Assembly (NCBI GenBank): GCA_964427875.1
Contig: CAYRVX010000003.1
Location: forward strand, 46,910 to 110,909
Direction: 5' to 3'
Source of the DNA: an uncultured Planctomycetaceae bacterium
Lineage (GTDB): Bacteria > Planctomycetota > Phycisphaerae > SM23-33
DNA length: 64,000 nucleotides
The position numbers were made by a program, and so were the translations under genes. The stretch's first letter is position 1. Every line of letters begins with the position of its first letter. This document shows positions 1 through 64,000 of this stretch, piece by piece. Below the pieces are notes generated by a model. The model was given only the letters and a program-made list of their open reading frames with translations. It was not told the origin of the DNA and made no database searches.

Positions 1-894
1 CCACGTGCCGCTGAAGTACATCTGAATGATGGCGAGGGTCATCACGATGGCCACGAGCGTCCAGCCGATCGTCGAGGCATACCCCAGGTCGCCGGTGATG
101 AAGCCGTTCTCGTACAGGTACATCACGATGGTCAGTCCCGCGGCGTCCGGGCCCCGGCTGTTGCTGAGCATCAGGTACGGCAGCTCGAAGAGCTGGAAGG
201 ACCCGATGGTGCTCAGGACCACCACGAACACGGCGACCGGCTTGATTCCCGGCAGCGTGACGTGCCGGAACTTCTGCCACGCGTTGGCCCCGTCGACGGT
301 GGCCGCCTCGTAGAGCGTCCGGTCGATCCCCTGAAGGGCGGCCAGGAAGTAGATCATGTTGAACCCCACGTACATCCAGAGGGCCGTCAGCACGAGGCAG
401 GGCATGATGAGGCGGGAGTTGTTGAGCCACTCGGTGTCCAGCGGGAAGCCGAACGCCCAGTTCAGGCCGATGTTCAGCAGGCCGAATCGCGACGCGAAGA
501 TCAGGCTGAACAGCACGCCCACGAACACCATCCCCACGAGTCGCGGCGAGAAGAAGCACAACCGGTACACGTTCCGCCCCCGCAGCCGCTTGCGATTCAG
601 CAGCAGCGCCAGGCCGAGGCTCAGCGGCAGTTGGAGAAACACCGAGAACAACGCGAAGATGAGTGTGTTCCGGAACGCCTTCCAGAAGTCCGGGTCGGTC
701 AGCAGGAACCGGAAGTTGTCGAACCAGACGAAGACCTGCGACCTTGGCCCGGAGGTGATGAAGAACGACAGGACCACGCTCTTGATCAGCGGGTAGAGCC
801 CGAACGTGCAGAACAGCACGATGAAGGGCGCCACGAACATGTACGGCGCCCATCGCTGCTGCAACGGAAAGGTCCCTGCGCTTCGCCGGTTCAA
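1..894 (-). CDS. ABC transporter permease, sugar-type (MalF/UgpA-like). Partial: the C-terminus runs off the window start.
   Basis: The reverse-strand translation from TTG at 894 reads LNRRSAGTFPLQQRWAPYMFVAPFIVLF...EAATVDGANAWQKFRHVTLP..., the conserved EAAxxDGA permease loop. No stop is reached before position 1, so it is absent from the ORF track. Its start overlaps the stop of the upstream SBP gene. Confidence 0.78.
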   Translation of the reverse strand, partial: MNRRSAGTFPLQQRWAPYMFVAPFIVLFCTFGLYPLIKSVVLSFFITSGPRSQVFVWFDNFRFLLTDPDFWKAFRNTLIFALFSVFLQLPLSLGLALLLNRKRLRGRNVYRLCFFSPRLVGMVFVGVLFSLIFASRFGLLNIGLNWAFGFPLDTEWLNNSRLIMPCLVLTALWMYVGFNMIYFLAALQGIDRTLYEAATVDGANAWQKFRHVTLPGIKPVAVFVVVLSTIGSFQLFELPYLMLSNSRGPDAAGLTIVMYLYENGFITGDLGYASTIGWTLVAIVMTLAIIQMYFSGTW

Positions 895-2321
895 AACGGG
901 TTCCTCTTCATCTGCTTGCGGATCTCGACGGCGGCCCGCTCGAGGCGCTCTCGCACGAGCCTCTTGAGGTCTCCGGGATCGCCGGGGTCGTAGGCGGCCA
1001 CGCAACTGGCCACCACCTCGGCCATCTTGCTCTTGGCGAGTTGGATGAACGGGCTGGTGAACTGCGGGGGCGTCTGTTCGGCCAGCTTGATGTACTCCGT
1101 GCCGAGCTGCTGGTTGCACCAGTAGGGGCGTTTCTCGTGGAAGGCCGGGTGGCTCCAGGAGTCCTTGAACGGCGGGAGGATATTCAGCTCGCCGAACCGG
1201 TCGCCGAGGTCGTCGGGGTCCATGTACATGTGCCGGGCGAGCTTCCAGGCGAGCTCGCGGTCCCGGCACTTGCGCGTCATCCCGAGCATGGTCCCGCCCC
1301 AGGTGCTCGTTCGCCGCCCGCCCTTGCGGACGGCCGGCAGCGGCATCAGCTTCATCTTGCCGGCCAGTTGGGGCATGTCGTTCTGGAAGCTCCAGCTCTT
1401 CCAGTCGGGGCAGAAGCTGCACAGCGTGTAGCCGTCCTGGGTGGCCTTGGCGAAGGCCTGCCCGAACATGCCGGGGTCGGCCGCGATGCGGCCCGGGCCC
1501 TTGACCAGCGGGACGTACCACGTGAGCAGCTCGACGGCCTTGTCGTTGTCCATGATCAGGCGGCCGTCGGCGTCGAAGTAGCCGGCCGGGGCGTTCGGCT
1601 CGGCCCGCTGGAAGAGCAGGATCTCCACGGCCCAGTTGCTGCCCTTGGCCAGGTTGATCATGTAGCGGTCTTTGTGATTGGTGATCCGCCGCCCCACGCG
1701 GATGAAGTCGCCCCACGTCTGAAGCTCATTCGGGTCGATGCCGAGCTGCTCGAACAGGTCCGCCCGATACGCCAGCATCACCGGGTGCACGTCGTGCGGC
1801 AGGCCGTAGATCTTCCCGCGATGCGTATAGGGGCTCAGCCGCGTCTTGACGATCCGGTCCATCAACGGGCGCTTCTGTGGATCGGCCGGGTCCGGGCGAG
1901 TGAGGAACTCGGTGATGTCGGTGAACAGGATGTCGTCGGCCGGGCCGCGGAAGAAACTGCCGGCCCGGGAGATCTCCACCTCCACCGTATCCGGCAGGTC
2001 CAGGTCGGCCCAGTAGGCCGCGCGGAGCCGCCGCGTGACGGCGTCGCCGTGGACGTTCTGAAGGTCCAGCGTCACGTTGTGCTTCCTCTCGAAGGCCGGG
2101 CGGGCCTTCTCGTAGGCCACGTAGTGCTGGCGCGCGAAGGTCCACATGCTCAGGTCCGTGTGGGCCGCCTCAGGGGGATCGATCACCGTGACCGTCAGCA
2201 GGAACAGGCCGGAGAGGACCGTCAGGACCAGGATGATGAAAGGCGCCAGGCCGAACGGGAAGATGTCCTTCACCGTCTCCCACGACGAAGGGCCCTTGTG
2301 TGTTGATGACCGCGATTCCAT
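891..2321 (-). CDS. ABC transporter extracellular solute-binding protein (family 1, sugar-binding), membrane-anchored
   Basis: The 559-aa ORF has an internal start at MESRSS... (2321). An N-terminal TM helix (FGLAPFIILVLTVLSGLFLL) is followed by an SBP_bac_1-like sequence. It lies immediately upstream of the permease. Confidence 0.7.
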   Translation of the reverse strand: MESRSSTHKGPSSWETVKDIFPFGLAPFIILVLTVLSGLFLLTVTVIDPPEAAHTDLSMWTFARQHYVAYEKARPAFERKHNVTLDLQNVHGDAVTRRLRAAYWADLDLPDTVEVEISRAGSFFRGPADDILFTDITEFLTRPDPADPQKRPLMDRIVKTRLSPYTHRGKIYGLPHDVHPVMLAYRADLFEQLGIDPNELQTWGDFIRVGRRITNHKDRYMINLAKGSNWAVEILLFQRAEPNAPAGYFDADGRLIMDNDKAVELLTWYVPLVKGPGRIAADPGMFGQAFAKATQDGYTLCSFCPDWKSWSFQNDMPQLAGKMKLMPLPAVRKGGRRTSTWGGTMLGMTRKCRDRELAWKLARHMYMDPDDLGDRFGELNILPPFKDSWSHPAFHEKRPYWCNQQLGTEYIKLAEQTPPQFTSPFIQLAKSKMAEVVASCVAAYDPGDPGDLKRLVRERLERAAVEIRKQMKRNPF

Positions 2322-2391
2322 CCTTATTCCGTCCGACCGGCCCGAAGGCCGGAGCCATACTATGGTTCCCGCGGCGGCCTTTCGCAAGGCG

Positions 2392-3066
2392 TCACCGGGG
2401 TTGGGGCGCCGGCCGTGTCGGCGCCGGCGGCAGCGAGAGCTTCTGGCTGTAGTAGTACGGCAGGTCTTCGCTCCTCGCGTCCTTCCACAGTCCGCGACGG
2501 GCGGCCAGCGCCTCGGCCTGGAGGCGGAGGAACTCTTCCTTGTGCGGATGATCGTACCGCGGGTCGGCATAGCCGTACCCGAGTCGAATCAGCTCGCGGT
2601 TCAGCATTCGTCCGTCGGGCAGGATCACGTAGGCGAGCAGCCGCCCGTGCTTCCCCCGCGTCTTGCCGGCCAGCAGCTCCAGCTTCACGACCTTGCCGTC
2701 GCAGGCGGAGCGTGAGAACCCGTCGGCCTCCGGGCCGAAGTGCTGGACGCCCCTGTGCGGGTGCTTCGTCTCCGGCGTATCGACGCCCCAGAATCGAACG
2801 CGCGTGTAGCTGCGTCCCTCGTGGGGCGCGTCCACGTCTATCGTATCGCCGTCCACGACCCTCACGACGCGGAAGCTCTGACCGTGGTACCGCTCGTAAT
2901 CGCTCCGAGGCACCTGCGGCCGGATGCCGAACAGCCCCAGCCGATCCGCGACGATCACCGCGCCGACAACGAGCAGCGCGATCGTCAGCCACCGCGCCCG
3001 CTGGGCCGCATACCTCAGCCGCCGCTGACGGTCGGTGAGCTTCTCGCTGGACCTTCTTCGAGGCAT
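2392..3066 (-). CDS. Thermonuclease / staphylococcal-nuclease (SNase) family protein with N-terminal TM anchor
   Basis: Motifs VVDGDTIDVD ... VRFWGVDTPE ... GRLLAYV match the SNase/thermonuclease fold. A hydrophobic segment WLTIALLVVGAVIV precedes them. Confidence 0.8.
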   Translation of the reverse strand: MPRRRSSEKLTDRQRRLRYAAQRARWLTIALLVVGAVIVADRLGLFGIRPQVPRSDYERYHGQSFRVVRVVDGDTIDVDAPHEGRSYTRVRFWGVDTPETKHPHRGVQHFGPEADGFSRSACDGKVVKLELLAGKTRGKHGRLLAYVILPDGRMLNRELIRLGYGYADPRYDHPHKEEFLRLQAEALAARRGLWKDARSEDLPYYYSQKLSLPPAPTRPAPQPR

Positions 3067-3107
3067 ACCACCCGCAAGTGATTCACTTGAGTGTCTCTAC
3101 ATTCGAG

Positions 3108-3793
3108 GGCTGGGCACTTCAGTGCCCGGCTCTCACGTCTCCCGACGCCTCTGATACCTCTTGTACGGAACACCCTCCAGAAACGCCCGCAACTCCAGCG
3201 CCCGCCGCACACCCCGCTCCAACTCCACGTTGACGTGCGTATGCGGGTACTCGCGCCAATCCGCGAGAATCCCATGGCGAGCGCTCTGCGTCAACGTATA
3301 CCGGTACGCCAATCGACACTGTTTCTCGTCGCGGATGCACCCGTCGAAGTAGTCCTGGTGACCCGGGCCCGACCAGAAGGGCACCCTCCTTGCTGCCAGG
3401 AGATCGTTGACCAGCTTTGCGACCGAACCGTGGATCTTCCGCATCATCTCGCCGAGCCGGCCGCCGAGCTTGCAGTACCCCAGCACGTGATAGTGATTGT
3501 CCATCAGCGACGTCACCCAGGGCGTGAAGAGGTGCTCGCGGGCGTAGTGATCGAACCGGTCCCAGAAGACCCGCTTTGCCTGTTCGGAAGCGAAGGCGCC
3601 GAAGCGGTCGGTGCAACGGGCGGTGATGAAGTAGACCTGGTTGTCGCGGTACCATTGTCGGAACCGCAGCTTGCCCCGATAGACGGGGCCCTTGGAGGGC
3701 GAGCTCTTGCGCGTCCAGGAGGACATGAGGTGTTCCCTGTGGGCGTTCCAAGGGTATAGGAACCCAAGAACCGTGCACTGAAGTGCCCAGCCC
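3108..3793 (-). mobile_element. Compact RAYT/IS200-like unit: HUH transposase gene bracketed by 19-bp inverted, palindrome-containing repeats (REP-like)
   Basis: gggctgggcacttcagtgc at 3108-3126 and its exact reverse complement gcactgaagtgcccagccc at 3775-3793. Each contains the hairpin gggcac-ttca-gtgccc. The repeats flank the 197-aa HUH gene. Confidence 0.55.
3133..3726 (-). CDS. IS200/IS605-family TnpA-like / REP-associated tyrosine transposase (RAYT)-like protein
   Basis: HUH motif NHYHVLGY. A C-terminal YRYTLTQSARHGILADW resembles the catalytic-Tyr helix (Y..N/QP..AGLV) of IS200 TnpA/RAYT. 197 aa. Confidence 0.65.
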   Translation of the reverse strand: MSSWTRKSSPSKGPVYRGKLRFRQWYRDNQVYFITARCTDRFGAFASEQAKRVFWDRFDHYAREHLFTPWVTSLMDNHYHVLGYCKLGGRLGEMMRKIHGSVAKLVNDLLAARRVPFWSGPGHQDYFDGCIRDEKQCRLAYRYTLTQSARHGILADWREYPHTHVNVELERGVRRALELRAFLEGVPYKRYQRRRET

Positions 3794-3802
3794 TTGGGGC
3801 GC

Positions 3803-5026
3803 TCAACGTTTCTTCGCCTTCCTTTGAGTCTTCGTGCCCAGATCGAAGGCGTCGTGGACGATTCTCAGGGCCCTCCTGCCCTCGTTGCGGTCGATGATAC
3901 AGGAGATCTTGATCTCGCTGGTCGTGATGTTCTGGATGTTGATCTTCGCCTTTGCCAGGGCCGCGAACATCCGCTCCGCCACGGCGGTGTGAATTCGCAT
4001 GCCCATGCCCACGACGGAGACCTTCGCGAGATGGTCCTCGAACGTCGCGTGACACTCGAGCGTCTTGCAGAGCCCGGCGATCACCTCCCTTGCCTCGGGC
4101 AGGTCGGGCAGGTCCACCGTGAAGGCCACCGTCGCGCTCCTGTCTCGGCCGATCGTCTGGATGATGTCGTCCACGACGATGCTGCGCGTGGCGATGGTGT
4201 GGAAGATGGTAGCCGCGACGCCCGGCCGGTCGGGAACGCCTCGCAGGGTCACCCTCGCGAGCTTGTCCTTCAGCGCCACGCCGCTGACCACGATTCGCTC
4301 CATGGATTCCGTTTCCGCCACGATCATCGTTCCTTTTCTGTTGTTCAGGCTGCTTCGCACGTGGATGGGCACGTCGTACCTCTTGGCGAACTCGATGGCC
4401 CGGTTGTGCAGGACGCTCGCGCCGAGGCTGGCCAGCTCGAGCATCTCGTCGTAGCTGATCCGGGCGATCTTGCGGGCGTTGGGGACGATCCGCGGGTCGG
4501 CCGTGAAAATCCCGTCCACGTCCGTGTAGTTCTCGCAGACCTCGGCATCAAGCGCCGCGGCAATGGCCACCAGCGTCACGTTGCTGCCCCCCCTCCCGAG
4601 CGTCGTGACGTGACCGGCCTCCGTGATGCCCTGAAAGCCCGCGACAATCACGATCCGCCCGGCGCCCAGCGACTGGCGAAGGCGACGAACGTCGATGGAC
4701 TTGATCTTGGCCTTCGTGTGCACGTCGTCGGTGATGATCCCGATCTGCCCGGCCGTGAAACTGATCGCCGGGGCGCCCATCTCCTCCAGGGCCATCGCCA
4801 TCAGCGAGATGGTCACCTGCTCCCCGGTGGCCAGCAGTTGGTCCATCTCCCGCTTGGGCGGGTTGTCGGTGATCTGGCCGGCCAGGTCCACCAGGCGGTC
4901 CGTCGTATCTGCCATGGCCGACACGACCATGGCGACCTGGTATCCGGCCTTCCGGGTGCGAATGGCGCGCCGCGCCGCGGAGCGGATCTTGTCCGCGCCG
5001 GCGACGCTCGTGCCGCCGAATTTCAT
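3803..5026 (-). CDS. lysC: Aspartate kinase
   Basis: MKFGGTSV start (ATG at 5026). Kinase motifs VVSAM, GFQG, GRGGSD-like, and C-terminal ACT domains. The upstream 33 codons of the ORF are likely not translated. Confidence 0.9.
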   Translation of the reverse strand: MKFGGTSVAGADKIRSAARRAIRTRKAGYQVAMVVSAMADTTDRLVDLAGQITDNPPKREMDQLLATGEQVTISLMAMALEEMGAPAISFTAGQIGIITDDVHTKAKIKSIDVRRLRQSLGAGRIVIVAGFQGITEAGHVTTLGRGGSNVTLVAIAAALDAEVCENYTDVDGIFTADPRIVPNARKIARISYDEMLELASLGASVLHNRAIEFAKRYDVPIHVRSSLNNRKGTMIVAETESMERIVVSGVALKDKLARVTLRGVPDRPGVAATIFHTIATRSIVVDDIIQTIGRDRSATVAFTVDLPDLPEAREVIAGLCKTLECHATFEDHLAKVSVVGMGMRIHTAVAERMFAALAKAKINIQNITTSEIKISCIIDRNEGRRALRIVHDAFDLGTKTQRKAKKR

Positions 5027-5173
5027 CACCACGATGCCCACGTTCGATTCGTGCTCCGTCCGGAATCCCGTGCGCAATAAGGGGCGCTTCTTGCCCGGCG
5101 AGCCCAGGCAATGTAGCTTATTCACGCGGGATTTCCACCACTATTTGCCGCACCGGGGCGGGAGAGGACCGAC

Positions 5174-6697
5174 ATGCGCGACCGAGACCGCAGGCCCAGC
5201 CGGCCCGGTCCCAGCCGAAGACGCCGGGCATGCTGGATTGCGCTCGCCCTGGTGATCGCGGCCGCCGCGCTGGTGGGCCTGTTCGCCTATCGCCTGTCCT
5301 GCGACGAGGCGAGCCTCTCGGCCGTGGTTGCGGACATCCGGCGCCGCGGGGAGCCGATCGAATGGCGCGAGTTCCAGCCCGAGCCCGTTTCGCCAGAACA
5401 GAACGCCGCCGAGCTGCACATTCAGGCGGTGCGTCGGGTCCAAGGAGGGTTCAGGACGGGCTCCTCCGAGGCGACCGACCCCGACCCGAACGCCGAACGG
5501 CGCACCGACCTGTTGATGCTGCTGGAGGGGGACGTGGTCGTCCACCCCGGCCTTCGGGCGCAGCGGTCAAGAGACGTCCGCGACATCCTGGCGCTCTCGG
5601 GCGATGTGCTGTCGCTCTGCCGGCGGGCGCGCGAGCGGAAGGGCACCGACTGGGGCCTGACTTACCAAGGCCCGGCCGTGAGCTGCGTGCTGCCTTCGCT
5701 GAGGAACCTGCTGGTCCTGTCGCGGCTGCTTTGCCTGGCGGCCCTGAGGGCGCAGGAGGAAGGCCGCCCGGCCGAAGCCGCCGAGCATCTTCGCGACGCG
5801 CTGGCCCTGGCCGGATCCGTCGAGGCCATGCCCACGCTGGTGAGCTTCATGACGGCCGAGGGGATGCGGGAGACCGTCTGCACGGTCGTCGAGCAAGGGG
5901 TCCCGGACCCCTCGGCACGCCCGCGTGACGCTGAGGCGAGACAGGCCCTCCGCCGGCTCATCGACGACCTGCTCGGGCCCGATCGGTTCCCGCGTGCCAT
6001 GATGGGTGAGCGGAGCCTGCTCTACGATACGGCCGAGCGGGTGCGGTCCGGCCAGATCCCGCTGAGCACGCTGACGACCTGGCCGGGCAGCGGGGCGCTG
6101 GCGGCCATCCGCAACTTCCGCCTCGGCATGGTCGCACCGTCCTTCTACGTCTCCGACGAGATCGAGCTTCTCGAGGCGATGGGTCGGCACGTCGAGGCGT
6201 CAAAGGCCCGGACGTATCCGGCCGCTCTGGCCGCGCTGCGGAAGCGCCCGGCGACGTCGGACCCGGGCGAGCGCGGCCCGCTGGCGAGGGCGCTCTGGCC
6301 GAGCTTCCGCCGCATCCACAAGATCCGCTATCGGGTCGTGGCGAGGCAGCGCCTGGCCGCCACGGCGCTGGCGATGCGGCTGTATGAGCCGGACCACGGC
6401 GCCCGGCCGCCAGCCAGGCTCCAGGAGCTGGCGCCGCAGTACCTGCCGGCCGTGCCTGACGATCCGTTCGCTCCAGACGGCCGGGCCGTCCGCTACCTGC
6501 CGGATGCGGATCGCCCGCTTCTCTACAGCGTCTTCAAGAACGGCACGGACGACGGCGGCGAGTTCACCGTCGGCTCGCGAGGCTACGTGAGCCTCACCGA
6601 CTCCCTGGACCTGGTCTTCTTCCTCAAGGCCGGCCGCCCCGTGCCGCGAGTCGAAGATGCCTTCCCCTCTTCCCGCCCGCGCGCTACCGCACCGTGA
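5174..6697 (+). CDS. Hypothetical membrane-anchored protein (Arg-rich N-terminus + one TM helix)
   Basis: 507-aa ORF. RRRR...WIALALVIAAAALVGLF signal-anchor. No recognisable domain. Alternative-frame ORFs overlapping it look like GC artefacts. Confidence 0.4.
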   Translation: MRDRDRRPSRPGPSRRRRACWIALALVIAAAALVGLFAYRLSCDEASLSAVVADIRRRGEPIEWREFQPEPVSPEQNAAELHIQAVRRVQGGFRTGSSEATDPDPNAERRTDLLMLLEGDVVVHPGLRAQRSRDVRDILALSGDVLSLCRRARERKGTDWGLTYQGPAVSCVLPSLRNLLVLSRLLCLAALRAQEEGRPAEAAEHLRDALALAGSVEAMPTLVSFMTAEGMRETVCTVVEQGVPDPSARPRDAEARQALRRLIDDLLGPDRFPRAMMGERSLLYDTAERVRSGQIPLSTLTTWPGSGALAAIRNFRLGMVAPSFYVSDEIELLEAMGRHVEASKARTYPAALAALRKRPATSDPGERGPLARALWPSFRRIHKIRYRVVARQRLAATALAMRLYEPDHGARPPARLQELAPQYLPAVPDDPFAPDGRAVRYLPDADRPLLYSVFKNGTDDGGEFTVGSRGYVSLTDSLDLVFFLKAGRPVPRVEDAFPSSRPRATAP

Positions 6698-7871
6698 GGA
6701 AGTACTCCATCAGGTCGCAGCCGCGTTGGACGTGTAGGTCGCTCTTTGCGGCGGCGGCTTCGGTGAACTCGCCCGGCACGACAGTATTGATGCGCGAGCC
6801 CGCGATGGCGAACGGCACGATGTCGGCGGTGTGTGTCCGCACGGTGCAGGGGGTGGGATGGTCCGGCAGGACGAGGATTCGCCACTCGTCGCCTTCGGCC
6901 CGGAGCCGCTGGAGCACGGGCGCGACGATGTGCCGGTCGATGTTCTCCACGGCGGCGATCTTGCCGGCGGCGTCGGCGTGATGGCCGGCCTCGTCCGGCG
7001 CCTCGACGTGCACGCAGACGAGGTCCGCCTCGTCGAGCGCGGCGGCGGCGGCGGAGCCCTTGCCGGCGTAGTTGGTGTCGGCGAAGCCCGTGGCGCCTTC
7101 GACCTCGATCCGCTCCCATCCGATCAACGCGCCGATGCCGGCGACGAGGTCGACGGCCGTGATCACCTTGCCCGTCACGCCGAACCGCTCGGCGAACGCC
7201 GGCAGCGTGGGCGTGGTGCCCTGGCCCCACAGCCAGATGCTCGTGGCGGGGTTGTCGCCGAGGTCACGGCGGATGGCGTTGATCTCGTGTTCGGCCAGGA
7301 GGATCTGGCTGCGCTCCATCAGCACGCGAAGCCGGTCGCTGCCCGCGCCGGTGGGCAGGTAGCTTCCCACGGGCTTCGAGAGGATGTCGTGCGGCGGCAT
7401 CGTCCTGACGTCGCAGGGGCCCGGGAACGTCATCAGGTGGCGGTAGCTGACGCCGCAGTAGAACTTCACCTCGTCGGTTGCGAGGCTGCGGTTCAGCTCG
7501 TCGATGAGGGCCTGGGCCTCCCGGGTGGAGATGTGACCGGCGGAGTAGTCCTCCATGACGCCCTCGACGATGGTGACGAAGTTGCAGCGGAAGATCCACT
7601 CGTCGCCCCGGACCTCGAGCCCCCGTGCGGCTGCCTCCAGGGGAGCGCGGCCGGTGTAGAACTCCCGCGGGTCGTAGCCCAGCACGGAGAGGATGGCCAC
7701 GTCCGACCCGGCGGGCATGGAGTCGGGGATGGTCCGTACCGTGCCGATCTTGCCGTGGGCGGCGATCCAGTCGAAGTTGGGGATGTCGGCCGCCTCCAGC
7801 GGAGTCCTGCCGTCGAGCTCGTCCAGCGGGGCGTCGGCGGCGCCGTCGGGGATGATCAGTGCGTATTTCAT
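6684..7871 (-). CDS. Cofactor-independent phosphoglycerate-mutase-family protein (ApgM type), probably the 'proposed homoserine kinase' branch
   Basis: MKYALIIPDGAAD...; alkaline-phosphatase-superfamily/iPGM (archaeal-type) signature; ~395 aa. The start is 1 bp from the hom stop, giving a hom-apgM-like operon. Confidence 0.75.
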   Translation of the reverse strand: MKYALIIPDGAADAPLDELDGRTPLEAADIPNFDWIAAHGKIGTVRTIPDSMPAGSDVAILSVLGYDPREFYTGRAPLEAAARGLEVRGDEWIFRCNFVTIVEGVMEDYSAGHISTREAQALIDELNRSLATDEVKFYCGVSYRHLMTFPGPCDVRTMPPHDILSKPVGSYLPTGAGSDRLRVLMERSQILLAEHEINAIRRDLGDNPATSIWLWGQGTTPTLPAFAERFGVTGKVITAVDLVAGIGALIGWERIEVEGATGFADTNYAGKGSAAAAALDEADLVCVHVEAPDEAGHHADAAGKIAAVENIDRHIVAPVLQRLRAEGDEWRILVLPDHPTPCTVRTHTADIVPFAIAGSRINTVVPGEFTEAAAAKSDLHVQRGCDLMEYFLTVR

Positions 7872-7872
7872 G

Positions 7873-9201
7873 TCACAGCGGTTCCGGGTACTCTTCCACG
7901 ATGGGGATGCAAACGGTTTTCGCCTTGATGACCTTCAGGGCGTTCACTTCGCCCAGGGCGTGGGAGACGTTGCCTTCCAGGGCCCTGTGCGTGGTGATGA
8001 CGACGGGCACGGTGCCGCCTTCGCTGCCGGCCGGCGGCTCGTGCTGCAAGACCGAGGAAATGCTGATGTCGCGCCGCCCGAGGATTGCCGCGATCTTTGC
8101 CAGCACGCCGGGGTGGTCCTCGCAGGTCGTTCGGATGTAGTGCCGGCTGCGGGCGGCGGAGAGGGGGAGCTGCTTGGCCGGCGGGTTGAGATCGGGCCAC
8201 AGCGCCAGCTTGGCGAACAGCTCCCGCGAGGAGCCCGTTGCCGCCGCGGCCAGGTCGGCCACCACCGCGGAGGCGGTGGGCATGCCGCCGGCGCCCCGGC
8301 CGTAGTACATCGTGTGGCCGGTGGCGTGGCCGTACACGCTCACGGCGTTGAACGGCCCGGAGACCCACGCCAGCGGGTGCTCCTTCGAGATGAACGCCGG
8401 GCCCACGCGGAGGCTCAGCCCGTCGGCCTGGCGCGTGGCGATGGCCAGCAGCTTGATCACGTAGCCGAGCTCCTGTCCGTAGGCCACGTCGCAGACGTCG
8501 AGGTAATCGATCCCGCCGACCGGGATGGCGTCGAAGTCGATCTTCGCGCCGAAGGCGATGGCCGCGAGGATGGCGAGCTTGTGGGCCGAGTCGGTGCCCG
8601 CCACGTCGAGCGTGGGGTCGGCCTCGGCGAGTTTGTCGGCCTGGGCGGCGGCCAGCGCGTCGGCGTAGCTCTGGCGGTTCTGGGTCATGGCCGTCAGGAT
8701 GTAGTTGCACGTGCCGTTGACGATGCCGTACAGGGCGTCGATGCGGTTGGCCAGCAGCCCGTCGCACAGCGCCCGGAGGATGGGGACGCCGCCGGCGCAG
8801 CTCGCCTCGAAGGCGATGCTCGCGCCGTTGGCCCGCGCGAGGGCGTACAGCTCCGCGCCGTGGTGGGCCAGCAGGGCCTTGTTGGCCGTCACCACGCTCT
8901 TGCCGGCTCGCAGGGCTCGCTCGATGACTTCCCTGGCCGTGGTCGTGCCGCCGATCAGCTCCACGACCGCGCCGACCGCCTCGTCCGTCAGCGCCGCGTC
9001 GAGGTCGGCGGTGAAGAGGGCTTCGTCGAGCCCCAGGGCCCTGGCGTGGGTGAAATCGACGTCCACGATGTGCCGCAACTGGATGCGCGGCCCGAGGCGC
9101 GAGGCAAGCAGGTCGCCGTCGCGCGTCAGCAGGGTGGCCGTCGCCCCGCCGACCGTGCCGCAGCCGACCAGCGCCACACCCAATGTCGAAGCACCGTCCA
9201 T
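7873..9201 (-). CDS. hom: Homoserine dehydrogenase
   Basis: Start at MDGASTLGVALVGCGTVGG (ATG 9201). NAD-binding GxGxxG, a catalytic domain, and a C-terminal ACT domain. Confidence 0.9.
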   Translation of the reverse strand: MDGASTLGVALVGCGTVGGATATLLTRDGDLLASRLGPRIQLRHIVDVDFTHARALGLDEALFTADLDAALTDEAVGAVVELIGGTTTAREVIERALRAGKSVVTANKALLAHHGAELYALARANGASIAFEASCAGGVPILRALCDGLLANRIDALYGIVNGTCNYILTAMTQNRQSYADALAAAQADKLAEADPTLDVAGTDSAHKLAILAAIAFGAKIDFDAIPVGGIDYLDVCDVAYGQELGYVIKLLAIATRQADGLSLRVGPAFISKEHPLAWVSGPFNAVSVYGHATGHTMYYGRGAGGMPTASAVVADLAAAATGSSRELFAKLALWPDLNPPAKQLPLSAARSRHYIRTTCEDHPGVLAKIAAILGRRDISISSVLQHEPPAGSEGGTVPVVITTHRALEGNVSHALGEVNALKVIKAKTVCIPIVEEYPEPL

Positions 9202-9331
9202 CACGTCCGTCCTCTCCAGCCCGCGTGGAATGGTATGTTCGCCGCACCGGAATATCAAGACGGTCCGCCCGCGCCCGCGAGCCGGCGTCTCGCGGGACCT
9301 CCAGGCCCGGAGGCCCGGAGGCCGGGCCGGC

Positions 9332-10330
9332 TCATCTCTTGCCGCCCTCCGTCAGCGCGGGCACCTCCAGCAGCGGGGTGGGGAGCTTCTCGCTGGTGAG
9401 GTACAGCGTCTTTCCGTCCGGGCCGTAGCAGATCGACTCGCCCTGGCGCCGCCCGGGCATCCGGAGCTTGCGCCCTCCGCGCCGGAAGGCCGCCGCCCAC
9501 TTCTCGCCGGCGGCGCGCGTGTACTCGAACGCCAGGCCGTACGTCAGAACGACCGCCCGAAGCCCGTCGCCGGAGATGTCCATTGCGACGGCCGCTGCGA
9601 TGTCCAGTTCGGCGACGGCCTTGGCCACGAGCTTCCTTCTGGCGGCCTTTGGCGGCATGGGCAGCTCGTAGACCGTCCGTTTGCCCCGCTTGGAGACGAG
9701 GTAGATCGTCTTCGTGGTGGGATCGACGGCGACGGACTCGCAGTCTTGCGGCCCGTCTTCGTACGTGAAGTGAATGGCCCGGGCGACGCGGAGCTTTCCG
9801 CCGGCCTTCGGCCTGTTGGGGTCCACGGCGGGCTCCGGGACGAGGTAGAGGGACACGAACGGGCGGATGAGGGCGTTGTCGCCGGTGTCGCAGATCAGAA
9901 GGAAGTGCTTCTTTCCCACGGTGAGCCAGGCGAGGTCTTCCCAGTCGCGGTTGCGGGCGCCGATCACCGTGTACGCGCCGAGATGCCGGCCTCTCCTGTC
10001 GAAGGCGAACAGCTCCGCCGGGGAGCCGGAATCGTTCTGGGTCCAGAACACGCCCGGGGTCCGCCGGCTTGGGGCCAGGCCGCTGCTCTCGTCGATCTGC
10101 CGGCAGGCGAGCGTGCAGAGATGCCTGGGCTTTCCGTAGCGGATCGGCCCCGGCCGGCGGGCCTTATCCGCGGCGATCGCAAGAGAGACGATCAGAACGA
10201 ACGACACACCCGCTGGGCACCGAAAGCCAACCCATCTCACATCCACACTCCCACAGCTCTTCGCCTCCCGGGCTGTTCGCTTCAGCGGAACAGGCCCCGG
10301 AAAGCAGGTATACCACTGCGGCACTCCCAC
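9332..10330 (-). CDS. Hypothetical secreted/lipoprotein-like protein
   Basis: 332-aa ORF with a signal-like VSFVLIVSLAIAA. Motifs QNDSG / DTGDN suggest a phytase-like beta-propeller, but this is weak. Start uncertain. Confidence 0.35.
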   Translation of the reverse strand: MGVPQWYTCFPGPVPLKRTAREAKSCGSVDVRWVGFRCPAGVSFVLIVSLAIAADKARRPGPIRYGKPRHLCTLACRQIDESSGLAPSRRTPGVFWTQNDSGSPAELFAFDRRGRHLGAYTVIGARNRDWEDLAWLTVGKKHFLLICDTGDNALIRPFVSLYLVPEPAVDPNRPKAGGKLRVARAIHFTYEDGPQDCESVAVDPTTKTIYLVSKRGKRTVYELPMPPKAARRKLVAKAVAELDIAAAVAMDISGDGLRAVVLTYGLAFEYTRAAGEKWAAAFRRGGRKLRMPGRRQGESICYGPDGKTLYLTSEKLPTPLLEVPALTEGGKR

Positions 10331-10370
10331 GCGCCTTCACCGAGGCATCGAGTCCGCCTTCGCGCCGCGG

Positions 10371-11816
10371 TCACGCCCGCGCGCTGCTGCGGCGGACTGC
10401 CATGGCGCCGGGCAGCGTCTCGGACTTCTCCCGCACCGTGCCGAGCACGGGGTCCTTGTCGAGGTAGTATTCCCAATGGCTCATCGCATTGAGCATGCGT
10501 TTGCCGCGTCGGCAGTCGTCGATCGTCAGTTTGCCCTCGCGGACCAGATCGTAGTAGGGTCCGAGGTCGGTCTGACGGTACAGGTCCGCGAAGTGCTTGT
10601 AGAACTCCACTCGCGGCATGCGGGTCGGCGTGACGGCGTGGAGCGTGTCGTAGCACGTGTAGTCGTAGGTCAGCAGGTCGTTGAAGCGCTCGCGGTACAG
10701 TTGCGTGCCCACCAGCGGCGTCAGCACGGTGAACTGCGTATGCGTGATCTCCTTCTCGTTGACGTAGTCGCGAAGCCGCTTGAAGTCCTCGGCGGCCCAC
10801 ATCGGGTCCACGATGAACGCGCCCCAGATGATGACGCCGTTGCGCTTGAGGATGCGGATGGCCTCGTCGTTGGTGATCAGCTTGTTGGCCTTGTTCACGC
10901 TGGCGAGCGCCTCGTCCGATGCGCCCTCCAGCCCCAGCAGGATCGCATACAGGCCGACGCCGACCCACTTCTCCACCAGCTCCGGGTGTTTTGCGATGGA
11001 GTCGGTACGTGCCTCCATCGAGAAGCTCATGTCGAGCCCCTCGGCGCTGATCCGGTCGGCCAGCTCGTCTTCCCGGCGGTAGTTCATCAGGAAGTTGTCG
11101 TCCACGAACGTGACGTGGCGCGTCTCGACGTGGCGGATCTCCTCCATGACGCGTGCGGCGGACATCTGCCTCGTTCTGCCGCCGTAGAACTCGTGCACGC
11201 TGCAGAAATTGCACCGGAACGGGCAGCCGCGGCTGGCCGCCACGGACGAGTCCGGCTTGTCGAACAGGAAGAAGTAGTGCCGGCGGTACTTCGCCACGAG
11301 GTCGCGGCGCGGCAGGGCCAGTCGGTCCATGCTCCTGGATTTGGGCACCACGCGGGGGTTTCGCACGAACCGCCCGTCCCGGCTCCGCCAGAGGAGGTTC
11401 GGCACGCCGGCCAGCCCGCGACGGTCCCGGATCGCACGCACGAGGTCCGGGAAGACGAACTCTCCCTCCCCCACCGCGATCGCGTCCACCTGCGGGATCT
11501 GGAAGTCCTCCGGCATCAGCGTGCAGTGGTGCCCGCCGACCACGGTGAAGATCTCGTCGGAGAACTTCTTGACGGCCTGGAGAATGTCCTGGGCGGCGTA
11601 CACCTCCGTCGTCAGGGCGGTCACGCCCGCCAGGTCGGGCTGGAACGCCTCCAGCATGCCAAGAAGGTTTGCGTCGATCCGCATGTCGAGGATGCGCACC
11701 TCGTGCTGCGGCACGCTGCCTGCGAGAATCTCCAGGTGCAGCGGCTCGGGCATCGCCGCCAGGCGGAACCCGAAGCCGGCGATCTGATAATCCGGTTGTA
11801 TGAGCAGAATACGCAT
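10371..11816 (-). CDS. B12-binding-domain radical SAM protein
   Basis: Start at MRILLIQPDYQ (ATG 11816). An N-terminal cobalamin-binding-like domain and the CPFRCNFC (CxxxCxxC) radical-SAM cluster motif. The 711-aa ORF extension upstream is a GC read-through. Confidence 0.75.
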   Translation of the reverse strand: MRILLIQPDYQIAGFGFRLAAMPEPLHLEILAGSVPQHEVRILDMRIDANLLGMLEAFQPDLAGVTALTTEVYAAQDILQAVKKFSDEIFTVVGGHHCTLMPEDFQIPQVDAIAVGEGEFVFPDLVRAIRDRRGLAGVPNLLWRSRDGRFVRNPRVVPKSRSMDRLALPRRDLVAKYRRHYFFLFDKPDSSVAASRGCPFRCNFCSVHEFYGGRTRQMSAARVMEEIRHVETRHVTFVDDNFLMNYRREDELADRISAEGLDMSFSMEARTDSIAKHPELVEKWVGVGLYAILLGLEGASDEALASVNKANKLITNDEAIRILKRNGVIIWGAFIVDPMWAAEDFKRLRDYVNEKEITHTQFTVLTPLVGTQLYRERFNDLLTYDYTCYDTLHAVTPTRMPRVEFYKHFADLYRQTDLGPYYDLVREGKLTIDDCRRGKRMLNAMSHWEYYLDKDPVLGTVREKSETLPGAMAVRRSSARA

Positions 11817-11976
11817 CGGAGCCTCTTGACGAAGTATAATCCGGACCTCACGCTGAGCATCGGCCCATGGGCACTGCCCATCTTGCGCCGGTGCAATGTA
11901 CCAGAAAATGCCGGGATCGCCGAGAAGTTCGCAAAAAGCCCGCGGAGCATTCCGGCGGGACCGCGAAAGGACGCTC

Positions 11977-12669
11977 ATGCCCAGCCAACGCGCCCGCCGG
12001 CTCCTGAGAAGCGTGCTGAAGCTGCTGCGGCGCGCCCACGGCCGGCGGCGTTGGCCGGGACCTCGCGACCCCGTCGACGTGCTCGTGGCGACCATTCTCT
12101 CGCAGAACACCAGCGGCGCCAACAGCGCAGCGGGCTTCCGGCGGCTCAAGGAGCGTTTTGCCACGTGGGACGAGGTCGCCGACGCCCGAGTCCGGGCCAT
12201 CGAGCGATGCATTCGCGTCAGCGGCCTGTCGCGCAGGAAGGCGCCGCGCATTCGCGAGATCCTTCGGCAGCTCCGTTCGGATCGCGGCGGGATCGGCCTC
12301 GCCTTCCTGGCCGAAATGGGCCCCGACCGGGCCTGCCAGGCCCTACTGCGGTTCGACGGCGTCGGCCCGAAAACGGCCCTGTGCGTCCTGATGTTCGCGA
12401 TGGGGATGCCCGTCTTCCCCGTGGACACGCATATCTTCCGCATCACTCGGCGGCTGGGCCTGCTGCCGGACGCCGCGGCGCCCCAGCGGGCGCACGAGGT
12501 CCTCACGCCCCTGATCGCCCCGGCCGACCGCTACGAGATGCACCTGTTGCTGATCGCCCACGGCCGGCGCGTCTGCCGGGCCGGAAGCCCCCAATGCTCC
12601 CGATGCCCTCTCCTGCCGCTGTGCAAGTTCGGGAAGCGCAACGCACCGCGAGCGACAGCCCGGTCTTGA
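11977..12669 (+). CDS. nth: Endonuclease III (HhH-GPD base-excision DNA glycosylase)
   Basis: HhH-GPD motif LLRFDGVGPKTA and a C-terminal 4Fe-4S loop CRAGSPQCSRCPLLPLC. Start chosen at MPSQRARR. Confidence 0.85.
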   Translation: MPSQRARRLLRSVLKLLRRAHGRRRWPGPRDPVDVLVATILSQNTSGANSAAGFRRLKERFATWDEVADARVRAIERCIRVSGLSRRKAPRIREILRQLRSDRGGIGLAFLAEMGPDRACQALLRFDGVGPKTALCVLMFAMGMPVFPVDTHIFRITRRLGLLPDAAAPQRAHEVLTPLIAPADRYEMHLLLIAHGRRVCRAGSPQCSRCPLLPLCKFGKRNAPRATARS

Positions 12670-12747
12670 GTGCGTCCACGGAGGGCGAAAGGCCGGCAGT
12701 CCTCCCTGGCCCGAGCGCCCACGGCCCCCGTCTTCCGCTCGTGCGCG

Positions 12748-13791
12748 TCAATCCTCCAGCACGTTGCCGAGCTCTTCCATGTGTTCGAGGATCCATTTGA
12801 CCTTGCGGCTGACCATTTGCAGGAAGCCGAAGCCGTCGAGCCGGCCGAAGCTGCCCGTGGCGGCGATGGGCAGGACGGCCTCGGCGGTCATGGCCTCACA
12901 CATGAGGAACGGCACGGCCTTCAGCTCGGCCACGGAGACCACGTTGACCGAGTCGTAGCCACGCATGAAGCGTTTGAACCGCGTTCGGTCGAGGTAGGCC
13001 GGCCACTTCGCCGGGTCGTCCGCGCCGCCGAGGATGGAGAATTGCAGCGCCCCGTTGGCCAGGTCGATCACCCGCTGCTGGAGGCGGGCGGCGTCGTAGT
13101 CGATGACGCCCACTATGTTCTGCTCCCTGAACAGCATGTTGCCCGGATGCCAGTCGCCGTGGACGATCTGGGCCTGCCAGTTCTTCAGCCCGAGCTTGTT
13201 GACCTCGTCGGCGCAGGACTGGTACGACCCCTTGAGGTGCTCGACCGTCTCGGTCAGCACTTCCACCGACGGCCGCGAGTCCATCGGCAGCGAGCTGATC
13301 GTGTTCTGGATGGCCTGCTGGATGGCGGGTGCGTCGTGATAGCTGCCGGTAGGGGGCTTGTAGTCGCTGCTGAAGTCGACGAGCAGCTTGTGGTAGAGCC
13401 CCAGGATCCTGCCGGAATGGAAAGTCGCGTCGAGCGAGCCATCGTATCCGGACCCGGTGATGTATTCGAACATCTCGTAGATGCTCGACTCCCACACCAG
13501 CATGGAGTCGTTCTCGTCGCGGGTGCCCAGCAGGTGGGGCAGGGGGAAGTTCTGGCCGGCGAGGGTCAACTGGATCTGATGCGTGAACGCGACCTTTGCC
13601 AGGTCGTCCTTGCCCTTCGCGCGGCGCTTGAAGAGGAACCTGCCCCGCTGGCAGTCGATGACCACCTTCGGAGCACGCCGGGAGCCCCGCGCGAACTCCT
13701 CGATGCTCGAGATGATCCCGAGGTCGTAATGGCTCAGACAGATCGCCAGCTCCCTGGCGCCGAATGTCTGGCGTACCTTGTTGTCAGTCAT
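12748..13791 (-). CDS. Aminoglycoside-phosphotransferase-fold kinase (APH/CotS/homoserine-kinase-II-like)
   Basis: Brenner-type motif HGDWHPGNML and an IDYD Mg-binding motif. 347 aa. Confidence 0.7.
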   Translation of the reverse strand: MTDNKVRQTFGARELAICLSHYDLGIISSIEEFARGSRRAPKVVIDCQRGRFLFKRRAKGKDDLAKVAFTHQIQLTLAGQNFPLPHLLGTRDENDSMLVWESSIYEMFEYITGSGYDGSLDATFHSGRILGLYHKLLVDFSSDYKPPTGSYHDAPAIQQAIQNTISSLPMDSRPSVEVLTETVEHLKGSYQSCADEVNKLGLKNWQAQIVHGDWHPGNMLFREQNIVGVIDYDAARLQQRVIDLANGALQFSILGGADDPAKWPAYLDRTRFKRFMRGYDSVNVVSVAELKAVPFLMCEAMTAEAVLPIAATGSFGRLDGFGFLQMVSRKVKWILEHMEELGNVLED

Positions 13792-14078
13792 GATCTGAGG
13801 CCGCCCGAAACGCCTACTTTGCTCCGACAGCCCGCCCTCTGCCGAACAGGCGGTTGGAACGCTTATTATAATCGATAATGCCCGAAGACCTGCATCTCTT
13901 ATGGAAAAGGTTTTGGCGCCTGGGCCGGCCGCGGGCGTCCGTCCGGCCGTCGCTTCGCCGACGGTTGGCCGCCGCGGGCCGGAAGAGTATAATCTCGTGC
14001 CGGGTGCCGAAGCGCCCCGCGAGACAGGTTGTTCGCCGCTACGATACGCATGGTCGGAAGGATTTCGGGGTCTTTGCC

Positions 14079-15482
14079 ATGGGAAAACTCTGGAGCTTGA
14101 TTCTGGCCGGGAGTTGTGCGGCTGCGCTGCCGGCGGGCCCGGCCGTCGCGCAGAACGTCTCCCGCGTCACGCCGGTCGTCCTGGCCTGCCGCAAGGCCCG
14201 CCCCGCCGTGGTCAACATCTCCACGGAGAAGATCGTCACCACGCGATGGGGCATGTTCGGCAGGGACATCTTTGAGGACATCTTTCCCAGCCCGTTCCGG
14301 CGCCACGTGCCCGTCCAGAGCCTCGGCAGCGGCTTCGTGGTGCACCCGGCCGGGTACATCGTCACCAACGCGCACGTGGTCCGTCGGGCCCGGAAGGTCA
14401 CCGTCACGCTGGCCGACAAGTCCAAACACCCCGCCAGGATCATCAGTTCCGACGAGGCGCACGACCTGGCCGTGCTGAAGATCGGGCCCCCCGGCGGCAA
14501 GGGCCTGGCTTACCTGCCGCTGGGGCGCTCCGACGACTGCATGGTCGGCGAGACCGTCGTCGCCATCGGCAACCCGCTGGGCTACTCCCACACGGTCACC
14601 CGCGGCATCGTCAGCGCGCTGAACCGCAAGCTGGAGTTTCGCCAGGGCGTCAGCTATGAGGGCCTCATCCAGACGGACGCTCCGATCAACTCCGGCTCCA
14701 GCGGCGGGCCGCTCCTGAACATCCACGGCGACCTGATAGGCATCAACACCGCCATCCGCGCCGACGCCCAGAACATCGGCTTCGCCATTCCCGTCGATTC
14801 CCTCATGGAGGAGTTTCCCACGCTGCTGGACTTCGAGCGGATCCACCGGGCGGTGTTCGGGGCGAAGGTGCTCCAGCGTCACGCAGCCGGCGGCGACGAG
14901 CTGTACGTCGCGGAGGTTCGCCCCGGCACCCCGGCCGAGGGGAAGCTGCGGGCGGGGGACCGGCTGATCTCCCTCAACGGGAAGCCCCTTCGCCAGATCC
15001 CCGAGTTCACCTGCGCGATGCTCGTCGCCGGGGCGCCCGCCAAGGCTCGCCTGAAGCTCCGCCGCGGCGAGAGGACGGTCACGGCCGTCGTGCCGGTGGA
15101 GGTCAAGCCGCGCCCCGACGGCAAGCTCCTCGCACAGAAGCTCTTCGGCATGACGCTGCGGGAGATCACGCCGCGGCTGGCCCGCGACCTTCGCCTGCCG
15201 CTGGACAGCGGGCTGCTCGTCGTCGGCATCGACGCGGACGGCCCGGCCGATCGCATCGGGCTTCAACTGAAGGACGTCATCTTCCAGGTGGGCAAGTTCT
15301 ACGTATCCGACCTGGAGGCGCTGGGCATCCTCCTGGAGGACTTCCCTTCGCACCAGGCGGTCAGGATCGGCGTAGCCCGCGGCAGCGTGGCGGTGTGGGT
15401 CCAGGTCCGCGCCCGGGGCAAGCCGGTGCGGCCCGGGACCGGCTCGCGCAGCGGCCCGGCCGGCGGGCGCGCGGATGCTTGA
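14079..15482 (+). CDS. htrA: HtrA/DegP-family periplasmic serine protease (trypsin-like + PDZ)
   Basis: Signal peptide MGKLWSLILAGSCAAALPAGPAVAQ. Catalytic triad context TNAHVV, D, GNSGGPL(LN). A C-terminal PDZ domain. Confidence 0.85.
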   Translation: MGKLWSLILAGSCAAALPAGPAVAQNVSRVTPVVLACRKARPAVVNISTEKIVTTRWGMFGRDIFEDIFPSPFRRHVPVQSLGSGFVVHPAGYIVTNAHVVRRARKVTVTLADKSKHPARIISSDEAHDLAVLKIGPPGGKGLAYLPLGRSDDCMVGETVVAIGNPLGYSHTVTRGIVSALNRKLEFRQGVSYEGLIQTDAPINSGSSGGPLLNIHGDLIGINTAIRADAQNIGFAIPVDSLMEEFPTLLDFERIHRAVFGAKVLQRHAAGGDELYVAEVRPGTPAEGKLRAGDRLISLNGKPLRQIPEFTCAMLVAGAPAKARLKLRRGERTVTAVVPVEVKPRPDGKLLAQKLFGMTLREITPRLARDLRLPLDSGLLVVGIDADGPADRIGLQLKDVIFQVGKFYVSDLEALGILLEDFPSHQAVRIGVARGSVAVWVQVRARGKPVRPGTGSRSGPAGGRADA

Positions 15483-15533
15483 CGGACCGGCCGGCAATCC
15501 ACACGGGCTCTGCGGCGAGGCGGAGGCGCAGAC

Positions 15534-16685
15534 GTGAAGGTGGTCATCGCACCGGATTCGTTCAAGGAGTCGCTGACGGCGGCCGAGGTCACCGAGGCCA
15601 TTGCCGACGGCGTGAGAGCTGCCTGCCCGCAGGCGACGCTCGACCCGTGCCCCATGGCCGACGGCGGAGAGGGCACCGTGGCGGCCATGGTCGCGGCGAC
15701 CTGCGGGGAGGTTCGAACGGCCGGGGTCGCCGGACCGCTCGGCGAGCCCCTTCAGGCGGAGTTCGGCCTGCTCGGCGCCGCGGCGGGCTCCGCCGGTCGG
15801 ACAACCGCGGTGATAGAGATGGCCGCCGCGTCGGGCCTGGACCTGGTGCCGCCCGAGCGCCGAGACCCGATGCGGACGACCACCTACGGCACGGGGGAGC
15901 TGATCGCAGCGGCCCTGGAGGCCGGCGCGACGGGCGTCCTCATCGGCATCGGCGGCTCGGCCACCGTGGACGGCGGCTGCGGCTGCGCCCAGGCGGTGGG
16001 CGTGGTCTTCGCCGACGCCGCGGGCGATCCGTGCGTCCGCGGCCTGGCCGGCGGGGGACTGCCCACCGTTGACCGGATCGACATGAGTCGGCGCGACCCG
16101 CGAATCGCCGGCGCCCGCATCCGTGTGGCCTGCGACGTGACGAACCCCCTGACCGGCCCTCGCGGCGCCGCGGCCGTCTACGGGCCCCAGAAGGGGGCCT
16201 CTCCCGAGATGGTCCGGCAGCTCGAGGCGGGCCTGGTGCACCTTGCCGAGGTGATCCGCCGAGAGCTCGCCGTCGACGTGGAGCATCTGCCCGGCGCCGG
16301 GGCGGCCGGGGGGCTTGGGGCCGGGCTGGTCGCCTTCCTCGGCGCCGAGCTCCAGCGCGGCGTCGAGATCGTCGCCGACGCCGTCGCCCTTCGCGATCGC
16401 CTCGCCGGGGCCGACCTGTGCATTACCGGCGAGGGCCGCTTCGACGCCCAAAGCCTTTCGGGCAAGACGGCCGTCGGCGTCGCCCGCGTCGCCGGCGAGC
16501 TGTCCGTGCCGGCGATCTGCATCCCCGGCCAGGCCGAGCCGGGCCTCGACGACGAGGGGCTCTTCGCCGCGGTCCGGCCGCTGGCCGCCGGCGACGTGAC
16601 CATCGACCACGCCATGCGGCGGCCGAAGGAGCTCCTGGCGGCACGGGCGGCCGAGGCGGTGGAGGCGTTTCTCCGGGGCTCCTGA
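15534..16685 (+). CDS. glxK: Glycerate kinase
   Basis: Canonical N-terminus (M)KVVIAPDSFKESLTA. Gly-rich kinase family, 383 aa. GTG start. Confidence 0.85.
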   Translation: MKVVIAPDSFKESLTAAEVTEAIADGVRAACPQATLDPCPMADGGEGTVAAMVAATCGEVRTAGVAGPLGEPLQAEFGLLGAAAGSAGRTTAVIEMAAASGLDLVPPERRDPMRTTTYGTGELIAAALEAGATGVLIGIGGSATVDGGCGCAQAVGVVFADAAGDPCVRGLAGGGLPTVDRIDMSRRDPRIAGARIRVACDVTNPLTGPRGAAAVYGPQKGASPEMVRQLEAGLVHLAEVIRRELAVDVEHLPGAGAAGGLGAGLVAFLGAELQRGVEIVADAVALRDRLAGADLCITGEGRFDAQSLSGKTAVGVARVAGELSVPAICIPGQAEPGLDDEGLFAAVRPLAAGDVTIDHAMRRPKELLAARAAEAVEAFLRGS

Positions 16686-16799
16686 GGCGGCTCCCGGGGG
16701 CTTCACTTCCGGCCTTTCAGTATCTCTTGTGTCCGGAACCTGCTTGCGTTACGGTATTGGGCCTCGATCTGCGCCTGACGGACAGACAAGAGGGCGGTC

Positions 16800-18080
16800 A
16801 TGGACTTCTTCGACTACAGGGACGGCTCGCTGTGCTGTGAGGACGTGCCCGTTGCGGACATCGCCGCCGCGGTCGGCACGCCGGTCTACATCTACTCCGC
16901 CGCGACGCTGCTGCTGCACTATCGCCGTCTGGCCGAGGCGTTCGCCGAGCTGAAGCCCACGATCTGCTTCTCCGTCAAGTCGCTGGCGAACCTCCAGACC
17001 CTCAAGCTCCTGGCCGGGGCCGGCAGCGGGTTCGACGTGGTCTCCGGCGGCGAGCTGGCCCGCGTGCAGGCCGTCGGGGCCGACTGCCGAAGGATCGTCT
17101 TCGCGGGCGTCGGCAAGACCGATCGGGAGATCGACGAGGCGATCGAGGCCGGCATCGGGCTGTTCAACGTGGAGTCGCAGGAGGAGTTCGAGAACATCTC
17201 CCGCCTGGCCGCCGCCGCGGGCAGGCAGGTCCGCGCCGCCCTGCGGCTCAACCCCGACGTCTACGACCCCAAGACGCACAGGTACACCGCGACCGGCAAG
17301 AAGGAGACGAAGTTCGGCGTGGACATCGACCGCGCCGTCGAGTTCTTCCGGGCGTACGGCCGCGACGAGCACGCACGGCTGGACGCCATCCACCTGCACA
17401 TCGGCTCGCCGATCTACTCGGCCGAGCCGTACGTCAAGGCCATCACCAGGACGCTCGAGCTGATGGACCGGCTGAAGGGCGAGGGGTTCGAGGTCCGCAC
17501 GCTGGACATCGGCGGCGGGTTTGCCGCCGACTACGAAGAGGGCGCTTCGCCCCTCGCGACGGACTACGCCAGGGAGATCGTCCCTCTGCTGGCCGGCAGG
17601 GGCCTGGAGGTGATCCTCGAGCCCGGCCGGCAGATCGCCTGCAACGCCGGCCTGCTGCTGACGAAGGTCCTTTACGTCAAGAAGGGCGGCGAGCGGAGCT
17701 TCGTCATCGTGGATGGCGCGATGACGGACCTGGTTCGTCCGGTCATGTATGGCTCGGAGCATTTCGTCTGGCCAGCCCGGCTGGCGGAAGGAGCGCCCGC
17801 GCCCCAGCGCCGGAGCGGCTTCGCCGCCGAGGGCGGCCGGAAGGTGGACGTCGTCGGCGGCGTGTGCGAATCGAGCGATTTCCTGGCCAAGGATCGCGTT
17901 CTGCCCGTCATGCAGCGGGGCGACCTGCTGGCGGTGTTCTCCGCCGGGGCGTACGGTTTCGTGATGTCGAGCCAGTACAACTCCCGCCCTCGGGCGGCGG
18001 AGGTCCTCGTCGAGGGCGGCGCGTGGCGGATCATCCGCCCGCGGGAGACTTACGAAGACCTCTTCGCGACCGAGAAGTAG
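16800..18080 (+). CDS. lysA: Diaminopimelate decarboxylase
   Basis: PLP fold-III decarboxylase: CFSVKS, GSGFDVVSGGEL, LDIGGGF, ESSDFL. 426 aa. Confidence 0.9.
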   Translation: MDFFDYRDGSLCCEDVPVADIAAAVGTPVYIYSAATLLLHYRRLAEAFAELKPTICFSVKSLANLQTLKLLAGAGSGFDVVSGGELARVQAVGADCRRIVFAGVGKTDREIDEAIEAGIGLFNVESQEEFENISRLAAAAGRQVRAALRLNPDVYDPKTHRYTATGKKETKFGVDIDRAVEFFRAYGRDEHARLDAIHLHIGSPIYSAEPYVKAITRTLELMDRLKGEGFEVRTLDIGGGFAADYEEGASPLATDYAREIVPLLAGRGLEVILEPGRQIACNAGLLLTKVLYVKKGGERSFVIVDGAMTDLVRPVMYGSEHFVWPARLAEGAPAPQRRSGFAAEGGRKVDVVGGVCESSDFLAKDRVLPVMQRGDLLAVFSAGAYGFVMSSQYNSRPRAAEVLVEGGAWRIIRPRETYEDLFATEK

Positions 18081-18183
18081 CCCACCGCGGGTCCCGTCCG
18101 TCTCATGTCCTCCAACGCACGACCACGGCTTGCCGGTTGGCGGAACCCCCGAGAGCCCCTGTTTCCCGACAACGGCAATCGGA

Positions 18184-20199
18184 TCACGACTCGCTGCCGG
18201 CGAAGCCGAGGTACTCGTCGAGCCAGTCGTCGGTCCGCAGAACGCCCTTCCGCTGCCGCAGCGCCAGCCGCTCGGCCTTGCCCTGGGAGACGTCAAACAA
18301 CTTGCGGAGAACGCGGGAGGAGATCTCCCGCTCGGTCTTGCCGTGCCGCTTCTTCAGCGGGGCCGTCAGGTGGGGGGAGTACCGCTTCACGAGCTCGTCT
18401 TCCAGGCACACGATCGCGCCGGCCGTGCCCGGGTCGCCCTGCCTGGCCGAGCGGCCGTAAAGCTGGCGGTCGATCCGGCCCGATTCGTGCCGTTCGGTGG
18501 CCAGCACGTGCAGGCCGCCCCGTTCCGCCACGCCCCGCCCGAGCTTGATGTCCGTGCCGCGCCCGGCCATGTTCGTCGCCACCGTGATGCGCCCGGGCTG
18601 GCCGGCCTGCGCGACGATCTGCGCCTCCTCCTTGTGGCGAACGGCGTTGAGGACCTGGTGCTCGAGGTCCTCTGTCTCGAGCATGCGGCTGAGAAGCTCG
18701 CTCGCCCGGACGCTGCGTGTGCCGACGAGAACGGGCCGGCCGGTCTCGTGGACCCGGCGGATCTCGCCAACGATCGCCTTCCACTTGGCCTGCTGCGTGG
18801 CGTAGACGCGGTCGGCGGCGTACTTTCGGATGCACGGCCGGTTGGTCGGGATGATCACCGTGGGGCGGTGGTAGATCTGCCAGAACTCCCGCCAGGCCTC
18901 GACCGCCGTACCCGTCATGCCCGCGAGCTTGCGGTACAGGCGGAAGAACCGCTGAAAGCTGATTCGGGCGTACGTGTCCTTCGGCGGGTTGACCTCGAGG
19001 GTCTCCTTGGCCTCGATGGCCTGGTGCAGCCCGTCGCGCCAGGTGCGGTCGGGCATGAGGCGCCCGGTGAACTCGTCCACGATGACGACCTTGCCCTCGT
19101 CGATGATGTACTGCTTGTCGAGGACGAACAGCTCGCGGGCGCTGAGGGCCTGGATGACCAGCTCCTCTCGCCGCCGCTTGCCGGACCAGATCCCTCCAAA
19201 GGATGCGGCGAGCCGCTCGAGCTTCCTCTTGCCGGCGGGCGTCAGGTCCACCTCCCGGTAGCGATGGTTGACCCGGTAGTCCGTGCCGCGGAGGAACTGG
19301 GAGGCGATCTCGGCGGCCTGGTTGAAGGCCTCGACCTGCTCGGCGTTGGGCGCGTCGCCGGAGATGATCAGCGGCGTGACCGCCTCGTCGATGAGGACCG
19401 AGTCGGCCTCGTCCACGATCGCGTAGTTCACCCCGCGCATGACGAGCCGGTCCGTGCCCGTCCCGGCGCCCTGGGCGATCTTGGTCAGCAGGGCCATCGG
19501 AAGCCCCCGCAGCGACCCCAGCGCGAGGCGGTCGCGGAGGAAATCGGCGGTGACCTCCTTGTTCGTGCAGTAGGTGATGTCGGCCCGGTAAGCACGGCGG
19601 CGGTCCACAGGGGACATCTTCTGCTCGATGTGCGCGGCGGAGAGCCCGCAGAAGGCGTAGATCTTCCCCATCCATTCCGCGTCGCGCTTTGCGAGGTAGT
19701 CGTTGACGGTGATGATGTGGCAGCCCCGGCCGCGCCAGCCGGCGATGGTGGCCGGCAGCGTCGCCGTCAACGTCTTGCCCTCGCCGGTGGCCATCTCGGT
19801 GATGCAGCCGGCGTCCAGCGCCAGCGCGCCGGCAATCTGGACGGGAAAGTGCTTCTCCCCGATCTGCCGGCTGGCGACCTCGCGGACCAGGGCGAACGCG
19901 CGGTGAAGCTGCTGGCGCGTCTCCCTGCCGCGAAGGAACAGCTCGCGGAACGCGCCGGCTTGCTCCTTGAGCTTCGCGTCGCTCATCTCGGCGTAGAGCT
20001 TCTCGTGCCTCAGCACGTGCTTGGCCATCGAGAGGAACCGCTGGCGGCGCGGGGCGAGCTTCCCGGCGATCCCCGCGGCGGCGTCCCACACGGCGTCGAG
20101 CCCCTTGGGCAACTCGTCGCTGCGGGAGCGGTTGGCGAGCATCCGCCAGGTTGTGCTGGGGATCTGCGTCACGTCAGATCTGGAACCTCCGTTGGACAA
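18184..20199 (-). CDS. SecA paralogue (DEAD-motor NBD1-PPXD-NBD2), lacking the C-terminal HWD/CTL of canonical SecA
   Basis: Near-collinear SecA motifs: GEGKTLTATLPA, TVNDYLAKRDAEWMG, VDEADSVLIDEA(V)TPLIISG, KLAGMTGTA, VLVGT, VATNMAGRGTDIKL, GGLHVLATERHESGRIDRQLYGRSARQGDPG. Only ~670 aa. Its start overlaps the upstream M50-HlyD gene end by 26 nt. Confidence 0.8.
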   Translation of the reverse strand: MSNGGSRSDVTQIPSTTWRMLANRSRSDELPKGLDAVWDAAAGIAGKLAPRRQRFLSMAKHVLRHEKLYAEMSDAKLKEQAGAFRELFLRGRETRQQLHRAFALVREVASRQIGEKHFPVQIAGALALDAGCITEMATGEGKTLTATLPATIAGWRGRGCHIITVNDYLAKRDAEWMGKIYAFCGLSAAHIEQKMSPVDRRRAYRADITYCTNKEVTADFLRDRLALGSLRGLPMALLTKIAQGAGTGTDRLVMRGVNYAIVDEADSVLIDEAVTPLIISGDAPNAEQVEAFNQAAEIASQFLRGTDYRVNHRYREVDLTPAGKRKLERLAASFGGIWSGKRRREELVIQALSARELFVLDKQYIIDEGKVVIVDEFTGRLMPDRTWRDGLHQAIEAKETLEVNPPKDTYARISFQRFFRLYRKLAGMTGTAVEAWREFWQIYHRPTVIIPTNRPCIRKYAADRVYATQQAKWKAIVGEIRRVHETGRPVLVGTRSVRASELLSRMLETEDLEHQVLNAVRHKEEAQIVAQAGQPGRITVATNMAGRGTDIKLGRGVAERGGLHVLATERHESGRIDRQLYGRSARQGDPGTAGAIVCLEDELVKRYSPHLTAPLKKRHGKTEREISSRVLRKLFDVSQGKAERLALRQRKGVLRTDDWLDEYLGFAGSES

Positions 20200-22774
20200 G
20201 CTGGAGGATGGAGCGGTACCACTGGCCGGCCAGCGGGCGGCTCGGCATCTCGACGCGGACGACGACCCGCTGACCGCTGAGAAGCGGGCATCTGCCCCGC
20301 CAGGCGCTGTCCGGGTCGGCCACCGGATCGGACACGATGCGGATCTCGAAGAACCGCTCGGTGGCCTTCTTGCCGCGCGGGTCTTTCGGGTCGGTCTGGA
20401 TGGACCCCCCCGCGGCGTAGCCCAGCGCGGCGGAGGGGAGCTGCTCCCTTCCGGCCTCTATGATCTGGCGGATTCGGCCGGTCATGGGCGGATCGGGCAG
20501 GCCCTTGATGCGGATCTCGATCCCGCGCCAGGGCACCTTTCGGCGGGCGAGCACCTGGGCGTACTCCCGCCCGTTGATGCGGACGATGGCCAGGTCCTCG
20601 ATGGCCTGGTGGTCACGGGGGACCTCCCCGAGGCGGATGTGGACGGTGTGGAGCTTCTCTCCTGCGGCGGGCTCGGCGGACTGGCCGGCGTTCGAGTCCG
20701 CGGCCGGGCGAGGGGTGAGTGAGGCGTTGGGATCGGCGTTGGCGTCGACGGCCTTGGCGCCGAGACCGGCGTCTTCCGGCTCGATCCGCTGCACGACGAA
20801 GCCGACAGGCTCGTCGGGGCGGCCGGCCAGGATGAGTTGGCCGGTCAACTCCTCCTGCTTCGCGGCGGCTGTCCGCAGCGCCGCCCGGATGTCGGCGGCG
20901 GCCTCGGCGGGGAGGTGAAGCTCATAGAGGTCGGTAGGCCGGCCAAGCAGCATGTCGGCCACCTCTTGCCTCGCCGTGGCGCGGATGATGACCTCCCGGC
21001 TTGCGACGAGCCCGATCTGGTCGCCCCGGCGGAGGTACGCCCCGCGGGCGCGGTCGATCTTCGGGGCGATCCATTCGCCGTCCAGCCCGGCGCGGATGAC
21101 CAGGTCCTCGCGCTTCTCCTCGACGCGGTGGATCCGCTCGTCGAGCGCGGCGATCCGCTCGGCGAGGATCTGGGCGGCCGCGACGTCCTGAGTCTGGGCG
21201 AGCAGGCGCTGGGCCACGAGCTGGCGCCGCTCGGCCAGGAACTGCTCGTGCTGGGCAAGGAGCTCGGGGCTTTCCCCCGTCAGCAGCGGCTCGCCGTCGC
21301 GCTTGACCGGCCGGCCGGAACCCAACGTGCCCGTCACGAAGCCGTCGGTGGCGGCGTGGACGATCTGGAGGCGCTGCGGCTCGACCACGCCGTCGAGGCG
21401 GAACCGGTCCGGCGCGGGGACGAAGCCGATGCCGCCGACGATCAGTCCCAGGACCAGGAAGGTGGTGGCCATCGCGCGGGCCCGGACGCGGGTCAGCTCG
21501 CCGCTCGTGGCCAGGTACCGGAAGAACTTGCCCAGCGGTACGAGCACCCAGGTCACCGCCGCGGCCGTCGCCAGGATCACACCCAACATGAACAGCTTGC
21601 TCGCGACGAACAGGAGAATCCGCACGCAGATGAACACGCGGTAGAGGGTCGAGGCGATGCCGTAGAAGACGAACCATGCCTTCTCGCCGCGGGTGTGGGC
21701 GGGGTTGCGCGCCTGGCGAACGTTCCAGACGTACTTCTTGACCAGGTAGTAGATGTACTGCTTGGATCGCTGGGCAAGGTTGGGGATCTCCAGGATGTCC
21801 GAGAGGATGTAGTACCCGTCGTATCGCAGCAGCGGGTTGGCGTTGAAGAGGATCGTCGAGACGCTGGCGATGAACATCGCGTTGTAGCAGATGGTTCGCA
21901 GCGTGCCCTTGCCGACGTGGGCCCACACGATCGCCGCGACGGCCGCCAGCGCCAGCTCGATGATCATGCCCCCGCAACTGACGGTGATCCGCTGGCGCCG
22001 CGACCGGAACGCCCACGCGCTGGAGGCGTCCATGTACGGCATCGGCGTGAACACCAGGAACATGATGCCCATCACGTGGACTTCTCCCCCCGTGCCCGTC
22101 CGCCGGCCGAACGTCTTGCACATGAACGCGTGGCCAAATTCGTGGCAGACCTTGATCAGCACGAAGCTCAGGTACAGGAACGGCAGGTTCTCGACGTCCA
22201 GCACGTTCTCGGCCCGGCTGGACAGGTCGGACCAGTTCTCGATGACGAAGTACAGGCCCGTGCCGATCAGCCCCAGCCAGAGCAGAAAGCCGAACCACGT
22301 GAACAGCCAGGATATCGCGCCGACCCAGGCGTTCAGGAAGTTGTCCGGGTCGATCAGGGGGATGCGGATGAACAGGAGGTTCATCAGGTAGCCCTGGACC
22401 TCCCGGCGGACGCGTTTCTGGTAGCGTTTGAACAGCCCCTCCGCGTCGGGCGGCAGCTCGGCGTGCAGCAGGTTGGACGTGTAGAGCTGCCCGAGCAGTT
22501 GGATGGCCTCGCCCTGGGTGGGGGCGCCGTCGCCCAACTGGTCGGAGCAGATCCGCCAGACCTGCGCGACGGTCCTCCGCCCGTCCAGGAGGGACACGAA
22601 GCGATACGCCGCCTCGTTCAACCGGAAGTACTGGTTGCTGGAGGGGTCCTGGAGGACGTGCCACATCCGCCCCCGGTAGTGCTGGCGGTGGACCTGAACG
22701 GTGGTCCTCAGCCGCGGAGACAGCTCCGCGACACGGTACCACGATTCGCTGAATGTGGGGCGGTCAACAGGCAC
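20174..22774 (-). CDS. Tri-domain membrane protein: PqqD-like (RRE) domain + M50/site-2-protease-type zinc metalloprotease + HlyD-family periplasmic adaptor
   Basis: N-terminus YFRLNEAAYRFVSLLDGRRTVAQV (cf. PqqD KLNETAAAILELVDGRRDVAAI). An HEFGHA zinc motif in a TM helix plus NANPLLRYDGYY (S2P N..P....DG). A C-terminal coiled coil and beta-barrel typical of HlyD (RIHRVEEKREDL..., SPIDG-like). Confidence 0.75.
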   Translation of the reverse strand: MPVDRPTFSESWYRVAELSPRLRTTVQVHRQHYRGRMWHVLQDPSSNQYFRLNEAAYRFVSLLDGRRTVAQVWRICSDQLGDGAPTQGEAIQLLGQLYTSNLLHAELPPDAEGLFKRYQKRVRREVQGYLMNLLFIRIPLIDPDNFLNAWVGAISWLFTWFGFLLWLGLIGTGLYFVIENWSDLSSRAENVLDVENLPFLYLSFVLIKVCHEFGHAFMCKTFGRRTGTGGEVHVMGIMFLVFTPMPYMDASSAWAFRSRRQRITVSCGGMIIELALAAVAAIVWAHVGKGTLRTICYNAMFIASVSTILFNANPLLRYDGYYILSDILEIPNLAQRSKQYIYYLVKKYVWNVRQARNPAHTRGEKAWFVFYGIASTLYRVFICVRILLFVASKLFMLGVILATAAAVTWVLVPLGKFFRYLATSGELTRVRARAMATTFLVLGLIVGGIGFVPAPDRFRLDGVVEPQRLQIVHAATDGFVTGTLGSGRPVKRDGEPLLTGESPELLAQHEQFLAERRQLVAQRLLAQTQDVAAAQILAERIAALDERIHRVEEKREDLVIRAGLDGEWIAPKIDRARGAYLRRGDQIGLVASREVIIRATARQEVADMLLGRPTDLYELHLPAEAAADIRAALRTAAAKQEELTGQLILAGRPDEPVGFVVQRIEPEDAGLGAKAVDANADPNASLTPRPAADSNAGQSAEPAAGEKLHTVHIRLGEVPRDHQAIEDLAIVRINGREYAQVLARRKVPWRGIEIRIKGLPDPPMTGRIRQIIEAGREQLPSAALGYAAGGSIQTDPKDPRGKKATERFFEIRIVSDPVADPDSAWRGRCPLLSGQRVVVRVEMPSRPLAGQWYRSILQLVQRRFQI

Positions 22775-22806
22775 GATCAGCCCTCATTTCACCGGCCGTC
22801 GCGTAT

Positions 22807-25149
22807 CTACAGCCACAGCTTCATCCGGACCCAGTTGACCAGCCGGCGAGTCCAGATGTACCCGTAGCTCCGCCAATCGATGTCGATCTTGCCGACCCCC
22901 TCCATGCCCGGGCGGAGGATCTGGCGCGTCGCCGCCAGCCGGACCCGGACCTTGAAGACGTTCTCCTGCTCGACCACCTCGGCCACCGGATTAATCCGCT
23001 CGACGGTGAAGGCGATGCGTTCCTCCGGCAGGGCCGTGGTGGCCAGCTTGCCGGTGAGCTCCCTGTTCTCCCGCCGGGCCCTCTCCAGGGCGAGCTGGAC
23101 GTCGCCGATGAGGTCCTCCCGCACGGACAGCTCGCCTCGAAGGTCGGCGAGCGAGGCGATCTCAAACAGGACGTCGCCGGTCTTGACCGGCGCGCCGAGC
23201 TGGCGCTGGAGGTCGCCGGAGACGACATACCCGTCGATGGGCGAGACGAGCACGGCCTGGGCGATCCGGTGTTCGAGCAGCTTGATTCGCGCGGCGACCT
23301 GTTCGGCCTGGGCGCGGGCGATCTGGCTCTCGGCCCGCTTGTCTTCCCGCATGGCGGCGTCCGCCTGCTTGAGGTATGCCAGCTTCTCGGCCTCGGCCGA
23401 CATCAACTGGAGCCTGAGGTCCGCCGTCTCGAGCGTCCCCAGGACGGTCGGGCCCGGCGAGATCCTGCCGCGGAAGGCCGCGGCCAGGAGCGAGCGGTTC
23501 AGCTCCACCAGCCGGACGCCGCGCAGCGTGCCGGCCTCCAGCGCCGCCAGGAGGTCCTTGCGGCGCTCGGTCAGCTTGACATGCCGCCACGCGTCGGCGC
23601 TGTAGAACGTTCGCGTCGCCAGCAGCGCGTTCAGGTCGGCGAGCACGGCGGCGCGGGTGGCCTCGTCGATGCCCGCGATGGCGAGCTTGACCGCCTCGTT
23701 CGGGTCGACGGGCGCCGCCGATTCCACGGCCCGGCGAGTCTCTTCGCTCAGCAGCGACCAGACGTGCTTGCCGACGGAAGGCGCCTCGGCCGCCGCCCGG
23801 GCGCGGATCCCGGTCAGCAGGCCGGGCCAGTCCGAAACGTGGTGGTCCTCCAGAAGCCAGGACGGCTCGTCCGTCTTCGCGCCGCTGACCATGTCGCCCG
23901 GGAGGACGTACGCCCGCTTGAGGTAACCCTCGAACGGGGTGGGCACGACCTGCTGCGTGGTGGCCTCGAGCACGAAAGACGCCTCGGCGCGGTACTTCCC
24001 CTTGGCCAGGATGAGGAACAGGATCAGCGCGCAGATGGCGATGCCGGCGACCTTGATCCAGGTGTGTTTGGGTCCCAGTATGGTGGCGAGGCCGCTTCTT
24101 GCGGCCGCGGCGGCGCGGGCGCCGAACCAGCGGTCCTGTTTGTGGAGGCCCGCCAGCCGGGGGGTGCACAGGTCGCAGGCCAGCCGAAGCGACTCCACCT
24201 CATCGAACGCGAACGGCTCCTCGGCGAGACGTTCAAGCGTCAGCACGGCGGCGACGTCCTGGTCCCGCCGCAGCGGGAGGCCCAGAATCGCCGTCGGGCC
24301 GTGCTTCTTGGAAAGCTCTCTCGTGGCGCGGTTGACGAACGTTGTGCCCTGCGGAGCCGGACACAAGACCTCCACGTCCTGGTCCAGGGTCTCTTCCATC
24401 GCCGCCTCGATGTCCTGAACGAGCTGCATCTTGCGGCTGAACTTCTCGGTGTGGCTCATGGCCTTCAGATGGACGTACCGCCCCTTGAGGAAGCCCAGCG
24501 AGACCCGGTCGCAGTGCCAGCGGCTGGAGACCTCGTTGCACATGGCCATGGCCGCCCCCTTGAACCGGTCCTGCTCGTTGACGGCGGCGGTCGTCTCCAT
24601 GGCCAGCCGCAGGCGCATGAGGTCTCCCTGGCGCTGCTGAAGCGTCAGCCGCATCTCGTAAAGGCTCAGGAGGCTGACGGTCAGTTCCAGCCGCTGCTGC
24701 GTGGCGGCGAGCACGGCCGAGTCACTGCTGGCGACGACAAAGGTCGCCAGCCCCAGCACGCCGCTGCCGCCTCGCAGCGGGACCATGACCAGGTGCCTGC
24801 TGGCGGGCTGGCCGTACAGGTCGTCCGGCCCGTGGACGGGCTTGATGGTGGTCTTGCTCCCCGCGACGACGGCCGGTGCGGATTCAGCCGACTGGGCCAG
24901 CCAGACCGGCGCGGTCGAGCCGGGGGCCGGCTGGGGGTACACCGCCAGGATCTCCACTTGCTGATCGGCGCCGATCCGGAGAATCGCGCCGCCGTTGGCG
25001 GCGGCCAGGTGGCACTGAACGGCCAGCAGATTGACGAGGAACTGCTCCGGCGGGCCGTCGAATCGGCTAAGCCTCTCGATCATCTCGACCATCGTGGGCC
25101 GCTGCTGATCGGAGGATTCGTCGGAAACTCGAGCGGGATTGATGGTCAT
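22807..25149 (-). CDS. GAF-domain(s) + TM + HlyD-family membrane-fusion protein
   Basis: Two cytoplasmic GAF-like regions in ~1-400 aa. A TM helix IKVAGIAICALILFLILA. Then HlyD-like coiled coil/barrel: VSPIDGYVVSGDL, GDVLFEIASL. Confidence 0.7.
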   Translation of the reverse strand: MTINPARVSDESSDQQRPTMVEMIERLSRFDGPPEQFLVNLLAVQCHLAAANGGAILRIGADQQVEILAVYPQPAPGSTAPVWLAQSAESAPAVVAGSKTTIKPVHGPDDLYGQPASRHLVMVPLRGGSGVLGLATFVVASSDSAVLAATQQRLELTVSLLSLYEMRLTLQQRQGDLMRLRLAMETTAAVNEQDRFKGAAMAMCNEVSSRWHCDRVSLGFLKGRYVHLKAMSHTEKFSRKMQLVQDIEAAMEETLDQDVEVLCPAPQGTTFVNRATRELSKKHGPTAILGLPLRRDQDVAAVLTLERLAEEPFAFDEVESLRLACDLCTPRLAGLHKQDRWFGARAAAAARSGLATILGPKHTWIKVAGIAICALILFLILAKGKYRAEASFVLEATTQQVVPTPFEGYLKRAYVLPGDMVSGAKTDEPSWLLEDHHVSDWPGLLTGIRARAAAEAPSVGKHVWSLLSEETRRAVESAAPVDPNEAVKLAIAGIDEATRAAVLADLNALLATRTFYSADAWRHVKLTERRKDLLAALEAGTLRGVRLVELNRSLLAAAFRGRISPGPTVLGTLETADLRLQLMSAEAEKLAYLKQADAAMREDKRAESQIARAQAEQVAARIKLLEHRIAQAVLVSPIDGYVVSGDLQRQLGAPVKTGDVLFEIASLADLRGELSVREDLIGDVQLALERARRENRELTGKLATTALPEERIAFTVERINPVAEVVEQENVFKVRVRLAATRQILRPGMEGVGKIDIDWRSYGYIWTRRLVNWVRMKLWL

Positions 25150-25160
25150 CTGCTGCTATC

Positions 25161-26075
25161 TCATCTTGTCGGCCGCGCCGCGACCTCCCCGGCCTTCGAG
25201 CCGCCGGGCGAAGCCGTCCTCTTCCCGCCGGGAAAGCTGACGTACACGCGCTCGCCCGCCGGCCTGCCGGTGGAATTCGGCGCCTCGACCCGGACCGTCA
25301 GGGTGCCGCTGGCAGCGTCGGCGACGGCGACAATGTGGGCGATCCTCGCATCCACCAGCAGCGGACGGCTGACGTCATCCGTCTCAAACTCCACGACGGC
25401 CTTGCCGCCCTTCTTCAGACGGCGGGCCCGGCCGAGCGGAACGGGAACGTCGACCCAGAGCGGATCGATCTTGACCACGCGAATGACCCGCTCCAGTGCA
25501 TCGACCGACTCGCCTTCCTCCACCAGCCCCTGCGCCAGCGGCTTGCCCGGCCCGGGGAGGGGACGCTCCACCACCCCGTCGATGGGGCTCTTGAGCCGCA
25601 TGCGGGCATGCTGGATGCACGCCTCGCGGTACTTCCGCTGGTCCTGCTTGCGCTGAAACTTGGCCAGGTCCAGCGAGAGCTCGGAGATCTTCACCTCGAG
25701 GACGGCGTGATCGACCTCCATCTTGGTGGCCGCTCCGTTATCGAACGCCCATTCTTTCTGTTTGAGGTCGACTCTTTTCTGGGCGAGTTGGGCTTCGGCG
25801 GCCTTGACGCGGGTCTCGTCTTCGGCCTGGGCCTTTAGCTGTTCGAGCTGCGCCAACTCGGCTTCGTCGTCGAGCCGGATGAGCTCCTGGCCGGCTTTGA
25901 CCTCGTCGCCCTCTTTGACGAGCACCTTGGCGACGCGGCCGGGGCGAATGAACGATAGGGTCGCGTCGCTGCTGGGCTTGGTGAAGGCCTCAATCCGGTC
26001 CTGCCCCCAGAGGCTCGGGCAGGCGCCCAGCGCCACAAGCACAAGACTCAACACGGGGTTCCTTCTCGCTGTCAT
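25161..26075 (-). CDS. HlyD / efflux-adaptor (biotin-lipoyl-like) family protein with signal peptide
   Basis: MTARRNPVLSLVLVALGAC signal. A lipoyl-like KAGQELIRLD, a coiled-coil, and KSPIDGVV. 304 aa. First gene of the 4-gene operon. Confidence 0.7.
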   Translation of the reverse strand: MTARRNPVLSLVLVALGACPSLWGQDRIEAFTKPSSDATLSFIRPGRVAKVLVKEGDEVKAGQELIRLDDEAELAQLEQLKAQAEDETRVKAAEAQLAQKRVDLKQKEWAFDNGAATKMEVDHAVLEVKISELSLDLAKFQRKQDQRKYREACIQHARMRLKSPIDGVVERPLPGPGKPLAQGLVEEGESVDALERVIRVVKIDPLWVDVPVPLGRARRLKKGGKAVVEFETDDVSRPLLVDARIAHIVAVADAASGTLTVRVEAPNSTGRPAGERVYVSFPGGKRTASPGGSKAGEVAARPTR

Positions 26076-26273
26076 GGCGTTTTCATCCTGAAATCATCAG
26101 GGATCGACCGTCCAGATCAGCCCAATACCAGTATCGCCATATCCAAGTGGCAACACAAGGAAAAACATGCCTAAGCCCTGCGTGTGACTGCCGATTGTCT
26201 CTTGGCGGCCGGCGGCGGAAGCGGCCGCGGCCGCTCGCGCAGGCACACCGCCGGTCAGGCGGGAGGGAATCTC

Positions 26274-26303
26274 CTTGACGTCTTTCCGCACCGCACGGCA
26301 TAC
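26274..26303 (+). promoter_or_regulatory. Possible sigma70-type promoter for the sigma54-activator gene
   Basis: TTGACG (26274-26279), an 18-nt spacer, then CATACT (26298-26303). This lies ~45 nt upstream of ATG 26350. Sequence-only guess. Confidence 0.25.
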
Positions 26304-26349
26304 TGACCTGCCGCACGCCGCAAACTCCGCTGCTTCCAGGAATGGCGAG

Positions 26350-27876
26350 ATGATGGTGTCGATCAAACACTTGCCGCCGGAGGCGCTGTCGGCCCTGGTG
26401 GACGCTTCGGCGGCGATCAACTCCGCCCTGGGTCTCGACGAGACGCTGGCGGCGATTGCGCGCGCGGCCGCGTCGGTGATGCGGGCCGAGGCTTCCAGCG
26501 TTATTGTCCTGGACGAGACCCGCGGCAAGCAGGTGTTCCGGGCGGCCGTCGGTGACCGCGCCGATCAGCTCCAGGGCCTGGCCTACGATCGGGCTCTGGG
26601 CATCTCCGGCAAGGTGCTGGTGAGCGGGGAGGCCGAGATCGTTAACGACGTCTCCAAGGAGCGGTCCCATTACCACGAGATCGACGCGCTGGTGGCGTTC
26701 GAGACCCGCAGCCTCATTGCCGCCCCCCTGATCAACAAGGGCCGGACCCTCGGCGTCGTCGAGGTGCTGAACCCGGTGCAGTCCGAGCTGTTCGCCGAAG
26801 AGGACAGGCAGTTGTGCAAGGTCTTTGCCAACCTCGCGGCCATCGCGATGGCCAACGCACAGCTCTACGACCGCATCCAGCGCGAGAACGACCAACTGAA
26901 GCAGACCTACCAGCCGGCCGAGGAGATCGTCGGCATCTCCGCGGGAATGGAGAACGTCAGGAACCTGATCCGCCGGGTCTCGCGCTCGTCGGCCACCGTC
27001 CTGCTGCTGGGCGAGACGGGCACCGGCAAGGAGATCGCCGCCAGGACGGTCCACGCCGAGTCCGACCGGGGGGGCAAGCCCTTCGTGGCCATCAACTGCG
27101 CGGCCCTGCCGGAGACGCTCCTGGAAAGCGAGCTCTTCGGACACGAGGCGGGGGCGTTCACCGGAGCGGTGGAACGAAAGCTCGGCCGCTTCGAGCTGGC
27201 CGAGGGAGGCACGCTGTTCCTCGACGAGATCGCCGAGGTGGCCCCGAGCATCCAGGTGACGTTGCTTCGGGCCCTCCAGGAGAAGGAGATTGTCCGGGTC
27301 GGCGGCACGGAGACGATCGGGTGCGACGTGCGGATCGTCGCGGCGACCAACCGCGACCTCGCCGAGGAGATGAGGGCCCACAGGTTCCGAGAGGACTTGT
27401 ACTACCGGCTGAACGTCTTTCCGATCGAGATCCCCCCCCTCCGGGAACGGAGAGAGGACATCCCGCTGCTGGTGGACCACTTCATCCGTCACGTGGCGTC
27501 CGAGATGAAGATGCCCGTGCCGATTCTCTCCCCCGAGGCCATGACGGCACTGACGCAGTACGATTATCCCGGGAACATCCGGGAGTTGCAGAACATCCTG
27601 GAGCGGGCGTGCCTGCTGTGCTGCCGGATGGACGGCGCCTGGCCGCGGCCCCAGCCGATCGGGCCGGAGCACCTCCCGAGGGAGTTGGCCGGCGAGATCC
27701 AGCCGGGTGCCCCCGGCGAGTCGGCCCTGGCGGCCTCCGAGAAGGGCATGATCGTAAAGGCCCTCCGCGAGAACGCCTGGAACCAGACCAAGGCGGCCAG
27801 GGCCCTCGGCATTACCCGCGACAACATCCGCTACCGGATCCGCAAGTACAAGATACAGCTCCCCCAAAAGGGCTGA
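26350..27876 (+). CDS. Sigma-54-dependent transcriptional activator (GAF sensor + AAA+ sigma54-interaction + Fis-type HTH)
   Basis: GETGTGKE Walker A, the GAFTGA sigma54-contact motif, ELFGHE, and a C-terminal HTH ([22 protein letters not shown]). An N-terminal GAF domain. Start at MMVSIKHL. Confidence 0.88.
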
Positions 27877-28225
27877 GCGCGTCCTGCCTGCGGGCACGTC
27901 TGCCACGATGGCCCCCGACGACAGATCGTAAAGTCTTTGCTGTAAGTAGCCTGACCTGATTCCTGTCCCGGGCGCCCGGCCCCCTTGCGATTCGCTCGTC
28001 GCTCCCTATCTCCTTGCCCGCGGCTGATTTGAATCGTACTGTTGCTTGTGGCAGCAAGCCGGGCTCCGCGTTACGAAGGCCGGGGTCCTCCGGAGCTTCT
28101 CTCTGAGGCGCCTCAAGAAGCGCCCCCATTGCACCTGCGTGGCGGATCCAGTGTGGATTCCCCGTATTTCGTGCTTTCATCAAGACTTGGCGTTTGGTGC
28201 ACGCATACGCCCCAGGAGTGACCAA

Positions 28226-31200
28226 GTGAGCAATCTGAACTGGCAGCCGCCGCTGTTCGAGCAAATGGAGCCCCGTTTGCTGCTCAGCGCTTCACCGGTG
28301 CCGGAGGAGATCGACCTTCCGGCCTTCAGTGAGCAGTGCGTCACGGGCGGCCTCGACGTCGGCGAATCGCAGATGTACGTCTTCACCGCGGCGGCCAGCG
28401 GGTACGTCTACATGAACATGGGGGCCGCCGAAGGCAGCGGGGTCGATTCCTACCTGGAGGCCTTCAACTCCGGCCTGCGCAGGATCGCCCGGAACAACAA
28501 CGCCAGCAGGTACACTCAGGACAGCCGGATCCGCCTGCGCGTTAGCACGGGGCGCACGTACTACGTCCGCGCGAGGGGCGCCGCAGGAACCGATGGCGAC
28601 TACGAGCTGACGCTCACCAGCCGGCCGTACGACGACTACGGCAACACCGCCGAGGCGGCCAGGGCCCTGCGGGTCCGCCGGAGCGGCTCGACGTCGGCTC
28701 GCGGCAGGATCAACTGCGTCGGCGACACGGACTGGCTGTCGTACACGGCCCGCGACGACGGCCTGGTGCGTGTACGGATGCTCGCCTACGGCCGAGGTAA
28801 CAAGCTGGTCGGCTCGCTCGGCGTCTACGACGCCGCCGGCAACCTCATCACCAGCCAGGTCGCAGAGGAGAGCCACTGGTTCGAGCTGAGCTTCTCGGCG
28901 CTCAAGGGGCAGACGTATTACCTGGAGGCCTCCGGCGGGGAGAACACCACGGGCAGATACCTGGTCAAGGTGCTGCCGATGATCCTTCAGGAGTTCATCG
29001 ACGCAGAGGAGGTGGACCTTCCTGCCTTCAGCGAGCAGTCCGTCACGGGCGGCCTCGACGTCGGCGGGACCCAGATGTACAAGTTCACCGCGACGGCCAG
29101 CGGGTACGTCTACCTGAACATGAAGGCCGCCGAAGGCAGCGAGATCGACTCCTATCTGGAGGTCTTCAACCCCGGCCAGCGGAGGATCGCCCGGAACAGC
29201 AACGCCAACAGGTACACTCAGGACAGCCGTATCCGCCTCCGCGTTCGCGCGGGGCGCACGTACTACGTCCGCGCGAGGGCCGCCGGAGGGACCGAGGGCG
29301 ACTACGAGCTGACGCTCACCAGCCGGCCGTACGACGACTACGGCAACACCGCCGAGGCGGCCAGGGCCCTGCGGGTCCGCCGGAACGGCTCGACGGCGGC
29401 GCGGGGCAGGATCAACTGCATCGGCGACACGGACTACTTCTCGTACACCGCGCGGGGCAGCGGCCTGGTGCAGGTGCAGATGATCGCCTACGGCCGATGG
29501 AACAAGCTGTCCGGCATGCTCAACGTCTACGACGCCGCCGGCGACATGATCGCCAGCGATCACGGCGGCGTGGGCGGCACGTCCGCCCTGAGCTTTTCGG
29601 CGGTTAAGGGACAGACGTACTACATGGCGGCCTCCAGCGACGACAACAGCACGGGCAGATACCTGATGAAGGTGCTGCCGATAATCCCGCAGGAGTTCAT
29701 CGACGCGGAGGAGGTGGACGTCCCGGCCTATGGCGAGGAAACCGCCGCCGGCGCCCTCGACGTCGGCGGGACCAAGATGTACAAGTTCACCGCGGCGACC
29801 AGCGCGTATCTCTATCTGGACATGGCCGCCGCCGACGGAAGCGCGATCGACTCCTACCTGGAGGTCTTCAACTCCGCCCGGCGCAGGATCGCCCGGAACA
29901 ACAACGCCAGCAGGTACAATCGGGACAGCCGGGTCCGCATCCGCGTTCGGGCCGGCCAGACCTACTACGTCCGCGCCAGGGCCGCCCGGGGAACCGAGGG
30001 CGACTACGAGCTGACCTTCACGAGCCGGCCCAACGACGACGCGGGCAACGACATCGATCACGCCGCGTACCTTCAGCTCGAAAGCGACGGCTCCCGCCAG
30101 GCCCACGGGAAGGTCAACTATGCCGGCGACATCGACGTGCTGGAGATCGTCGCCCCCGTGACCGGCGAGATGACCGTGACGGCTGCGGCGCCCGGCGGGG
30201 ACGGCAGCATCACGCCGAGGCTCCGGGCCGATGACTCCACTGGCGAGCAACTGGTGATCGACGAAGACGGCGACGCCGCCTGCACCGTCACGTTCGGCGT
30301 GGTCGAGGGCGAGACGTACTACCTGAGGATCGCCAGCCTGGACGACAACACGGGCCGGTACGAGCTGATGGTGTCGACCGACACGGACGTCGATCCGGAC
30401 CCGGCCCCCGACCCCGACCCCGACCCGGACCCGGTTCCGCCCGACGATCCCACGCCGGGCGAGCTCGTCACGGGATGGATCAGCGAGGAGCCGGGCGGCT
30501 ACCGGCTGATCGTCGCCGGGACCGACAGCAGCGACATCATCACGCTGAGCGTCAGCGGCTCGGTGACGACGCTCACCTACGCCAGCGGCTCACTCGACTT
30601 CGCCGGCGTCTTCGACGACATCTCGATCTACGGCTTCGGCGGCGACGACGTGATCCGCATGGACTACTCGATCGCCGGCTCGGGCATCGTCTACGCCGGC
30701 GAGGGCAACGACACGGTATACGACAACAGCCTCGGCGCCGCAGGCGTGTACGGCGGGGCGGGCGACGACCTGCTGATCAGCCTCGGCGGCGGCGTGGACA
30801 GCCTCTGGGGCCAGGCGGGCTGCGACAGCTTCTGGGTGGACATGGGCGACTCGCTCGGCGACGCCGACTCCGCCGAGTACGACGCGACGGCCGTCCACCG
30901 AATCACTCAGTTCTATCAGCCCTACTCCGCGGTCCCCGGCTCTGCGGATTACGTCTCGATGGAGATCGCCGGGCAGAACTTCCGCGACCCCACACCCACC
31001 AGCTACGGGCGAGCGTGGGTGAACTTCGCGAGCAACCCGCTCTTTGCCGACGGGCCGGAACACAACGACATCCGCCAGGGCTCGGTAGGCGACTGCTACT
31101 TCCTGGCGTGCCTGGCCAGCATGTCCGACAGCGACCCGAACGTGATCCGCCAGATGGTGACGGCCCTGGGTGACGGGACGTACGCGGTGCGGTTCTTCCG

Positions 31201-31714
31201 CGGCGGTCAAGCCTCCTACCTCCGACTCGACGCCGACCTGCCCGTCTACTCCGGCAGCAGCCTCAGCTACGCCAAGCTGACGCCGGACGGCGAGACCTGG
31301 GTGGCGATCGTCGAGAAGGCCTACTGCCATTTCCGGTACGGCCAGAACTCCTACGCCTCCATCAGCGGCGGGTGGATGAGCACCGTCTTCCAGGAGATGA
31401 CCAACCGGCCCACCACCACCATGTGGACGGGCGGGTCGCAGGCGTCCCTGGCGAGCTTCATCATCTCCGCCCTCGACAGCGGGCACGCGGCCACCCTCGG
31501 AAGCTACGGTAACGCCCCCTCGCCGATCGTCGGATCGCACGCGTACATGCTCAAGTCGATCGAGTTCGTCGAGGGCGAGGCGATCGTGACGGTCTACAAT
31601 CCCTGGGGAGTGGACGGAAAGACCTACGACAGCAACTACAGCGACGGCCTGTTGAGGCTCGACCTGTCGCAGGTGCAGGCTTGCTTCTCGGCCATCGTCA
31701 TCAGCCTGGCATAG
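28226..31714 (+). CDS. Giant secreted protein: 3 tandem units of paired PPC (pre-peptidase C-terminal)-like domains + Asp/Pro linker + RTX-type Ca-binding repeats + calpain-like (C2) cysteine protease domain
   Basis: GTG start with RBS AGGAG 7 nt upstream. The N-terminus carries PPLFEQMEPRLLLSA. Three ~236-aa repeats each hold the PPC-like signature GDTDW/YxSYTA...YDAAGN...GQTYY. A linker reads PDPAPDPDPDPDP. Gly-Asp repeats GFGGDDVIRMD / GEGNDTV / GGAGDDLL. Calpain motifs QGSVGDCYFLACLAS (Cys), SHAY (His), NPWG (Asn). Confidence 0.78.
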   Translation: MSNLNWQPPLFEQMEPRLLLSASPVPEEIDLPAFSEQCVTGGLDVGESQMYVFTAAASGYVYMNMGAAEGSGVDSYLEAFNSGLRRIARNNNASRYTQDSRIRLRVSTGRTYYVRARGAAGTDGDYELTLTSRPYDDYGNTAEAARALRVRRSGSTSARGRINCVGDTDWLSYTARDDGLVRVRMLAYGRGNKLVGSLGVYDAAGNLITSQVAEESHWFELSFSALKGQTYYLEASGGENTTGRYLVKVLPMILQEFIDAEEVDLPAFSEQSVTGGLDVGGTQMYKFTATASGYVYLNMKAAEGSEIDSYLEVFNPGQRRIARNSNANRYTQDSRIRLRVRAGRTYYVRARAAGGTEGDYELTLTSRPYDDYGNTAEAARALRVRRNGSTAARGRINCIGDTDYFSYTARGSGLVQVQMIAYGRWNKLSGMLNVYDAAGDMIASDHGGVGGTSALSFSAVKGQTYYMAASSDDNSTGRYLMKVLPIIPQEFIDAEEVDVPAYGEETAAGALDVGGTKMYKFTAATSAYLYLDMAAADGSAIDSYLEVFNSARRRIARNNNASRYNRDSRVRIRVRAGQTYYVRARAARGTEGDYELTFTSRPNDDAGNDIDHAAYLQLESDGSRQAHGKVNYAGDIDVLEIVAPVTGEMTVTAAAPGGDGSITPRLRADDSTGEQLVIDEDGDAACTVTFGVVEGETYYLRIASLDDNTGRYELMVSTDTDVDPDPAPDPDPDPDPVPPDDPTPGELVTGWISEEPGGYRLIVAGTDSSDIITLSVSGSVTTLTYASGSLDFAGVFDDISIYGFGGDDVIRMDYSIAGSGIVYAGEGNDTVYDNSLGAAGVYGGAGDDLLISLGGGVDSLWGQAGCDSFWVDMGDSLGDADSAEYDATAVHRITQFYQPYSAVPGSADYVSMEIAGQNFRDPTPTSYGRAWVNFASNPLFADGPEHNDIRQGSVGDCYFLACLASMSDSDPNVIRQMVTALGDGTYAVRFFRGGQASYLRLDADLPVYSGSSLSYAKLTPDGETWVAIVEKAYCHFRYGQNSYASISGGWMSTVFQEMTNRPTTTMWTGGSQASLASFIISALDSGHAATLGSYGNAPSPIVGSHAYMLKSIEFVEGEAIVTVYNPWGVDGKTYDSNYSDGLLRLDLSQVQACFSAIVISLA
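28290..30410 (+). repeat. Three tandem ~708-bp intragenic DNA repeats (high nucleotide identity) encoding the PPC-like domain pairs
   Basis: Near-identical strings recur at ~28320, ~29020 and ~29725 (ccttcagcgagcagtccgtcacgggcggcctcgacgtcggcgg...). The protein repeats share >70% identity. Confidence 0.7.
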
Positions 31715-31751
31715 CGCTCGATTTCGCTACGACACATCCGTGGCAGCAGTT

Positions 31752-31800
31752 GGCCGGCCCCGTGCCCCTGGCATCGGGGCCGGTTGCTACCGGGGTTTTT
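31752..31800 (+). terminator. Candidate intrinsic terminator downstream of the giant protease gene
   Basis: GC stem ccggcccc/ggggccgg with a 14-nt loop, then ...ccggggttttt a few nt later. The geometry is imperfect. Confidence 0.3.
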
Positions 31801-31904
31801 CTCACCTTTCCGGGAACCTTTCTGCGCGAAAACGTCAAATAGGAATAGAGATCGTGCGGATGAAGTCGTGATTTGCGCGCTCTTGCACAGGTGTAAATGG
31901 AAAC

Positions 31905-34900
31905 GTGCGACGGATTGCTGTGATCTGCGCGGGGGCCATGCTGGGCTCGTGGGCCCTGGCGTCGGCCGCTGAAAGGCCCGGACGCGACGACGTGGTCCGC
32001 GCGCTGCTCAAGCGCTCCCGGCTGCTCGAGGATGTCCGCTTCACCGTCCCCGGGAGTCTGTATCGGGAGTACCTCCGCATAGCGTCGGTCGGCGAGGCGA
32101 TGTTCCCGGCGCCCGTGGCGAGCATCGCCGGGAACGGGCGATACCACCTGGCGCTCGATGCAGCCGGCAGGCCCGCGCTCGTTGCGACGGTGGCCCTTCG
32201 GGTCTTCAAGCCGCGGCGATGCCGGAACCTCCCCGTTCTCACGGCCGAGTGGGCGTGGGAGAAGGTCGCGGTGAACGGCGCCCCGGCCTCTCTTGCCGCG
32301 AGAAAGGGGTGGCTGCGCTTCACCCCGAGGAAGGCGGGCCGGTACGTCGTCTCCGGACAGATCGGACTCAGCAAGGGCCGCGCCGACGGCGGCAAGGTGT
32401 CCTTCGGCATTCCCAGAACGGTCCGGACGTCTTTGCGGTTCGACTCGCCCGGCCGATGGCGGGTGGCCGTGTCCGGCTCGCCGCACAGGCTCCTGGGGCA
32501 GGCGCCCGGCGGCACGCACGGCGAGCTGGCCGTCACGCCGCGAGAGCGCATCGAGGTGGAGTACACCCGTCCGGTCGAGCTGCCCCCCCGGCCGCCGCGG
32601 TACGAGCTGCGCGGCGCGACGGCGTGGAACCTGGACGCCGGGCGCCAGCAGATCGCCGCGAGATTGCGCGTCCGCATCCTCGGCGGGCGGACGGATCGGC
32701 TCATCCTGCAACTGCCCGCCTCCGCCCGACGCGTCACGATCACCGGCCCGGACGTTCGCGAGGCACAGGTTTCGCCCGCCGGTGCGGCGATCTTCCTGCG
32801 AGGGACCATCGCCGGGCAGACGCGTCTGACAGTGGGCTACGAACTGCCCCTCGGCGCGGGCAGCATCCAGCGCCTCGGGCGCCCGGAGCTGGCGGACGGC
32901 CGCTGGTCCGGAGGGACGCTGGCCGTCACCAACACCGCCGGGGCCAGCGAAATCCTGCCCCATGCCGTCCGCGGGCTGCGGGAGATACACCCGGAGGACC
33001 TGCCCGCCGAGGCGAGGGGCATGCTCGCCGGCAAGTGCGTGCTGGCCTACCAGATCACCTCCCGCTTCTTCTCCGCCGCCGTGGACGTCGTGGACCTGGG
33101 GGAGTTCGCCCTTCGCGAGTCCATCGCCGACCTCGCGCATTACCGGCTCCTGCTTCGCCCCGACGGGTCCGTTCTGTGCAAGGTGGACTACGAGATCCGC
33201 AACCGCAGCCGGCAGTTCCTGAGGCTCCACCTGCCTCGCGGCGCCCGCGTGCTGGTGGCCCGCGTGAACGACAAGCCCAGGCCCCTGACGCCCCTGCTGG
33301 ACGAGCCGGGCGCCCACCTCCTGCCGCTGGTTCGCTCGCAGGCCTCGGTCAAGGGGCTGGTGAGCTTCCCGGTTCAGATCGTCGTATTGATGCGCGGCAA
33401 GGCGCTGCGGCGAGAGGGCCTGGCGGCCGTGCCGCTGCCGCGAATCGACCTGCCGATCGCCTACGGCTGGTGCGAGCTGCACGTCCCGCGCGACATGGCG
33501 GTTGACCGGTGGGCCGGGCCGATGCAGCACGTCGAGCGATACTCCAGCGAGACGGCCGTCGCCAGCCTCACCTACGGCCGCGCCGAACTGGCCGAGGGAT
33601 ACAAACTGGAGGACCGCCCGACTGTCGAGGCGGTCCCCGAAGGCCAGCCGCAGCGCAGACCGAAGCGCCCCCCCCCGCCCATAGCGCTGGCCAAGCCGCC
33701 GGAACTGAAGCCGACGAGGCCCACAGAAGAACCGGCCAGACCGTTCGGACCCGCCACGCAGCCGGCGGCCACGGAGATCCTTGCCACGAAGGTGACGGTC
33801 CCCGAAGGCGGCACGCTTATCCTCGGCGGGCAGGTGATGCTGTCACGCAACTACTACCGGGCCGGCAGGGACTACTACGAGCGAGGCGACTACGACAAGG
33901 CCGCAATCTCCCTGGAGAACACCCTTCGCATGGCCCCGAAGAGTGCCGAGGCCGCCAATGCCGCCCGACTGCTGGCCAACATCAAGGCGGTCCGGGGCAA
34001 GCTGGCCGCGAAGAGCCGCCAGGAGAAGGCCCTCACGCGGCAGGTGAAGAAGGAGATCTCCGGCCTGAACGTCAAGCTGGAGCAGCAGCAGCGTGAGCTG
34101 ATCGAGCAGGCCGGCGAGGCGGTCCGTGGCGGCCGGCGCGATGAGGCGGCCGCCGGCTATCAGGCCGCCGTCTCGCTCGGCGAGCAGCTCATCGCTCGCG
34201 GCGCCGACGAGAGGGAGCAGTCCGTTCGTCTCCGCGACGCCAAGGAAGAGCTCGACAGGCTCCAGAAGCAGAAGCAGGCAAGAGCGACCCAACTGCGGAC
34301 ACGATACGAGGTCCTCAAGACGGCGGGGCAGTACGGAGAGGCGCTGAAGATCGGCAAGGCGCTCCAGGAGGTCTACGAGGACAAAGGGGAACAGCAGCGC
34401 CTTCGTGGCGAGCTCGAGGAGCTGGCCGCCACGACGGTGCGGGACAAGGCGCGGCATGGGGCCACCATGGCCGTCCAGGCGGCGACCGAGGTGTTCACAC
34501 TCGAACATGCCGAGGCTCGATCAGTCGCCCGCGTGCTGAGCGAGATGTTTGCCGGACGAGGGCAAAGGGGATCAGCAGCGCGTTCGTCGCGCGGGCCGAG
34601 CACTGGGCGCGATCAGAGGGTGACCATCACCGCGGATGAGACGGCCAACGCGTTGGTTCTCACCGCCCCACCGGGTCAGCGGGACAAGATCGTGGAGCTG
34701 CTCCAGCAGTTGGACGCCGCCGACTCCGACGCCAACACCGAGCGGATCACGGCCGAAGGCACATCGGGCTTCCTCCCGGCCGCCCCTCGGAACATCCCGG
34801 CCCTCAAGCTTCACGCGAGCGAGCTGCGCGAGCAGAAGAAGCACGCCGATGCCCTTGCCGTGGCCGGGCACGTTCTCCGGATGGCCCCGGCCGACGACTG

Positions 34901-36149
34901 GGCCAAGGGAGAAGTCAAGGAGCTTCAGCGAATCCTGCGATCGAAAGACGGGAGGCTAGCGCAACTCGGCTTGTTAGACTCGGCCTCCTTGCGCACTCCC
35001 GCACGCCGGCCGGACCTCAGGGCCGTCACGAAGACGTACGACGTTCGCGACTTGGTCTTCGGCGGGGGCGAAGCCGGCCGGCCGAGCGCGGGGGCAGGTG
35101 ACGACAAGCCCCGGGAGAAGGTGGCCGAGGACCTGGTCAGGACGATCCGCGGGGCCCTGGGCAGGGAAGTCGTCCTCGGCGACGCTGGTATCCAGATCTC
35201 CAACGGCAGGCTTGTCGTGAGCGCGACCGGCGGTGGCCAGAAGCTCGCGGCCGACCTGTTCACGAGGCTTCGGGACATCCGCGGGCCGCAGGTCGAGGTG
35301 GGCGGCAACATCGCCCAGCAGAGGGCGGCCGGACTCGTCCGGGCCCAACGCGACGTCAACGGCGACGGTATCGACGCGCCGGTGGCGGCCGCGTACCGCC
35401 CGAAGCAGCTCGCCGAGCAGCGGGAGTTCCAGGAGTTCCTGAGGCGAAACTACGATTGGGAGGTCGAGGCCCGACGGGCGGACGGCGGCTGGAAGTATGG
35501 CCGGTCCATGTCGAGCTATCTGCCGGCCCTGGACAGCTCGGGGCAGGCCCGGCGGTCGAGGGATCCGGCCAAGGTCACGCACGAGATAGCGGGCAAGTTG
35601 CTGATGAATGTGGGCCAGAAAGTGGCGGTCAACAGCACGAACATCTCTCTGGGTTCCGCGGCCGCCAACGCGTTGGGCATCCACTTTGCCGAGGGCCGCA
35701 ACGACATCCGCTACGCCGTCGTGGACGAGGCCCAGTTGCGGACGCTGCGCGAGATGGAGGCCCGGCGGCCGGGCGAGGGCAGGCCGGTCGCCGCCAACCC
35801 GCGGTTCCAGGAGACCATCGTCGGCACCGACGCGCTGCTGGCCAGCGGGCAGGTCGCCAACGTCACCTTCGCCGGCGACCGCGGCAACACGATCGACATC
35901 TACAGCAACCCGATCGCCCTGACGCACGAGAAGTACGTTCTGATCGACAACCACGACTACCTCACGGCCGTGCAGACCGGCCAGATGCAGCACTGGACCC
36001 AGCGGGCCAAGCCCCTCCGGTTCGCGGAGGTCCCTCAGGACATCGAGGTGCCCCGCGTGGGACGGCTGGTGAAGCTCGAGAAGACACTGATCAAACCGGC
36101 GGACGCACTGACGATCCGCGCCGAGTACACCTGGACTGGAAAGGAGTAG
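31905..36149 (+). CDS. Giant (1414 aa) secreted protein: N-terminal unknown beta-rich domains (paralogous to the next gene), Pro-rich linker, TPR-like helical region and a secretin-N-like (type II/III secretion 'short') domain
   Basis: Signal MRRIAVICAGAMLGSWALASAA. A YEIRNRSRQFLRLHLP...LLPLVRS...FPVQIV block shared with the 36154 gene. TPR-like RNYYRAGRDYYERGDYDKAAISLENTLRMAP. A secretin-N motif VTITADETANALVLTAPPGQRDKIVELLQQLD. No secretin beta-barrel C-domain seen. Confidence 0.6.
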   Translation: MRRIAVICAGAMLGSWALASAAERPGRDDVVRALLKRSRLLEDVRFTVPGSLYREYLRIASVGEAMFPAPVASIAGNGRYHLALDAAGRPALVATVALRVFKPRRCRNLPVLTAEWAWEKVAVNGAPASLAARKGWLRFTPRKAGRYVVSGQIGLSKGRADGGKVSFGIPRTVRTSLRFDSPGRWRVAVSGSPHRLLGQAPGGTHGELAVTPRERIEVEYTRPVELPPRPPRYELRGATAWNLDAGRQQIAARLRVRILGGRTDRLILQLPASARRVTITGPDVREAQVSPAGAAIFLRGTIAGQTRLTVGYELPLGAGSIQRLGRPELADGRWSGGTLAVTNTAGASEILPHAVRGLREIHPEDLPAEARGMLAGKCVLAYQITSRFFSAAVDVVDLGEFALRESIADLAHYRLLLRPDGSVLCKVDYEIRNRSRQFLRLHLPRGARVLVARVNDKPRPLTPLLDEPGAHLLPLVRSQASVKGLVSFPVQIVVLMRGKALRREGLAAVPLPRIDLPIAYGWCELHVPRDMAVDRWAGPMQHVERYSSETAVASLTYGRAELAEGYKLEDRPTVEAVPEGQPQRRPKRPPPPIALAKPPELKPTRPTEEPARPFGPATQPAATEILATKVTVPEGGTLILGGQVMLSRNYYRAGRDYYERGDYDKAAISLENTLRMAPKSAEAANAARLLANIKAVRGKLAAKSRQEKALTRQVKKEISGLNVKLEQQQRELIEQAGEAVRGGRRDEAAAGYQAAVSLGEQLIARGADEREQSVRLRDAKEELDRLQKQKQARATQLRTRYEVLKTAGQYGEALKIGKALQEVYEDKGEQQRLRGELEELAATTVRDKARHGATMAVQAATEVFTLEHAEARSVARVLSEMFAGRGQRGSAARSSRGPSTGRDQRVTITADETANALVLTAPPGQRDKIVELLQQLDAADSDANTERITAEGTSGFLPAAPRNIPALKLHASELREQKKHADALAVAGHVLRMAPADDWAKGEVKELQRILRSKDGRLAQLGLLDSASLRTPARRPDLRAVTKTYDVRDLVFGGGEAGRPSAGAGDDKPREKVAEDLVRTIRGALGREVVLGDAGIQISNGRLVVSATGGGQKLAADLFTRLRDIRGPQVEVGGNIAQQRAAGLVRAQRDVNGDGIDAPVAAAYRPKQLAEQREFQEFLRRNYDWEVEARRADGGWKYGRSMSSYLPALDSSGQARRSRDPAKVTHEIAGKLLMNVGQKVAVNSTNISLGSAAANALGIHFAEGRNDIRYAVVDEAQLRTLREMEARRPGEGRPVAANPRFQETIVGTDALLASGQVANVTFAGDRGNTIDIYSNPIALTHEKYVLIDNHDYLTAVQTGQMQHWTQRAKPLRFAEVPQDIEVPRVGRLVKLEKTLIKPADALTIRAEYTWTGKE

Positions 36150-36153
36150 AACG

Positions 36154-38154
36154 ATGAAACGAACGGTAGTGGCGGTAGCGGCTGTCCTGATCGCCGCGGG
36201 GGCCTGCGGGCCCGCGCTCGCCGAGGCGCCGAAGCTCGGCGAGGGCAAGGGGCAGGTCACGTTGAGCTGGGACGAGTTCGTGAGGATCACCGGCTACGAC
36301 CCCGCGAAGAAGGGCTCACAGGTGCTCACCATCCCCTGGGCGCAGGTGGAGGACCTCACCGGGCTGAAGGTGGACGGCGCCATGAAGGGCGCCACCGTGG
36401 ACCTCAAATGGGGCGAGTTCCGCGCCCTGCTCGAGTGGTCGATCAAGCGGAAGGACGAAGTGCCTCCGCCGGCCGACTACATCGTCACCTCCAGCCGGTA
36501 CACCGGCAGCCTCTCCGATGACGGCGCCGCCTTCAAGCTCGCCGCGAAGATCAACATCCTCCGCAAGAAGGGCTGGAAGAAGGTCCCCATCCTCCCGGTC
36601 ACCGTCGCCCTGACCAAGACCGAGCTTCCCCAGGGGGTCTTCCTCAACGCCACGGGGACGAACTACGAGCTGCTCACCGACCAGTCGGGACCCATCGACG
36701 TGAGCATCGAGTTCTCCGTGGCCGTCAACAAGAGCGCCGGCATCAACCAGGTTGGCTTCAAGCGAGTATTGGCCGGCTCCAGCGTGCTGGACCTGACCAT
36801 CGCGCGCGAAGAGGTGGACGTGAAGGTGGCCGACTCGCAGTCGCTGGTGAGCAAGACCGTGAACAAGCAGACGCAGGTGATCGCGGCGGTGCCGTCGAAT
36901 GCGGCCGTCGCCATCTCGTGGGAACGCGCGCTGCCCAAGGTGGCGGCCGCGCCGACGAAGCTCTACGCCGAGGTCGGCACGCTCGTGGCCGTGGCCGAGG
37001 GAATGCTCCTCTGCCAGGAGGTGGTCAACTACAACATCCTTCACACGGCGGTGCGCGAGTTGAACCTCCAGGTGCCCGCGGGCGCCAGCGTCCTGACGGC
37101 AAGCGGCTCGAACTTGCAGGACTGGCGCGTGGACAATGACGGCAAGCTCCAGGTGGTGCTCAAGGCCGAGGTCATCGGCAGCTACACGCTGCGGATCACC
37201 TACGAGCAGGCGAGCAAGGCGGGGGCCGAGACGCCCGTGATCCACCCGGTCGGCGTCGAGAGGCAGCGCGGGTACGTCGGCGTGGTGGCCGTCGCCAACG
37301 TGGAGATCGCCGCCGGAAAGGTGGACGCCGCCACCGCCATCGACGTGCGCCAACTGCCCGCCGACATCGTCTCCATGACCAATCAGCCGATCCTGCTGGC
37401 CTTCCGCTACCTGGGCGAGCAGTTCAAGATCCCGCTGACCATCAAGAAGCACGCGGAGGTCGGCGTCCTCGTGACGATCGTCGACAGCGGCGTCTTCACG
37501 GCCATGCAGCTCGCCGACGGGCGGAGGATCACCAAGGTCATCTACTCCGTCCGCAACAACCGGAACCAGTTCCTTCGGCTGAAGATGCCCGAGGCCTCGG
37601 AGATCTGGTCGGTCTCGGTCAGCGGCAACACGGTCTCCCCGGCCAAGGACGAGGCCGGCAACGTCCTGGTGCCCCTGGTGCGGAGCTCGGGCGGCGCCCA
37701 GGAGCTGGCGGCCTTCCCCGTCGAGATCGTCTACGTGGAGACGCCCAAGGCCCAGGTGCCCGAGCGAGGCCAGATCCACGTCGAGCTGCCCGCCTGTAGC
37801 GTTCCCGTCGTGCACGTGATGTACAGCTACTACGCGCCGGCGGAGGGCAAGTACACGGTCGGCTGGGGCGCGAGCGGCTTCTCCGGGCCGCTTCAGGTGG
37901 TCGAGGAGTTCACATCGCTGGCAACCGGCGCCGGCCGGCAGATCGTCCGCCTCGACGCCACCAAGCAGGCCAAGCAGATGCAGAAGGCCTTCGACGCCCG
38001 CGTGGACGCCAAGGCGAAGGCCGCAGGGGCCACGCCTATCCGCGTCCGCCTGCCCATCAACGGCAAGCTGTTCAAGCTGGAGAAGATCCTCGTCCTGCCG
38101 AACGACAGGCTGTACTTCGACCTCCAGTACAGGGACTGGAAGGTCCCGAAATAG
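36154..38154 (+). CDS. Secreted 666-aa protein, paralogue of the N-terminal ~550 aa of the preceding giant protein (unnamed domain family)
   Basis: Signal MKRTVVAVAAVLIAAGACGPALA. It shares the YSVRNNRNQFLRLKMP...VLVPLVRS...FPVEIVYVE block and upstream beta-strand pattern with the 31905 gene. It starts 5 bp after the 31905 gene's stop. Confidence 0.55.
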   Translation: MKRTVVAVAAVLIAAGACGPALAEAPKLGEGKGQVTLSWDEFVRITGYDPAKKGSQVLTIPWAQVEDLTGLKVDGAMKGATVDLKWGEFRALLEWSIKRKDEVPPPADYIVTSSRYTGSLSDDGAAFKLAAKINILRKKGWKKVPILPVTVALTKTELPQGVFLNATGTNYELLTDQSGPIDVSIEFSVAVNKSAGINQVGFKRVLAGSSVLDLTIAREEVDVKVADSQSLVSKTVNKQTQVIAAVPSNAAVAISWERALPKVAAAPTKLYAEVGTLVAVAEGMLLCQEVVNYNILHTAVRELNLQVPAGASVLTASGSNLQDWRVDNDGKLQVVLKAEVIGSYTLRITYEQASKAGAETPVIHPVGVERQRGYVGVVAVANVEIAAGKVDAATAIDVRQLPADIVSMTNQPILLAFRYLGEQFKIPLTIKKHAEVGVLVTIVDSGVFTAMQLADGRRITKVIYSVRNNRNQFLRLKMPEASEIWSVSVSGNTVSPAKDEAGNVLVPLVRSSGGAQELAAFPVEIVYVETPKAQVPERGQIHVELPACSVPVVHVMYSYYAPAEGKYTVGWGASGFSGPLQVVEEFTSLATGAGRQIVRLDATKQAKQMQKAFDARVDAKAKAAGATPIRVRLPINGKLFKLEKILVLPNDRLYFDLQYRDWKVPK

Positions 38155-38453
38155 GGCATGGTTCAAACATGCGCAGCCGGTAGCCGAAGCGGCCAGGGCC
38201 TTGGCACATTTGTGAGCCCAAGATCCGAAGGTCGTTGCCGGCTGCCGGCTGCCGGCTGCGCTGGTCTCGTGGCGACCGGTCCGTTACCGCCGAGCCGACT
38301 GCAACCAAACACTGACCCCTGCTGAACCAACCCCGAATCACCCCCGGCAAAATCTTGCGCCCGCCCTCGTAAATGCCTATTTCACAGGTGTTTATAGACG
38401 CAATCGCCCAAAATGGCTTTGTTTCGTAAAAAGACTTATGCCGGACCATTCGC

Positions 38454-38498
38454 AGCCACAAAGGTCACAAAGGTCACAAAGGTCACAGAGGTCACGGG
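38454..38498 (+). repeat. Tandem 9-mer (aggtcacaa) x4-5
   Basis: gccacaaaggtcacaaaggtcacaaaggtcacagaggtcacgg. An inverted partial copy aagtgaccg lies at 38511-38519. Confidence 0.8.
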
Positions 38499-38542
38499 GT
38501 AGATAACTCAAAGTGACCGATTCGCCAGCTTCCCGGGAGGTG

Positions 38543-38732
38543 CTCGTTGACTCGTGAATTCGTTAACTCGTTGATTCGTCAAGAACTCCGCCCTGGCCAC
38601 TCGGCGGATTCGTTGCACGACCCATGGCAGCCGGCACAGCTTCTCAGTTGCCGAGCCAGCAAAGCAAAGCCCAACATCTCTTCGGGCAATATCTTTCCAG
38701 TTAACGAGTTAACGAATTAACGGATCAACGGG
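38543..38732 (+). repeat. Pair of ~28-bp inverted repeats (cgttgactcgtgaattcgttaactcgtt / aacgagttaacgaattaacggatcaacg) bracketing ~130 bp: a MITE-like or protein-binding element
   Basis: Arm 1 at 38543-38572. Arm 2 at 38703-38732, which is the reverse complement with 2-3 mismatches. The arms are built from cgtt(a/g)a(c/t)tcgtt sub-repeats. Confidence 0.6.
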
Positions 38733-39080
38733 CAACCCGTAAGCCAATCAGGATCGGTCAGTTTGAGTAGATAAGATATCGAAATGGCGTGCTTTTGCAA
38801 ACGCGCAACGGACAGAGTGTTCTCTCACGGCCCCGAGCGTTTCTGTCGTAACCGCCTGCAAAATCATAACCTTTGTGTTCTTTGTGCCCTCTGTGGCGAA
38901 CAATCCGCGTTTGGCTTCGTTTCGCGTTTTTCTTCTGATCCGCCGCCTTCCTTTTCCTTGTGATCACGATCCCCCCGTAGCAGGCATATACATCTCGCAG
39001 CCCTTTTTGCACAACGAAAATCGCCAGATTGCAGAAAAACTTCCGGCCGCGCCCGCCGGCAAGGGCGGGCGTAGGCTGAA

Positions 39081-39233
39081 GGTCGTAGGTCATAGGTCGT
39101 AGGTCGTAGGGCAGACCGTGGGACCGGATACCGTGGGGCCGTGGGACCGGATACCGTCGGACCGCAAGACCGTGCCACCGGATACCGTCAGACCGGCAAT
39201 CGTCCTCGTCGTCGTCCTCGTCCTCGTCCTCGG
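39081..39233 (+). repeat. Consecutive micro/minisatellite blocks: (ggtcgtag)x4, a ~23-bp unit (ccgtgggaccggataccgt) x3, and (cgtcct)x5
   Basis: Read directly: ggtcgtaggtcataggtcgtaggtcgtagg; gaccgtgggaccggataccgtggggccgtgggaccggataccgtcgg...ccgtgccaccggataccgt; cgtcctcgtcgtcgtcctcgtcctcgtcctcgg. Confidence 0.8.
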
Positions 39234-39246
39234 CCGTCTCTTCTCG

Positions 39247-39450
39247 GGGTTCCGAGTTCCGGCCTCCTCGGGGGCAGGCGGCCGTGCCGGCCGCCGTTAA
39301 ACGCTCCGCGCCTCCCTGCCCGGTAGGCAGCCTCCGGGTTCCGAGTTCCGAGTTCCGACCTCTTCGGGGCCAGGCGGCCGTGCCGGCCGCCGTTAAACGC
39401 TCCGCGCTCCGGGCTCCGGGTTCCGAGTTCCGCCTTCCCGGTTCCCGCTT
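39247..39450 (+). repeat. ~96-bp-period direct repeat (2 full + 1 partial copies), each with the perfect palindrome ggcggccg-tgc-cggccgcc and (gttccga)n
   Basis: Copies at 39247-39311 and 39337-39407 (gttccgagttccg.cctc.tcgggg.caggcggccgtgccggccgccgttaaacgctccgcgc). A partial copy sits at 39416-39450. Confidence 0.75.
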
Positions 39451-39454
39451 GCGA

Positions 39455-39500
39455 CTTCGTCATTCGTCATTCGTCATTCATCATTGATCATTCGGCATTG
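39455..39500 (+). repeat. Tandem heptamer (tcgtcat) x3 with degenerate copies (tcatcat, tgatcat, tcggcat)
   Basis: cttcgtcattcgtcattcgtcattcatcattgatcattcggcattg. Confidence 0.8.
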
Positions 39501-39739
39501 CTTCTCCCTTGCTTCCCCCGCCCCGCGCGGTATCCTGAATGAGACAAAAGGGCCTGCCGCTCACCGGGCGGCCGTCCGGGCAAAGCGGCAGGAACCAACG
39601 GGGCGGTGAGTGTGTCCCGCTCGCCATCATGAAAGCGTTATCTCGTTCATCCGTTCACTCGTTCACTCGCGGTCGCGGAGACGCCCGCGCAGGGCCGACG
39701 CGCTGATTCCGGGCACTCCTCGACCGTCGCCCCCGACTG

Positions 39740-42244
39740 CTAGGTGCTGATCTCGGTGACTAGGCCGACTTGCTGGGCAATGGGCGTATACAGATCCACC
39801 TCGGTTGCCGGGGTGCTGATGGTGATGATCAGCGCGTATCGCGTCTGCTTCTCGACGAAGCCCAAATGCTTGCGCTCGCGCCACCAACCGGTGACGGGGG
39901 ACACGGCTACCTGCCCGCACTGCGCAACGTAGCTGGCAGGCGCTGTCCACCAGTCCGAATGAATCGAGCCACGTGTCTGGAGCTTCGCACCGATCGTCCA
40001 GTCGATCGGATCGCTTGTAGACGGTCGGGCTTGCTCTTCTTCCCATTCCTGGCTGCTGATTCGCTGACGGAATTGCCTCTCCGTTTCGATCGGCCCTCGG
40101 AGTTTGAATCGCAGCCCATGAGAGGCATAACGGAACTTCCTGCGCCATCCCCGACGGCCGGGACTCGGCTCGACGAAATAGGAAAGCGTAATCCGAACAG
40201 TCACGTCTTGCTGGTGAAGGGCCTCCAGGGCAGCCCTCGGCCACGGCAACGAGTGGAGGACAAAGTGATTCGTCTTTGCCTTGGTGCCATCCAGCTTGAA
40301 TGGCTGAATCGCCCCCTGATGGATAAGCGACACGCAGTTCTCGACGGTATACCTGGCGCGCTCAAGGTTCGGTACGCCGTATCCGAAACAACGCAGGCGA
40401 GCATGACGTTCGTCCTGCCGGTTGCCGCGAACCTGACGCAGCATCTCGCCGGTCCACTCAGCCGAGTGGACGAGGAGGCCCCGAACCGTTTCCGGCCAGA
40501 GCTCGGGATAGTCGGCCATCAGGATGGCCGCAAGCCGGGCGGCCTGGGCAGTCGCGGCGCTCGTGTCGCCAGTCCATGTCAGCAGCCGACCCGTCGGGTC
40601 GAGTGAAGTGGTGAGCAGTGATAGATCATCGCAGCCGTCGATCTGACCCCCTGGTGATTGGGCGTAGTTGCCGCCTTCCATAACGATGTCCGGCTTCAGT
40701 GGCCATCTTCGGTCGTCCCAAGCGCGAGACGTGCGACTGGTCGGACAGAGGCCGCCTAGCGGCGCCACCGCCTGGTAGCCGTCGAAACCTATTGAGCTTA
40801 TCCGCACACGCTCCGTGAAGGCACCTACCGTCAAGGCATTCCAGCTCTGGCCGGGGTCCTCGATGCCGTTGGATGAGAGGTTGGTCTCGGGGTACGTATA
40901 CGAGGGATCCGTTGTGACATCACGGATGTTCCCGGCGGCGACCACGTACAGCCGCTGATGGCCGTCACGCTGACCCGCTGCGTGCTGGTCAATGGCCCCG
41001 GACCAGGAAGTCGGGCAACCGTGATCTCTACCCATATCAGCGGCTGTGATCGGAAGGCAGGCGACACGGCTGCGCTTGGGAGCTTGGGTCTCGGCCATGG
41101 CCAAGCTGGCTTGAGTGACGTAGCCCCATGAGTCCTCGGGGTGTGGCCGGGCGCTGTGGAGCATCCGAACGGACTCCAGGCGGTGCAGGAGTGCATGTGC
41201 CTCGGTGTTCCTAAGCAGGTCGGCAAGATGGTCGCCGAAGATGGCCAGGCCAGCGATCTCCGTACCATGGGCCTCGGCATGGTCGACCACCGGCCACGTC
41301 GGGTCCAAAGCCTGCGCGTCCTCGTCCGCAATCAACGGGCGCAATAGCGGGTGGGACGTATGCACGCCATGGTCGAGCAAACACACAGCCGGTGCGTCGG
41401 CGTGCGGCAAGACCAATCGGCCGACCAAGTCCTGGACGAACTCCCGCTGTTCCCGGGCTTGCAGGCGAAGGAACTCCGTGGGCACTTCCTTCGCCCGTCG
41501 TAATTCTGCGAGTCGATCAAGTAGCGGAACGAAGACTCGCGTCCATTGCGCGGGTGTTCCGAAGGCAAGGAAAACAAGGCGTTCAGGGAACGGAATGACG
41601 TGCTGACTCAGTTGCAGCTGAGTGTCCGCCGTTGCAGCTACAAACTCGGCGAAAGCCGAATCTGGGTCTTCATCTGCCGCAACGCGAATCCAGACCTCCC
41701 ACCAGATGGCTTGGTTCTCAGTAGCTGGGTATAGGCTCTCGTCGTCGGTCCAGAATGATGCGAGAACTGGGAAACGAATGCCGCTGATACCGGTGACCAG
41801 GTCTTCGTTCTTTGGGCGGCCGGATGGATAGCCTTCCGTTGGTGCCGTATTCTCGGTTTCGTACCGCTCGATCTTGCGAACGTACTTCTCGAGTTGCCCG
41901 TCGGGGACGTAGACCGTCGCGTGCAGACGGCCGTCATGGACTCGTGTGGAAAGCACTTCCACTTCAGGGCGGAGCTTTCTGTTCTCAAGGCTTTCGATCT
42001 TGAGGTCATACTTCCGCACGTCTTCGCCAACGACCTCAAGACACAGATCGCGTATGACATGGCCCGACTCACCGGCAAGGGATTTCGCATCTTCCACGGC
42101 CTTCTCTACGTCACCGATCAACTTCCGAGCATGGGCGCGTCGGTCACGCGGAGGCATTCTGAATTCACCTCCGCCCCCGGGCGGCCTGGTGTAGTTACGG
42201 GCCTGTCCGGGCTTCGTGATGAGAACATGTCGATGTCGCGCCAT
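39740..42244 (-). CDS. Subtilisin-like S8 serine peptidase, large (834 aa), IetS-like
   Basis: Catalytic-residue contexts LLDHGV (Asp), HGTEIAGLAI (His), VVAAGN (Asn) and GDTSAATAQAARLAAI (Ser). The gene has lower GC and different codon usage than its surroundings. Confidence 0.75.
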   Translation of the reverse strand: MARHRHVLITKPGQARNYTRPPGGGGEFRMPPRDRRAHARKLIGDVEKAVEDAKSLAGESGHVIRDLCLEVVGEDVRKYDLKIESLENRKLRPEVEVLSTRVHDGRLHATVYVPDGQLEKYVRKIERYETENTAPTEGYPSGRPKNEDLVTGISGIRFPVLASFWTDDESLYPATENQAIWWEVWIRVAADEDPDSAFAEFVAATADTQLQLSQHVIPFPERLVFLAFGTPAQWTRVFVPLLDRLAELRRAKEVPTEFLRLQAREQREFVQDLVGRLVLPHADAPAVCLLDHGVHTSHPLLRPLIADEDAQALDPTWPVVDHAEAHGTEIAGLAIFGDHLADLLRNTEAHALLHRLESVRMLHSARPHPEDSWGYVTQASLAMAETQAPKRSRVACLPITAADMGRDHGCPTSWSGAIDQHAAGQRDGHQRLYVVAAGNIRDVTTDPSYTYPETNLSSNGIEDPGQSWNALTVGAFTERVRISSIGFDGYQAVAPLGGLCPTSRTSRAWDDRRWPLKPDIVMEGGNYAQSPGGQIDGCDDLSLLTTSLDPTGRLLTWTGDTSAATAQAARLAAILMADYPELWPETVRGLLVHSAEWTGEMLRQVRGNRQDERHARLRCFGYGVPNLERARYTVENCVSLIHQGAIQPFKLDGTKAKTNHFVLHSLPWPRAALEALHQQDVTVRITLSYFVEPSPGRRGWRRKFRYASHGLRFKLRGPIETERQFRQRISSQEWEEEQARPSTSDPIDWTIGAKLQTRGSIHSDWWTAPASYVAQCGQVAVSPVTGWWRERKHLGFVEKQTRYALIITISTPATEVDLYTPIAQQVGLVTEIST

Positions 42245-42262
42245 GGGAACTCCCCGATCGGT

Positions 42263-43252
42263 TCACCTTGGTTTCCCACCGGAACGCCCACGTTGGGATA
42301 GAGCACGCTTCAGTTCGCTGGTCAGTATCTTCCGGCGTCCGTCGAGAACCGCATCTTTTGCCGCCTCTTCGCATGCCTTCACGATATCGGCGTGGGGCAT
42401 GCCTTTCGCCGTGTCCAGGATCGACCGCCAGCCAAGACGCCGAATGTCGAAGCTGCTGAGTCGGTTCTCGACGAGCCTCCGGGCCATGGTCGCAGTGGGC
42501 AATCCGTAGCGCACCGTGTCATCGAAGCGCCGGAACAGCGCCGAGTCGAGCGAGCCCTCGAGGTTGCTGGCCGCGATGATGAGCCCCATCGAGTCATCTT
42601 GTTCGAGGAAGATGAGGAATGAGTTGAGGACACGCCGGATCTCCCCGACATCATGTCCGCCATGACGATGAGCCCCGATAGCGTCGAACTCGTCGAACAG
42701 ATACACGGCGCGAGACTGCTTCATGGCGTCGAAGACAAGGCGGAGTTTGGCCGCTGTTTCGCCCATGAACTTCGTGATGAGTGTATGAAACTGAACCGTC
42801 AGGAGCGGCAAGCGCAGCTCACCGGCCAACGCGGCAGCCGTCATGGACTTCCCGCAGCCAGGCGCCCCAAGCAACAACAGCTTCCGGCGGGGAACAAGGC
42901 CGTGCGTGTGCAGACGGTCGACTTGGCGGTACTCGACCAGGACACGGTCGAGGCGCCGCTTCAGTTCGACCGTCAGAACCATGTCTGCCAGATGCGTATT
43001 CGGGAATGTGGCGGCGAAGAGACCGCTTAGCTCCCCCGTCGGCTGAGCAATTGGAACGGATTTCAATGGCGCTGGCTGCGCGGCTTGCATGCGACGAGCT
43101 TCGTCCACAAGGTGCCGAAGCTCTTCGGCGAGCTTCTTCTTCCCAGTTCTGGCCGCGTGTGCGGCGATCTGAGAGGCAACGGACAAGAACCGCTCCGGAT
43201 CTCGCTCCGTGTAGCTCTCGATCAGTGCTTTAACTTGTTGGGCTGTGGCCAT
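42263..43252 (-). CDS. AAA+ ATPase (classic AAA family), IetA-like
   Basis: Walker A LLLLGAPGCGKS, Walker B VYLFDEFDA, and sensor/arginine-finger region IIAASN...LDSALFRRFD. It ends 19 nt upstream of the S8 peptidase start, giving a two-gene operon. Confidence 0.8.
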   Translation of the reverse strand: MATAQQVKALIESYTERDPERFLSVASQIAAHAARTGKKKLAEELRHLVDEARRMQAAQPAPLKSVPIAQPTGELSGLFAATFPNTHLADMVLTVELKRRLDRVLVEYRQVDRLHTHGLVPRRKLLLLGAPGCGKSMTAAALAGELRLPLLTVQFHTLITKFMGETAAKLRLVFDAMKQSRAVYLFDEFDAIGAHRHGGHDVGEIRRVLNSFLIFLEQDDSMGLIIAASNLEGSLDSALFRRFDDTVRYGLPTATMARRLVENRLSSFDIRRLGWRSILDTAKGMPHADIVKACEEAAKDAVLDGRRKILTSELKRALSQRGRSGGKPR

Positions 43253-43591
43253 GTGGGCGCCTCAATCGACACGGCCGACCTATGCTCAGTCCTGGCGTAG
43301 CCATTGGCTTCGCCAAACTAGACGACCAGAGCAACTGCTCGCCCTTCGACCGGCCATCCGCTTTCCTTGTTGTTGCTTCGGCCTGACGGACCCGCTCATT
43401 CGCTTCGCGGCCTCGGCAGGAAACTGCCTTAGCCAGGTTTCCCGGATGAAGTTCCGCCGCAATCATCGGGAACCTCTTTGATGATTGTATCTTGTCCCCA
43501 AGCCCTGGCAAGGCTGTTTCCGGTTCTCGTAAGCCCTCATTAGCGTCCCGTTGGGCCGCCATTCCGTTGGGAACGACCTTCGGCAGGCCCT

Positions 43592-44320
43592 TTGGGCCAG
43601 GTGGGGAGCTTCCTGGACCTGGCCACATGCGAGGGCCTCGATTCCGCAATCTTCTCGGATCCCGCCTTCCTGCCGACCTACCTGGCCCGCGCCTTCGAGT
43701 ACGCCCACGACCCCGGGACGGAAGACGCCCAGCGATGGCCCCACTTCGTCGAGACGGTATTAGCTCGGATCAAGGCGCTCCGCAGTCTGTACGCCGACGT
43801 CGAGCCGCCGCCGCGGCTCGTCGAGGCCGTCGAGGCGATCACCGCCGAGCTCATCGAGTACTTGGCCCGGCACCCGCGGGCCCTCTACCGGATCAGGCCC
43901 CGCCAGTTCGAGGAGCTGATCGCCGAAATCCTCGCAAGCTACGGCTGGCAGGTGCAGCTCACACCTGCCAGCAAGGACGGCGGCTACGATCTTCTTGCCA
44001 TCTCGAAGGACGCCTCCGATCTGGAGACCTCCTGGATCGTCGAGTGCAAGAAGTATGGGCCCGAGAACAAGGTCGGCGTGGAGATTGCCCGGGCGCTATA
44101 CGGCGTCAAGACGGATCTCCGCGTCGCCAGTGCCCTCCTCGCGACGACGTCGCACTTCACCAGAGGCGTGAAGGCCTACAAGGCCTCGCATTACGATCTG
44201 GAGCTTCGTGATTACGAGGGCATCCTGGAGTGGATCAACACCTACCGTCCCAACCCCGACGGCAGGCTCTACATCAAGGACAACCGCCTGATCCTCCCGG
44301 GCGACGAACGCCCGGCGTAG
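43592..44320 (+). CDS. Mrr-catalytic-domain restriction-endonuclease-like protein
   Basis: The PRQFEELIAEILASYGWQVQLTPASKDGGYDLLAISKD...WIVECKKYGPENKVGVEIARALYG pattern is the Mrr_cat (PD-(D/E)xK) signature. The N-terminal ~100 aa are of unknown function. Confidence 0.65.
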   Translation: MGQVGSFLDLATCEGLDSAIFSDPAFLPTYLARAFEYAHDPGTEDAQRWPHFVETVLARIKALRSLYADVEPPPRLVEAVEAITAELIEYLARHPRALYRIRPRQFEELIAEILASYGWQVQLTPASKDGGYDLLAISKDASDLETSWIVECKKYGPENKVGVEIARALYGVKTDLRVASALLATTSHFTRGVKAYKASHYDLELRDYEGILEWINTYRPNPDGRLYIKDNRLILPGDERPA

Positions 44321-44396
44321 CGCGGTCGGGCTTGGTGACAGAAAGAACAACGATCCGCACAAGAGGTTAATGGAACGCGGGGGGGCGTGGGGTATT

Positions 44397-44514
44397 TGTT
44401 TAGCGGGCCGGCTTGCCGGCCACTCCTCGGCCGGCAGGGCCGAGGCCCTTGCGTCGTCCGGCGGAAGACACGGCCGGCAACCTGTCTGCCGACAGGCAGA
44501 GCCGGGCCGCTAAA
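44397..44514 (+). other. GC-rich ~120-nt element with long-range complementary arms and nested hairpins (candidate structured RNA / attenuator)
   Basis: gtttagcgg (44397-44405) pairs with ccgctaaac (44506-44514). Internal hairpins include gccggc-ttg-ccggc and tctgcc-gaca-ggcaga. It lies between the Mrr-like gene and the exbB/exbD operon. Confidence 0.25.
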
Positions 44515-44684
44515 CCATTGAACGATGCGCTCAGTTTAGCTCGCATGCGGATCGTTGATAACATTGCCCTGCTCCCGGAACCGGGCTTCGGATGAGACGT
44601 TCCTACTATGTGCTGTTCTTGAGGTGAGCTCCTTCGTTACAATCCCGGGCAGATGAGGCGGCCGGGATCAGGGAGGACCGCAGT

Positions 44685-45506
44685 ATGCGGGAACGGAAAT
44701 GGCAGTTGAGGACGGTTTGGGCCGCGTTGCTGGTGTTGCTGGCTGCCGCGGCGCCGGTGACGGTCGCGCAGGAGGGCGAGCCGCCCGCGGCGCCGACGAA
44801 GAGGGCGGCCGAAGGCGCAGCCGACGAGGAGGTCGAAGGCCTCGCCATGGACGCCCCGCAGACGCTCTGGGAGTCGCTGGAGGCGCAGTGGAGCACCCTC
44901 TACAAGCTCGGCGGGCGGACGATGATCGCCCTGGCGGCCGCCTCGATCATCGGCTTTGCGTCCCTGCTGGAGCGGGCGATCAGCCTGCTGCTGGCCTCCT
45001 TCAGCATAAGGGGCCCCGTCAGGACCGCCGGGGCCATGTGGAAACAGGAGAGGTTTGGTGACCTCGAGAGGCTGGTCGGGAGCAAGTCGGGCATTACGGC
45101 CCGTCTGATCGACTTCATCGTGCGGCACCGCGAGTATCACATTGCGGACGTCTCGGCCGCCGTGGGCGATCTCGCCAGCCGGTATATCAAGCGGCACATT
45201 CGCCGGAACTACTGGCTGCTCGTCGTGGCGGGGATCAGCCCGATGCTGGGTCTGCTCGGCACGGTCCTCGGGATGATCGAGGCCTTCGAGAAGGTCAACA
45301 TCGCCGGGTCGATGGGCAGCGCGAAGTATCTCTCGGGCGCGATCTCCAAGGCGCTGATCACGACGGCCACCGGACTGGTCATCGGGATCCCCGCGCTGTT
45401 TTTCTATCACGTTTACAAGTTCCTGACCGGCGTGCTGGCCGACACGCTGGAGGGCAGGGCCAATGAAATGGTCACCGGCTGGCTCATGAGGAAGGAGGCC
45501 GCCTGA
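44685..45506 (+). CDS. MotA/TolQ/ExbB-family proton-channel protein
   Basis: Signal plus three TM helices. A C-terminal conserved block GLLGTVLGMIEAF...ALITTATGLVIGIPALFFY. Confidence 0.85.
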   Translation: MRERKWQLRTVWAALLVLLAAAAPVTVAQEGEPPAAPTKRAAEGAADEEVEGLAMDAPQTLWESLEAQWSTLYKLGGRTMIALAAASIIGFASLLERAISLLLASFSIRGPVRTAGAMWKQERFGDLERLVGSKSGITARLIDFIVRHREYHIADVSAAVGDLASRYIKRHIRRNYWLLVVAGISPMLGLLGTVLGMIEAFEKVNIAGSMGSAKYLSGAISKALITTATGLVIGIPALFFYHVYKFLTGVLADTLEGRANEMVTGWLMRKEAA

Positions 45507-45934
45507 TGAGAATCCGACTGACCGGCGAGGAGGCCGAAGGCGAAGCCAGGATCCAGATGGCCCCGCTGATCGACTGCGTCTTCCTGCTTCTGAGCTTCTT
45601 CCTGGTCACTGCGGCCCTGCGGGAGATCCACGTGGAGCTGCCGCTGGATCTGCCCGATGCGGGTGCCTACGTGAAGGCCAAGGCGGTGGACAACACCATC
45701 GTCATCTCCGTGACGAAGGACGGGACGATCCACCTGGCCGACACGCCCGTGAACACGCGAACGCTCCTGTCGAGGCTGCGGGCCCACGCCAAGACGCCCA
45801 ACGCCCGCGTCCGCGTGGACGGCGACCGGGCCTGCGCGTTCAAGCACATCGCCTACGTGCTGGACCTGTGCCAGTTCGAGGGCCTCAACAACGTGGGGGT
45901 CCGCACGAAGGCCCCCCCCCGGCCGGGGAGGTGA
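45506..45934 (+). CDS. exbD: ExbD/TolR-family biopolymer transport protein
   Basis: INMAPLIDCVFLLLSFFLV N-terminal anchor. A periplasmic domain with ...VRVDGDRACAFKHIAYVLDLC... Its ATG overlaps the upstream stop. Confidence 0.85.
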   Translation: MRIRLTGEEAEGEARIQMAPLIDCVFLLLSFFLVTAALREIHVELPLDLPDAGAYVKAKAVDNTIVISVTKDGTIHLADTPVNTRTLLSRLRAHAKTPNARVRVDGDRACAFKHIAYVLDLCQFEGLNNVGVRTKAPPRPGR

Positions 45935-45943
45935 CAGAGACCC

Positions 45944-47293
45944 ATGCCCGAACGGCGAAGACAACTCGAGGGCTGGCGCTGGTGGGCGGTCGCGGCCATG
46001 GTGGCGATCGCCGTCTCCCTCGTGCTTCACGCGGTCATAGTCGTTGCGATCAACCGCATTCCCTGGCTGCACGATATGATCTTCCCGGAAGAGGTCGCCG
46101 TCCAGCGGACGTACTCCCCGGAGCAGATCCAGGAGACGGCCGACGACATCCGCAGGGACATCAGCAGGAAGCTGCGGGAGAAGACCGGCGAGGTGCAGGA
46201 GATCCTCGCGACGGTGGCGGACATCCGCGACCGGAAGGTGAAGGAGCACGCCGAGGGGGGCTCGGCCTCGCTGGTGACCGACACGGAGAAAGAGGCCCTG
46301 GAGCTGGCCGTACCGAGACAGGAGACGCTCTACGAGGTCTTCCGGGCGTCTCAGTTCCTCGAGCGCGGGTGCCACGACGCCTACGAGGGCTGGCGTGCCA
46401 TCACGCTGACCGTGCAGCAGAAGATCCCCCTGGAGCGCGCCAGGGAAGTCACCAAGGTCTCCCGCGTCACACGGCGGGCCGGAAAGCAGGAGCTCCTCGA
46501 GGGCCCGATCCGCAGCATGGGGGAGTTCAGGAAGTTCCGCAGCGAGGTCATCTACGTGATGACCGAGGTCGATGCCATCCTCGTCGGCGCCAAGCGAATA
46601 CGCGACCTCGTGCTGGATATCGACGCGCCGGAGCTCGGCAGCGGCCAGACCATCGCCATCCAGAACTCCGGCACGCTCTACCAGGGCAGCGGAGGCGGGT
46701 TGGAATGGGGCGCAACCGTCGGCCCGCCGCTGCTGGCCGATGAGATCTTCGCCAGCCGGGCCAGCAGCCTCTCCAGAGCGAACTTCCAACCCAAGCCCGG
46801 CCGGAAGGTCACCTCCAAGGGCAGCCCGATGGACTGGATGTACATCGACCGATGGTACTGCATCGGGCCGTTCCCCAACCCCGGCCGGAAGAACCTCGAC
46901 GAGAAGTTCCCGCCCGAGTCCGTGGTGGACCTCGACATGAGATACGAGGGCAAATACGGCGTCCTGCGCTGGAGGCCCCTTCGGGCGCCCAGTCTCTGTG
47001 TGAACCCTTACGACGTGGACAAGTACGCGATCTACTACCTGTGGACCGAGATCTGGTCCGAGGAGGAGAAGGACTACTGGTTCGCCCTGGGCAGCGACGA
47101 CTACGGCAAGCTTTGGGTCAACGGAGAGCTCATCTGGGCCAGCGGCAAGACGCCGCACCACTGGATCCCCGACCGCGGCTACCGCAAGGTGAAGCTGAGA
47201 AAAGGCCCGAACCAGATCCTGTTCAAGATAGAGAACGCCGGCGGCACGATGGGCTTCTCCGTGGTCCTCCGCGTCGCGCCCATAGGCACGTGA
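45944..47293 (+). CDS. Hypothetical membrane-anchored periplasmic protein in the exbB-exbD cluster (possible TonB-role/auxiliary protein)
   Basis: TM helix WWAVAAMVAIAVSLVLHAVIVV. No TonB C-terminal signature recognisable. 449 aa. Confidence 0.45.
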   Translation: MPERRRQLEGWRWWAVAAMVAIAVSLVLHAVIVVAINRIPWLHDMIFPEEVAVQRTYSPEQIQETADDIRRDISRKLREKTGEVQEILATVADIRDRKVKEHAEGGSASLVTDTEKEALELAVPRQETLYEVFRASQFLERGCHDAYEGWRAITLTVQQKIPLERAREVTKVSRVTRRAGKQELLEGPIRSMGEFRKFRSEVIYVMTEVDAILVGAKRIRDLVLDIDAPELGSGQTIAIQNSGTLYQGSGGGLEWGATVGPPLLADEIFASRASSLSRANFQPKPGRKVTSKGSPMDWMYIDRWYCIGPFPNPGRKNLDEKFPPESVVDLDMRYEGKYGVLRWRPLRAPSLCVNPYDVDKYAIYYLWTEIWSEEEKDYWFALGSDDYGKLWVNGELIWASGKTPHHWIPDRGYRKVKLRKGPNQILFKIENAGGTMGFSVVLRVAPIGT

Positions 47294-47302
47294 GACTGTC
47301 CG

Positions 47303-47713
47303 ATGAGCGATCTGACACGAACAGCACTGGCGATCGACGTTGAGCTCCTGAAGAAGTTCGATCGGTGGATGGCCGCCCACGGGTACACCAATCGCTCGGA
47401 GGCCGTCCGCGACCTGATCCGTGCTGCGCTGGTCGAGGCCCAGTGGCGAAATCCCAGGGCCAAGGTCGTGGCCGTGTTGAGCGTGATCTACGACCATGCC
47501 TCCCATGCGCTCGCCCAGGAGCTGACGACGATCCAGCACAGGGACCATCACGCCGTGCTGTGCAGCCAGCACGTGCATCTGGACGACCACCTGTGCCTTG
47601 AGGCCATCGTGATGCAGGGGACGGCGCGTCAGCTTCGCCGGCTGGCCGATACGATCATCGCGACCCGCGGGGTCATGGCAGGCAAGCTCACGCTGCTCAG
47701 CCGGAACGTCTGA
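47303..47713 (+). CDS. nikR: Nickel-responsive regulator NikR (RHH + ACT-like Ni-binding domain)
   Basis: An RHH N-terminus (TNRSEAVRDLIRAAL). Ni-site residues in IYDHASH...QHRDHHAVLCSQHVHLDDHLCLEAIVMQG are collinear with E. coli NikR (HxH...C). Confidence 0.85.
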   Translation: MSDLTRTALAIDVELLKKFDRWMAAHGYTNRSEAVRDLIRAALVEAQWRNPRAKVVAVLSVIYDHASHALAQELTTIQHRDHHAVLCSQHVHLDDHLCLEAIVMQGTARQLRRLADTIIATRGVMAGKLTLLSRNV

Positions 47714-47751
47714 TGGGCCCCGGCGCCGGGCGTGTGAGGCGCGGCGGCGAC

Positions 47752-48525
47752 CTATGGCTCGCGGATGCGCTGGATCTTGAACAGCGCCGGCCAGACGCCC
47801 GTGAGCTGCTGCCGCGGATACGTTTGGGCGGGGTAATTCCTGTTGAGCGGCTGTAGACGGGTCGTCTGCTCTTCGTCCTGGTAGACCCGCTTGAAGGTCG
47901 TGCCCTCGTCCCCTTCGAGGCGGACAAAGCAGTCGTCGCCGCTGCGCGCCACGGCGTTGGGGGAGAAGACCACGATGTCGCCCTCGCGGTATTCCGGCTC
48001 CATGGAGTCGCCCACGACGCGGGCGGCGAACGCCTGCGGATCGTGCATGTCCGGGCAGCGGATGTACTCGTCCGCCATGCCGGGAGGGTAGTCCAGATCG
48101 GTGAAGTGGTGGGGGTAGCCGGCCGCTACGCTGTTGATCACGGGAACGACCACGCCGGCCCAGAGATCATCGCGGCTCTCGGGGACAAAGTCGGTATCGG
48201 GCGTCGCCCCCTCCTCGTCCGCCTTGCCGCCGCGGAGCTCCCTGATGACCGCGCGAAGCCTGTCCATTTCCGCCCTGAATCTCTCGTATCGTTCTCGGAC
48301 GTCCGTCGGGGTCCGCGCCAGATGGGCGATCCTGACCAACTCGCCCGGACGAAAGGTCAGGGCCCTTTCCAGCGATCGGAGAATGCCGTCGGAAGGGGGG
48401 TTCTTCGCCTTGCCCGTCTCGATGTTCGACAGATACGGCTTGGATATCCCAACCTGCGACGCGACCACCTCCTGTGTCATACCCAGTTCTTCGCGGCGAG
48501 CTCGCACAATAGAACCCAGACTCAT
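47752..48525 (-). CDS. XRE-family HTH + S24 (LexA/CI-type) self-cleaving repressor
   Basis: HTH LGMTQEVVASQVGISKPYLSNIETGK. S24 serine motif GDSMEP and lysine ...TFKRVY. Confidence 0.8.
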   Translation of the reverse strand: MSLGSIVRARREELGMTQEVVASQVGISKPYLSNIETGKAKNPPSDGILRSLERALTFRPGELVRIAHLARTPTDVRERYERFRAEMDRLRAVIRELRGGKADEEGATPDTDFVPESRDDLWAGVVVPVINSVAAGYPHHFTDLDYPPGMADEYIRCPDMHDPQAFAARVVGDSMEPEYREGDIVVFSPNAVARSGDDCFVRLEGDEGTTFKRVYQDEEQTTRLQPLNRNYPAQTYPRQQLTGVWPALFKIQRIREP

Positions 48526-48759
48526 GGCCGATCTCCTGAATCCGTCAAAATCTACGCTTCTGTACCATTATCCACTGTTTTCGGCACAAAGGCAAGGCTT
48601 TCTGAATAAACAGGGAAAAATATTTTTCTGAAAAAACATTGACATTGCAGGTTTCGTGGCTAAAATACATATTGAGGCGGGGTGCGTCTCCAGCGGCGGC
48701 GTTGCTCAAATCATTGTGTTTCTCGCACGGCTTCCGTGCGCGAGGGTCAGGCCTGTTCG

Positions 48760-49065
48760 TCAGGAACCGGATTCATCGGGCATGTAGGTGAAGCGTATGC
48801 GGAACAGCCGTCGTCCCTCGCGCTTCTCCGGAGGGTAGAGCTCGTTGAGGGCGCAAGCAAGGCCCGCCAGGCTCTCGAAGCCGTCCGCGCGGGCGTCCTC
48901 ATCGTTCAGTTCGCCGACCTCCACGGGCTGGGCGGCGTCAATGCGGACCTTTCCCAGCCCGGGAATGGTGTGCACGGTGCCGGCCCGGAGGTGACACCAT
49001 CGCCAGAACCGCAGCGTGGTGGTCTTGACTCCAGAGCGTATGCCCTTGAAGAACCTTTTTTTCAT
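48760..49065 (-). CDS. ASCH (PUA-like) domain protein
   Basis: KKRFFKGIRSGVKTTTLRFW...AGTVHTIPGLGKVRIDAAQPVEVGELNDEDARADGF matches the ASCH beta-barrel pattern. The start is taken at MKKRFF. Confidence 0.6.
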   Translation of the reverse strand: MKKRFFKGIRSGVKTTTLRFWRWCHLRAGTVHTIPGLGKVRIDAAQPVEVGELNDEDARADGFESLAGLACALNELYPPEKREGRRLFRIRFTYMPDESGS

Positions 49066-49078
49066 CAGGAGCATTGAG

Positions 49079-50536
49079 ATGGCCTCTGCTTCCAGACTTT
49101 ACAAGTGGTCCGTTCGTGTCAACTCCAAAATCCGTCGGCCGATCCCGCAACTGCCCGATGCCGGGCGCGTAGCGGCCATGTTCGGCCTCTGCGAGGAAGG
49201 AACGGAGACGCTGTACGAGCGGTTCTCCCTGGACGTCACGCCGGGTCAGATCGTTGCGGTGACGGGGCCCTCCGGAGCGGGCAAGAGCGTGCTGCTTCGA
49301 GAGGTGGCCCGGCAGGTCCCGCGGGCCCGGTGGCTTGGGACGGACGCGCTGGCCCGAAGCGACACGCCGGCCATCTCCGTGCTGTCCGGCGGAGACCTGG
49401 CAGAGCGGCTCAGCGTCTTGGCGCGGTGCGGACTGGCCGAAGCGTCCGCCCTGGTCACCCCCGCAAGATGCCTTTCCGGCGGGCAGCTCGTCCGTCTGGC
49501 GCTGGCCGAGGCCCTCCACGCCGCACTGCGTGCCGGGCGGCCGGAGCTCATCATCACCGACGAGTTCGCATCCTCCCTGGATCCGATCACGGCGAGAATC
49601 CTGTGCCGCCAGATACGCAAGCTCATTGTCGGCTCGCCGGTGGCGATGCTGCTGGCCACGCCCCACCCGGAGCTGATCCCTCACCTGAGGCCCGATCAGG
49701 TCATCGTCAAGCCGCTTCGGCGACCGCCGCGGTTCGTGCCGAGCCCCGCCCGGGCGGGCAGCGGGCACCTGCCGCATCGCTGGCGCATAGAGCGGGGGGC
49801 CATTCGTGATTACCACAAGCTTTGTTGCTTCCACTATTTGTCGGGGCCGCCGGCGTGCCACAAGCGGGTGTACGTCATCCGCCCGCCGCGGACCGCCACC
49901 CGGCGGAGATGGCGCGACCTGACGGCGGCGGAAGTTGCCGGCGTGCTGGTCGTCTCGCCGCCGCTGGCGAACGTACGTGGCCGGAACGTCGCCACCGGCG
50001 CGCGATACGCCGGGCCGGACCGGGCGGCGGCCCTGGAACTGCTGAACGCCGAGATAGAGTCCATCTCGCGCGTTATCGTTCACCCGACATATCGCGGCTG
50101 TGGGCTGGCGGTGCGCCTGGTGCGCCATGTCCTGGCCACGGCACAGACGCCTCTGGTGGAGGCCCTGGCGGCGATGGGACGCGTCCACCCCTTCTTCGAG
50201 CGGGCGGGCATGACGGCGTTCCATCTCCCGCTGGACGAGCCCGTCAGCAGGCTGCTCAGCGCGGCCGAGGCCGTCGGGCTCTCGGCGAACGACCTGGCGG
50301 CGGTCCGGCCGGTGAGAAAGCTGCTTTCCGAACGCAGGTCGCCGCAAGCGGCCTTCTTCCGGCGCGAACTGGACCGCTGCCGCAGGAACACGTTCCCTCG
50401 GCGCCGGCTCAGGCGTCTGGCGGATCCCGTCGCCGAAGTGTGTCGCCGAACCGCGCGGCGATACGTCTATTACCTTGCCGGGAAGACAGAGGACCGACAC
50501 GATGTCACCACGAAGACACCCTCAAGCTGTCAGTAG
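49079..50536 (+). CDS. ABC-type ATPase domain fused to a C-terminal GNAT-like acetyltransferase domain
   Basis: Walker A VTGPSGAGKS, ABC signature LSGGQLVRLALAEAL, Walker B LIITDEFASSLD. C-terminal SRVIVHPTYRGCGLAVRLV...FFERAGM (GNAT motif A/B-like). The start may instead be MFGL at 49148. Confidence 0.6.
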   Translation: MASASRLYKWSVRVNSKIRRPIPQLPDAGRVAAMFGLCEEGTETLYERFSLDVTPGQIVAVTGPSGAGKSVLLREVARQVPRARWLGTDALARSDTPAISVLSGGDLAERLSVLARCGLAEASALVTPARCLSGGQLVRLALAEALHAALRAGRPELIITDEFASSLDPITARILCRQIRKLIVGSPVAMLLATPHPELIPHLRPDQVIVKPLRRPPRFVPSPARAGSGHLPHRWRIERGAIRDYHKLCCFHYLSGPPACHKRVYVIRPPRTATRRRWRDLTAAEVAGVLVVSPPLANVRGRNVATGARYAGPDRAAALELLNAEIESISRVIVHPTYRGCGLAVRLVRHVLATAQTPLVEALAAMGRVHPFFERAGMTAFHLPLDEPVSRLLSAAEAVGLSANDLAAVRPVRKLLSERRSPQAAFFRRELDRCRRNTFPRRRLRRLADPVAEVCRRTARRYVYYLAGKTEDRHDVTTKTPSSCQ

Positions 50537-51158
50537 AAGGCTGGCCCTTGCCGACCTGATCGGGCGCAAAGGCCGCGCAACCGTTCTGCCGGCCCGCGCC
50601 AGAAAGGCGCTGGCCGAGCACATCTCTCGCCACGGCTGCTACCCCCCCGTGATCGTCCGCCCGCATCCTCGTCGCGCGGGCAAGTTCGAGATACTCGACG
50701 GCCACCATCGCGCGGAGATCCTGCGAGGTCTTGGCGAGAAGACGGCTCGCTGTGAGGTCTGGCCGGTGGATTCGGCCGAGGCGGGGGTCGTGGCCGCGAC
50801 GCTGAACCGCCTCCGGGGCCGCCAGGACGTCAAACGGCGTGCCGGCCAGGTCGGGCGCCTCGTGCGCCGGTTTGGCCCAGAGGGCGCGGCGGCCAGGCTC
50901 GGCATCACGCCCACGGCCCTGCGCCAGCAGCTCGCCCCCGCCGACACGCCTGGGCACCATGAGCCTCCGGCGGCCCTGGACCTCCAGGCCGTCGTGTTCC
51001 ACCTGTCCGCCGAGGAAGTACGGCACCTGCGACAGGCGCTGGACAATGCCGGCCGCCGCACGCTCGGCCGCGCCAAGGCGCTCATGAAGGTGATCGGGCC
51101 GGGCCCGATGCAGGCCGGCGACCTCTCCAGTGCCCGACGGGAAGACGCCGCAGAGTGA
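50502..51158 (+). CDS. ParB-like nuclease (ParB/Srx) domain protein
   Basis: FEILDGHHRAEILRGLG is the ParB N-terminal-domain core motif. It overlaps the preceding gene by ~35 nt. Start uncertain (ORF begins 50475). Confidence 0.6.
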   Translation: MSPRRHPQAVSRRLALADLIGRKGRATVLPARARKALAEHISRHGCYPPVIVRPHPRRAGKFEILDGHHRAEILRGLGEKTARCEVWPVDSAEAGVVAATLNRLRGRQDVKRRAGQVGRLVRRFGPEGAAARLGITPTALRQQLAPADTPGHHEPPAALDLQAVVFHLSAEEVRHLRQALDNAGRRTLGRAKALMKVIGPGPMQAGDLSSARREDAAE

Positions 51159-51232
51159 CGGGATCGGCGGTTCGGCGTTTTGGGCGGATTTGGGATTTCG
51201 AAACCGGGGGCGCCTGGGGTAGACTGCGCCGC

Positions 51233-52084
51233 GTGAGCGGCCAGAACGTCTACCTCAACGGGCGGATCATCCCGGCGGCCGAGGCGACCGTGAGCGTCTC
51301 GGACTCGGGTCTTCTGCACGGTGCCTCGGCGTTCACGACGATGTTGGCGCACAACGGCGTCGTGTTTCGGCTGGACCGACACCTCTCGCGGCTGTTCGAG
51401 ACGATCCGGCTGCTGGGGTTTCGCGCCGACGCGGACCCCGAGTGTTTGGCCGCGGCGACGAAGGACCTGCTGGCTGCCAACGAGCTGCCCGAGGCCCGCG
51501 TGCGGATCACGCTTACTCCCGGGTCTGTTCGCGGCGTCGGGACGACCACGCTGATCACGGCCGATCCGCTGCCGGACTACCCCGCCGAGTGGTACGAGAA
51601 AGGAATCGCCGTCGTCGTCTCATCGTTCAGGCAAGGCTCGGGCTTGAGTCTTGCCGGTCACAAGACGGGCTGTTATCTTCCCCGTGTGCTGGCCCGTCAG
51701 GAAGCGGCCGCCAAGGGCGCCGAGGAAGCGATCTGGTTCACGGCGGACAACCGCCTGGCGGAGGCGTGCTTCTGCAACGTGTTCCTTGTCCTCGGCGGCG
51801 AGGCGTATACGCCGCCGAGGGACACGCCGGTGCTGCCGGGGATCGTCCGCCAAGCGGTCCTGGAGCTGTGCGAGCAGATCCACCTGGCCTGTCACGACGA
51901 CAAACCGCTTACAATTCGCGAGATGCTGACCGCCGACGAGATGTTCCTGACGGCCTCGTGCAGCGGCGTTCGCCCGGTCGTGTGCATCGAGCGTCACGGG
52001 GTGGGAGACGAGAGCCCCGGGCCCGTGACCCGGAAGATCATGGACGCATATCGCGAGCTTCTGGATCGGCAGTGCGCGTCGTGA
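51233..52084 (+). CDS. Class-IV (fold type IV) PLP aminotransferase, PabC (aminodeoxychorismate lyase)/D-aminotransferase-like
   Basis: VYLNGRIIP N-terminus, ...RLDRHLSRL..., and a GxxR/E-type fold-IV pattern. GTG start at 51233 preferred over ATG 51155. Confidence 0.75.
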   Translation: MSGQNVYLNGRIIPAAEATVSVSDSGLLHGASAFTTMLAHNGVVFRLDRHLSRLFETIRLLGFRADADPECLAAATKDLLAANELPEARVRITLTPGSVRGVGTTTLITADPLPDYPAEWYEKGIAVVVSSFRQGSGLSLAGHKTGCYLPRVLARQEAAAKGAEEAIWFTADNRLAEACFCNVFLVLGGEAYTPPRDTPVLPGIVRQAVLELCEQIHLACHDDKPLTIREMLTADEMFLTASCSGVRPVVCIERHGVGDESPGPVTRKIMDAYRELLDRQCAS

Positions 52085-52103
52085 TCGCAATAAGGAGCGA
52101 CGA

Positions 52104-53222
52104 ATGAAAGTGGCGGACATTGTCAGGGTCATCGAGTCGCTGGCGCCCCCCGAGCTTGCCGAAGAGGGGGACAATGTGGGTCTGCTGGTGGGCGACCTGG
52201 CCGGCAGCGTCAGGAAAGTGATGGTCTGCATGGACCTGACGGAGGCCGTCCTGGCCGAGGCCATTCGTCTCCGCGCCCAGATGGTGATCGCCCATCACCC
52301 GCCCATCTTCAGATCGATCTCTCGGGTGACGGCCGACGAGGCCCCCGTGACGTATGAGGCGGTCCGGCGCGGGTTGGCGATCTACGCAGCCCACACGAAT
52401 CTCGACGCCGCCCCGGGCGGCGTGAGCGACGTGCTGGCGGACGTTCTGCAACTGGTGGACCGCCGCCCATTGGAGCCCATCGTGCGGCAGGAACGCTGCA
52501 AGGTCGTGGTCTTCGTGCCGCCGGACGAGCTGCCCCGGGTGGCCAACGCCGCCTTTGCCGCAGGGGCCGGGCGCATCGGAAACTACCACGACTGCGCCTT
52601 CTTCTGCCACGGCATCGGATCGTTCTACGGCGACAGCTCCGCGCGCCCGGCCATCGGCGACGCCGCCCGTCACGAGGTCACCGAGGAACTGCGCCTGGAG
52701 GTGATCTGTCCGCGGTCCGGCGCCGCGGCCGTCTGCCAGGCCATCCGCGCCGCCCACAGCTACGAGGAGCCCGCAATCGATACGTACGTGCTCGAGGACT
52801 CCCCCGTCGGCTGCGGCCTGGGACGCATCGGCAGGCTGAAACGACCCGTGACCGTCCAGACACTCGTCAATCGCCTCAAGAAGGCGACGGGCCTGAAAAG
52901 GGTCCTTCTGGCCGCCGCGTCAGGCGAGAAGAACGGGGATCGCAAGGGCATGCTGGTGACGACGGCCGCCTGCTTCGGCGGCTCAGGAGGCCCGGTCTTC
53001 AGAAAGGCCGTCTCCCAGGGCGCCACGTTCTACGTCACCGGCGAGTTGAGCCACCACGACGCGATCGATGCCGTGGCCGCCGGGACCACGGTCGTCTGCC
53101 TGGGCCACGGCCACTCCGAACGGCTCGCAATGACACGCCTGGCGGAGCGACTGGCCGAGCAGCTCCCAAAGCTCGGGACCGTGGTCTCCCAGCGAGACAA
53201 GGACCCGTATGTTATCGTGTAG
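52104..53222 (+). CDS. Nif3-family dinuclear-metal-centre protein (YqfO/YbgI-like)
   Basis: MKVADIVRVIESLAP..NVGLLVGD...AHHP and C-terminal GHGHSE, the Nif3/GTP cyclohydrolase I type 2 homologue pattern. The insert domain indicates the long (YqfO) form. Confidence 0.8.
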   Translation: MKVADIVRVIESLAPPELAEEGDNVGLLVGDLAGSVRKVMVCMDLTEAVLAEAIRLRAQMVIAHHPPIFRSISRVTADEAPVTYEAVRRGLAIYAAHTNLDAAPGGVSDVLADVLQLVDRRPLEPIVRQERCKVVVFVPPDELPRVANAAFAAGAGRIGNYHDCAFFCHGIGSFYGDSSARPAIGDAARHEVTEELRLEVICPRSGAAAVCQAIRAAHSYEEPAIDTYVLEDSPVGCGLGRIGRLKRPVTVQTLVNRLKKATGLKRVLLAAASGEKNGDRKGMLVTTAACFGGSGGPVFRKAVSQGATFYVTGELSHHDAIDAVAAGTTVVCLGHGHSERLAMTRLAERLAEQLPKLGTVVSQRDKDPYVIV

Positions 53223-53240
53223 TGTCGAGCAGTACCCACG

Positions 53241-54548
53241 TCACCGGCGGGTCCGGTCGTCTGGTTTCTCCTGCTCTTCGTCCAGTTGGAAGAGGTCGCG
53301 CAGCGCGGCGACGTGCGCGCGAGCGGTGTCGGAGCCCGCGGCGCTCCGTAGGCGCTGCGTGCAAGTGTGCAGCATCCTGCGAATGGTTCGGTGAAGGGCC
53401 CGCTGGAGGATCTCGATGTCCTCGTCGGCGTCCTCGTGCCCGCTGAGTTTGTTTCGGGCGTCAGCCAGCTCTTCAGCGGCGATCTCCTCCATGGAGCGAT
53501 ACAACGCTTCGATCGTCGGCGTGACGTTCCGGACGTTGAGGGCGGAGAGGAACTCGTTGACGTGCTCGGCAATGATGCCGTCCGCGGCGCCGCGCTGGCC
53601 TTGCCGCAACTTCAGGTTGCCCTGAACGATCCGGTCCAGGTCGTCGATGTTGTAGAGGAAGACGTTCTCGACCTGCCCGGCGCCCGGCTCAACGTCCCGC
53701 GGGACGGCGATGTCCACGATCAGCAGGGGACGGTAAAGGCGACGGTCCTGCACCAGGCGGATCATCTCCGCCGTGAGGACGGGCTCCGTGGCGCCGGTGG
53801 AGGTGAGCACGACATCGGCCTCGGCGAGGTGATCGCCCAACTGCTCGAAGTGGCCCGCGCAGCCGCCGCAGGCTTCGGCAAGGCGCTCGGCGCGGTCTCG
53901 GCTGCGGTTGACCACGACGATGCGTCCGGCCCCGAGCCGCCGGAGCTGCTGGAGCATCAGCTCGTTCATCTTCCCCGCCCCCACGTTCAGCACGCATTTG
54001 CCCTCCAGCGTTTCGAACAGTTGCCGGACGAACTCGATGGCCACCGACGCGACCGAGACTTTTCCCACTGCGATGTCCGTCTCGGTGCGGATGTGCTTGG
54101 CCACGTGAAATGCGCCCTGGAACAACTCGTTCATCACGGCGCGGGCACAGTCGGCCTGAACGGCCTCGGCGTAGGCGCCCTTGATCTGGGAGACGATCTG
54201 GGCCTCGCCGGGCACGAGGCTGTCGAGCCCGGCGGCCACGGCGAAGAGGTGCCCGATGGCTTCGCCGTCGGCCAACGTGTAGAGGGCTTCGTCGAACCCG
54301 CCCGGCGCGAGCGAATGGAACTCGCAGAGCCAGTTGCGAAGCTCCTCCGCCCGTGGATGGCCGTGGACTGGCCTGGTGGTGTATACCTCCGTCCGGTTGC
54401 ACGTGGAGAGAATCGCGAACTCCGCGTCGGCCCAACGCTCGCGCAGGTCGCGGAGCGCCTCACGCCGCTGGGACGCGCCCAGCGCCAGCTTCTCTCTTAC
54501 GGCCACGTGGGCCGATCTGTGGCTTGCGCCAATGCAGAGGATTCGCAT
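53241..54548 (-). CDS. hemA: Glutamyl-tRNA reductase
   Basis: Start MRILCIGASHRSA (ATG 54548). Active-site context LSTCNRTEVY. NADPH domain VLNVGAGKMNE. The 671-aa ORF extension upstream is a GC read-through across the next gene. Confidence 0.88.
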   Translation of the reverse strand: MRILCIGASHRSAHVAVREKLALGASQRREALRDLRERWADAEFAILSTCNRTEVYTTRPVHGHPRAEELRNWLCEFHSLAPGGFDEALYTLADGEAIGHLFAVAAGLDSLVPGEAQIVSQIKGAYAEAVQADCARAVMNELFQGAFHVAKHIRTETDIAVGKVSVASVAIEFVRQLFETLEGKCVLNVGAGKMNELMLQQLRRLGAGRIVVVNRSRDRAERLAEACGGCAGHFEQLGDHLAEADVVLTSTGATEPVLTAEMIRLVQDRRLYRPLLIVDIAVPRDVEPGAGQVENVFLYNIDDLDRIVQGNLKLRQGQRGAADGIIAEHVNEFLSALNVRNVTPTIEALYRSMEEIAAEELADARNKLSGHEDADEDIEILQRALHRTIRRMLHTCTQRLRSAAGSDTARAHVAALRDLFQLDEEQEKPDDRTRR

Positions 54549-54550
54549 TC

Positions 54551-55366
54551 TTACGTCTTCGGTATAAGCATGCTGGCCACGAGCACGACGACGAGCAGGC
54601 CGAACCCGACGATTGAGAGGATCGCCACGGCCCGGCCGCGAAATCGCCTGGCGTAGGCCGCGTGCAGGGCAAACGTGTATAACAGCCACGTCACCGACGC
54701 CATCAGCACCTTCGGGTGGGTCGGCCAGTTCCGGAAGTACCCCTCGCGTTCGGGCTGGAATGCGCCCGCCAGTCCGGCGACGATGGTTGCGGTCACCAGG
54801 GCAAAGGCCGCCGGCAGCGCGTGGCGGACGAATCGATCCAGCCGCTCCAAAGGCGGCAGGGGCCACTTGAAAAGCGCCGGGTCCTTGCCGCGAAGCTGCT
54901 TGTGCTTCCTCAGGTATAGCCATCCCCCTGCGGCTGCGGCGGCAAAGCTGATCGCCGCCGCCACGGCGAACGTCACGTGGGCCACGTTCCAGAAGTCGCG
55001 CGTGAAGTCGCGATAGGCAGCCCCGCCCAGGGCAACGGCCAGCACGGACCACGCGGCCGCCAGCGGCAGCAGGACAAGCCCGGCCCCCGGCAGGGCGTCC
55101 ACGGCCTTGAAGTACGTCACCACGGCGCCGGTCAGCAGGGCCAGCAGCGTGAAGGCGTCGATCCCGCTGGACGTGGGAGAATGCCCGCGGGCGAGGCGCA
55201 GCACCAGCGTGGCCAGACTTAGGCTGATCCCCGCGGCCAGAGGGATCGACCCCCACCGCCCGACCCCTTCGCGTCCCGATCGCCGGCCAATCAGCGCCAG
55301 CAGCGCCGCCATCGCGTAGGCCGCCAGGGCCATGAGGCTCAGCAGTCTGGCTTCCAGAGAAGGCAT
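54551..55366 (-). CDS. Cytochrome c assembly / HemX-CcsA-like integral membrane protein
   Basis: Eight hydrophobic helices, with a W-rich motif region. It sits immediately upstream of hemA, as in hemA-hemX operons. The stop is 2 nt from the hemA start. Confidence 0.65.
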   Translation of the reverse strand: MPSLEARLLSLMALAAYAMAALLALIGRRSGREGVGRWGSIPLAAGISLSLATLVLRLARGHSPTSSGIDAFTLLALLTGAVVTYFKAVDALPGAGLVLLPLAAAWSVLAVALGGAAYRDFTRDFWNVAHVTFAVAAAISFAAAAAGGWLYLRKHKQLRGKDPALFKWPLPPLERLDRFVRHALPAAFALVTATIVAGLAGAFQPEREGYFRNWPTHPKVLMASVTWLLYTFALHAAYARRFRGRAVAILSIVGFGLLVVVLVASMLIPKT

Positions 55367-55378
55367 AGGTCTTGCCCC

Positions 55379-55996
55379 TTACCGCTCGATCAGTTCCGAG
55401 AGTTTCGCGCGGAGCCCGCCGGGTCCGCCCCGGAGGAACTCGCGATGGGTCTCATCGCTGACCAACTGCTTCATGATTCTCATGCGGCGCTGCGGATCGT
55501 CGACGGTGGCCCTGATCTCCGTGCGGATCTCGTCGAGGGCGGCGGCGAACGGGCCTACACGTTCGGGCAATTCGCCGGCGATGCGTTCCTTCAGCCAGGC
55601 CGACACCCCCGGGGCGGCCCCGCCCGTCCCGACGGCTATGACCACGTCCTCCTCGTGCACCGTCGCCGGAAGGTAGAAGTCGCACTCCTCCGGCGTGTCG
55701 GCGGTATTCACAAGGGCCCCGATCCGGCGGGCGTCCCGTGCGATCCGGGCGTTCAGGTCCCGATCGTCCGTGCAGGCGAACGCCAGAAAGGCGCCTCCCA
55801 GCAGGTCCGCATGATACGGGCGGCGGACGACCTCCAGGTCGCCGAGATCCGCATCGGCGTCGATCTGCCGGGCTACAAGCCTCACGAGTGCCTCAGCCCG
55901 GCGGAGGGACCTGGCCCTTCGCAGCCCCACCGGGCCGCCGCCCACGACGACGGCCAACCGGCCGTGAAGGTCCAACATGATCGGATACGTTCTCAT
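55379..55996 (-). CDS. Precorrin-2 dehydrogenase / sirohydrochlorin ferrochelatase (SirC/CysG N-domain-like)
   Basis: MRTYPIMLDLHGRLAVVVGGGPVGLRRARSL NAD-binding Rossmann N-terminus, characteristic of the siroheme synthase N-domain. Confidence 0.75.
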   Translation of the reverse strand: MRTYPIMLDLHGRLAVVVGGGPVGLRRARSLRRAEALVRLVARQIDADADLGDLEVVRRPYHADLLGGAFLAFACTDDRDLNARIARDARRIGALVNTADTPEECDFYLPATVHEEDVVIAVGTGGAAPGVSAWLKERIAGELPERVGPFAAALDEIRTEIRATVDDPQRRMRIMKQLVSDETHREFLRGGPGGLRAKLSELIER

Positions 55997-56041
55997 CCGG
56001 ACTTCCCTCGGCCACATCATAGCACGAAATGGCCGTGACGG

Positions 56042-57520
56042 TCAGCGGGGAACCGGCTGGCCGCTCCTCGCCTCGGCAATGGCCTCGAGCATGGCCCGGG
56101 CCTTGTGGAGGGTCTCGTGATACTCGTCCAGGGGGTCCGAATCGGCCACGATGCCGCCACCGACTTGCAGGAGGACCCGCCCGCCGTCGCAGAGGATGGT
56201 TCGGATGGCGATGTTCCATTCACACGAACCGTTCACGCCGACGATGCCGATGCAGCCGGTATAGACGCAGCGTGCCAAGCCCTCCAGTTCGTCGATGATC
56301 TCCATGGCTCGGATCTTCGGCGCGCCGGTGATGGACCCGCCGGGGAAGGTCGCTTTCAGCAGGTCGGCCGGTCCGACGCCTGACCGCAGCAGGCCCTCGA
56401 CCGTGCCGACCAGATGGAATACGGTGGGGTGGGTCTCCAGGGCTCGGGGCTCGGTGACGCGGATCGTGCCGTACTCGCAGACGCGCCCGAGGTCGTTCCT
56501 CAGCAGATCGACGATCATGGCCAGCTCGGCGTTGTCCTTCGCGCTTGCGACCAGGTCGGCCTTGGCGGCCGCGTCCACCTCCGGGGAACCGACGCGGGGG
56601 CGGGTGCCCTTGATCGGTCGGGTCGTCACGCGACGCCCGCGAACGCGCAGGAACAGCTCCGGCGAGCTGGACAGAACGGCGCATCGGGTGCCGGCCTCCT
56701 CGAAGTCGAGATAGCACGCATACCACGCGGGGTTCCGGCGGCGGAGCGTGCGGTAGATCCGCAGCGGGTCGAGCGCGGTCTCGACCTCGAAACGCTGGGA
56801 GAGGTTCACCTGAAAGATGTCTCCGGCGGCGATGTAGTCGATGCACCGCCGGACGGCCCGGCGGTACTCACTCGGGGTGAAGTTCGGTCTCGCGTCGTCG
56901 ACGGAGGGGCGTGCGGCGGCGCTGGCGCGCTCGGTGGGTTCAGGGGGCGGTTCGGGGGGAATGCTGCTTGCGCGACGGATGACGTCGCGGAGGATCGCCC
57001 CCCCCCGGCCCGCGCCGCGGGGTGGGCGGGCGAATTTCAGTTCCACCAGCGACGCCCGGCCGTCCGTGGAATCGTATATCAGCAGCGCGTCATAGAACGC
57101 CAGCCGCAGATCGGGCAGGCGGGTGTCCCGAACCGCGGCGCCGGGCAGCCGCTCTATGTGGCGCCCGACTTCATATCCGACGTAGCCGATCCATCCGGGC
57201 ACGTAGCCGCCCGTCCCCGGCTGGGACAGCCGAACCAGTGACAGGGCCTTGCCGAGGGCGGACCAGATCGCCTCGTCACTCCCCGCGCCGAGCACGTTTC
57301 CCGCACGGTCGCTCAGGACGCCGTCACGCAGGGTCAGCACTTCCGTCGGCGAGCAGGCCAGAATGCTGGACCGCCCGTACTCGGGGTGAAAGGCCGAGGA
57401 ATCCAGCAGGACCGGGTCTTCCGCGTCGCCCATAAGCTCCAGGAGCGCCGCCGGCGGGTTCCGGAGATCCGCCGCCTCGCCGACCACCTCGGCCTCAAGT
57501 GTCGTGTTGCCCAGGAGCAT
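56042..57520 (-). CDS. pabB: Aminodeoxychorismate synthase component I (PabB) / anthranilate-synthase-I family
   Basis: Chorismate-binding enzyme motifs SSSPELFLRV, PIKGTRPR, GGSITGAPKIRAMEII, GIVGV. PabB is preferred over TrpE because a pabC-like gene is nearby. 492 aa. Confidence 0.75.
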   Translation of the reverse strand: MLLGNTTLEAEVVGEAADLRNPPAALLELMGDAEDPVLLDSSAFHPEYGRSSILACSPTEVLTLRDGVLSDRAGNVLGAGSDEAIWSALGKALSLVRLSQPGTGGYVPGWIGYVGYEVGRHIERLPGAAVRDTRLPDLRLAFYDALLIYDSTDGRASLVELKFARPPRGAGRGGAILRDVIRRASSIPPEPPPEPTERASAAARPSVDDARPNFTPSEYRRAVRRCIDYIAAGDIFQVNLSQRFEVETALDPLRIYRTLRRRNPAWYACYLDFEEAGTRCAVLSSSPELFLRVRGRRVTTRPIKGTRPRVGSPEVDAAAKADLVASAKDNAELAMIVDLLRNDLGRVCEYGTIRVTEPRALETHPTVFHLVGTVEGLLRSGVGPADLLKATFPGGSITGAPKIRAMEIIDELEGLARCVYTGCIGIVGVNGSCEWNIAIRTILCDGGRVLLQVGGGIVADSDPLDEYHETLHKARAMLEAIAEARSGQPVPR

Positions 57521-57553
57521 GATTCACCTCGGCCGGCAGGTCGCCGGACGGGT

Positions 57554-58603
57554 TCAGTAATCCTGCTCTCCGTCGAAGTCGGTGCCGCTGCGGAGGAACT
57601 GATCCTCCGTCAGTTCGTCGACAGCCTTGGCCGAGGCCGCCACGATGGGATCATCGCTGAGCAGGAATCGCTCGATCAGCCTCCTTGCCTTCTTGAGGTC
57701 GCCGCGCCCGGTCACCCGGTACTTGACGGCGCCCAGGGCGATAATGGCTTGTGCTTTCCAGGCGCGGTCCTTCTCGTTCTCGGCCATGTTGAACACGTCC
57801 CCGGGCGAGAGGCGCGGCTCGAACGTAATGGGATCGTTGGCCGGAATGTTGTCCCAGACGATTCGCTTCTTCTTCCGGTAGTTCGCGCTGACCAGACGGA
57901 GGGAGCTCTCGTATTGGCGGATCGATTCAAGCCGGTGCCTCGGCGCCCCGGCCCAGAGCTTGTACAGTTCCTGGAGCCTCTGTAGGGCCGTGGTCTGTAT
58001 CTCGATGCCCTGCCAGCCGACGTGGGGGAAGGCGCGCTCGCTCAGCACGTGAACGCCGTAGATCAACAGGTCCTTGAGGTGCTTTTCGGCCTGGGCGTAT
58101 TCCTTGCGGTCCCTGTGGATCTGGTAGCACTGGTGCACGCCCACGGCCACCTTGAAGAGGTGCTCCGCGTGAGCGTGGTGGTATCCGAACTTGAGGTGCT
58201 TGGGGCTGTAGAGGAAGCTGTATCGCATATTCTTCTTCTTGGCCCCGTCCGCCACGTGGGCGGCGATCTGCTTGCATGCCTTCAGACCGGGGTCGGTCCA
58301 CGGGTTCTCGGAGGCCACGAGGCCGTCGAAATGGGGGGCGTCGCCGGTGGCCTCGATGTCGTCGGCGCTGGATATGTATACCTGGACCGCCTTCTGGTAG
58401 TCCTCCGCTGCGTTGCCGGGCGCCGTCGGCTCGACCCCGATAACTTCCCTCAACGGCACGTCCACCACCTTCAGGTCGAGGAAGCCCGCGACGTTGGTGT
58501 CTATCGGCAGGGAGGTCGGCGGGTCGACGATCACGAAGTACGCCACGCCGATCACGACGATGATCAGCGCCACTGCCAGTATCCAGCCTGTCTTGCTTCC
58601 CAC
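57554..58603 (-). CDS. Hypothetical membrane-anchored protein
   Basis: N-terminal TM helix WILAVALIIVVIGVAYFVIV. No recognised domain. 349 aa. Confidence 0.45.
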   Translation of the reverse strand: MGSKTGWILAVALIIVVIGVAYFVIVDPPTSLPIDTNVAGFLDLKVVDVPLREVIGVEPTAPGNAAEDYQKAVQVYISSADDIEATGDAPHFDGLVASENPWTDPGLKACKQIAAHVADGAKKKNMRYSFLYSPKHLKFGYHHAHAEHLFKVAVGVHQCYQIHRDRKEYAQAEKHLKDLLIYGVHVLSERAFPHVGWQGIEIQTTALQRLQELYKLWAGAPRHRLESIRQYESSLRLVSANYRKKKRIVWDNIPANDPITFEPRLSPGDVFNMAENEKDRAWKAQAIIALGAVKYRVTGRGDLKKARRLIERFLLSDDPIVAASAKAVDELTEDQFLRSGTDFDGEQDY

Positions 58604-58629
58604 GTGACGGCTCCCTCAAACGCGCTGGG

Positions 58630-61533
58630 TCATTCCTCGTTCATCGCGGCCGGGCTGATGAACATGGTACCAAGGTTCCGCGGATCATAGAAGTAACGAG
58701 GCGCGCCGGACCAGCTCGACGCCTCGGCGCCCTGGGTGGCATAGCGGGTGAAGTTGACTCGCCAGAAGGCCTCCTTTGCGCCCTCGCCGAAAGCGGCAAG
58801 GGGAACGGCCAGTTCAACGGTCCAGGCGCCCGGGCGCTCGCCAATGGCAACAGCCGCGAAGCTGGCCCAGGGCCTTGCGCGGCCGAGCGGAGGATCGCAG
58901 CCGACGCCTCGCTCACTGATCAGCACGCCGTTGGGCTTGACGATCAGGTGGTACAGGTCTTCCGGACCGCCCGCCCTGGCGCCCGGATCAAGGAGGACCT
59001 CCACCAGGTCTTCCCCGGCGGCCATCAACTGCTCGTAGTGGACACGGTTGTTGGGTTTCTTCACCACGCCGGAGAGGTTCGGCTCTTCGCAGCGAAAGGC
59101 GATGTAGAGGTTTGTCTCGTCGCGAAGGACAAAGGCCATGGTCCGGCGTTTGGCGAGGCCGTCGTCCTTGCGCCCCCGCCGGCCAATCAGCCTGAAATCC
59201 TTCGCCGTGTTGCCCGCGCGCGGGGGCCAGTCGTCCAGGAGCCCGTCGATCTTCGGCGGCTCCTTCATTCGCCCGGCGAGGAGGAAGCCGACAGAGGCGA
59301 CAACGGGGCGGTCCTTTTCCACGTTGCTGGTCAGGCGGATGGGCACGGGCATTCTGGCGTTGCCCCTCGTCGGCAGCGGGCCCGGCCCCACGGCCTCCAG
59401 GCGAACGACCCTGCGCGAAGCGGGCGGGATTCTCGTCGTCAGGCCGGTGGCGGCCAGGGCCTTCCATCCCCGGGGCAGCTCGCCGAGGCCCGCCCGAAGC
59501 TCCACCTCACGGCCGTACTGGTTGAACAGGTCCAACAGAATGGTCACGTGGAGTTTCTCGGGCGGGACCGTCTCGCTTCCGGGCGCCGGGCGGACCAGAG
59601 AGCGGGTCTGCTCGACTTTCAGTGTGCGGGTCTGCTCTCCGAGGCGCTGCCAGGAGAGTCGATGGGCCAGCGTTCGTGTGCGGGGGGCATGTTCCAGGCT
59701 GACCACGGCCTGGACCTCCTCCGCGAGGATGCGTCTGGCGAGCACCCACGTCTGCCCGTCGCCGGCCCATCCGTCGAGGCGGGGATCGAGGTAATTGTCG
59801 CCGATGCCCGCCAGCCCGGCATATCTCACCAGCGAGTTCGTCATGGCGCGGGCCACACCGGCCCGCTGACGCTTCTGAAGGATCCAGAGATAGGCGATGT
59901 CCTGAAGCCCGCGTCTCATACGCTTCAGCCGGACGGACGGCAGCGGCTCTTCGATGCCCGCGATGGTGCCGGGATAGAACAGGCGGGTCTCGCTCCCGGC
60001 GATGGGCGCGAAGGGGTCCGTCGACCAGTGCAGGACATCGGGCAGGAAGAGGCCGGTGCACCGGTACTTCATGCCGAACCAGACCATGGCGCGGACGTCG
60101 GCGGGCCTGGCGATCACGCCCAGGCTGGGCATGTAGGGCGGCGTCGCCGGCGCCAGCCAGACGCCTGCCAGCGGATGTTCCGCTCCGGCGGCCGAGGCGG
60201 CGATGGTCGGGTCCAGCATGTCGCCCGGCGGCGCGATGATATCCGTGAGGCCCCGCAGATTGCTCGGCGCCCGCCAGGGCGCCCCCGGGGGCGCGCTTGG
60301 CGGCAGTTGGCAGAGAATTGGCGTGTTCGGATCGACCTTTCTCGCGATGGCCGCCAGCCGGGCGTACGTCTTGTACGCCTCCGGGCCGGTCCGCCTGCGG
60401 CAGGGCCAGAAAAACATCCGCTCACCGGCCTGGGTGTGCTTGGCGAAGTGGTCACGACAGGCGGCCAGAAGAGCCGCCACGGTCTCTTCGTACGCTGCGG
60501 CCGACAGACCGGCGTAGTACTCGGGCTTCGGCCAGTCCCCGCTCAGCGGCAGCGGCCAGGCGGCGCAGCCGATCCGGTCGTCGAAGGCCGTACCGTCCAG
60601 GTACGGCATCACGACAGCATCGTAGTCCTGCCACTGGAGCTTCACTTCGCCGTCGGCCGTGCGCTTCATGATGGGACGGACCTGCGTATCGAACAAGTCC
60701 AGGCGGTGATCGTGGGCCAGTCGCATCAGCCGTCGGATCAGGACGAGCCCCCGCCGCACGAGCGGGTTCCTGCGATCCAGGTAGACGGGGTCGAACGGCC
60801 GGTCGTCTCTGGTCAGGAACGCGCCGAGCAGTTCTCGGTGGTCGAAGCCTCCCAAGGCCGGCACCGGCCGTGCGTCGGGCAGCACGAAGGAGTACACCTC
60901 CAACCTCAGCGCCGCGGTCCAGTGCTCCCGGCCGGCGGCCGATACGGTGAGCGTGCCGTTGTAGTCGCCCGCCGCGGCGCCGCGCGGCACGGCCAGGTCG
61001 ATCCACAAGGCCAATCGGCCGTTGGGGTCAATGTCGAAGGAATGTCCGTCGTCGGACGCGTTGATCGGCACGAGGGGATCATACGCTCCGGCCGGGGCGG
61101 GGACCTCCTCCACCAGACGAAGGTACCACGGCGGATACTCGCTGACCCGCAGCGGCAACATGCGGAAGGCCCGAATGCTCGCCCCCGGGATCGCCGCGCG
61201 GCCGGGGCCGGACAGGGCGGTCCACGCGAGCCTCACGTCTTTCGCGCCGCCGGGCCCCCCATCGACGACGATCTGAAAGCTGACGGTCTCGTTGGCGGCG
61301 GCGAAGAGTGAAATCGTCTTTCGACTGCTGTCGAACAGCCCTTCATCCTCGACCCTTTTCGTCCGGTCCGTCAGGCCGACCATGTCACTGGCTGCCCAGA
61401 CCCGAAGCGGCCGACCGCTGATGCCGCCGCTGCCCTGGACGCGCATCTGGATCTGCTCGCACCCGACGGCAAGACAAGCCGTTGAAACGAGGAGCAAAAG
61501 AAACGTCTCTCTGAGAAACGTGCGCTCTTTCAT
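58630..61533 (-). CDS. Large secreted protein (967 aa) with probable glycoside-hydrolase-like core and C-terminal CBM9/DOMON-like domain
   Basis: Lipoprotein-like signal LLLLVSTACLAVGC. A C-terminal IDGLLDDWP...LYIAFRCEEP...EVLLDP pattern typical of CBM9-like modules. The core domain is unidentified. Confidence 0.55.
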   Translation of the reverse strand: MKERTFLRETFLLLLVSTACLAVGCEQIQMRVQGSGGISGRPLRVWAASDMVGLTDRTKRVEDEGLFDSSRKTISLFAAANETVSFQIVVDGGPGGAKDVRLAWTALSGPGRAAIPGASIRAFRMLPLRVSEYPPWYLRLVEEVPAPAGAYDPLVPINASDDGHSFDIDPNGRLALWIDLAVPRGAAAGDYNGTLTVSAAGREHWTAALRLEVYSFVLPDARPVPALGGFDHRELLGAFLTRDDRPFDPVYLDRRNPLVRRGLVLIRRLMRLAHDHRLDLFDTQVRPIMKRTADGEVKLQWQDYDAVVMPYLDGTAFDDRIGCAAWPLPLSGDWPKPEYYAGLSAAAYEETVAALLAACRDHFAKHTQAGERMFFWPCRRRTGPEAYKTYARLAAIARKVDPNTPILCQLPPSAPPGAPWRAPSNLRGLTDIIAPPGDMLDPTIAASAAGAEHPLAGVWLAPATPPYMPSLGVIARPADVRAMVWFGMKYRCTGLFLPDVLHWSTDPFAPIAGSETRLFYPGTIAGIEEPLPSVRLKRMRRGLQDIAYLWILQKRQRAGVARAMTNSLVRYAGLAGIGDNYLDPRLDGWAGDGQTWVLARRILAEEVQAVVSLEHAPRTRTLAHRLSWQRLGEQTRTLKVEQTRSLVRPAPGSETVPPEKLHVTILLDLFNQYGREVELRAGLGELPRGWKALAATGLTTRIPPASRRVVRLEAVGPGPLPTRGNARMPVPIRLTSNVEKDRPVVASVGFLLAGRMKEPPKIDGLLDDWPPRAGNTAKDFRLIGRRGRKDDGLAKRRTMAFVLRDETNLYIAFRCEEPNLSGVVKKPNNRVHYEQLMAAGEDLVEVLLDPGARAGGPEDLYHLIVKPNGVLISERGVGCDPPLGRARPWASFAAVAIGERPGAWTVELAVPLAAFGEGAKEAFWRVNFTRYATQGAEASSWSGAPRYFYDPRNLGTMFISPAAMNEE

Positions 61534-61669
61534 CGCAGAGGGATTGTAGCGTCTGGATGGCGACGAACCAAGTTAGGCGTGGGTCGCGTCGAAGAGGGCG
61601 CGCGGGCCCCTGCCGTGATTCCGAGCGAAAACCCGTGCAAAGACCGGCGATTTCGGCGTTAATGGAAGC

Positions 61670-62572
61670 ATGGCAAGACGGCGACGGGATGACCTCTTTG
61701 ACGAGGAGTTTCTGGCCCGGCTCCAGCGGCTGCATCTGACCGCCAAGCGCCTGACGGCGCGGGGCGCGAGCGGCTCGCGGCGCAGCCGGCGGCTTGGCGA
61801 CGGACTGGAGTTCGCCGATCATCGGTTCTACGCACCGGGAGACGACATCCGCTTCATCGACTGGCCATACTACGCCCGGATGGAGAGGCTCCTGCTTCGG
61901 CTGTTCCACGAACGGAGCGAGGCCGACGTGGCGATCCTGCTGGACGTTTCCGCGTCGATGGCGCCGCCGCGAGCGACGGACAAGTTCGACTACGCCCGCC
62001 GGGCCGCGGCGGCATTGGCGTTTGTGGCCATGGGCGGACTGGAGCGCGTGATCGTCCAGCCGTTCGCGGCCGAACTGGCTCAGCCGCTTCGCACCGGTCG
62101 CAACCGCGGGCAGATCCTCGAGGTGCTGGACTTCCTGGTGGCCCTCCGGCCGGGCGGGAGAACACACCTGCGGCGGTGTGTACAGGCGTTCGCCGGCCAG
62201 ATGGACGGGCCGGCGACCGTGCTGCTGCTCAGTGACCTGCTGGACTGCGGGGAGGAGCTTTCCGACACATTGGCCGAGCTGCGCGGCCGGGGCTGCGACG
62301 TGACGGTCCTGCATGTGTATTCGCCGCTCGATGCATCGCCTGAGCTGAGCGGGCCGATCCGCCTGCAACAGGCGGAGACCGACGAAACGATGGTCCTTCA
62401 CGTGACGGACGAGATCAGGGCCAGCTACCGCCGGCGGTGGGAGAAGTTCGGTGCGGGCCTGGCGCGGACGGCGGCCTCGCGCGGTGCGACGTACGTGGCC
62501 GCGGCCTCCAACGTGCCGTTTGAACAGCTCGTGCTTCAAACGCTCCGGCAGGCGGGTGTGCTGGCGGGTTGA
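61670..62572 (+). CDS. DUF58-family protein (vWA-like fold, usually MoxR-associated)
   Basis: Hallmark LEFADHRFYAPGDDIRFIDW near the N-terminus. 300 aa. Confidence 0.75.
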   Translation: MARRRRDDLFDEEFLARLQRLHLTAKRLTARGASGSRRSRRLGDGLEFADHRFYAPGDDIRFIDWPYYARMERLLLRLFHERSEADVAILLDVSASMAPPRATDKFDYARRAAAALAFVAMGGLERVIVQPFAAELAQPLRTGRNRGQILEVLDFLVALRPGGRTHLRRCVQAFAGQMDGPATVLLLSDLLDCGEELSDTLAELRGRGCDVTVLHVYSPLDASPELSGPIRLQQAETDETMVLHVTDEIRASYRRRWEKFGAGLARTAASRGATYVAAASNVPFEQLVLQTLRQAGVLAG

Positions 62573-62580
62573 GTGGCTCG

Positions 62581-64000
62581 ATGAAAGCTCTGCGGGCAGC
62601 GCTTCCGATGGTTCTGATCGTGCTGGGGCCCATGGTCATGCTTCACACGCTGTGGGGCAATCCCACATCGGCGGGCGAGGACGACGTGATCTACTACTAC
62701 CCGCTGCGGAAGATGGTCGGCCGGGCCTTGCGCGAAGGCCGCTGGCCGCTGCACAATCCCCATGAAGCGACAGGGATGCCGCTGATGGGCGATCCGCAGT
62801 CGGCGGTGATGTATCCTCCCACGTGGCTGTTCGCGCTGATGGCCCCGAAGTCTGCGTACGCCGTGACGCTTTTCCTGGCCTTTTCGCTGGCCGGCGGCGG
62901 GGCGTACGTGTACCTGCGCCGTATCGGGCTGATCCGCCCCGCCGCGTGCTTCGGCGCGGCGGCGTTCATGTTCTGCGGCTTCCTGGTGGGTCACCGCGTG
63001 CACTGGTCCATCCTCCATGCGGGGGCGTACTTGCCGTGGGGACTGTGGTGCATTGAGCACCTCCGCCGCCGGCCGGCGGGGGCGTTTGCCTGGATGGTGC
63101 CGACGGCCTTCCTCACGATCGCGGCCGGTCACTGGCCCACCGTCATCCACATGGGGCTGATCTTGTCGGCATATCTCCTGCTTCGGGGCCGGCCGCTGGT
63201 GCGGTCGATTGCCGTCGCCACGGCGGCACTGATTATGGCGGCCGCGCTGGCCGGGCCGCAAATCGAAGCCACCGGCCGCGTGCTCGCGCAGGTCACGCGA
63301 AACCGCATCGGCTACGCCACCGCGGGCGAGAACAGCTTCTTTCCGGCCTCGGGGATCCTGGCGCTGTTTCCCATGGTGCTCGGCTGCCGCACGCCGAACT
63401 TCTTCCCGACGAATTGGTGGGGCCCGTGGCATCTGTGCGAGACCCTGGGATACGTCGGACTGGTGACGCTGGTCCTGGCGGCGGGAGCGGTGTGGAAGGT
63501 GTATCGCAAGGGAAACCGTGACCAGGCGCCCGAGGATGCCGCGTTTGGCCCAGCGAGGGATAACCCCGAAAGCCTCCTTCCGGCAAGGGCCGGTGAGACA
63601 GGGATACAGACCCTTCAACCGCTCGTGAGAGCCTGGACGTGGATCGCCATCGGCACCGGGATCTGGATGTTGGGGTATTACCTGCCGACCTATCGCCTGA
63701 TTCACGTGCTGCCGATCCTGGGGGTGATCCGCTGCCCTGCCCGGATGGTCCTTGGGCTGGACATGGCGCTGGCGACGCTGGCGGCCGTGGCGATTCACCT
63801 GGTCGCCGTCGGCAAGAGCTGCGACCGTGTCGGACCGCTCCGCCGGTGCGTTGCGTGGGGCGCCTCAAGAGGTCTGCCGGCCGCCATGGTTGCGACTCTG
63901 ATTCTCCTTGCCGCCGTTGGAGTGATCTCCGTGGCCTTCTTTGGCGGGGAGATCATCTTCTTTGACAGCGGCGAGGCGGGATGGCAGGCCCTGAAGGCGG
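62581..64000 (+). CDS. Polytopic integral membrane protein. Partial: continues past the window end.
   Basis: ATG at 62581, 9 nt after the DUF58 stop. The frame stays open to position 64000 with >=10 hydrophobic helices and strong GC3 bias. It is absent from the ORF track because there is no stop. The overlapping minus-strand ORF 62536..63798 is judged an artefact. Confidence 0.6.
   Translation, partial: MKALRAALPMVLIVLGPMVMLHTLWGNPTSAGEDDVIYYYPLRKMVGRALREGRWPLHNPHEATGMPLMGDPQSAVMYPPTWLFALMAPKSAYAVTLFLAFSLAGGGAYVYLRRIGLIRPAACFGAAAFMFCGFLVGHRVHWSILHAGAYLPWGLWCIEHLRRRPAGAFAWMVPTAFLTIAAGHWPTVIHMGLILSAYLLLRGRPLVRSIAVATAALIMAAALAGPQIEATGRVLAQVTRNRIGYATAGENSFFPASGILALFPMVLGCRTPNFFPTNWWGPWHLCETLGYVGLVTLVLAAGAVWKVYRKGNRDQAPEDAAFGPARDNPESLLPARAGETGIQTLQPLVRAWTWIAIGTGIWMLGYYLPTYRLIHVLPILGVIRCPARMVLGLDMALATLAAVAIHLVAVGKSCDRVGPLRRCVAWGASRGLPAAMVATLILLAAVGVISVAFFGGEIIFFDSGEAGWQALKA

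Follow-up and report, generated by a model that had tools for sequence, protein, structure and literature searches.

A LEPR-XLL-headed, calpain-like protease beside a secondary SecA operon in an uncultured planctomycete: a possible export system and its client

How does a large protein assembled from modules typical of secreted proteins leave the cell if its N-terminus has no signal-peptide-like hydrophobic core? This question is raised by a gene (28,226–31,714, plus strand, GTG start, stop codon included) in a 64,000-nt stretch of planctomycete DNA, hereafter the window. Its 1162-aa product, in which no TM segment was found, combines a LEPR-XLL motif, six PPC-type domains, a beta-roll and a calpain-like protease core. 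The product is 100% identical to a database protein (P0001), and the GC3 of 0.91 is as expected of a coding sequence in a window of 67% GC. Within the open frame (28,046–31,714, plus strand), GTG 28,226 is the preferred start because the Shine-Dalgarno sequence AGGAG (28,214–28,218, plus strand) lies 7 nt upstream and is kept in two homologous loci (L004 and L005), where the GAGGAG-N6-GTG layout recurs, and because this start places the LEPR motif at residues 10–26, matching its place in homologues. The originally predicted ORF of 1162 aa is a real gene, and this GTG is its best start.

A gene encoding a GAF-AAA+-HTH sigma54-dependent activator (26,275–27,876, plus strand) is located directly 5' of the protease gene, an order kept in the closest relatives only. 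The activator probably controls protease expression in this closest clade. A conserved upstream block, GAATCGTAnnGTT..TGGCAnCAAGCCGGGC (28,031–28,070, plus strand), is common to three homologous loci and is possibly a promoter or regulatory site; it contains a sigma54-like TGGCA with a non-canonical spacing to GC. A pattern scan and a comparison of homologous loci found no canonical sigma54 -24/-12 promoter 5' of the protease gene, so the link to sigma54 is one of gene order only.

The LEPR-XLL motif, LFEQMEPRLLLSASPVP (28,253–28,303, plus strand; aa 10–26), is predicted to be disordered (pLDDT < 50 at residues 14–22 of the AlphaFold model). The string LFEQMEPRLLLSA matched NCBIfam NF012209 (LEPR-XLL) with 25.1 bits (cut-off 17), which confirms the Planctomycete-type N-terminal motif of the original prediction. 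In a 15-sequence alignment (mean column identity 50%), no other stretch of the N-terminal region was as conserved as the motif, with E12, E15, P16, R17, L18, L19 and S21 invariant. Far from being absent among homologues, it is present in essentially every complete one: it opens nearly all complete homologues of the beta-roll and calpain module, including about 51 of the 53 metagenomic homologues whose 5' end is complete (41 at 12 bits or more by a custom motif HMM and about 10 with an evident variant). Moreover, five homologues of this module carry a classical signal peptide in place of the motif, which fits a role of LEPR in export. Earlier work (Studholme 2004, as cited in PMC8567305) suggested that the motif is a new type of export signal carried by proteins of the cell surface.

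The divergent operon that adjoins this region encodes, on the minus strand, a small HlyD/biotin-lipoyl periplasmic adaptor (25,161–26,075), a GAF-TM-HlyD adaptor of 780 aa (22,807–25,149), an 866-aa fusion of PqqD/RRE, intramembrane M50 metalloprotease and HlyD (20,174–22,774) and a secondary SecA_DEAD protein of 671 aa (18,184–20,199). Both neighbourhood claims made earlier, a sigma54 activator directly upstream and an adjoining HlyD/M50/SecA-like operon, were correct. Specifically, the M50 fusion has the motifs HEFGH (residue 211) and NANPLLRYDG (residue 311), and its N-terminal 416 aa matched daptide_HExxH (E = 5.8e-48), scoring 164 against an equivalog cut-off of 300. The SecA_DEAD protein has a motor domain and a preprotein cross-linking domain but lacks the SecA_SW scaffold/wing. 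An obvious candidate for a protein-conducting channel or an outer-membrane component is missing from the locus. Downstream of the protease gene, a pair of genes (31,905–38,154, plus strand) encodes two proteins, one of 1414 aa with a signal peptide and a Secretin_N domain, the other of 666 aa with no assigned family; only within the closest clade does the pair stand beside calpain genes, and it is uncertain whether it belongs to the protease/operon system.

The earlier suggestion that the protease is a candidate cargo of this operon gains support from LEPR genes that cluster at operon edges in several phyla. We collected 80 operon loci by the M50 protein, from Planctomycetota, Verrucomicrobiota, Desulfobacterota, Lentisphaerota and others; GAF-HlyD was kept in 76 and the SecA-like protein in 66. 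A LEPR gene was present in the flank of 18 loci, no more than 600 bp from the operon edge in 12 and no more than 3.5 kb away in the other 6; the outer 47% of flank bases held none. This clustering was significant by a binomial test (P = 2e-8) and by a Poisson test (P = 3e-16) against a background of 2 ORFs in 529 kb of unrelated flanks, values that overstate independence since the loci are phylogenetically related. With the independent profile, 8 of 10 of these LEPR neighbours passed the NF012209 cut-off, and their other domains were unlike each other (Golvesin/amidase/dockerin, RTX and CARDB, lipase-like, or none).

Calpain genes stay beside the operon through rearrangements of order and strand. 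The calpain gene is divergent, with the activator, in the window, L004/L091, L005/L089 and L100, whereas it is co-directional and immediately upstream of the operon in L007, L094, L096, L101 and L103; the distant lineage L161 also shows the adjacency. The adjacency is facultative, because no operon was found near the calpain homologue in 71 of 80 metagenome loci (many of them short contigs) or in L001–L003 and L006. A non-adjacent calpain gene (L003) and an operon (L018) are on separate contigs of one assembly, JAFGJE01.

Genome context thus suggests that the operon is an export machine for LEPR-tagged proteins and that the protease is linked to it, and we assign a probability of roughly 0.55 to the reading that this is a secreted, LEPR leader-tagged calpain-like protease exported by the neighbouring secondary SecA system. 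The LEPR-XLL leader, which the protein carries instead of a Sec or Tat signal peptide, would serve as the targeting signal for the secondary SecA machine. Its recognition might fall to the M50 protein through the cytoplasmic PqqD/RRE domain, to the truncated SecA through the preprotein cross-linking domain, or to both. The SecA-like ATPase would then push the chain, unfolded and with its N-terminus leading, through a complex of the M50 and GAF-HlyD proteins in the inner membrane, with the HlyD-type adaptors spanning the periplasm to an outer-membrane exit, while the intramembrane M50 protease would cut off the leader near ...LLLSA. Outside the cell, Ca2+ would fold the PPC domains and beta-roll, such that the protease would be inactive until exported, and the PPC array might then anchor the enzyme to polymeric substrates.

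It is possible, if unlikely, that the same secreted protease is exported independently of the operon, with the LEPR motif handled by another route, e.g., by housekeeping Sec as an atypical signal or by some other pathway, and that the adjacency is an order inherited in one Phycisphaerae-like clade. The distant calpain homologues with no operon within 10 kb are consistent with this, as are the 62 of 80 operon loci without a LEPR gene within the flank read and the dozens of LEPR-type genes scattered on the chromosome in planctomycete genomes, 52 of them in T. immobilis (PMC8567305). Against this reading stand the unrelated LEPR proteins that border the operon in several phyla, the steep drop in their density with distance, a calpain adjacency that outlives rearrangements of order and strand, and a leader that offers neither SecYEG nor signal peptidase I a hydrophobic core.

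We consider it rather improbable that LEPR is an uncleaved retention or anchoring element at the envelope, like the N-terminal module of LapA-type adhesins, a role under which the operon may still transport. Giant surface proteins that resemble adhesins are numerous among LEPR proteins (PMC10868602; bioRxiv 10.64898/2026.03.19.712371), and several were found in the SDS-soluble envelope fraction of T. immobilis (PMC8567305). Nevertheless, the motif spans only ~17 residues and is predicted to be disordered, so it is no folded plug, it also heads small enzymes of ~450 aa, and an ordinary cleavable signal peptide replaces it in some homologues. In addition, the partner protein pairs an RRE with an active-looking M50 domain, an arrangement known from leader-peptide processing.

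The six PPC-type beta-sandwiches form three A/B pairs of 234 aa each, and the three DNA copies, spaced exactly 702 nt, are 89% and 80% identical. On the plus strand they comprise A1 (28,304–28,621; aa 27–132), B1 (28,622–28,978; aa 133–251; with a G-x-I-x(3)-GDxD signature), A2 (29,006–29,323; aa 261–366; PF04151 17.5 bits, profile positions 2–69 of 70), B2 (29,324–29,680; aa 367–485; 16.4 bits), A3 (29,708–30,025; aa 495–600; 18.1 bits) and the most diverged copy, B3 (30,026–30,379; aa 601–718). The A-type copies are 66–81% identical among themselves, B1 and B2 71%, B3 only ~32%, and A and B ~25%, yet an HMM built from the B copies detects all six. Single domains reached only 16–18 bits, below the PF04151 cut-off of 25.9. 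A profile of 41 PPC-like domains matched the ColG/ColH collagen-binding (PPC) domains (E = 7e-8), and the top fold match of the AlphaFold model (pLDDT 88) was the ColG tandem CBD 5iku (E = 1.7e-11). Family profile and predicted structure therefore support the three tandem PPC pairs named in the original prediction, with the target itself below the Pfam gathering threshold.

A Pro/Asp-rich linker follows (30,380–30,460, plus strand; aa 719–745), part of which is encoded by a CCGGAC hexanucleotide array (30,395–30,434), and then a small beta-sandwich (30,461–30,616, plus strand; aa 746–797) modelled with five strands (pLDDT 91–96). The degenerate RTX-type beta-roll (30,617–30,850, plus strand; aa 798–875) contains GxGxD units (GFGGDD, AGEGND, GGAGDD, LGGGVD and GQAGCD) and is modelled as eight short strands with ~10-residue spacing (pLDDT 93–96). 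The RTX assignment was likewise borne out by family profiles and structure, with the Pfam threshold unmet on the target: its own segment scored 15–18 bits (HemolysinCabind cut-off 23), 17 of 17 homologous segments matched HemolysinCabind (best E = 5.6e-9), and the family profile matched Ca-bound beta-helix and RTX structures (3p4g, 7e-7; 2qua, 8e-5).

The C-terminal core (30,851–31,711, plus strand) is a calpain-type (Peptidase_C2) protease with an intact active site: Gln951 (31,076–31,078), Cys957 (31,094–31,096), His1105 (31,538–31,540) and Asn1125 (31,598–31,600). The claimed Cys/His/Asn set was confirmed by a PF00648 match (82.5 bits, E = 3.6e-23), by alignment with C115, H272 and N296 of calpain-1 and by a Foldseek match to the calpain-1 core (E = 1.7e-15, TM 0.63, model pLDDT 88.7), and profile searches thus back both the calpain and the PPC assignment. 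All four catalytic residues were invariant in 19 sequences. The Ca dependence of catalysis is uncertain, since the Ca ligands of the calpain core are only partly kept (the D106 equivalent is present and the E185 equivalent is Thr). The Ca-type beta-roll and six PPC sandwiches are typical of secreted proteins, and sequence and model together indicate that the protein is probably a calcium-stabilised, extracellular or cell-surface cysteine endopeptidase of the calpain (C2) family, probably calcium-dependent.

The RTX-like GGxGxD repeats, the adjoining HlyD-family genes and the C-terminal RTX/serralysin regions of some LEPR-XLL giants (PMC10868602; L050) might point to a classical type I secretion substrate, exported C-terminus first via ABC transporter, HlyD and TolC. 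This is very improbable: 290 residues of folded protease come after the beta-roll, which is thus internal, the chain ends in a core strand of the modelled fold and not in a free type I signal, no ABC transporter is among the genes annotated between 13.9 and 47.3 kb of the window, and the conserved locus has a SecA-like ATPase. Least credible of all is a protein that is cytoplasmic or non-proteolytic, e.g., a pseudo-protease or adhesin scaffold. Although 29 of 267 calpain homologues do lack active-site residues (Rawlings 2015, PMC4631099), the catalytic residues here do not vary across the family, PPC and RTX modules are a hallmark of export, and homologues with signal peptides exist.

The domain combination, originally described as unusual for bacteria, is not rare: in an exhaustive profile search, the beta-roll and calpain module had over 1,300 cluster representatives at E ≤ 1e-30, and PPC~C2 and HemolysinCabind~C2 bacterial calpains had been reported (Rawlings 2015, PMC4631099). 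Among these, Nostoc Alr0369 (PPC~C2) and Gloeobacter Glr4140 (HemolysinCabind x8 ~ C2) share the C-terminal calpain core and Cys/His/Asn triad. Like the target, the bacterial homologues in MEROPS C2 have PPC or RTX modules N-terminal to the core, lack C2L and penta-EF-hand domains and are presumed to be extracellular. The target differs in having six A/B-paired PPC domains, beta-roll and protease together, with a LEPR-XLL leader ahead, and in its lineage (Planctomycetota, Phycisphaerae-like), from which phylum the 2015 survey knew a single homologue. For the PPC pairs, the ColG/ColH CBDs (PDB 5iku, 3jqw) are the best sequence-profile and fold match; both are tandem jelly-roll domains, and the B-type copies carry the GDxD Ca-site signature, but identity is only ~14% and the DxD signature is lost in the A-type copies.

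In motif, N-terminal position and taxonomic setting, the leader agrees with NF012209, whose proteins are exported or at the surface and often giant and which is equivalent to the RRLxxExLExRxLLA motif of cell-surface proteins in Rhodopirellula baltica (Studholme 2004, as cited in PMC8567305). No machinery had been assigned to this motif. Unlike many other LEPR examples, the target has no basic RR-type n-region. The operon (18,184–26,075) has exactly the gene set and architectures of the secondary SecA_DEAD locus, including a SecA without SecA_SW, for which a secretion-related role was proposed, with the biological role described as completely unknown and no substrates named (Kamneva, Poudel & Ward 2015, PMC4452313). 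That work made no mention of the PqqD/RRE domain seen here in the M50 protein. The link of LEPR-XLL proteins to this locus as candidate substrates comes from the gene neighbourhood described here, and no publication that draws this connection was found. The secA Cag_1676 of Chlorobium chlorochromatii, a gene gained by horizontal transfer, shares a co-expression cluster with the LEPRxLL giants Cag_663 and Cag_665 (bioRxiv 10.64898/2026.03.19.712371). The M50 protein also resembles RiPP systems with a PqqD-like RRE and a membrane M50 protease (daptide_HExxH, NF041824; YydH/LiaK, NF058609), sharing the PqqD domain and the HExxH and NxxPxxxxDG motifs. In contrast to these systems, it is fused to an HlyD adaptor and paired with a SecA-like ATPase, and its candidate clients are proteins of 400 to more than 2600 aa rather than small peptides.

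The window has a GC content of 67%, and GC at the third codon position (GC3) separates true genes from shadow ORFs; the open frame at 28046-31714 (+) has a GC3 of 0.91. Within this frame, the protease is encoded at 28226-31714 (+) from a GTG start, and its 1162-aa product is identical to the database protein P0001. The GTG at 28226 was accepted as the start because AGGAG lies 7 nt 5' of it, the GAGGAG-N6-GTG layout is also kept in two homologous loci, and the N-terminal LEPR-XLL motif then falls at residues 10-26, the same place as in the homologues. A TTG start at 28046 was rejected, as it lies within a conserved upstream block, lacks a Shine-Dalgarno sequence and would shift the motif off its conserved N-terminal position.

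The upstream block of ~40 nt (GAATCGTAnnGTT..TGGCAnCAAGCCGGGC, window 28031-28070) is located ~190 nt 5' of the calpain start and is conserved in three otherwise hardly alignable loci, namely the window and the loci of two close homologues (L004 and L005). It contains TGGCA without the canonical GG-N10-GC spacing of sigma54 promoters. A sigma54 activator of GAF-AAA+-HTH architecture is encoded directly upstream of the protease gene (26275-27876). Matches to TGGCAC-N5-TTGCW with up to two mismatches were below chance expectation, with none in the 27877-28225 spacer, and only non-canonical spacings were seen when both intergenic regions were inspected by eye. Because neither approach found a canonical promoter, we infer sigma54 control from gene order. 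An Rfam scan of the window gave no match.

By sequence and predicted structure, the C-terminal part of the protein (residues ~876-1162) carries a calpain-type active site and fold. The PF00648 match at residues 935-1141 scored 82.5 bits (cut-off 23.8), and C957, H1105, N1125 and Q951 are in register with C115, H272, N296 and the oxyanion-hole Q109 of calpain-1. The catalytic triad and the oxyanion Gln are invariant in 19 homologues. The two-lobed fold of the modelled core matched 7w7o and 1zcm in Foldseek with E ~1e-15 (1.7e-15 for the calpain-1 core), a target TM-score of 0.63 and 276-311 alignment columns. A Pfam scan of the protein found neither a Calpain_III (C2-like) nor an EF-hand domain. 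In the alignment to calpain-1, the core Ca ligands are partly kept: the equivalent of D106 is present and that of E185 is Thr, D106 and E185 being protease-core Ca2+ ligands of calpain-1.

Residues 27-718 consist of three 234-aa repeats, whose 702-nt DNA copies are 89% and 80% identical. Tandem Repeats Finder, with a longest period of 500, missed this repeat, which was recovered by another repeat search. Every repeat comprises an A-type and a B-type beta-sandwich, and all six are found by an HMM made from the B-type domains. On the target itself, three of the six domains matched the PPC family PF04151 with 16.4-18.1 bits, below the gathering threshold of 25.9, and the remaining three gave no match. 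PF04151 is included in the precomputed domain list of P0001 and appears as weak or faint matches in homologues. A profile of 41 domains matched the collagen-binding domains of ColG/ColH (5iku, E=7e-8; 3jqw, 7e-5), and the best fold match of the PPC model was the ColG tandem collagen-binding domain 5iku (E=1.7e-11). A Pro/Asp linker (residues 719-745), partly encoded by a CCGGAC array, follows the repeats. Residues 746-875 form a small beta-sandwich and then a beta-roll of five GxGxD units, the G and D of which are invariant across the family; the predicted structure shows eight short strands at ~10-residue spacing. The HemolysinCabind model PF00353 scored 15.1 and 17.8 bits on the target, below its cut-off of 23, and matched 17 of 17 homologous segments (best 5.6e-9), while the family profile of the beta-roll matched Ca-bound beta-helix and RTX structures (3p4g, 2qua and CyaA). 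Because the full-length Pfam scan listed neither PPC nor RTX, these had to be sought with scans of single domains and with family profiles. The original prediction of a calpain-type catalytic domain, PPC domains and RTX repeats was borne out by these analyses, with the PPC and RTX copies of the target itself below the Pfam thresholds and recognised through their families and the structural models.

A word-indexed search returned 37 relatives, mostly from Phycisphaerae MAGs and with one to seven PPC pairs. When the 417-aa C-terminal module was searched exhaustively as a profile, 28,095 matches were obtained at E<=0.001 and 1,389 at E<=1e-30; at E<1e-91, at least 150 matches span the whole module. 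Many of the matching proteins are only ~450 aa long and consist of a leader and the beta-roll/calpain module. In 2015, Rawlings catalogued bacterial calpains whose N-terminal domains are of the PPC or HemolysinCabind type (PMC4631099), and the protease is a novel architecture variant inside this known kind and not a rarity. Two giants, P0241 with 6902 aa and P0275 with 6523 aa, matched positions 190-307 of the module profile, a part of its calpain-core region, in 11 and 8 separate stretches, respectively, which by sequence suggests arrays of calpain-lobe-like repeats.

At the extreme N-terminus of the protease, LFEQMEPRLLLSASPVP (residues 10-26) matched the LEPR-XLL model NF012209 of NCBIfam with 25.1 bits (cut-off 17). 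An alignment of 15 N-terminal regions with a mean identity of 50% showed E12, E15, P16, R17, L18, L19 and S21 to be invariant. In the AlphaFold model, residues 14-22 have a pLDDT below 50 compared with more than 90 in the domains after them, indicating that LEPR-XLL is a linear motif and not a fold. No TM segment or signal-peptide-like hydrophobic core was found in the target. The most hydrophobic 8-mer of residues 1-40 is LLLSASPV, with a mean Kyte-Doolittle value of 1.8 and E-P-R before it, and the N-terminus lacks a twin-arginine (RR); judged by hydropathy, the protein therefore has neither the hydrophobic core of ~8 residues or longer nor the twin-arginine of a Sec or Tat signal.

The motif is conserved in the homologues. 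Of the metagenomic homologues, 53 have a complete 5' end; the motif HMM gave at least 12 bits for 41 of these, and about 10 more carried evident variants (~51 in all). A strict LEPR regular expression was matched by 85 of 143 representatives of the family; many others had evident variants, and most of the remainder were 5'-truncated. Five of the 143 (P0236, P0246, P0258, P0280 and P0285) carry an ordinary hydrophobic signal peptide in place of the motif and represent a natural leader-swap experiment. A motif of this type was pointed out in 2004 as a candidate export signal in planctomycetes (Studholme 2004, in the account given in PMC8567305). It is found on 52 proteins of T. immobilis, 20 of which were detected by proteomics (PMC8567305), and it heads giant proteins of Vibrio (PMC10868602) as well as the 20,647- and 36,806-aa proteins of Chlorobium chlorochromatii (bioRxiv 10.64898/2026.03.19.712371).

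Divergent from the activator and protease genes is a minus-strand operon encoding a small HlyD adaptor (25161-26075), a GAF-TM-HlyD protein (22807-25149), a PqqD/RRE-M50-HlyD fusion that carries the motifs HEFGH and NANPLLRYDG together with 4-6 TM segments (20174-22774), and a 671-aa SecA paralogue with motor and preprotein cross-linking domains and without SecA_SW (18184-20199). Beyond the SecA-like gene, an HtrA/DegP-type serine protease with PDZ (13878-15482, +), a glycerate kinase and an Orn/DAP/Arg decarboxylase are encoded, an ordinary housekeeping flank. The gene set of this operon is precisely that of the secondary SecA_DEAD locus of Kamneva, Poudel & Ward (2015, PMC4452313). These authors proposed a secretion-related role, called the biological role completely unknown and did not name substrates; they sometimes saw OEP genes nearby and reported a secondary SecA in one Chlorobi species.

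The operon and the activator are kept by the close homologues at L004 and L005 and absent at the distant loci L001-L003 and L006. At L003, the calpain gene is not adjacent to the operon, and the assembly carries the operon on a different contig (L018). On metagenome contigs, the calpain gene adjoins the operon in 9 of 80 loci and in three different arrangements; therefore, the linkage has been kept through rearrangement. Calpain-specific synteny as the sole basis of a link to the operon was rejected, as the operon family is very large, with more than 7,000 matches to its M50 family, and calpain genes are mostly not nearby. The M50 family shows 57-72% identity among 14 aligned sequences. Because this family is large and conserved and calpain-centred synteny is weak evidence, 80 loci were fetched from species genomes by the M50 protein. 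They cover Planctomycetota, Verrucomicrobiota, Desulfobacterota, Lentisphaerota, Spirochaetota, Elusimicrobiota and Nitrospirota, with record titles taken at face value and MAG labels being unreliable. GAF-HlyD was present in 76 of these loci and SecA-like in 66, and the calpain gene was found only at the closest relative.

There is a statistical link between LEPR genes and the operon. Unexpectedly, a motif scan of all ORFs found a LEPR ORF in the flanks of 18 of the 80 M50-centred loci, and in 12 of them no more than 600 bp separate it from the operon edge, with the ORF either directly after the SecA-like gene (L012, L050, L059, L062, L063, L074 and L080) or directly before or divergent from the operon (L007, L043, L048, L055 and L083). 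Six further loci have one within 3.5 kb, and none has one in the outer 3.5-10 kb, which makes up 47% of the flank bases. Under uniform placement, the occurrence of 12 of 18 within the nearest 10.6% of bases has P=2e-8, the loci being phylogenetically non-independent. As an independent background, 529 kb of calpain-gene flanks contained two further ORFs with the LEPR motif, of which one belongs to an operon locus; from this density, 0.27 LEPR ORFs were expected near the operon and 12 were observed (Poisson P=3e-16, again with non-independent loci). The curated cut-off of NF012209, a model built independently of this analysis, was passed by 8 of 10 LEPR neighbours. Outside the leader, these neighbours are unrelated and carry Golvesin_C/amidase/fn3/dockerin, CARDB and RTX, lipase-like or no domains. 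The majority of operon loci have no LEPR neighbour in the sequence read. Paired LEPR genes, or a LEPR gene in the usual slot of the SecA-like gene, were seen at L161 (3965-5929, -), L062 (14282-15100 and 15289-21198, +) and L124 (3934-5070, +), suggesting multi-cargo clusters. The most speculative part of the original prediction, that the protease is a candidate cargo of the operon, gains support from this enrichment together with the conserved calpain adjacency, both of them evidence of genome context.

Downstream of the protease gene, the region 31905-38154 (+) encodes two proteins: the first, of 1414 aa, has a signal peptide and a single Secretin_N domain (aa 861-939), and the second, of 666 aa, has no Pfam or NCBIfam match. 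No secretin C-domain was recognisable in the 1414-aa protein. Of the 80 metagenome loci, five (L004/L091, L088, L095, L099 and L120), all in the closest clade, have this pair beside the calpain gene, and it was not found at any of the 80 loci fetched by the M50 protein. The pair may be an outer-membrane partner specific to this clade, or it may be unrelated. The stretch 38155-39739 contains no ORF of at least 150 aa. Next to it, the region 39740-44320 looks like a horizontally acquired, possibly defence-related island: GC3 is 0.69-0.71, against ~0.9 elsewhere, in the genes for an 834-aa subtilase S8 protein and a 329-aa AAA ATPase (both -), and an Mrr-type restriction endonuclease gene (43592-44320, +) has a GC3 of 0.87.

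The protease is unlikely to be a type I secretion substrate, as its C-terminus is a protease-core strand with no free signal and no ABC transporter was found among the annotated genes from 13.9 to 47.3 kb of the window. We give roughly even odds to a different reading: LEPR-XLL would be the targeting leader of a distinct and widespread export pathway, the secondary SecA locus, that moves large and giant surface proteins, including the protease, in Planctomycetota, Verrucomicrobiota, Desulfobacterota, Lentisphaerota, some Chlorobiota and others. The link between motif and machine would be its novel and testable part and is drawn wholly from genome context. Literature searches, incomplete in coverage, found no published link between the motif and the locus, and prior art is possible. 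In C. chlorochromatii, the horizontally acquired secA Cag_1676 clusters by co-expression with the LEPR giants, for which the authors proposed another transporter (bioRxiv 10.64898/2026.03.19.712371).

On such a pathway, cytoplasmic recognition of the leader would fall to the M50 protein through its RRE, to the SecA paralogue through its cross-linking domain, or to both. The M50 and GAF-HlyD proteins would form an inner-membrane complex, through which the SecA-like ATPase would push the chain in its unfolded state. The HlyD adaptors would reach across the periplasm to an outer-membrane channel whose gene lies elsewhere, and the M50 site-2-type protease would cut off the leader. Extracellular Ca2+ may then fold the PPC domains and the beta-roll, so licensing the protease, and the PPC array may tether the enzyme to a polymeric substrate. 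Control by a small-molecule signal is suggested by the presence of GAF domains in both the adaptor and the sigma54 activator.

Taken alone, the protease adds a member to a family of secreted bacterial calpain-like proteases that is sizeable and uncharacterised, and it is useful for the question of calpain origin and for enzyme discovery. LEPR-tagged proteins are often thousands of residues long and lack normal signal peptides, and a 1162-aa enzyme with an assayable activity beside the machine would make a convenient reporter cargo. If true, the proposed pathway would answer how LEPR proteins are exported in PVC bacteria and others, a question since the first planctomycete genome, and also what the secondary-SecA/HlyD/M50 locus does, a question since 2015. 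Unlike classical eukaryote-type calpains, which have Calpain_III, penta-EF-hand domains and the full set of protease-core Ca2+ ligands, the protease has no match to these domains and keeps the ligands in part. On the side of the machine, an orphan signal would be joined to an orphan apparatus, giving a new secretion system with parts of Sec, type I secretion and RiPP leader processing.

Follow-up and report, generated by a model that had tools for sequence, protein, structure and literature searches.

A translationally coupled gene pair from an uncultured Planctomycetaceae bacterium encodes paralogous β-sandwich proteins, one of which carries secretin-type N domains without a secretin barrel

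The window, i.e. the whole 64,000-nucleotide stretch of DNA analysed here, contains two adjacent genes on its plus strand, which we call A and B. Both open reading frames were found where the sequence-only reading had placed them:

31905-36149, plus strand: gene A, encoding a 1414-aa protein predicted to be exported, with a GTG start
36154-38154, plus strand: gene B, encoding a 666-aa protein predicted to be exported, translationally coupled to A

At third codon positions, GC content reached 0.88 in A and 0.95 in B, compared with 0.53-0.71 in overlapping shadow ORFs. Such codon-position GC is typical of genes in a window of 67% GC, which identifies both frames as real genes. The gap between them, previously given as 5 bp, is actually 4 nt long (AACG): the TAG stop codon of A occupies positions 36147-36149 and the ATG of B begins at 36154, with a Shine-Dalgarno sequence (AAGGAG) for B located within the last codons of A. 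At other loci, the stop and start codons of the two genes overlap. A protein 100% identical to A is present on a JGI metagenome contig, and a database copy (P0121) begins at an alternative start, the ATG at 31938, giving 1403 aa. By inspection, the GTG start yields a canonical signal peptide. A terminator-like hairpin is located at 31780-31793, between A and its upstream gene.

Both proteins are predicted to be exported via Sec-type signal peptides, which were identified by inspection:

31905-31970, plus strand: signal peptide of A, MRRIAVICAGAMLGSWALASA/AE, with a positive n-region and an AxA site
36154-36222, plus strand: signal peptide of B, MKRTVVAVAAVLIAAGACGPALA/EA, the sole strongly hydrophobic segment of the protein

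The signal peptide is likewise the only hydrophobic segment of A, and the N-termini of B homologues are also hydrophobic. Beyond the signal peptides, no membrane segment, barrel or lipobox was found in either protein, nor did A or B contain any cytoplasmic-type domain. Given the signal peptides on both proteins and the lack of cytoplasmic-type domains, a role in the envelope is plausible. It is unlikely, however, that A and B are themselves envelope-spanning, given that transmembrane segments and barrels are missing from both.

A and B are paralogues built on one body of ~510 residues, a tandem β-sandwich closed by a conserved C-terminal β-hairpin:

32022-33557, plus strand: shared tandem β-sandwich module of A (aa 40-551), with the RNRSRQFLRL and LPLVRS motifs, delimited by hhalign and BLASTP
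36379-37926, plus strand: shared tandem β-sandwich module of B (aa 76-591)
36033-36128, plus strand: C-terminal hairpin motif of A, PQDIEVPRVGRLVKLEKTLIKPADALTIRAEY, aligning to the C-terminus of B
38035-38130, plus strand: C-terminal hairpin motif of B, PIRVRLPINGKLFKLEKILVLPNDRLYFDLQY, delimited by residue conservation and AlphaFold strands

The proposed paralogy was borne out by BLASTP, which aligned residues 254-548 of A with residues 291-588 of B (28% identity, E 2e-24) and returned a second collinear match between the final 32 residues of both proteins (E 0.002). In a profile-profile comparison of the A and B families with hhalign (probability 100%, E 1.6e-40), 501 columns were aligned, spanning A 40-551 (in the 1414-aa numbering) and B 76-591. 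These alignment ranges give a common block of ~500-515 aa, to which the C-terminal hairpin is added; this approximates the collinear region of ~550 aa that had been claimed, and the motifs quoted for it are present in A and B as YEIRNRSRQFLRLHLP / YSVRNNRNQFLRLKMP and LLPLVRS / LVPLVRS. In the B hairpin, P628, P634 and G637 are invariant among 34 diverse superfamily members, and AlphaFold predicts strands at residues 638-647 and 654-660 (pLDDT 87-89).

The shared block was said to belong to no named family, and this holds: Pfam, NCBIfam and PDB sequence searches with the block gave no match, nor did B match any Pfam or NCBIfam model. It nevertheless defines a superfamily of 4,975 representatives at E<=1e-3 (~5,000 clusters at 50% identity), none with a Pfam or NCBIfam name, from PVC bacteria, Omnitrophota, Acidobacteriota, myxobacterial-type MAGs and archaeal Altiarchaeales. 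The same hairpin motif terminates the module across the superfamily, often directly before a transmembrane helix, and one branch (L070) repeats the layout described here, with a larger paralogue bearing an insert followed by an overlapping smaller paralogue. According to the predicted model, the closest solved fold of this tandem β-sandwich is that of ribophorin I/OST1. The eight best Foldseek matches in the PDB were all OST1/ribophorin I (E 4.5e-8 to 7.7e-7), with alignments of ~420-440 columns covering nearly the entire OST1, and the two tandem β-sandwich domains of the OST1 luminal fold are present and collinear in the modelled module. Differing domain orientations give the superposition a large rmsd and a low TM-score. 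A profile of 34 diverse superfamily members found no PDB chain at E<=10, and comparison of PF04597 (ribophorin I/OST1) with these members gave no match at the same threshold.

In A, an insert of ~820 residues separates the body from its hairpin. It consists of a proline-rich linker, TPR and coiled-coil helices, a Secretin_N domain, a second N domain and a conserved α/β region:

33582-33779, plus strand: proline-rich linker of A (24% Pro), poorly conserved among homologues
33786-33833, plus strand: short secretin-C-domain-like motif of A, TKVTVPEGGTLILGGQ, with a longer equivalent in homologue P0133
33849-34454, plus strand: TPR-like repeat(s) of A followed by a long, charged, coiled-coil-like helical region (aa 649-850)
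34485-34721, plus strand: Secretin_N domain of A, similar to GspD N3, matched by Pfam, in the lineage-variable part of the protein
35007-35312, plus strand: second secretin-type N domain of A (aa 1035-1136), kept across the A family
35565-35999, plus strand: conserved C-terminal α/β and β domains of A (aa 1221-1365)

Identity across ~100 homologues is 35-60% for the N- and C-terminal blocks of A. The TPR and helical region falls inside the family-conserved N-terminal block (~aa 1-840); TPR_2 scored 17.5 bits in A against a Pfam cut-off of 27, and TPR_6 and TPR_9 were also sub-threshold, while at the equivalent position of homologues TPR exceeds its threshold (e.g. 29.7 bits in P0133). Residues 1221-1365 form the best-conserved part of the C-terminal block and were predicted by AlphaFold with a pLDDT of 88-95; no Pfam family matched them.

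The presence of a secretin short N domain in A, noted by the sequence-only reading, was upheld by a Pfam match to Secretin_N (PF03958) at residues 861-939 (E 1.8e-15; 57.3 bits against a cut-off of 28.2), which includes the motif VTITADETANALVLTAPPGQRDKIVELLQQLD (residues 906-937, nt 34620-34715). A phmmer search against PDB sequences mapped this domain to the N3 domain of GspD/XcpQ (E 3e-8). The second N domain carries the motifs YDVRDL ... NGRLVV ... LRxxRGPQV, conserved in 50 homologues, and aligned in hhalign to residues 1280-1421 of homologue P0191, a genuine secretin, where they form the pre-barrel domain (probability 98.6%, E 6e-16). AlphaFold predicts a β-α-β-β-α fold for both domains, with a pLDDT of 82-90 for the second. 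Homology between A and P0191 ends where the barrel of P0191 would begin. The barrel is indeed missing from A, as had been stated: no PF00263 match was obtained at E<=1, and the NCBIfam GspD and PilQ models scored 26.7 and 16.1 bits, below their cut-offs of 351 and 284. These results support A being a non-secretin with two genuine secretin-type N domains, more than the one previously recognized. The insert provides A with the periplasmic, ring-building domains of a secretin but no outer-membrane barrel.

The variable region of A homologues contains Secretin_N in ~20 of the 101 sequences and STN in 4, and secretin C-domain fragments, or one whole copy, also occur there. The segment of P0133 equivalent to TKVTVPEGGTLILGGQ matches positions 103-159 of Pfam Secretin (E 7.6e-8), and the TKVTVPEGGTLILGGQ motif itself is found, at variable positions, in only 10/101 homologues. 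P0191, which resembles an assembly chimera or recombinant, is the only A homologue with a full barrel. Some homologues bear VWA_3 or autotransporter-type PATR repeats instead, and PulG/T2SSG-like pseudopilin segments occupy this insertion point in further superfamily branches.

B is the more compact partner, and its N-terminus displays a feature visible in the sequence:

36256-36453, plus strand: three mini-repeats of B, each a strand plus a 'W-x-(E/Q)-(F/V)' helix

Two of the three repeats fall outside the region common with A. Five residues (W39, F42, W62, W86 and F89) do not vary among 50 homologues, and AlphaFold confidence over the repeats is low (45-58). B has 308 homologues. The 120 listed show 57-96% identity over different classes of Planctomycetota and are almost all ~660-715 aa long, a conservation expected for a constrained structural core.

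Together, A and B (31905-38154) form an autonomous module of two translationally coupled genes. The A-then-B arrangement, also coupled, recurs in ~65 loci, jointly wherever upstream DNA is present, from Planctomycetota, Lentisphaerota and Verrucomicrobiota to more distant Myxococcota and 'proteobacterial' MAGs. When all window neighbours were searched by tblastn against 67 related loci, A and B were detected in essentially every one, and the SecA-like, HlyD, M50 and calpain-like genes in none but the locus of the same organism. When all flanking ORFs were clustered de novo, no third gene recurred beside A/B, and distant loci have housekeeping flanks, e.g. ribF and aroE. Near the pair, the window and the ~65 related loci alike lack secretin, pilin, ATPase and platform genes, and genes for type II or type III secretion or for type IV pilus assembly are absent from both as well.

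The sequence-only reading was right that HlyD and SecA-like genes are present in the window, at 18184-26075, but they lie on the minus strand, with two genes between them and A. One gene between the cluster and A/B encodes a sigma-54 activator with a GAF domain, a domain also found in one of the HlyD proteins; no sigma-54 -24/-12 site was found upstream of A. Co-occurrence with the HlyD/M50 operon, proposed as a check, was not observed: beside A/B, those genes were present in 0 of ~65 independent loci. Since they are missing at every other locus examined, a functional link between A/B and SecA/HlyD/M50 is unsupported. Of the earlier suggestion of an envelope-spanning or cargo-docking role, the envelope part is therefore plausible, whereas its derivation from HlyD/SecA adjacency is unsupported. 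A cluster of SecA_DEAD, peptidase, HlyD and sensory-protein genes has been described as a stand-alone four-gene module (Kamneva et al. 2015, PMC4452313), and this secondary SecA_DEAD/HlyD/peptidase module occurs in Planctomycetes and Verrucomicrobia (PMC4452313). A/B is not part of the neighbouring SecA-like/HlyD/M50 export cluster.

Our best reading, to which we give a probability of about 0.4, is that A and B form a periplasmic hetero-complex in which A oligomerises or docks on secretin/pseudopilin-type machinery and B is the core partner. The two proteins would pair via their paralogous bodies into a soluble complex, with B as its highly conserved core. The secretin-type N domains and TPR region of A may drive ring-like oligomerisation or, alternatively, dock the complex on the periplasmic face of type II secretion/type IV pilus-type machinery, where the target could be a secretin or a pseudopilin. 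Heteromerisation and ring formation are suggested by paralogy, gene coupling and domain type; with no secretin, pilin, ATPase or platform gene near the pair, the link to type II/type IV systems is drawn only from the shared domains.

The VWA_3 and PATR repeats of some homologues, typical of adhesins and passenger domains, mean that an adhesin-like role would fit equally well. A and B could then belong to a cell-surface or extracellular structure (an adhesin, coat or S-layer-like lattice), with the β-sandwich bodies building or binding and the secretin-N and TPR parts only oligomerising or anchoring. Predicted export without a membrane anchor is consistent with this, as are the Pro-rich linkers, which are common in surface proteins. 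We nonetheless regard a surface structure as unlikely: B is unusually conserved for a surface protein, given the identities of its listed homologues across classes, and the pair comes with no dedicated secretion gene, sorting domain or known signal for outer-membrane translocation. Moreover, in many superfamily relatives a C-terminal helix directly following the hairpin anchors the protein, which places the module beside the cytoplasmic membrane rather than at the surface. The uniform Foldseek result and the OST1 topology of many relatives, including archaeal Altiarchaeales, raise another prospect, namely that the module is a prokaryotic relative of ribophorin I/OST1 and works likewise, as a membrane-proximal, non-catalytic subunit holding substrates or partners for a translocon-, glycosylation- or polysaccharide-handling complex. 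This seems improbable in view of the poor superposition, the absence of any sequence-level signal at E<=10 in the PDB profile search or with PF04597, the missing transmembrane anchor of A and B, and the lack of an STT3/AglB or glycosyltransferase gene linked to the pair.

Proximity is what would recommend A/B as periplasmic or outer components of the adjacent SecA-like/HlyD/M50 export system, as the sequence-only reading suggested: the cluster lies within ~6 kb in the window, with the GAF-domain activator in between and a further GAF domain in one of its HlyD proteins. Its absence beside A/B in ~65 other loci largely refutes this, and the cluster is divergently oriented, is separated from A/B by two unrelated genes and belongs to a self-contained four-gene SecA_DEAD module (PMC4452313), while A is preceded by a terminator-like hairpin and has no sigma-54 site upstream; we consider the idea very improbable. 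Barely credible, finally, is that A is a decayed secretin gene whose barrel was lost, leaving a pair without current function. N domains lacking a barrel and a stray secretin-C-domain-like fragment might be read as relics, but the frames are long and intact with strong coding-type GC3, the blocks of A are conserved in ~100 homologues, and the barrel-less architecture is the family norm.

At present, A/B is a well-delimited conserved pair whose function we can only infer. A broader view, speculative and rather doubtful, is that it represents the soluble, paired form of a vast unannotated envelope superfamily whose body is genuinely related to the OST1 fold and which, in Planctomycetota, joined with barrel-less secretin parts to build a hitherto unrecognised periplasmic ring or scaffold. 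If our best reading is right, uncultured Planctomycetota and their relatives would possess a conserved component of the envelope that reuses secretin ring-building domains without a pore, an architecture for which type II secretion and type IV pilus systems offer no described example. The analysis also provides a first anatomy (a β-sandwich body closed by a hairpin, with a site that tolerates insertions) for a superfamily lacking a Pfam or NCBIfam model, and many genomes of PVC bacteria, Omnitrophota and Altiarchaeales could be better annotated with it. Should the fold-level likeness to OST1 reflect homology, the finding would be relevant to how that subunit arose.

Among known systems, the secretins (GspD, PilQ and RcpA; PF03958 plus PF00263) share PF03958-type N domains with A. 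Unlike them, A has no PF00263 barrel, S-domain or membrane insertion, its N domains are inserted inside an unrelated β-sandwich module, it is paired with a paralogue devoid of secretin parts, and its vicinity contains no genes of type II secretion or type IV pilus systems. The SecA_DEAD module (PMC4452313), likewise envelope-related, physically adjoins A/B in the window, but its gene content differs, it does not co-occur with the pair, and A and B are not among its components. Compared with VIT domains and the N-terminal domain of M1 aminopeptidases, the shared module has no Pfam VIT or Peptidase_M1_N match and no catalytic domain, and it is 3-4 sandwiches long with a C-terminal hairpin of its own. 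OST1 has been found by sequence searches only in eukaryotes and in TACK and Asgard archaea (PMC11417166). Although A and B differ from it in having neither a transmembrane helix, a detected sequence-profile similarity nor a linked oligosaccharyltransferase, the ribophorin I/OST1 luminal domain (PF04597) is the best structural match, both of its tandem sandwiches align collinearly with the module, and many superfamily relatives share the OST1 topology of signal peptide, sandwiches and C-terminal transmembrane helix.

The window has a GC content of ~67%, and codon-position GC sets its true genes apart by a GC3 above 0.82. Four such genes follow one another on the plus strand between 26275 and 38154, with the exported paralogues A and B last in the series; they are listed here after the minus-strand cluster that precedes them:

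18184-26075, minus strand: truncated SecA-like protein (671 aa), PqqD, M50/HExxH and HlyD fusion (866 aa), GAF-HlyD protein (780 aa) and HlyD protein (304 aa)
26275-27876, plus strand: GAF-AAA-HTH activator of the sigma-54 type
28046-31714, plus strand: calpain-like protein of 1222 aa, whose C-terminal part is a calpain-type protease domain
31905-36149, plus strand: gene A, 1414 aa
36154-38154, plus strand: gene B, 666 aa

A and B are translationally coupled: the TAG stop of A is followed after 4 nt by the ATG of B, and an AAGGAG sequence lies inside the last codons of A. Between the calpain-like gene and A lies a hairpin (31780-31793) that has a T-run and resembles a terminator. Both products carry export signals, each having one hydrophobic segment, an N-terminal stretch in which a basic n-region and an AxA site are recognisable; neither contains further membrane-spanning candidates. 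One database entry for A uses a start 11 codons further downstream, but the GTG start yields the better signal peptide.

The N-terminus of the calpain-like protein bears a signal of the LEPR-XLL type and its C-terminus a cysteine protease domain of the calpain family (C2; E 3.9e-23); it also matches DUF2846 weakly. Its gene lies immediately upstream of A only in the source organism. Sigma-54 control by the upstream activator was considered and rejected. The intergenic regions before the calpain-like gene and before A contain no -24/-12 match with up to 2 mismatches, the total number of such matches is below shuffled-sequence counts, and an activator of this kind is found nearby in just 2 of 67 loci.

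The paralogy of A and B, reported in the sequence-only reading together with motifs that we indeed find in both proteins, is real. BLASTP aligned A 254-548 with B 291-588 (E 2e-24) and gave a separate collinear match between the final 32 residues of each, while family profiles aligned over 501 columns (A 40-551, B 76-591) with a probability of 100% and an E-value of 1.6e-40. The shared module, a body closed by a C-terminal hairpin motif, matched no Pfam or NCBIfam model, in keeping with the earlier reading, which could not place it in a named family. Profiles built from 50 close or 34 diverse members retrieved no PDB chain even at E<=10, no module member searched matched PF04597, and candidate families (Ribophorin_I, VIT, DUF4139 and BatD-type) showed no sequence match to the block. 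A sequence link to a solved structure or Pfam family was thus not found.

The AlphaFold model of B (50 sequences, mean pLDDT 77, pTM 0.37) is an all-beta chain comprising several sandwiches, one helix and the terminal hairpin. When this model was searched with Foldseek, the eight top matches were all OST1 chains (E 4.5e-8 to 7.7e-7), with alignments spanning nearly the whole of OST1, whereas other folds aligned over ~200 columns only, at E ~1e-4. On the basis of sequence searches, OST1 has been reported only for eukaryotes and for TACK and Asgard archaea (PMC11417166). Because the Foldseek similarity comes without a sequence-level signal, we treat the resemblance as a lead and not as membership. 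The mature N-terminus of B (aa 35-100, 36256-36453) contains three mini-repeats of a strand and a 'W-x-(E/Q)-(F/V)' helix, whose Trp and Phe residues do not vary among 50 homologues. Two of these repeats fall outside the part common to A and B, and the predicted structure of this N-terminal stretch is of low confidence.

A differs from B by an insert between body and hairpin, which holds secretin-type N domains. The Secretin_N domain noticed earlier is genuine: Pfam placed it at A 861-939 with 57.3 bits (cut-off 28.2), and phmmer against PDB sequences aligned it with N3 of GspD/XcpQ (E 3e-8). Modelling of A 840-1414 with AlphaFold, from an alignment of 23 sequences (mean pLDDT 70.5), shows it as a beta-alpha-beta-beta-alpha unit with pLDDT >90 and places a second unit of this type at residues 1041-1126. 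Helices come next, then an alpha/beta and a small beta domain, each of them confident, and the C-terminal tail has low confidence. This second unit is the one kept across the A family (motifs YDVRDL, NGRLVV and LRxARGPQV), and hhalign matched it to the pre-barrel domain of a genuine secretin sequence with a probability of 98.6% (E 6e-16), the homology stopping where the barrel would start.

A itself does not match PF00263, as expected from the claim that it has no secretin barrel. A hidden or degenerate barrel in the C-terminal block of the family was rejected as well, given the point at which the hhalign alignment halts and the fact that only one of 23 members shows a PF00263 match, itself weak (E 0.071). 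The short motif TKVTVPEGGTLILGGQ of A (33786-33833) is similar to the C-terminal strand that secretin barrels conserve. Of 101 A homologues, 10 have a counterpart, whose location varies, and in one of these proteins (P0133) it is lengthened to a 57-residue piece matching Pfam Secretin at E 7.6e-8.

Across ~100 homologues, the A family consists of two conserved blocks split by a variable middle. The N-terminal block (~840 residues) comprises the body, a linker and a TPR/coiled-coil region, and the C-terminal block ~370 residues. The middle is lineage-dependent, with Secretin_N in ~20 of 101 members, STN in 4 of 101, and PATR, VWA_3, extra TPRs or secretin C-domain fragments in others. The sole homologue with a complete secretin barrel is the metagenomic protein P0191 (L068:4692-9890). 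Its first 1277 residues are 100% identical to those of P0139, a normal family member; from there on, changing over at the STN / 'YDVxDL' domain, it is another, complete secretin, and its gene is not followed by B. P0191 probably arose either as a chimera during assembly or by natural recombination between an A gene and a secretin gene sharing the switch domain. In view of the switch and the missing B, we rejected it as proof of a full-secretin variant and used it solely to show domain homology.

B is under strong constraint. It has 308 detectable homologues, and the 120 matches listed are 57-96% identical, almost all ~660-715 aa long, derived from Planctomycetota, Phycisphaerae and Brocadiia MAGs, and all annotated as hypothetical. 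A scan with one genome per species yielded 63 loci, all in MAGs. Those of Planctomycetota show identities of 44-77%, those of Lentisphaerota and Verrucomicrobiota 40-43%, and those of Myxococcota or 'proteobacterial' bins 32-36%; for A, a Phycisphaerae MAG supplies the nearest named relative. The pairing is conserved, as an A-type gene precedes B in every locus whose sequence reaches upstream, usually with overlapping stop and start codons. What had been noticed from the sequence is therefore a genuine, conserved and unannotated gene pair.

No other window neighbour recurs beside the pair elsewhere (tblastn with all neighbours, 67 loci), and unsupervised clustering of all flanking ORFs yielded A and B alone, without a recurrent third partner. 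The link drawn in the sequence-only reading to the HlyD/M50/SecA genes consequently failed: the structural part of that reading stood, while the argument from neighbours did not. We rejected membership of A and B in this cluster, and neither is part of the 'secondary SecA_DEAD plus type I secretion-like' module that Kamneva et al. (2015) described (PMC4452313). The minus-strand cluster itself carries PqqD and RiPP-protease signals, which suggests that it may export or mature a peptide; against the daptide-protease model of NCBIfam, its PqqD-M50-HlyD fusion reaches 164 bits, under the cut-off of 300.

In one subclade (L019, L020, L024, L047 and L049), recO, a gene for a BamD/YfiO-like TPR lipoprotein, lptE and ftsH lie ~3-6 kb downstream of B, so that the pair there adjoins outer-membrane biogenesis genes; this synteny is confined to 5-6 loci. 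In the window, B is followed by a 1.6-kb non-coding stretch (38236-39670) dense in short tandem repeats:

38236-38259: TGCCGGC, 3.4 copies
38457-38495: CACAAAGGT, 4.3 copies
39248-39445: 96-bp unit, 2.1 copies

The stretch may mark the junction with an inserted defence island. This lower-GC segment (39740-44320; 60-62% GC, GC3 ~0.70) encodes the Iet anti-phage system, made up of a subtilase resembling IetS (E 5e-26) and an AAA ATPase resembling IetA (E 3e-66), alongside an Mrr-type restriction endonuclease. Past the island lies a proton-channel gene of the MotA/TolQ/ExbB family (44685-45506).

An exhaustive profile search placed the module in a wider superfamily of 4,975 cluster representatives at E<=1e-3 (1,687 at E<=1e-30), and six sampled members contained no Pfam domain. 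Soluble B-like members end directly past the hairpin motif. Others have a single module followed by transmembrane helices, such as P0295 from Altiarchaeales, with close homologues in Altiarchaeales, Omnitrophota and Deltaproteobacteria MAGs. A third form, in Verrucomicrobiota (P0232, P0236), is 2,000-2,600 aa long: the module occurs twice, there are several transmembrane helices, and a pseudopilin segment resembling PulG/DUF1559 is inserted ahead of the hairpin. In another lineage, an overlapping pair (L070:2122-11936) consists of a paralogue of 1960 aa, which matches T2SSG faintly, followed by one of 1311 aa. The body-insert-hairpin design and the paralogue pairing are thus old features, and the inserts are drawn repeatedly from the type II secretion/type IV filament toolkit. 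Type II secretion genes were absent beside one giant Verrucomicrobiota relative and one Acidobacteriota relative; P0236 (L069:10001-16948), the only giant gene whose surroundings were inspected, stands by itself and has no secretion genes as neighbours.

As paralogues encoded side by side and coupled often assemble into hetero-oligomers, we propose that A and B would associate via their homologous bodies. The hairpin would fold back onto the body across the insert, a placement that is confident in the AlphaFold model of B but of low confidence in the body-less A fragment. The N domains of A, with its TPR/coiled coil, could then build the complex into rings or, alternatively, dock it onto a periplasmic secretin or pseudopilin assembly. 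To this functional reading, an A/B complex that is ring-forming or docked, we assign a probability of about 0.4; the structural and organisational description of the pair as a whole is very probably correct.

A surface adhesin or coat is an unlikely role, since the conservation of B and the membrane-anchored relatives both argue against it. Still less probable would be an OST1-like, substrate-holding subunit, in favour of which only the modelled fold likeness speaks. That the pair belongs to the SecA/HlyD system is contradicted by the missing co-occurrence and highly improbable, and that A is a decayed secretin, which its conservation contradicts, is hardly credible.

To the initial structural reading, the analysis adds a second N domain, the hairpin and the logic of insertion. 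The folds involved are known. The literature searched describes neither their combination nor the pairing nor the unnamed superfamily, and it returned nothing relevant on the pair; A and B are built from known parts, with a minority chance of something more fundamental. Among known systems, the shared module has a fold-level likeness to OST1 (AlphaFold/Foldseek) with no detected sequence similarity, and the neighbouring 18184-26075 cluster corresponds to the module of Kamneva et al. (PMC4452313).

Follow-up and report, generated by a model that had tools for sequence, protein, structure and literature searches.

Nested small mobile-type elements in a gene-free repeat tract of a planctomycete IetAS and Mrr islet

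Introduction

What is a stretch of about 1.6 kb without any gene, packed with tandem and inverted repeats, doing between two convergent bacterial genes? The question is raised by positions 38155-39739 of the window, i.e., the whole 64-kb stretch of DNA analysed here. A sequence-only reading had listed the repeats and offered several possible meanings, namely an integration scar, a protein-binding array, a source of small RNAs or a phase-variable region. We propose instead that the tract is the non-coding filler of a horizontally acquired islet carrying IetAS and Mrr, built from small non-autonomous selfish elements, and we put the probability of this reading at roughly 0.7.

Results

Gene and repeat content of the tract

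The tract is bounded by a 666-aa ORF and by the gene of an S8 peptidase, IetS (Table 1), and the JGI gene calls on an identical contig place nothing between both flanking genes. Its ten longest ORFs gave no significant match in Pfam, in agreement with the earlier description of the tract as non-coding, and a pseudogene was rejected on this ground. GC content is 0.51-0.56 across 38200-38999, against 0.62-0.74 in the other DNA. Rfam returned no match in the window at the gathering threshold and nothing credible in the tract at E<=5, which speaks against a small-RNA source. No tRNA or tmRNA was found, and a scan of the tract for sigma-70 promoters and terminators gave no excess over shuffled controls. 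The sole match to a CRISPR-DR model of Rfam had E = 1.4 (17.8 bits, with a gathering score of 45). A CRISPR array was discarded, as it had been before, since the units are 6-9 nt long and run head-to-tail, and are not 24-48-nt repeats with unique spacers of similar length.

Tandem Repeats Finder produced 25 rows for the whole window, 15 of them inside 38236-39669. Ten distinct tandem arrays lie in the 1.6-kb tract and ten in the remaining 62 kb, corresponding to densities of ~6 and 0.16 per kb, and nested inverted repeats are also present in the tract. All the repeats listed by the sequence-only reading were found at the positions given there. Its fourfold aggtcacaa is CACAAAGGT x4.3 (38457-38495), its cgtcct x5 and tcgtcat x3-6 are the TCGTCC and TTCGTCA arrays of Table 1, its threefold 23-bp unit is a 23-nt unit x2.2 followed by a third copy, and its direct repeat of ~96 bp with GC palindromes is a unit x2.1 (39248-39445), each copy of which contains the hairpin GGCGGCCGTGCCGGCCGCC. 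Two descriptions had to be amended: the inverted pair, with its 130-nt spacing, is there, with arms of 32 nt and not 28, and the array read as ggtcgtag x4 has a period of 7 nt (AGGTCGT x4.4) and not of 8. Further arrays had been passed over (TGCCGGC x3.4; CTCGTTCA x3.5, 39642-39669; AGTTAACG x3, 38699-38722), as had two inverted pairs, an outer one made of 9-mer arrays (38455-38483 / 38869-38897) and a middle one (38506-38521 / 38753-38768). The two innermost layers of inverted repeats are discrete, nested elements of mobile type, which that reading had missed.

Arrays with a period of 7 nt numbered 17 in 288 kb of Planctomycetota loci and 14 in 556 kb of other loci, a density excess of ~2.3-fold that is too weak to make them a phylum-wide trait.

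Table 1. Features of the repeat tract and its surroundings (window positions)
Feature	Position	Strand	Basis or remark
666-aa ORF	stop at 38154	+	left flank of tract
Inserted island, 6.4 kb: repeat tract, IetS, IetA, Mrr-like nuclease, 236-bp tail	38159-44556		blastn against relatives
GC-rich hairpin including the TGCCGGC array	arms 38171-38186 / 38246-38261		inverted repeat I7, 16 nt, 94% complementary
TGCCGGC x3.4 array	38236-38259		Tandem Repeats Finder
121-bp segment missing from L001	38388-38508		blastn and alignment against window
Outer hairpin element, 175 bp without MITE	38456-38896		inverted CACARAG 9-mer arrays, MITE inside
Left arm, C + CACAAAGGT x3 + CACAGAGGT + CAC	38456-38499		terminus fits family consensus
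Target-site duplication TAGATAA, left copy	38500-38506		sequence reading
MITE, IS4/IS701-superfamily IS family, 261 bp	38507-38767		terminal repeats, target duplication, family members
Internal inverted 8-mer arrays of MITE	38541-38572 / 38703-38734		inverted-repeat search
GC hairpin inside MITE	near 38585-38610		
Target-site duplication TAGATAA, right copy	38768-38774		sequence reading
Loop of outer hairpin	38775-38868		arm-to-arm folding
Right arm, CTTTGTG tt CTTTGTG cc CTCTGTG G	38869-38896		inverted repeats, family data
GC hairpin directly before AGGTCGT array	39040-39081		inverted repeat I9
AGGTCGT x4.4 array, no inverted partner	39080-39110	+	Tandem Repeats Finder
23-31-nt unit, three copies (GACCGTGGGACCGGATACCGTNG)	39113-39195	+	repeat family D4
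TCGTCC x5.5 array	39200-39232	+	Tandem Repeats Finder
96-bp unit x2.1	39236-39445	+	tandem and inverted repeats
TTCGTCA x6.3 array	39456-39499	+	Tandem Repeats Finder
CTCGTTCA-type array x3.5	39636-39669	+	Tandem Repeats Finder, local alignment
S8 peptidase gene (IetS)	3' end at 39740	-	right flank of tract
IetS (S8 peptidase) and IetA (AAA ATPase) genes	in island	both -	PADLOC
Mrr-like nuclease gene	43601-44320	+	PADLOC mREase_IV

The tract as part of an insertion

In blastn, the relative L127 (93-94% nucleotide identity) aligns only to window positions 35037-38158 and 44557-45660, and L126 gives the same pattern. Contigs with a 96% and a 91% identical orthologue of the 666-aa ORF continue with exbB/exbD after 160-190 bp, and a third relative, whose orthologue is 72% identical, also runs directly on to exbB-exbD. 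The comparison thus bears out the proposed membership of the tract in a lower-GC island: the tract makes up the left portion of a 6.4-kb insertion, whose left boundary lies 4 nt past the conserved gene's stop codon. It also speaks against a gene missed through a frameshift, as the relatives lack the region altogether and have no intact gene there. Judged from these alignments, the IetAS and Mrr defence islet is a recent insertion.

Neither an integrase nor a transposase was found in the island, no convincing direct repeats bracket it, and only the hexamer TCAAAC is held in common at its left boundary; the suggested integration scar is not borne out by these results. In four loci with an IetS 70-80% identical the tract is not conserved downstream of the gene, the intergenic regions there being 123-584 bp long and unrelated in sequence.

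A 261-bp MITE and its family

The inner element has terminal inverted repeats (CTCAAASTGACCGAT) with ends CTCAAAGTGACCGAT and, as reverse complement, CTCAAACTGACCGAT, which are complementary at 14 of 15 positions (38507-38521 vs 38753-38767), and the TAGATAA copies at its two sides proved identical at 7/7 positions in a scripted comparison. A single ORF of at least 50 aa is present (57 aa), with no match in Pfam. The window holds one copy, and neither a second copy nor a transposase was found in the 64 kb. The predicted allele free of the element would read ...CACGGGGTAGATAAGATATCG....

When 185,579 species genomes were scanned with the terminal 15-mer, at least 120 loci were retrieved. Among the 120 listed, about 43 belong to metagenome-assembled Planctomycetota genomes, many of them at contig ends, and 20 carry both ends 90-460 bp apart, 19 of which are labelled Planctomycetota. 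Both ends were also found 1,355 bp apart in L093. In the family of 22 so obtained (the 20 loci with paired ends, L093 and the window copy) the 7-bp target duplication is perfect in 11 and conserved at 6/7 positions in 3, shifted controls averaging 2.0/7, and its pattern is T-W-A-N-T-W-A. Some metagenome-assembled Planctomycetota genomes harbour several copies, e.g., JAKJEQ01 (L024, L040 and L059). The interiors are unconserved between copies and often contain short tandem arrays and a GC hairpin.

The 1,355-bp copy (L093:4655-6009) is full-length, with the same ends, a TTAGTAA duplication and one 437-aa ORF matching the Pfam families DDE_5 and DDE_Tnp_1 and the NCBIfam IS701 models (E 1.5e-37). 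Homologues of the transposase number 1,149; they are labelled 'SRSO17 transposase' by JGI and lie mostly on contigs of IS size. A single DDE transposase with IS701 models as best NCBIfam match is as in the IS701 family and the IS4 superfamily. Membership of the curated IS701 family was nevertheless rejected, since the scores stay below both cut-offs (129.5 vs 170 bits for transpos_IS701_3 and 113.7 vs 150 for transpos_IS701) and the duplication measures 7 bp, whereas ISfinder descriptions give 4 bp, in some cases 5 bp, for IS701. With terminal inverted repeats, a flanking target duplication, small size without a transposase gene and a full-length partner encoding the transposase, the element at 38507-38767 is, by all its sequence features, a MITE of an IS4/IS701-superfamily IS, and its family is spread through Planctomycetota.

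A near-match to the terminal repeat, GCTAAACTGAGCGCAT, differing by three edits, lies on the minus strand at 44525-44540, ~15 nt from the right boundary of the island, in the orientation that fits a MITE end there. The window contains 11 matches with three edits, where chance would give 6 +/- 3, and an island bounded by degenerate MITE ends was rejected because this match falls within the chance range.

The CACARAG hairpin and GxxExxY cassettes

When the MITE and one TAGATAA copy are removed, the outer element folds arm to arm. Arms were defined as inverted sets of at least three C-R-C-R-R-A-G heptamers at 9-nt spacing; the left arm has four such units and the right arm three. Comparable arms occur at L145, L183, L251 and, in Bacteroides, L263. 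The termini in the window, GC-CACAAAG ... CTCTGTG-GC, fit the consensus ..(A/G)C-CACAGAG ... CTCTGTG-G(T/C).. (hyphens at the element ends) and carry no further TTCA/TGAA extension. Between the arms there is no GxxExxY (PDDEXK_3) gene, the loop of ~100 nt having no ORF, and tblastn found no GxxExxY sequence in the window.

At least 120 loci were retrieved by a metagenome scan for three CACARAG 9-mers, and a short form lacking a gene, like that of the window, was seen at no fewer than 30 metagenome loci. Among the 120 loci listed, at least two inverted units within 600 nt were counted 46 times downstream and 12 times upstream. The elements measure 54-474 bp, have conserved termini and lie on contigs of 40-71% GC. 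Spacer dinucleotides of the two arms are complementary at a frequency of 0.40, with 0.33 expected by chance and thus no excess, so that arms kept complementary as an RNA stem were rejected. Rfam searches on 18 loci with intact hairpins gave no matches other than a tRNA and a fragment of a group II intron, neither of them at a hairpin. In a crude count, the neighbourhoods were convergent in 8 cases, co-directional in 11 and divergent in 1. No target duplication and no allele with an empty site were found for these hairpins, whose mobility we infer from their distribution alone.

All the GxxExxY genes examined lie between inverted arms of tandem units; they come from four metagenome loci plus L034, six IMG/VR loci (a pair of which have the same sequence throughout the region examined) and four finished replicons, of Bacteroides, Bernardetia, Gemmatirosa and Sphingomonas, the cassette of the latter being located between fabD and fabG. 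In such a loaded cassette the arms, with termini TTCAC.../...GTGAA, tightly flank a gene of ~120 aa for a PD-(D/E)XK nuclease of the GxxExxY family (PDDEXK_3), whose function is listed as unknown (PMC3424549). Read at the level of sequence, the hairpin of the window is the gene-less form of this cross-phylum cassette.

Compared by short-word blastn with 120 genome and 120 metagenome loci, the tract gave matches to nothing but the terminal repeat of the MITE and the CACARAG arrays.

The right-hand 700 bp and variation between assemblies

No terminal repeats, target duplications or inverted partner arrays were found in 39040-39739, and this half showed no similarity to any fetched locus. Its arrays have periods of 6, 7, 8 and 23 nt, none of 9, and all lie on one strand with a common TCGT/ACGA core, the GC skew reaching -0.15 and the AT skew -0.35. 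In each copy of the 96-bp unit, TCCGAGT heptamers are followed by the hairpin described above and then by GTTAAACGC; a 28-mer of the unit occurs exactly twice in the window, with 0 expected by chance. A metagenome scan for the hairpin of this unit gave 0 matches, and also missed a contig known to hold the sequence. The CTCGTTCA-type array is identical at 22/26 positions to the reverse complement of the right internal array of the MITE, and its local alignments to the MITE arrays scored 28 and 32, with a shuffle maximum of 25-26; it may be the relic of a second MITE copy. The shared architecture and this one significant similarity suggest that the right half derives from mobile elements, and it probably consists of relics or slippage products.

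L001, a contig from another metagenome, is 99.99-100% identical to the window except for a missing 121-bp segment, whose loss takes away the left 9-mer arm, the target duplication on that side and 2 nt from the end of the MITE. An adjacent deletion mediated by the transposase was rejected, as 2 nt of the terminal repeat are lost and there is no microhomology, and the event looks like an ordinary deletion.

Discussion

Proposed origin of the tract

The islet would have entered a Phycisphaerae-like planctomycete at a point separating two conserved genes. Its tract is set between convergent 3' gene ends, where insertions would do little harm. The MITE inserted into the 175-bp CACARAG element, and it would be mobilised in trans by the DDE transposase of full-length copies through cut-and-paste with a 7-bp staggered cut; it may be drawn to the low-GC core of the tract on account of its T-W-A-N-T-W-A target. 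As it is the heptamers that are conserved and not base pairing, they are probably putative recognition sites for a protein involved in the spread or maintenance of the cassette. Of the earlier protein-binding array there may be left only putative sites for mobile-element transposases or nucleases. The right 700 bp would represent decayed or rearranged remnants, enlarged by slippage and local duplication, and a deletion like that of L001 would be one route by which an arm is lost and an orphan array left over. If transcribed from either side, the hairpins would probably act as putative terminators or insulators between the convergent genes.

A wider reading, which we hold only tentatively and at less than even odds, takes inverted arms of tandem 9-13-nt units as the ends of an unrecognised cross-phylum class of selfish GxxExxY cassettes, C-R-C-R-R-A-G plus 2 nt being the arm unit in many bacteria. 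The heptamers would be putative nuclease sites, the gene-less hairpins would be left behind by the cassette, much as MITEs relate to insertion sequences, and the tract would be a graveyard with the orphan arrays as relics.

Alternative explanations

Lying directly downstream of ietS and inside the same island, the tract might have a function in the islet, as a cis element or as a non-coding RNA; examples would be a 3' UTR with structure, an RNA with repeated ACGA-type motifs acting as decoy or sponge, or an array bound by a regulatory protein. The strand asymmetry of its right half, with one-stranded arrays sharing the TCGT/ACGA core, would suit this function. We regard it as unlikely, since nothing comparable follows the gene in the four loci with a similar IetS, Rfam gives no matches and the units vary between arrays, which makes them unfit for a single binding protein. 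Quite improbable, too, is that the tract marks a recombination end of the island, either an attachment-site scar or the terminus of a larger cargo transposon that brought IetAS and Mrr. The tract does begin exactly at the left boundary, and GCTAAACTGAGCGCAT sits in the right orientation near the right one; however, that match alone is not significant, the island has neither integrase nor transposase nor bracketing direct repeats, and other IetAS pairs have a different repeat tract, or none, at their ends.

Ten arrays of short units with periods of 6-9 nt are of the type prone to slippage, and the 96-bp unit has undergone local tandem duplication, as would be expected of a hypermutable contingency locus or of purely local slippage without mobile elements. 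This reading, which includes the earlier phase-variable region, appears very improbable: the arrays covered by three independent metagenome assemblies are identical to the window with no copy-number variation (L001 and L002 having only 38509-38625 in common and L003 reaching no further than 38280), the arrays are situated between the 3' ends of two genes, outside any promoter, 5' UTR or coding frame, two of the layers demonstrably belong to dispersed families, and slippage alone cannot account for ten different units crowded into one 1.6-kb spot and nowhere else in 62 kb. Least credible of all are a decayed pseudogene and a replication or partition site of an integrated plasmid. The former is contradicted by ORFs without protein-family signal and by close relatives devoid of the region; the latter could point to tandem 7-9-mers superficially resembling iterons or parC-type centromeres and to a ParB_N gene ~10 kb away, but no rep or par gene lies in the island, a relative lacking the tract has a conserved ParB_N gene as well, and iterons would share a single unit, while here every array has its own.

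Comparison with known repeat systems

Among bacterial MITEs, those that descend from DDE insertion sequences include Correia/NEMIS of Neisseria, RUP of Streptococcus and Nezha of cyanobacteria. Like these, the window element is small and non-coding, has the terminal repeats of its full-length element and a target duplication, and belongs to a family with many copies across genomes, where assemblies break at contig ends. It differs in belonging to a seemingly unnamed, Planctomycetota-specific family with a 7-bp T-W-A-N-T-W-A duplication and unconserved interiors.

Conserved heptamers in both arms, with free spacers, find their best analogy in eukaryotic hAT and CACTA transposons, which have subterminal repeat arrays, e.g., the AAACGG hexamers of Ac/Ds, with many short direct and inverted motif copies inside the element ends. 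These belong, however, to another domain of life and depend on other enzymes, and protein binding by CACARAG is only putative.

Intergenic heptamer direct repeats are known in cyanobacteria as STRR. TAACTGA repeats of this kind occur in Beggiatoaceae, Cyanobacteria and Bacteroidetes (PMC4679880). The tract resembles both in its short intergenic tandem arrays, with 2-6 or more 7-nt copies, in sporadic occurrence and in suspected horizontal spread. Yet in those systems one unit dominates a genome and the arrays lie mostly just upstream of start codons, whereas here ten different units share a single 3'/3' intergenic tract, where some of them make up inverted arms.

REP/BIME elements are imperfect palindromes of 20-40 nt that carry a conserved head, GTAG or CGTC (PMC3733652). 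The CACARAG hairpins are similarly short, intergenic and palindromic, without target duplications, and lie for the most part downstream of genes and seldom between divergent ones. Their arms, unlike those of REP, are heptamer arrays at 9-nt spacing with non-complementary spacers; the nuclease gene lies inside the hairpin, whereas the RAYT tyrosine transposase of REP is encoded elsewhere in the genome; and they span several phyla and 40-71% GC. Identity with REP/BIME was rejected owing to the 9-mer array arms, and because the GTAG of the AGGTCGT array lies outside any palindrome.

Significance

The odd repeat tract of this genome can now be annotated as a nested MITE and hairpin element that probably serve as filler of the islet, which is relevant to annotation and also to assembly, because contigs break inside the tract. 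Two repeat families emerge, the MITE family and the array-armed hairpins, found neither in Rfam nor in the literature searched, where no description of the sequences, of Planctomycetes MITEs or, in this setting, of GxxExxY / PDDEXK_3 was met. To the poorly described mobile elements of Planctomycetota are added an IS4/IS701-superfamily IS and its MITEs with 7-bp duplications. The array-armed hairpins around GxxExxY genes range from Bacteroides to Sphingomonas to phage contigs, and their arm structure leads to a testable hypothesis, that the GxxExxY protein would recognise the heptamer arrays and the whole unit would be a selfish cassette.

A gene-free, repeat-rich tract within a 6.4-kb insertion

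The tract (38155–39739) is bounded by a 666-aa ORF (+ strand, end 38154), having no Pfam family, and by an S8 peptidase gene (− strand, stop 39740). The sequence-only reading had described it as gene-free; indeed, no gene is called there on the identical JGI contig and none of its ten longest ORFs gave a significant Pfam match. Each repeat listed by that reading was also found in the tract. By running Tandem Repeats Finder, as it had proposed, 15 of the 25 rows of the whole window fell inside 38236–39669, with ten distinct tandem arrays in the 1.6-kb tract versus ten in the remaining 62 kb. GC content decreases to 0.51–0.56 across 38200–38999, and three nested inverted pairs share a common centre near 38637–38676 (see table). 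Folding of 38440–38910 was much stronger than that of shuffles on both strands (z −8.4 and −8.9), as expected of any DNA palindrome. Neither an Rfam family nor a tRNA was found in the tract, so that its being a source of small RNAs gains no support.

The exact 666-aa protein is present on contigs of two JGI metagenomes and one SRA run, and its named homologues belong to Planctomycetota, mainly Phycisphaerae. In the orthologous loci L127 (96% protein identity), L126 (91%) and L128/L129 (72%), the gene is followed by exbB-exbD within 160–320 bp, then by a 448-aa gene and, in L126, by a NikR_C gene; in the window, exbB-exbD and the downstream genes of these relatives start near 44685. Blastn matches of L127 to the window were confined to 35037–38158 and 44557–45660, and likewise for L126, the relatives without the island being 93–94% identical to the window in DNA. 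This gap identifies 38159–44556 as a 6.4-kb insertion, so that the previously suggested island gains the support of synteny, with the tract inside it. Besides the tract, the island carries genes for the S8 peptidase and the AAA protein, an Mrr-like gene (43601–44320) and a 236-bp tail. According to PADLOC, the AAA and S8 proteins are IetA (E 3e-66) and IetS (E 5e-26), a pair constituting the Ietat defence system in its models (genes within 39740–44320), and the Mrr protein (239-aa gene) is a type IV restriction-like nuclease. No integrase or transposase was found in the island, nor any convincing direct repeat at its ends. The sequence GCTAAACTGAGCGCAT at 44525–44540 (− strand), ~15 nt inside the right boundary, weakly resembles the terminal repeat of the MITE (3 edits), and a TCAAAC hexamer is present at the left boundary (38160–38175); together they hint at a cargo-carrying derivative, yet are within chance expectation.

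The region 3' of the 666-aa gene also differs among relatives: in an 80%-identical lineage (L124/L125, as opposed to L126–L129 and the window) the gene directly precedes NikR_C, without exbB-exbD and the 448-aa gene. Elsewhere in the window, a 1,222-aa calpain-like (Peptidase_C2) gene carries an internal direct repeat of ~1 kb (85% identity, 702-bp offset).

Features of the window and of the loci retrieved for comparison
Feature	Location	Details
Outer inverted pair	38455–38483 / 38869–38897	
Middle inverted pair	38506–38521 / 38753–38768	
Inner inverted pair	38541–38572 / 38703–38734	
AGGTCGT array	right half	×4.4
23–31-nt unit	right half	×3
TCGTCC array	right half	×5.5
96-bp unit	right half	two copies, each with TCCGAGT heptamers, hairpin, GTTAAACGC
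TTCGTCA array	right half	×6.3
CTCGTTCA array	right half, last array	×3.5
Full-length copy	L093:4655–6009 (Sedimentisphaerales)	1,355 bp; MITE's ends, duplication TTAGTAA, single 437-aa ORF
TTCCCGCGAAAGCGGGAAT palindrome	L004, L032:542, L034:6177, L065:3364, L082:7497, L177:8030, L247:844	
CACARAG hairpins with extra unlike arrays	L169, L157, L210, L136, L192	
GxxExxY genes between arms	L188:7364–7726, L243:234–590, L173:1996–2343, L205:2507–2860	metagenome loci
GxxExxY gene	L034:6255–6572 (Pirellulales)	arms of GATTAACA-type 9-mers
GxxExxY genes	L255–L260	six IMG/VR loci; arms of 9- to 13-nt units
GxxExxY genes	L261–L264	four finished replicons; inverted array arms
Peptidase_C2 internal repeat	28304–29338 and 29006–30040	secondary blastn hits

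A MITE as the inner element

Of the nested pairs, the middle one consists of CTCAAAGTGACCGAT and, in reverse complement, CTCAAACTGACCGAT, with TAGATAA on each side. A search for CTCAAASTGACCGAT in one genome per species (185,579 species, 596 Gb, across which chance 15-mer matches are expected) matched at least 120 loci. Among the matches listed, ~43 of 120 came from Planctomycetota genomes assembled from metagenomes (Phycisphaerae, Sedimentisphaerales, Pirellulales and Planctomycetales), often at contig ends, and those outside Planctomycetota were single and unpaired; both ends were found inverted, 90–460 bp apart, at 20 loci, 19 of them labelled Planctomycetota. With the full-length copy L093 and the window copy, these 20 loci make a set of 22, in which the 7-nt stretches flanking the two ends, compared by script, were perfect duplications in 11 and matched at 6/7 in 3 more (shifted controls, mean 2.0/7), with target consensus T-W-A-N-T-W-A. 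On all the criteria testable here, 38507–38767 is a MITE.

The L093 ORF matched Pfam DDE_5 and DDE_Tnp_1, and had 1,149 homologues at E ≤ 1e-10, mainly on 1.3–2.5-kb contigs, several of them named 'SRSO17 transposase' by JGI. Its top NCBIfam matches were IS701 models (E 1.5e-37). We did not assign the parent to the curated IS701 family, since these scores are under the curated cut-offs and its duplication is 7 bp, in contrast with the 4–5 bp of IS701.

A small palindrome, (TGTCA)TTCCCGCGAAAGCGGGAAT(CC), was observed within MITE copies of different Planctomycetota genomes and in the loop of a single CACARAG hairpin (L177), and is a candidate for a third small dispersed element.

The outer element: a CACARAG hairpin with a proposed link to GxxExxY cassettes

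The left arm of the outer pair is a 9-mer array (CACAAAGGT ×3 + CACAGAGGT) and the right arm reads CTTTGTG-tt-CTTTGTG-cc-CTCTGTG; without the MITE and one TAGATAA, the element is a 175-bp unit folding arm to arm. Similar Planctomycetota sequences were met by chance, namely an inverted pair at L036:5283–5412 and an array at L056:4517, with a MITE ~35 nt away. Scanning metagenomes for CACARAGNNCACARAGNNCACARAG retrieved at least 120 loci; in the 120 listed, two or more inverted CTYTGTG units occurred within 600 nt downstream in 46 and upstream in 12. The elements are 54–474 bp in length, on contigs of 40–71% GC, with termini TT(A/C)(A/G)C|CACAGAG...CTCTGTG|G(T/C)NAA; a crude ORF-based count placed them between 8 convergent, 11 co-directional and 1 divergent gene pairs. 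No target duplication was seen at these elements, and they have no Rfam model. Complementarity between arms of the 2-nt spacers was 0.40, not above chance (0.33, n = 10), indicating that the heptamer, and not the stem, is conserved. Some hairpins are enclosed by, or hold, inverted arrays of other units (CACGAAG, CGCAGAGGA, TACGAAGGA), and after others come arrays on the same strand (GGTTCAC, GTAGAGAA); the nesting in the window is thus not unique.

In 4 of the 120 listed metagenome loci, the two arms directly bracket a ~120-aa gene coding for a GxxExxY protein (TIGR04256, E 1.4e-40; Pfam PDDEXK_3, E 5e-41). Inverted arms of tandem 9–13-nt units tightly bracket all the GxxExxY (PF13366/TIGR04256) genes examined, in hosts including Bacteroides, Bernardetia, Gemmatirosa, Sphingomonas and phage-like contigs. 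On finished replicons, the Bacteroides finegoldii gene has arms TTCACCACAGAGGACGCAGAGGACACGGAG / CTCTGTGACCTCTGTGTCCTCTGTGGTGAA between radA and an FAD-protein gene, that of Sphingomonas parapaucimobilis has arms of CGCGAAGGN units and is squeezed between fabD and fabG, that of Gemmatirosa has arms of CGCAGAGGN units, and the Bernardetia gene likewise has inverted array arms. One IMG/VR locus has termini TTCACCACAA...TTTGTGGTGAA; two of the six are identical over the region examined. The PDDEXK_3 family is listed with function unknown and 'multiple transfers' (PMC3424549).

The GxxExxY gene resembles cargo carried by a selfish cassette, whose mobility we infer from its spread across phyla, its insertion tightly between housekeeping genes and the occurrence of loaded and empty forms; neither an empty site nor a target duplication was demonstrated among the loci examined. 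There is no GxxExxY gene in the window, and in our reading its outer hairpin represents such a cassette without the gene.

Three of about 22 MITE copies are associated with such cassettes: in the window and L056 the MITE is in or beside a CACARAG array, and at L034:6108–6267 a copy of the IS701-like MITE interrupts a GxxExxY gene, its insertion site, TTATTAA, corresponding to codons of the conserved LLINF motif. This association is probably due to the AT-rich target sites of the cassettes.

The right half of the tract and stability of the arrays

The right half (39040–39739) consists of successive arrays that share one strand, with GC hairpins between them. No inverted partner of any of these arrays was found across the window, nor any match among the fetched loci. 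The CTCGTTCA array resembles the internal 8-mer arrays of the MITE (local alignment scores, 28 and 32 versus a shuffle maximum of 25–26). The interior of MITE copies L017, L018, L083, L104 and L122 shows tandem heptamers, a GC hairpin and TTTAAA(A)AC or a T-rich stretch, modules also present away from MITE ends (L042, L065, L090, L122, L132). Since the 96-bp unit has this same layout, the right half may, at roughly even odds, consist of relics of MITE-like elements altered by slippage and duplication. Clusters of unlike short arrays recur in Planctomycetota: 11-mer arrays ACAAACCCAAT occur in two unrelated contigs (L065:104–190, L132:3480–3625), and L132 has CACTTTAGC 9-mers and CGAGNNNN 8-mers downstream of an IetS gene.

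Partial coverage of the tract comes from three independent assemblies (L001, rightwards from 38509; L002, to 38625; L003, to 38280), two contigs stopping inside it, at 38280 and at 38625, near the MITE centre. All were identical to the window through the arrays covered, which counts against the phase-variable region that had been proposed. The exception is L001, which lacks 38388–38508 (121 bp), with no microhomology at the junction (L001:3561/3562). Lost with this segment are the 9-mer arm and the TAGATAA copy on the left side, together with 2 nt from the MITE's end. This deletion, a polymorphism between populations of different metagenome samples, shows a route by which an arm is lost and orphan arrays remain.

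Altogether, the explanation that best fits the tract is a nest of small non-autonomous elements, lodged at a safe 3'/3' intergenic site of an IetAS-Mrr islet that was newly acquired. A MITE within a hairpin element is an already known kind of structure. Neither the family of the MITE nor that of the CACARAG hairpin, the latter not found in the literature searched, appears to have been described. The array-armed GxxExxY cassette may merit study of its own.
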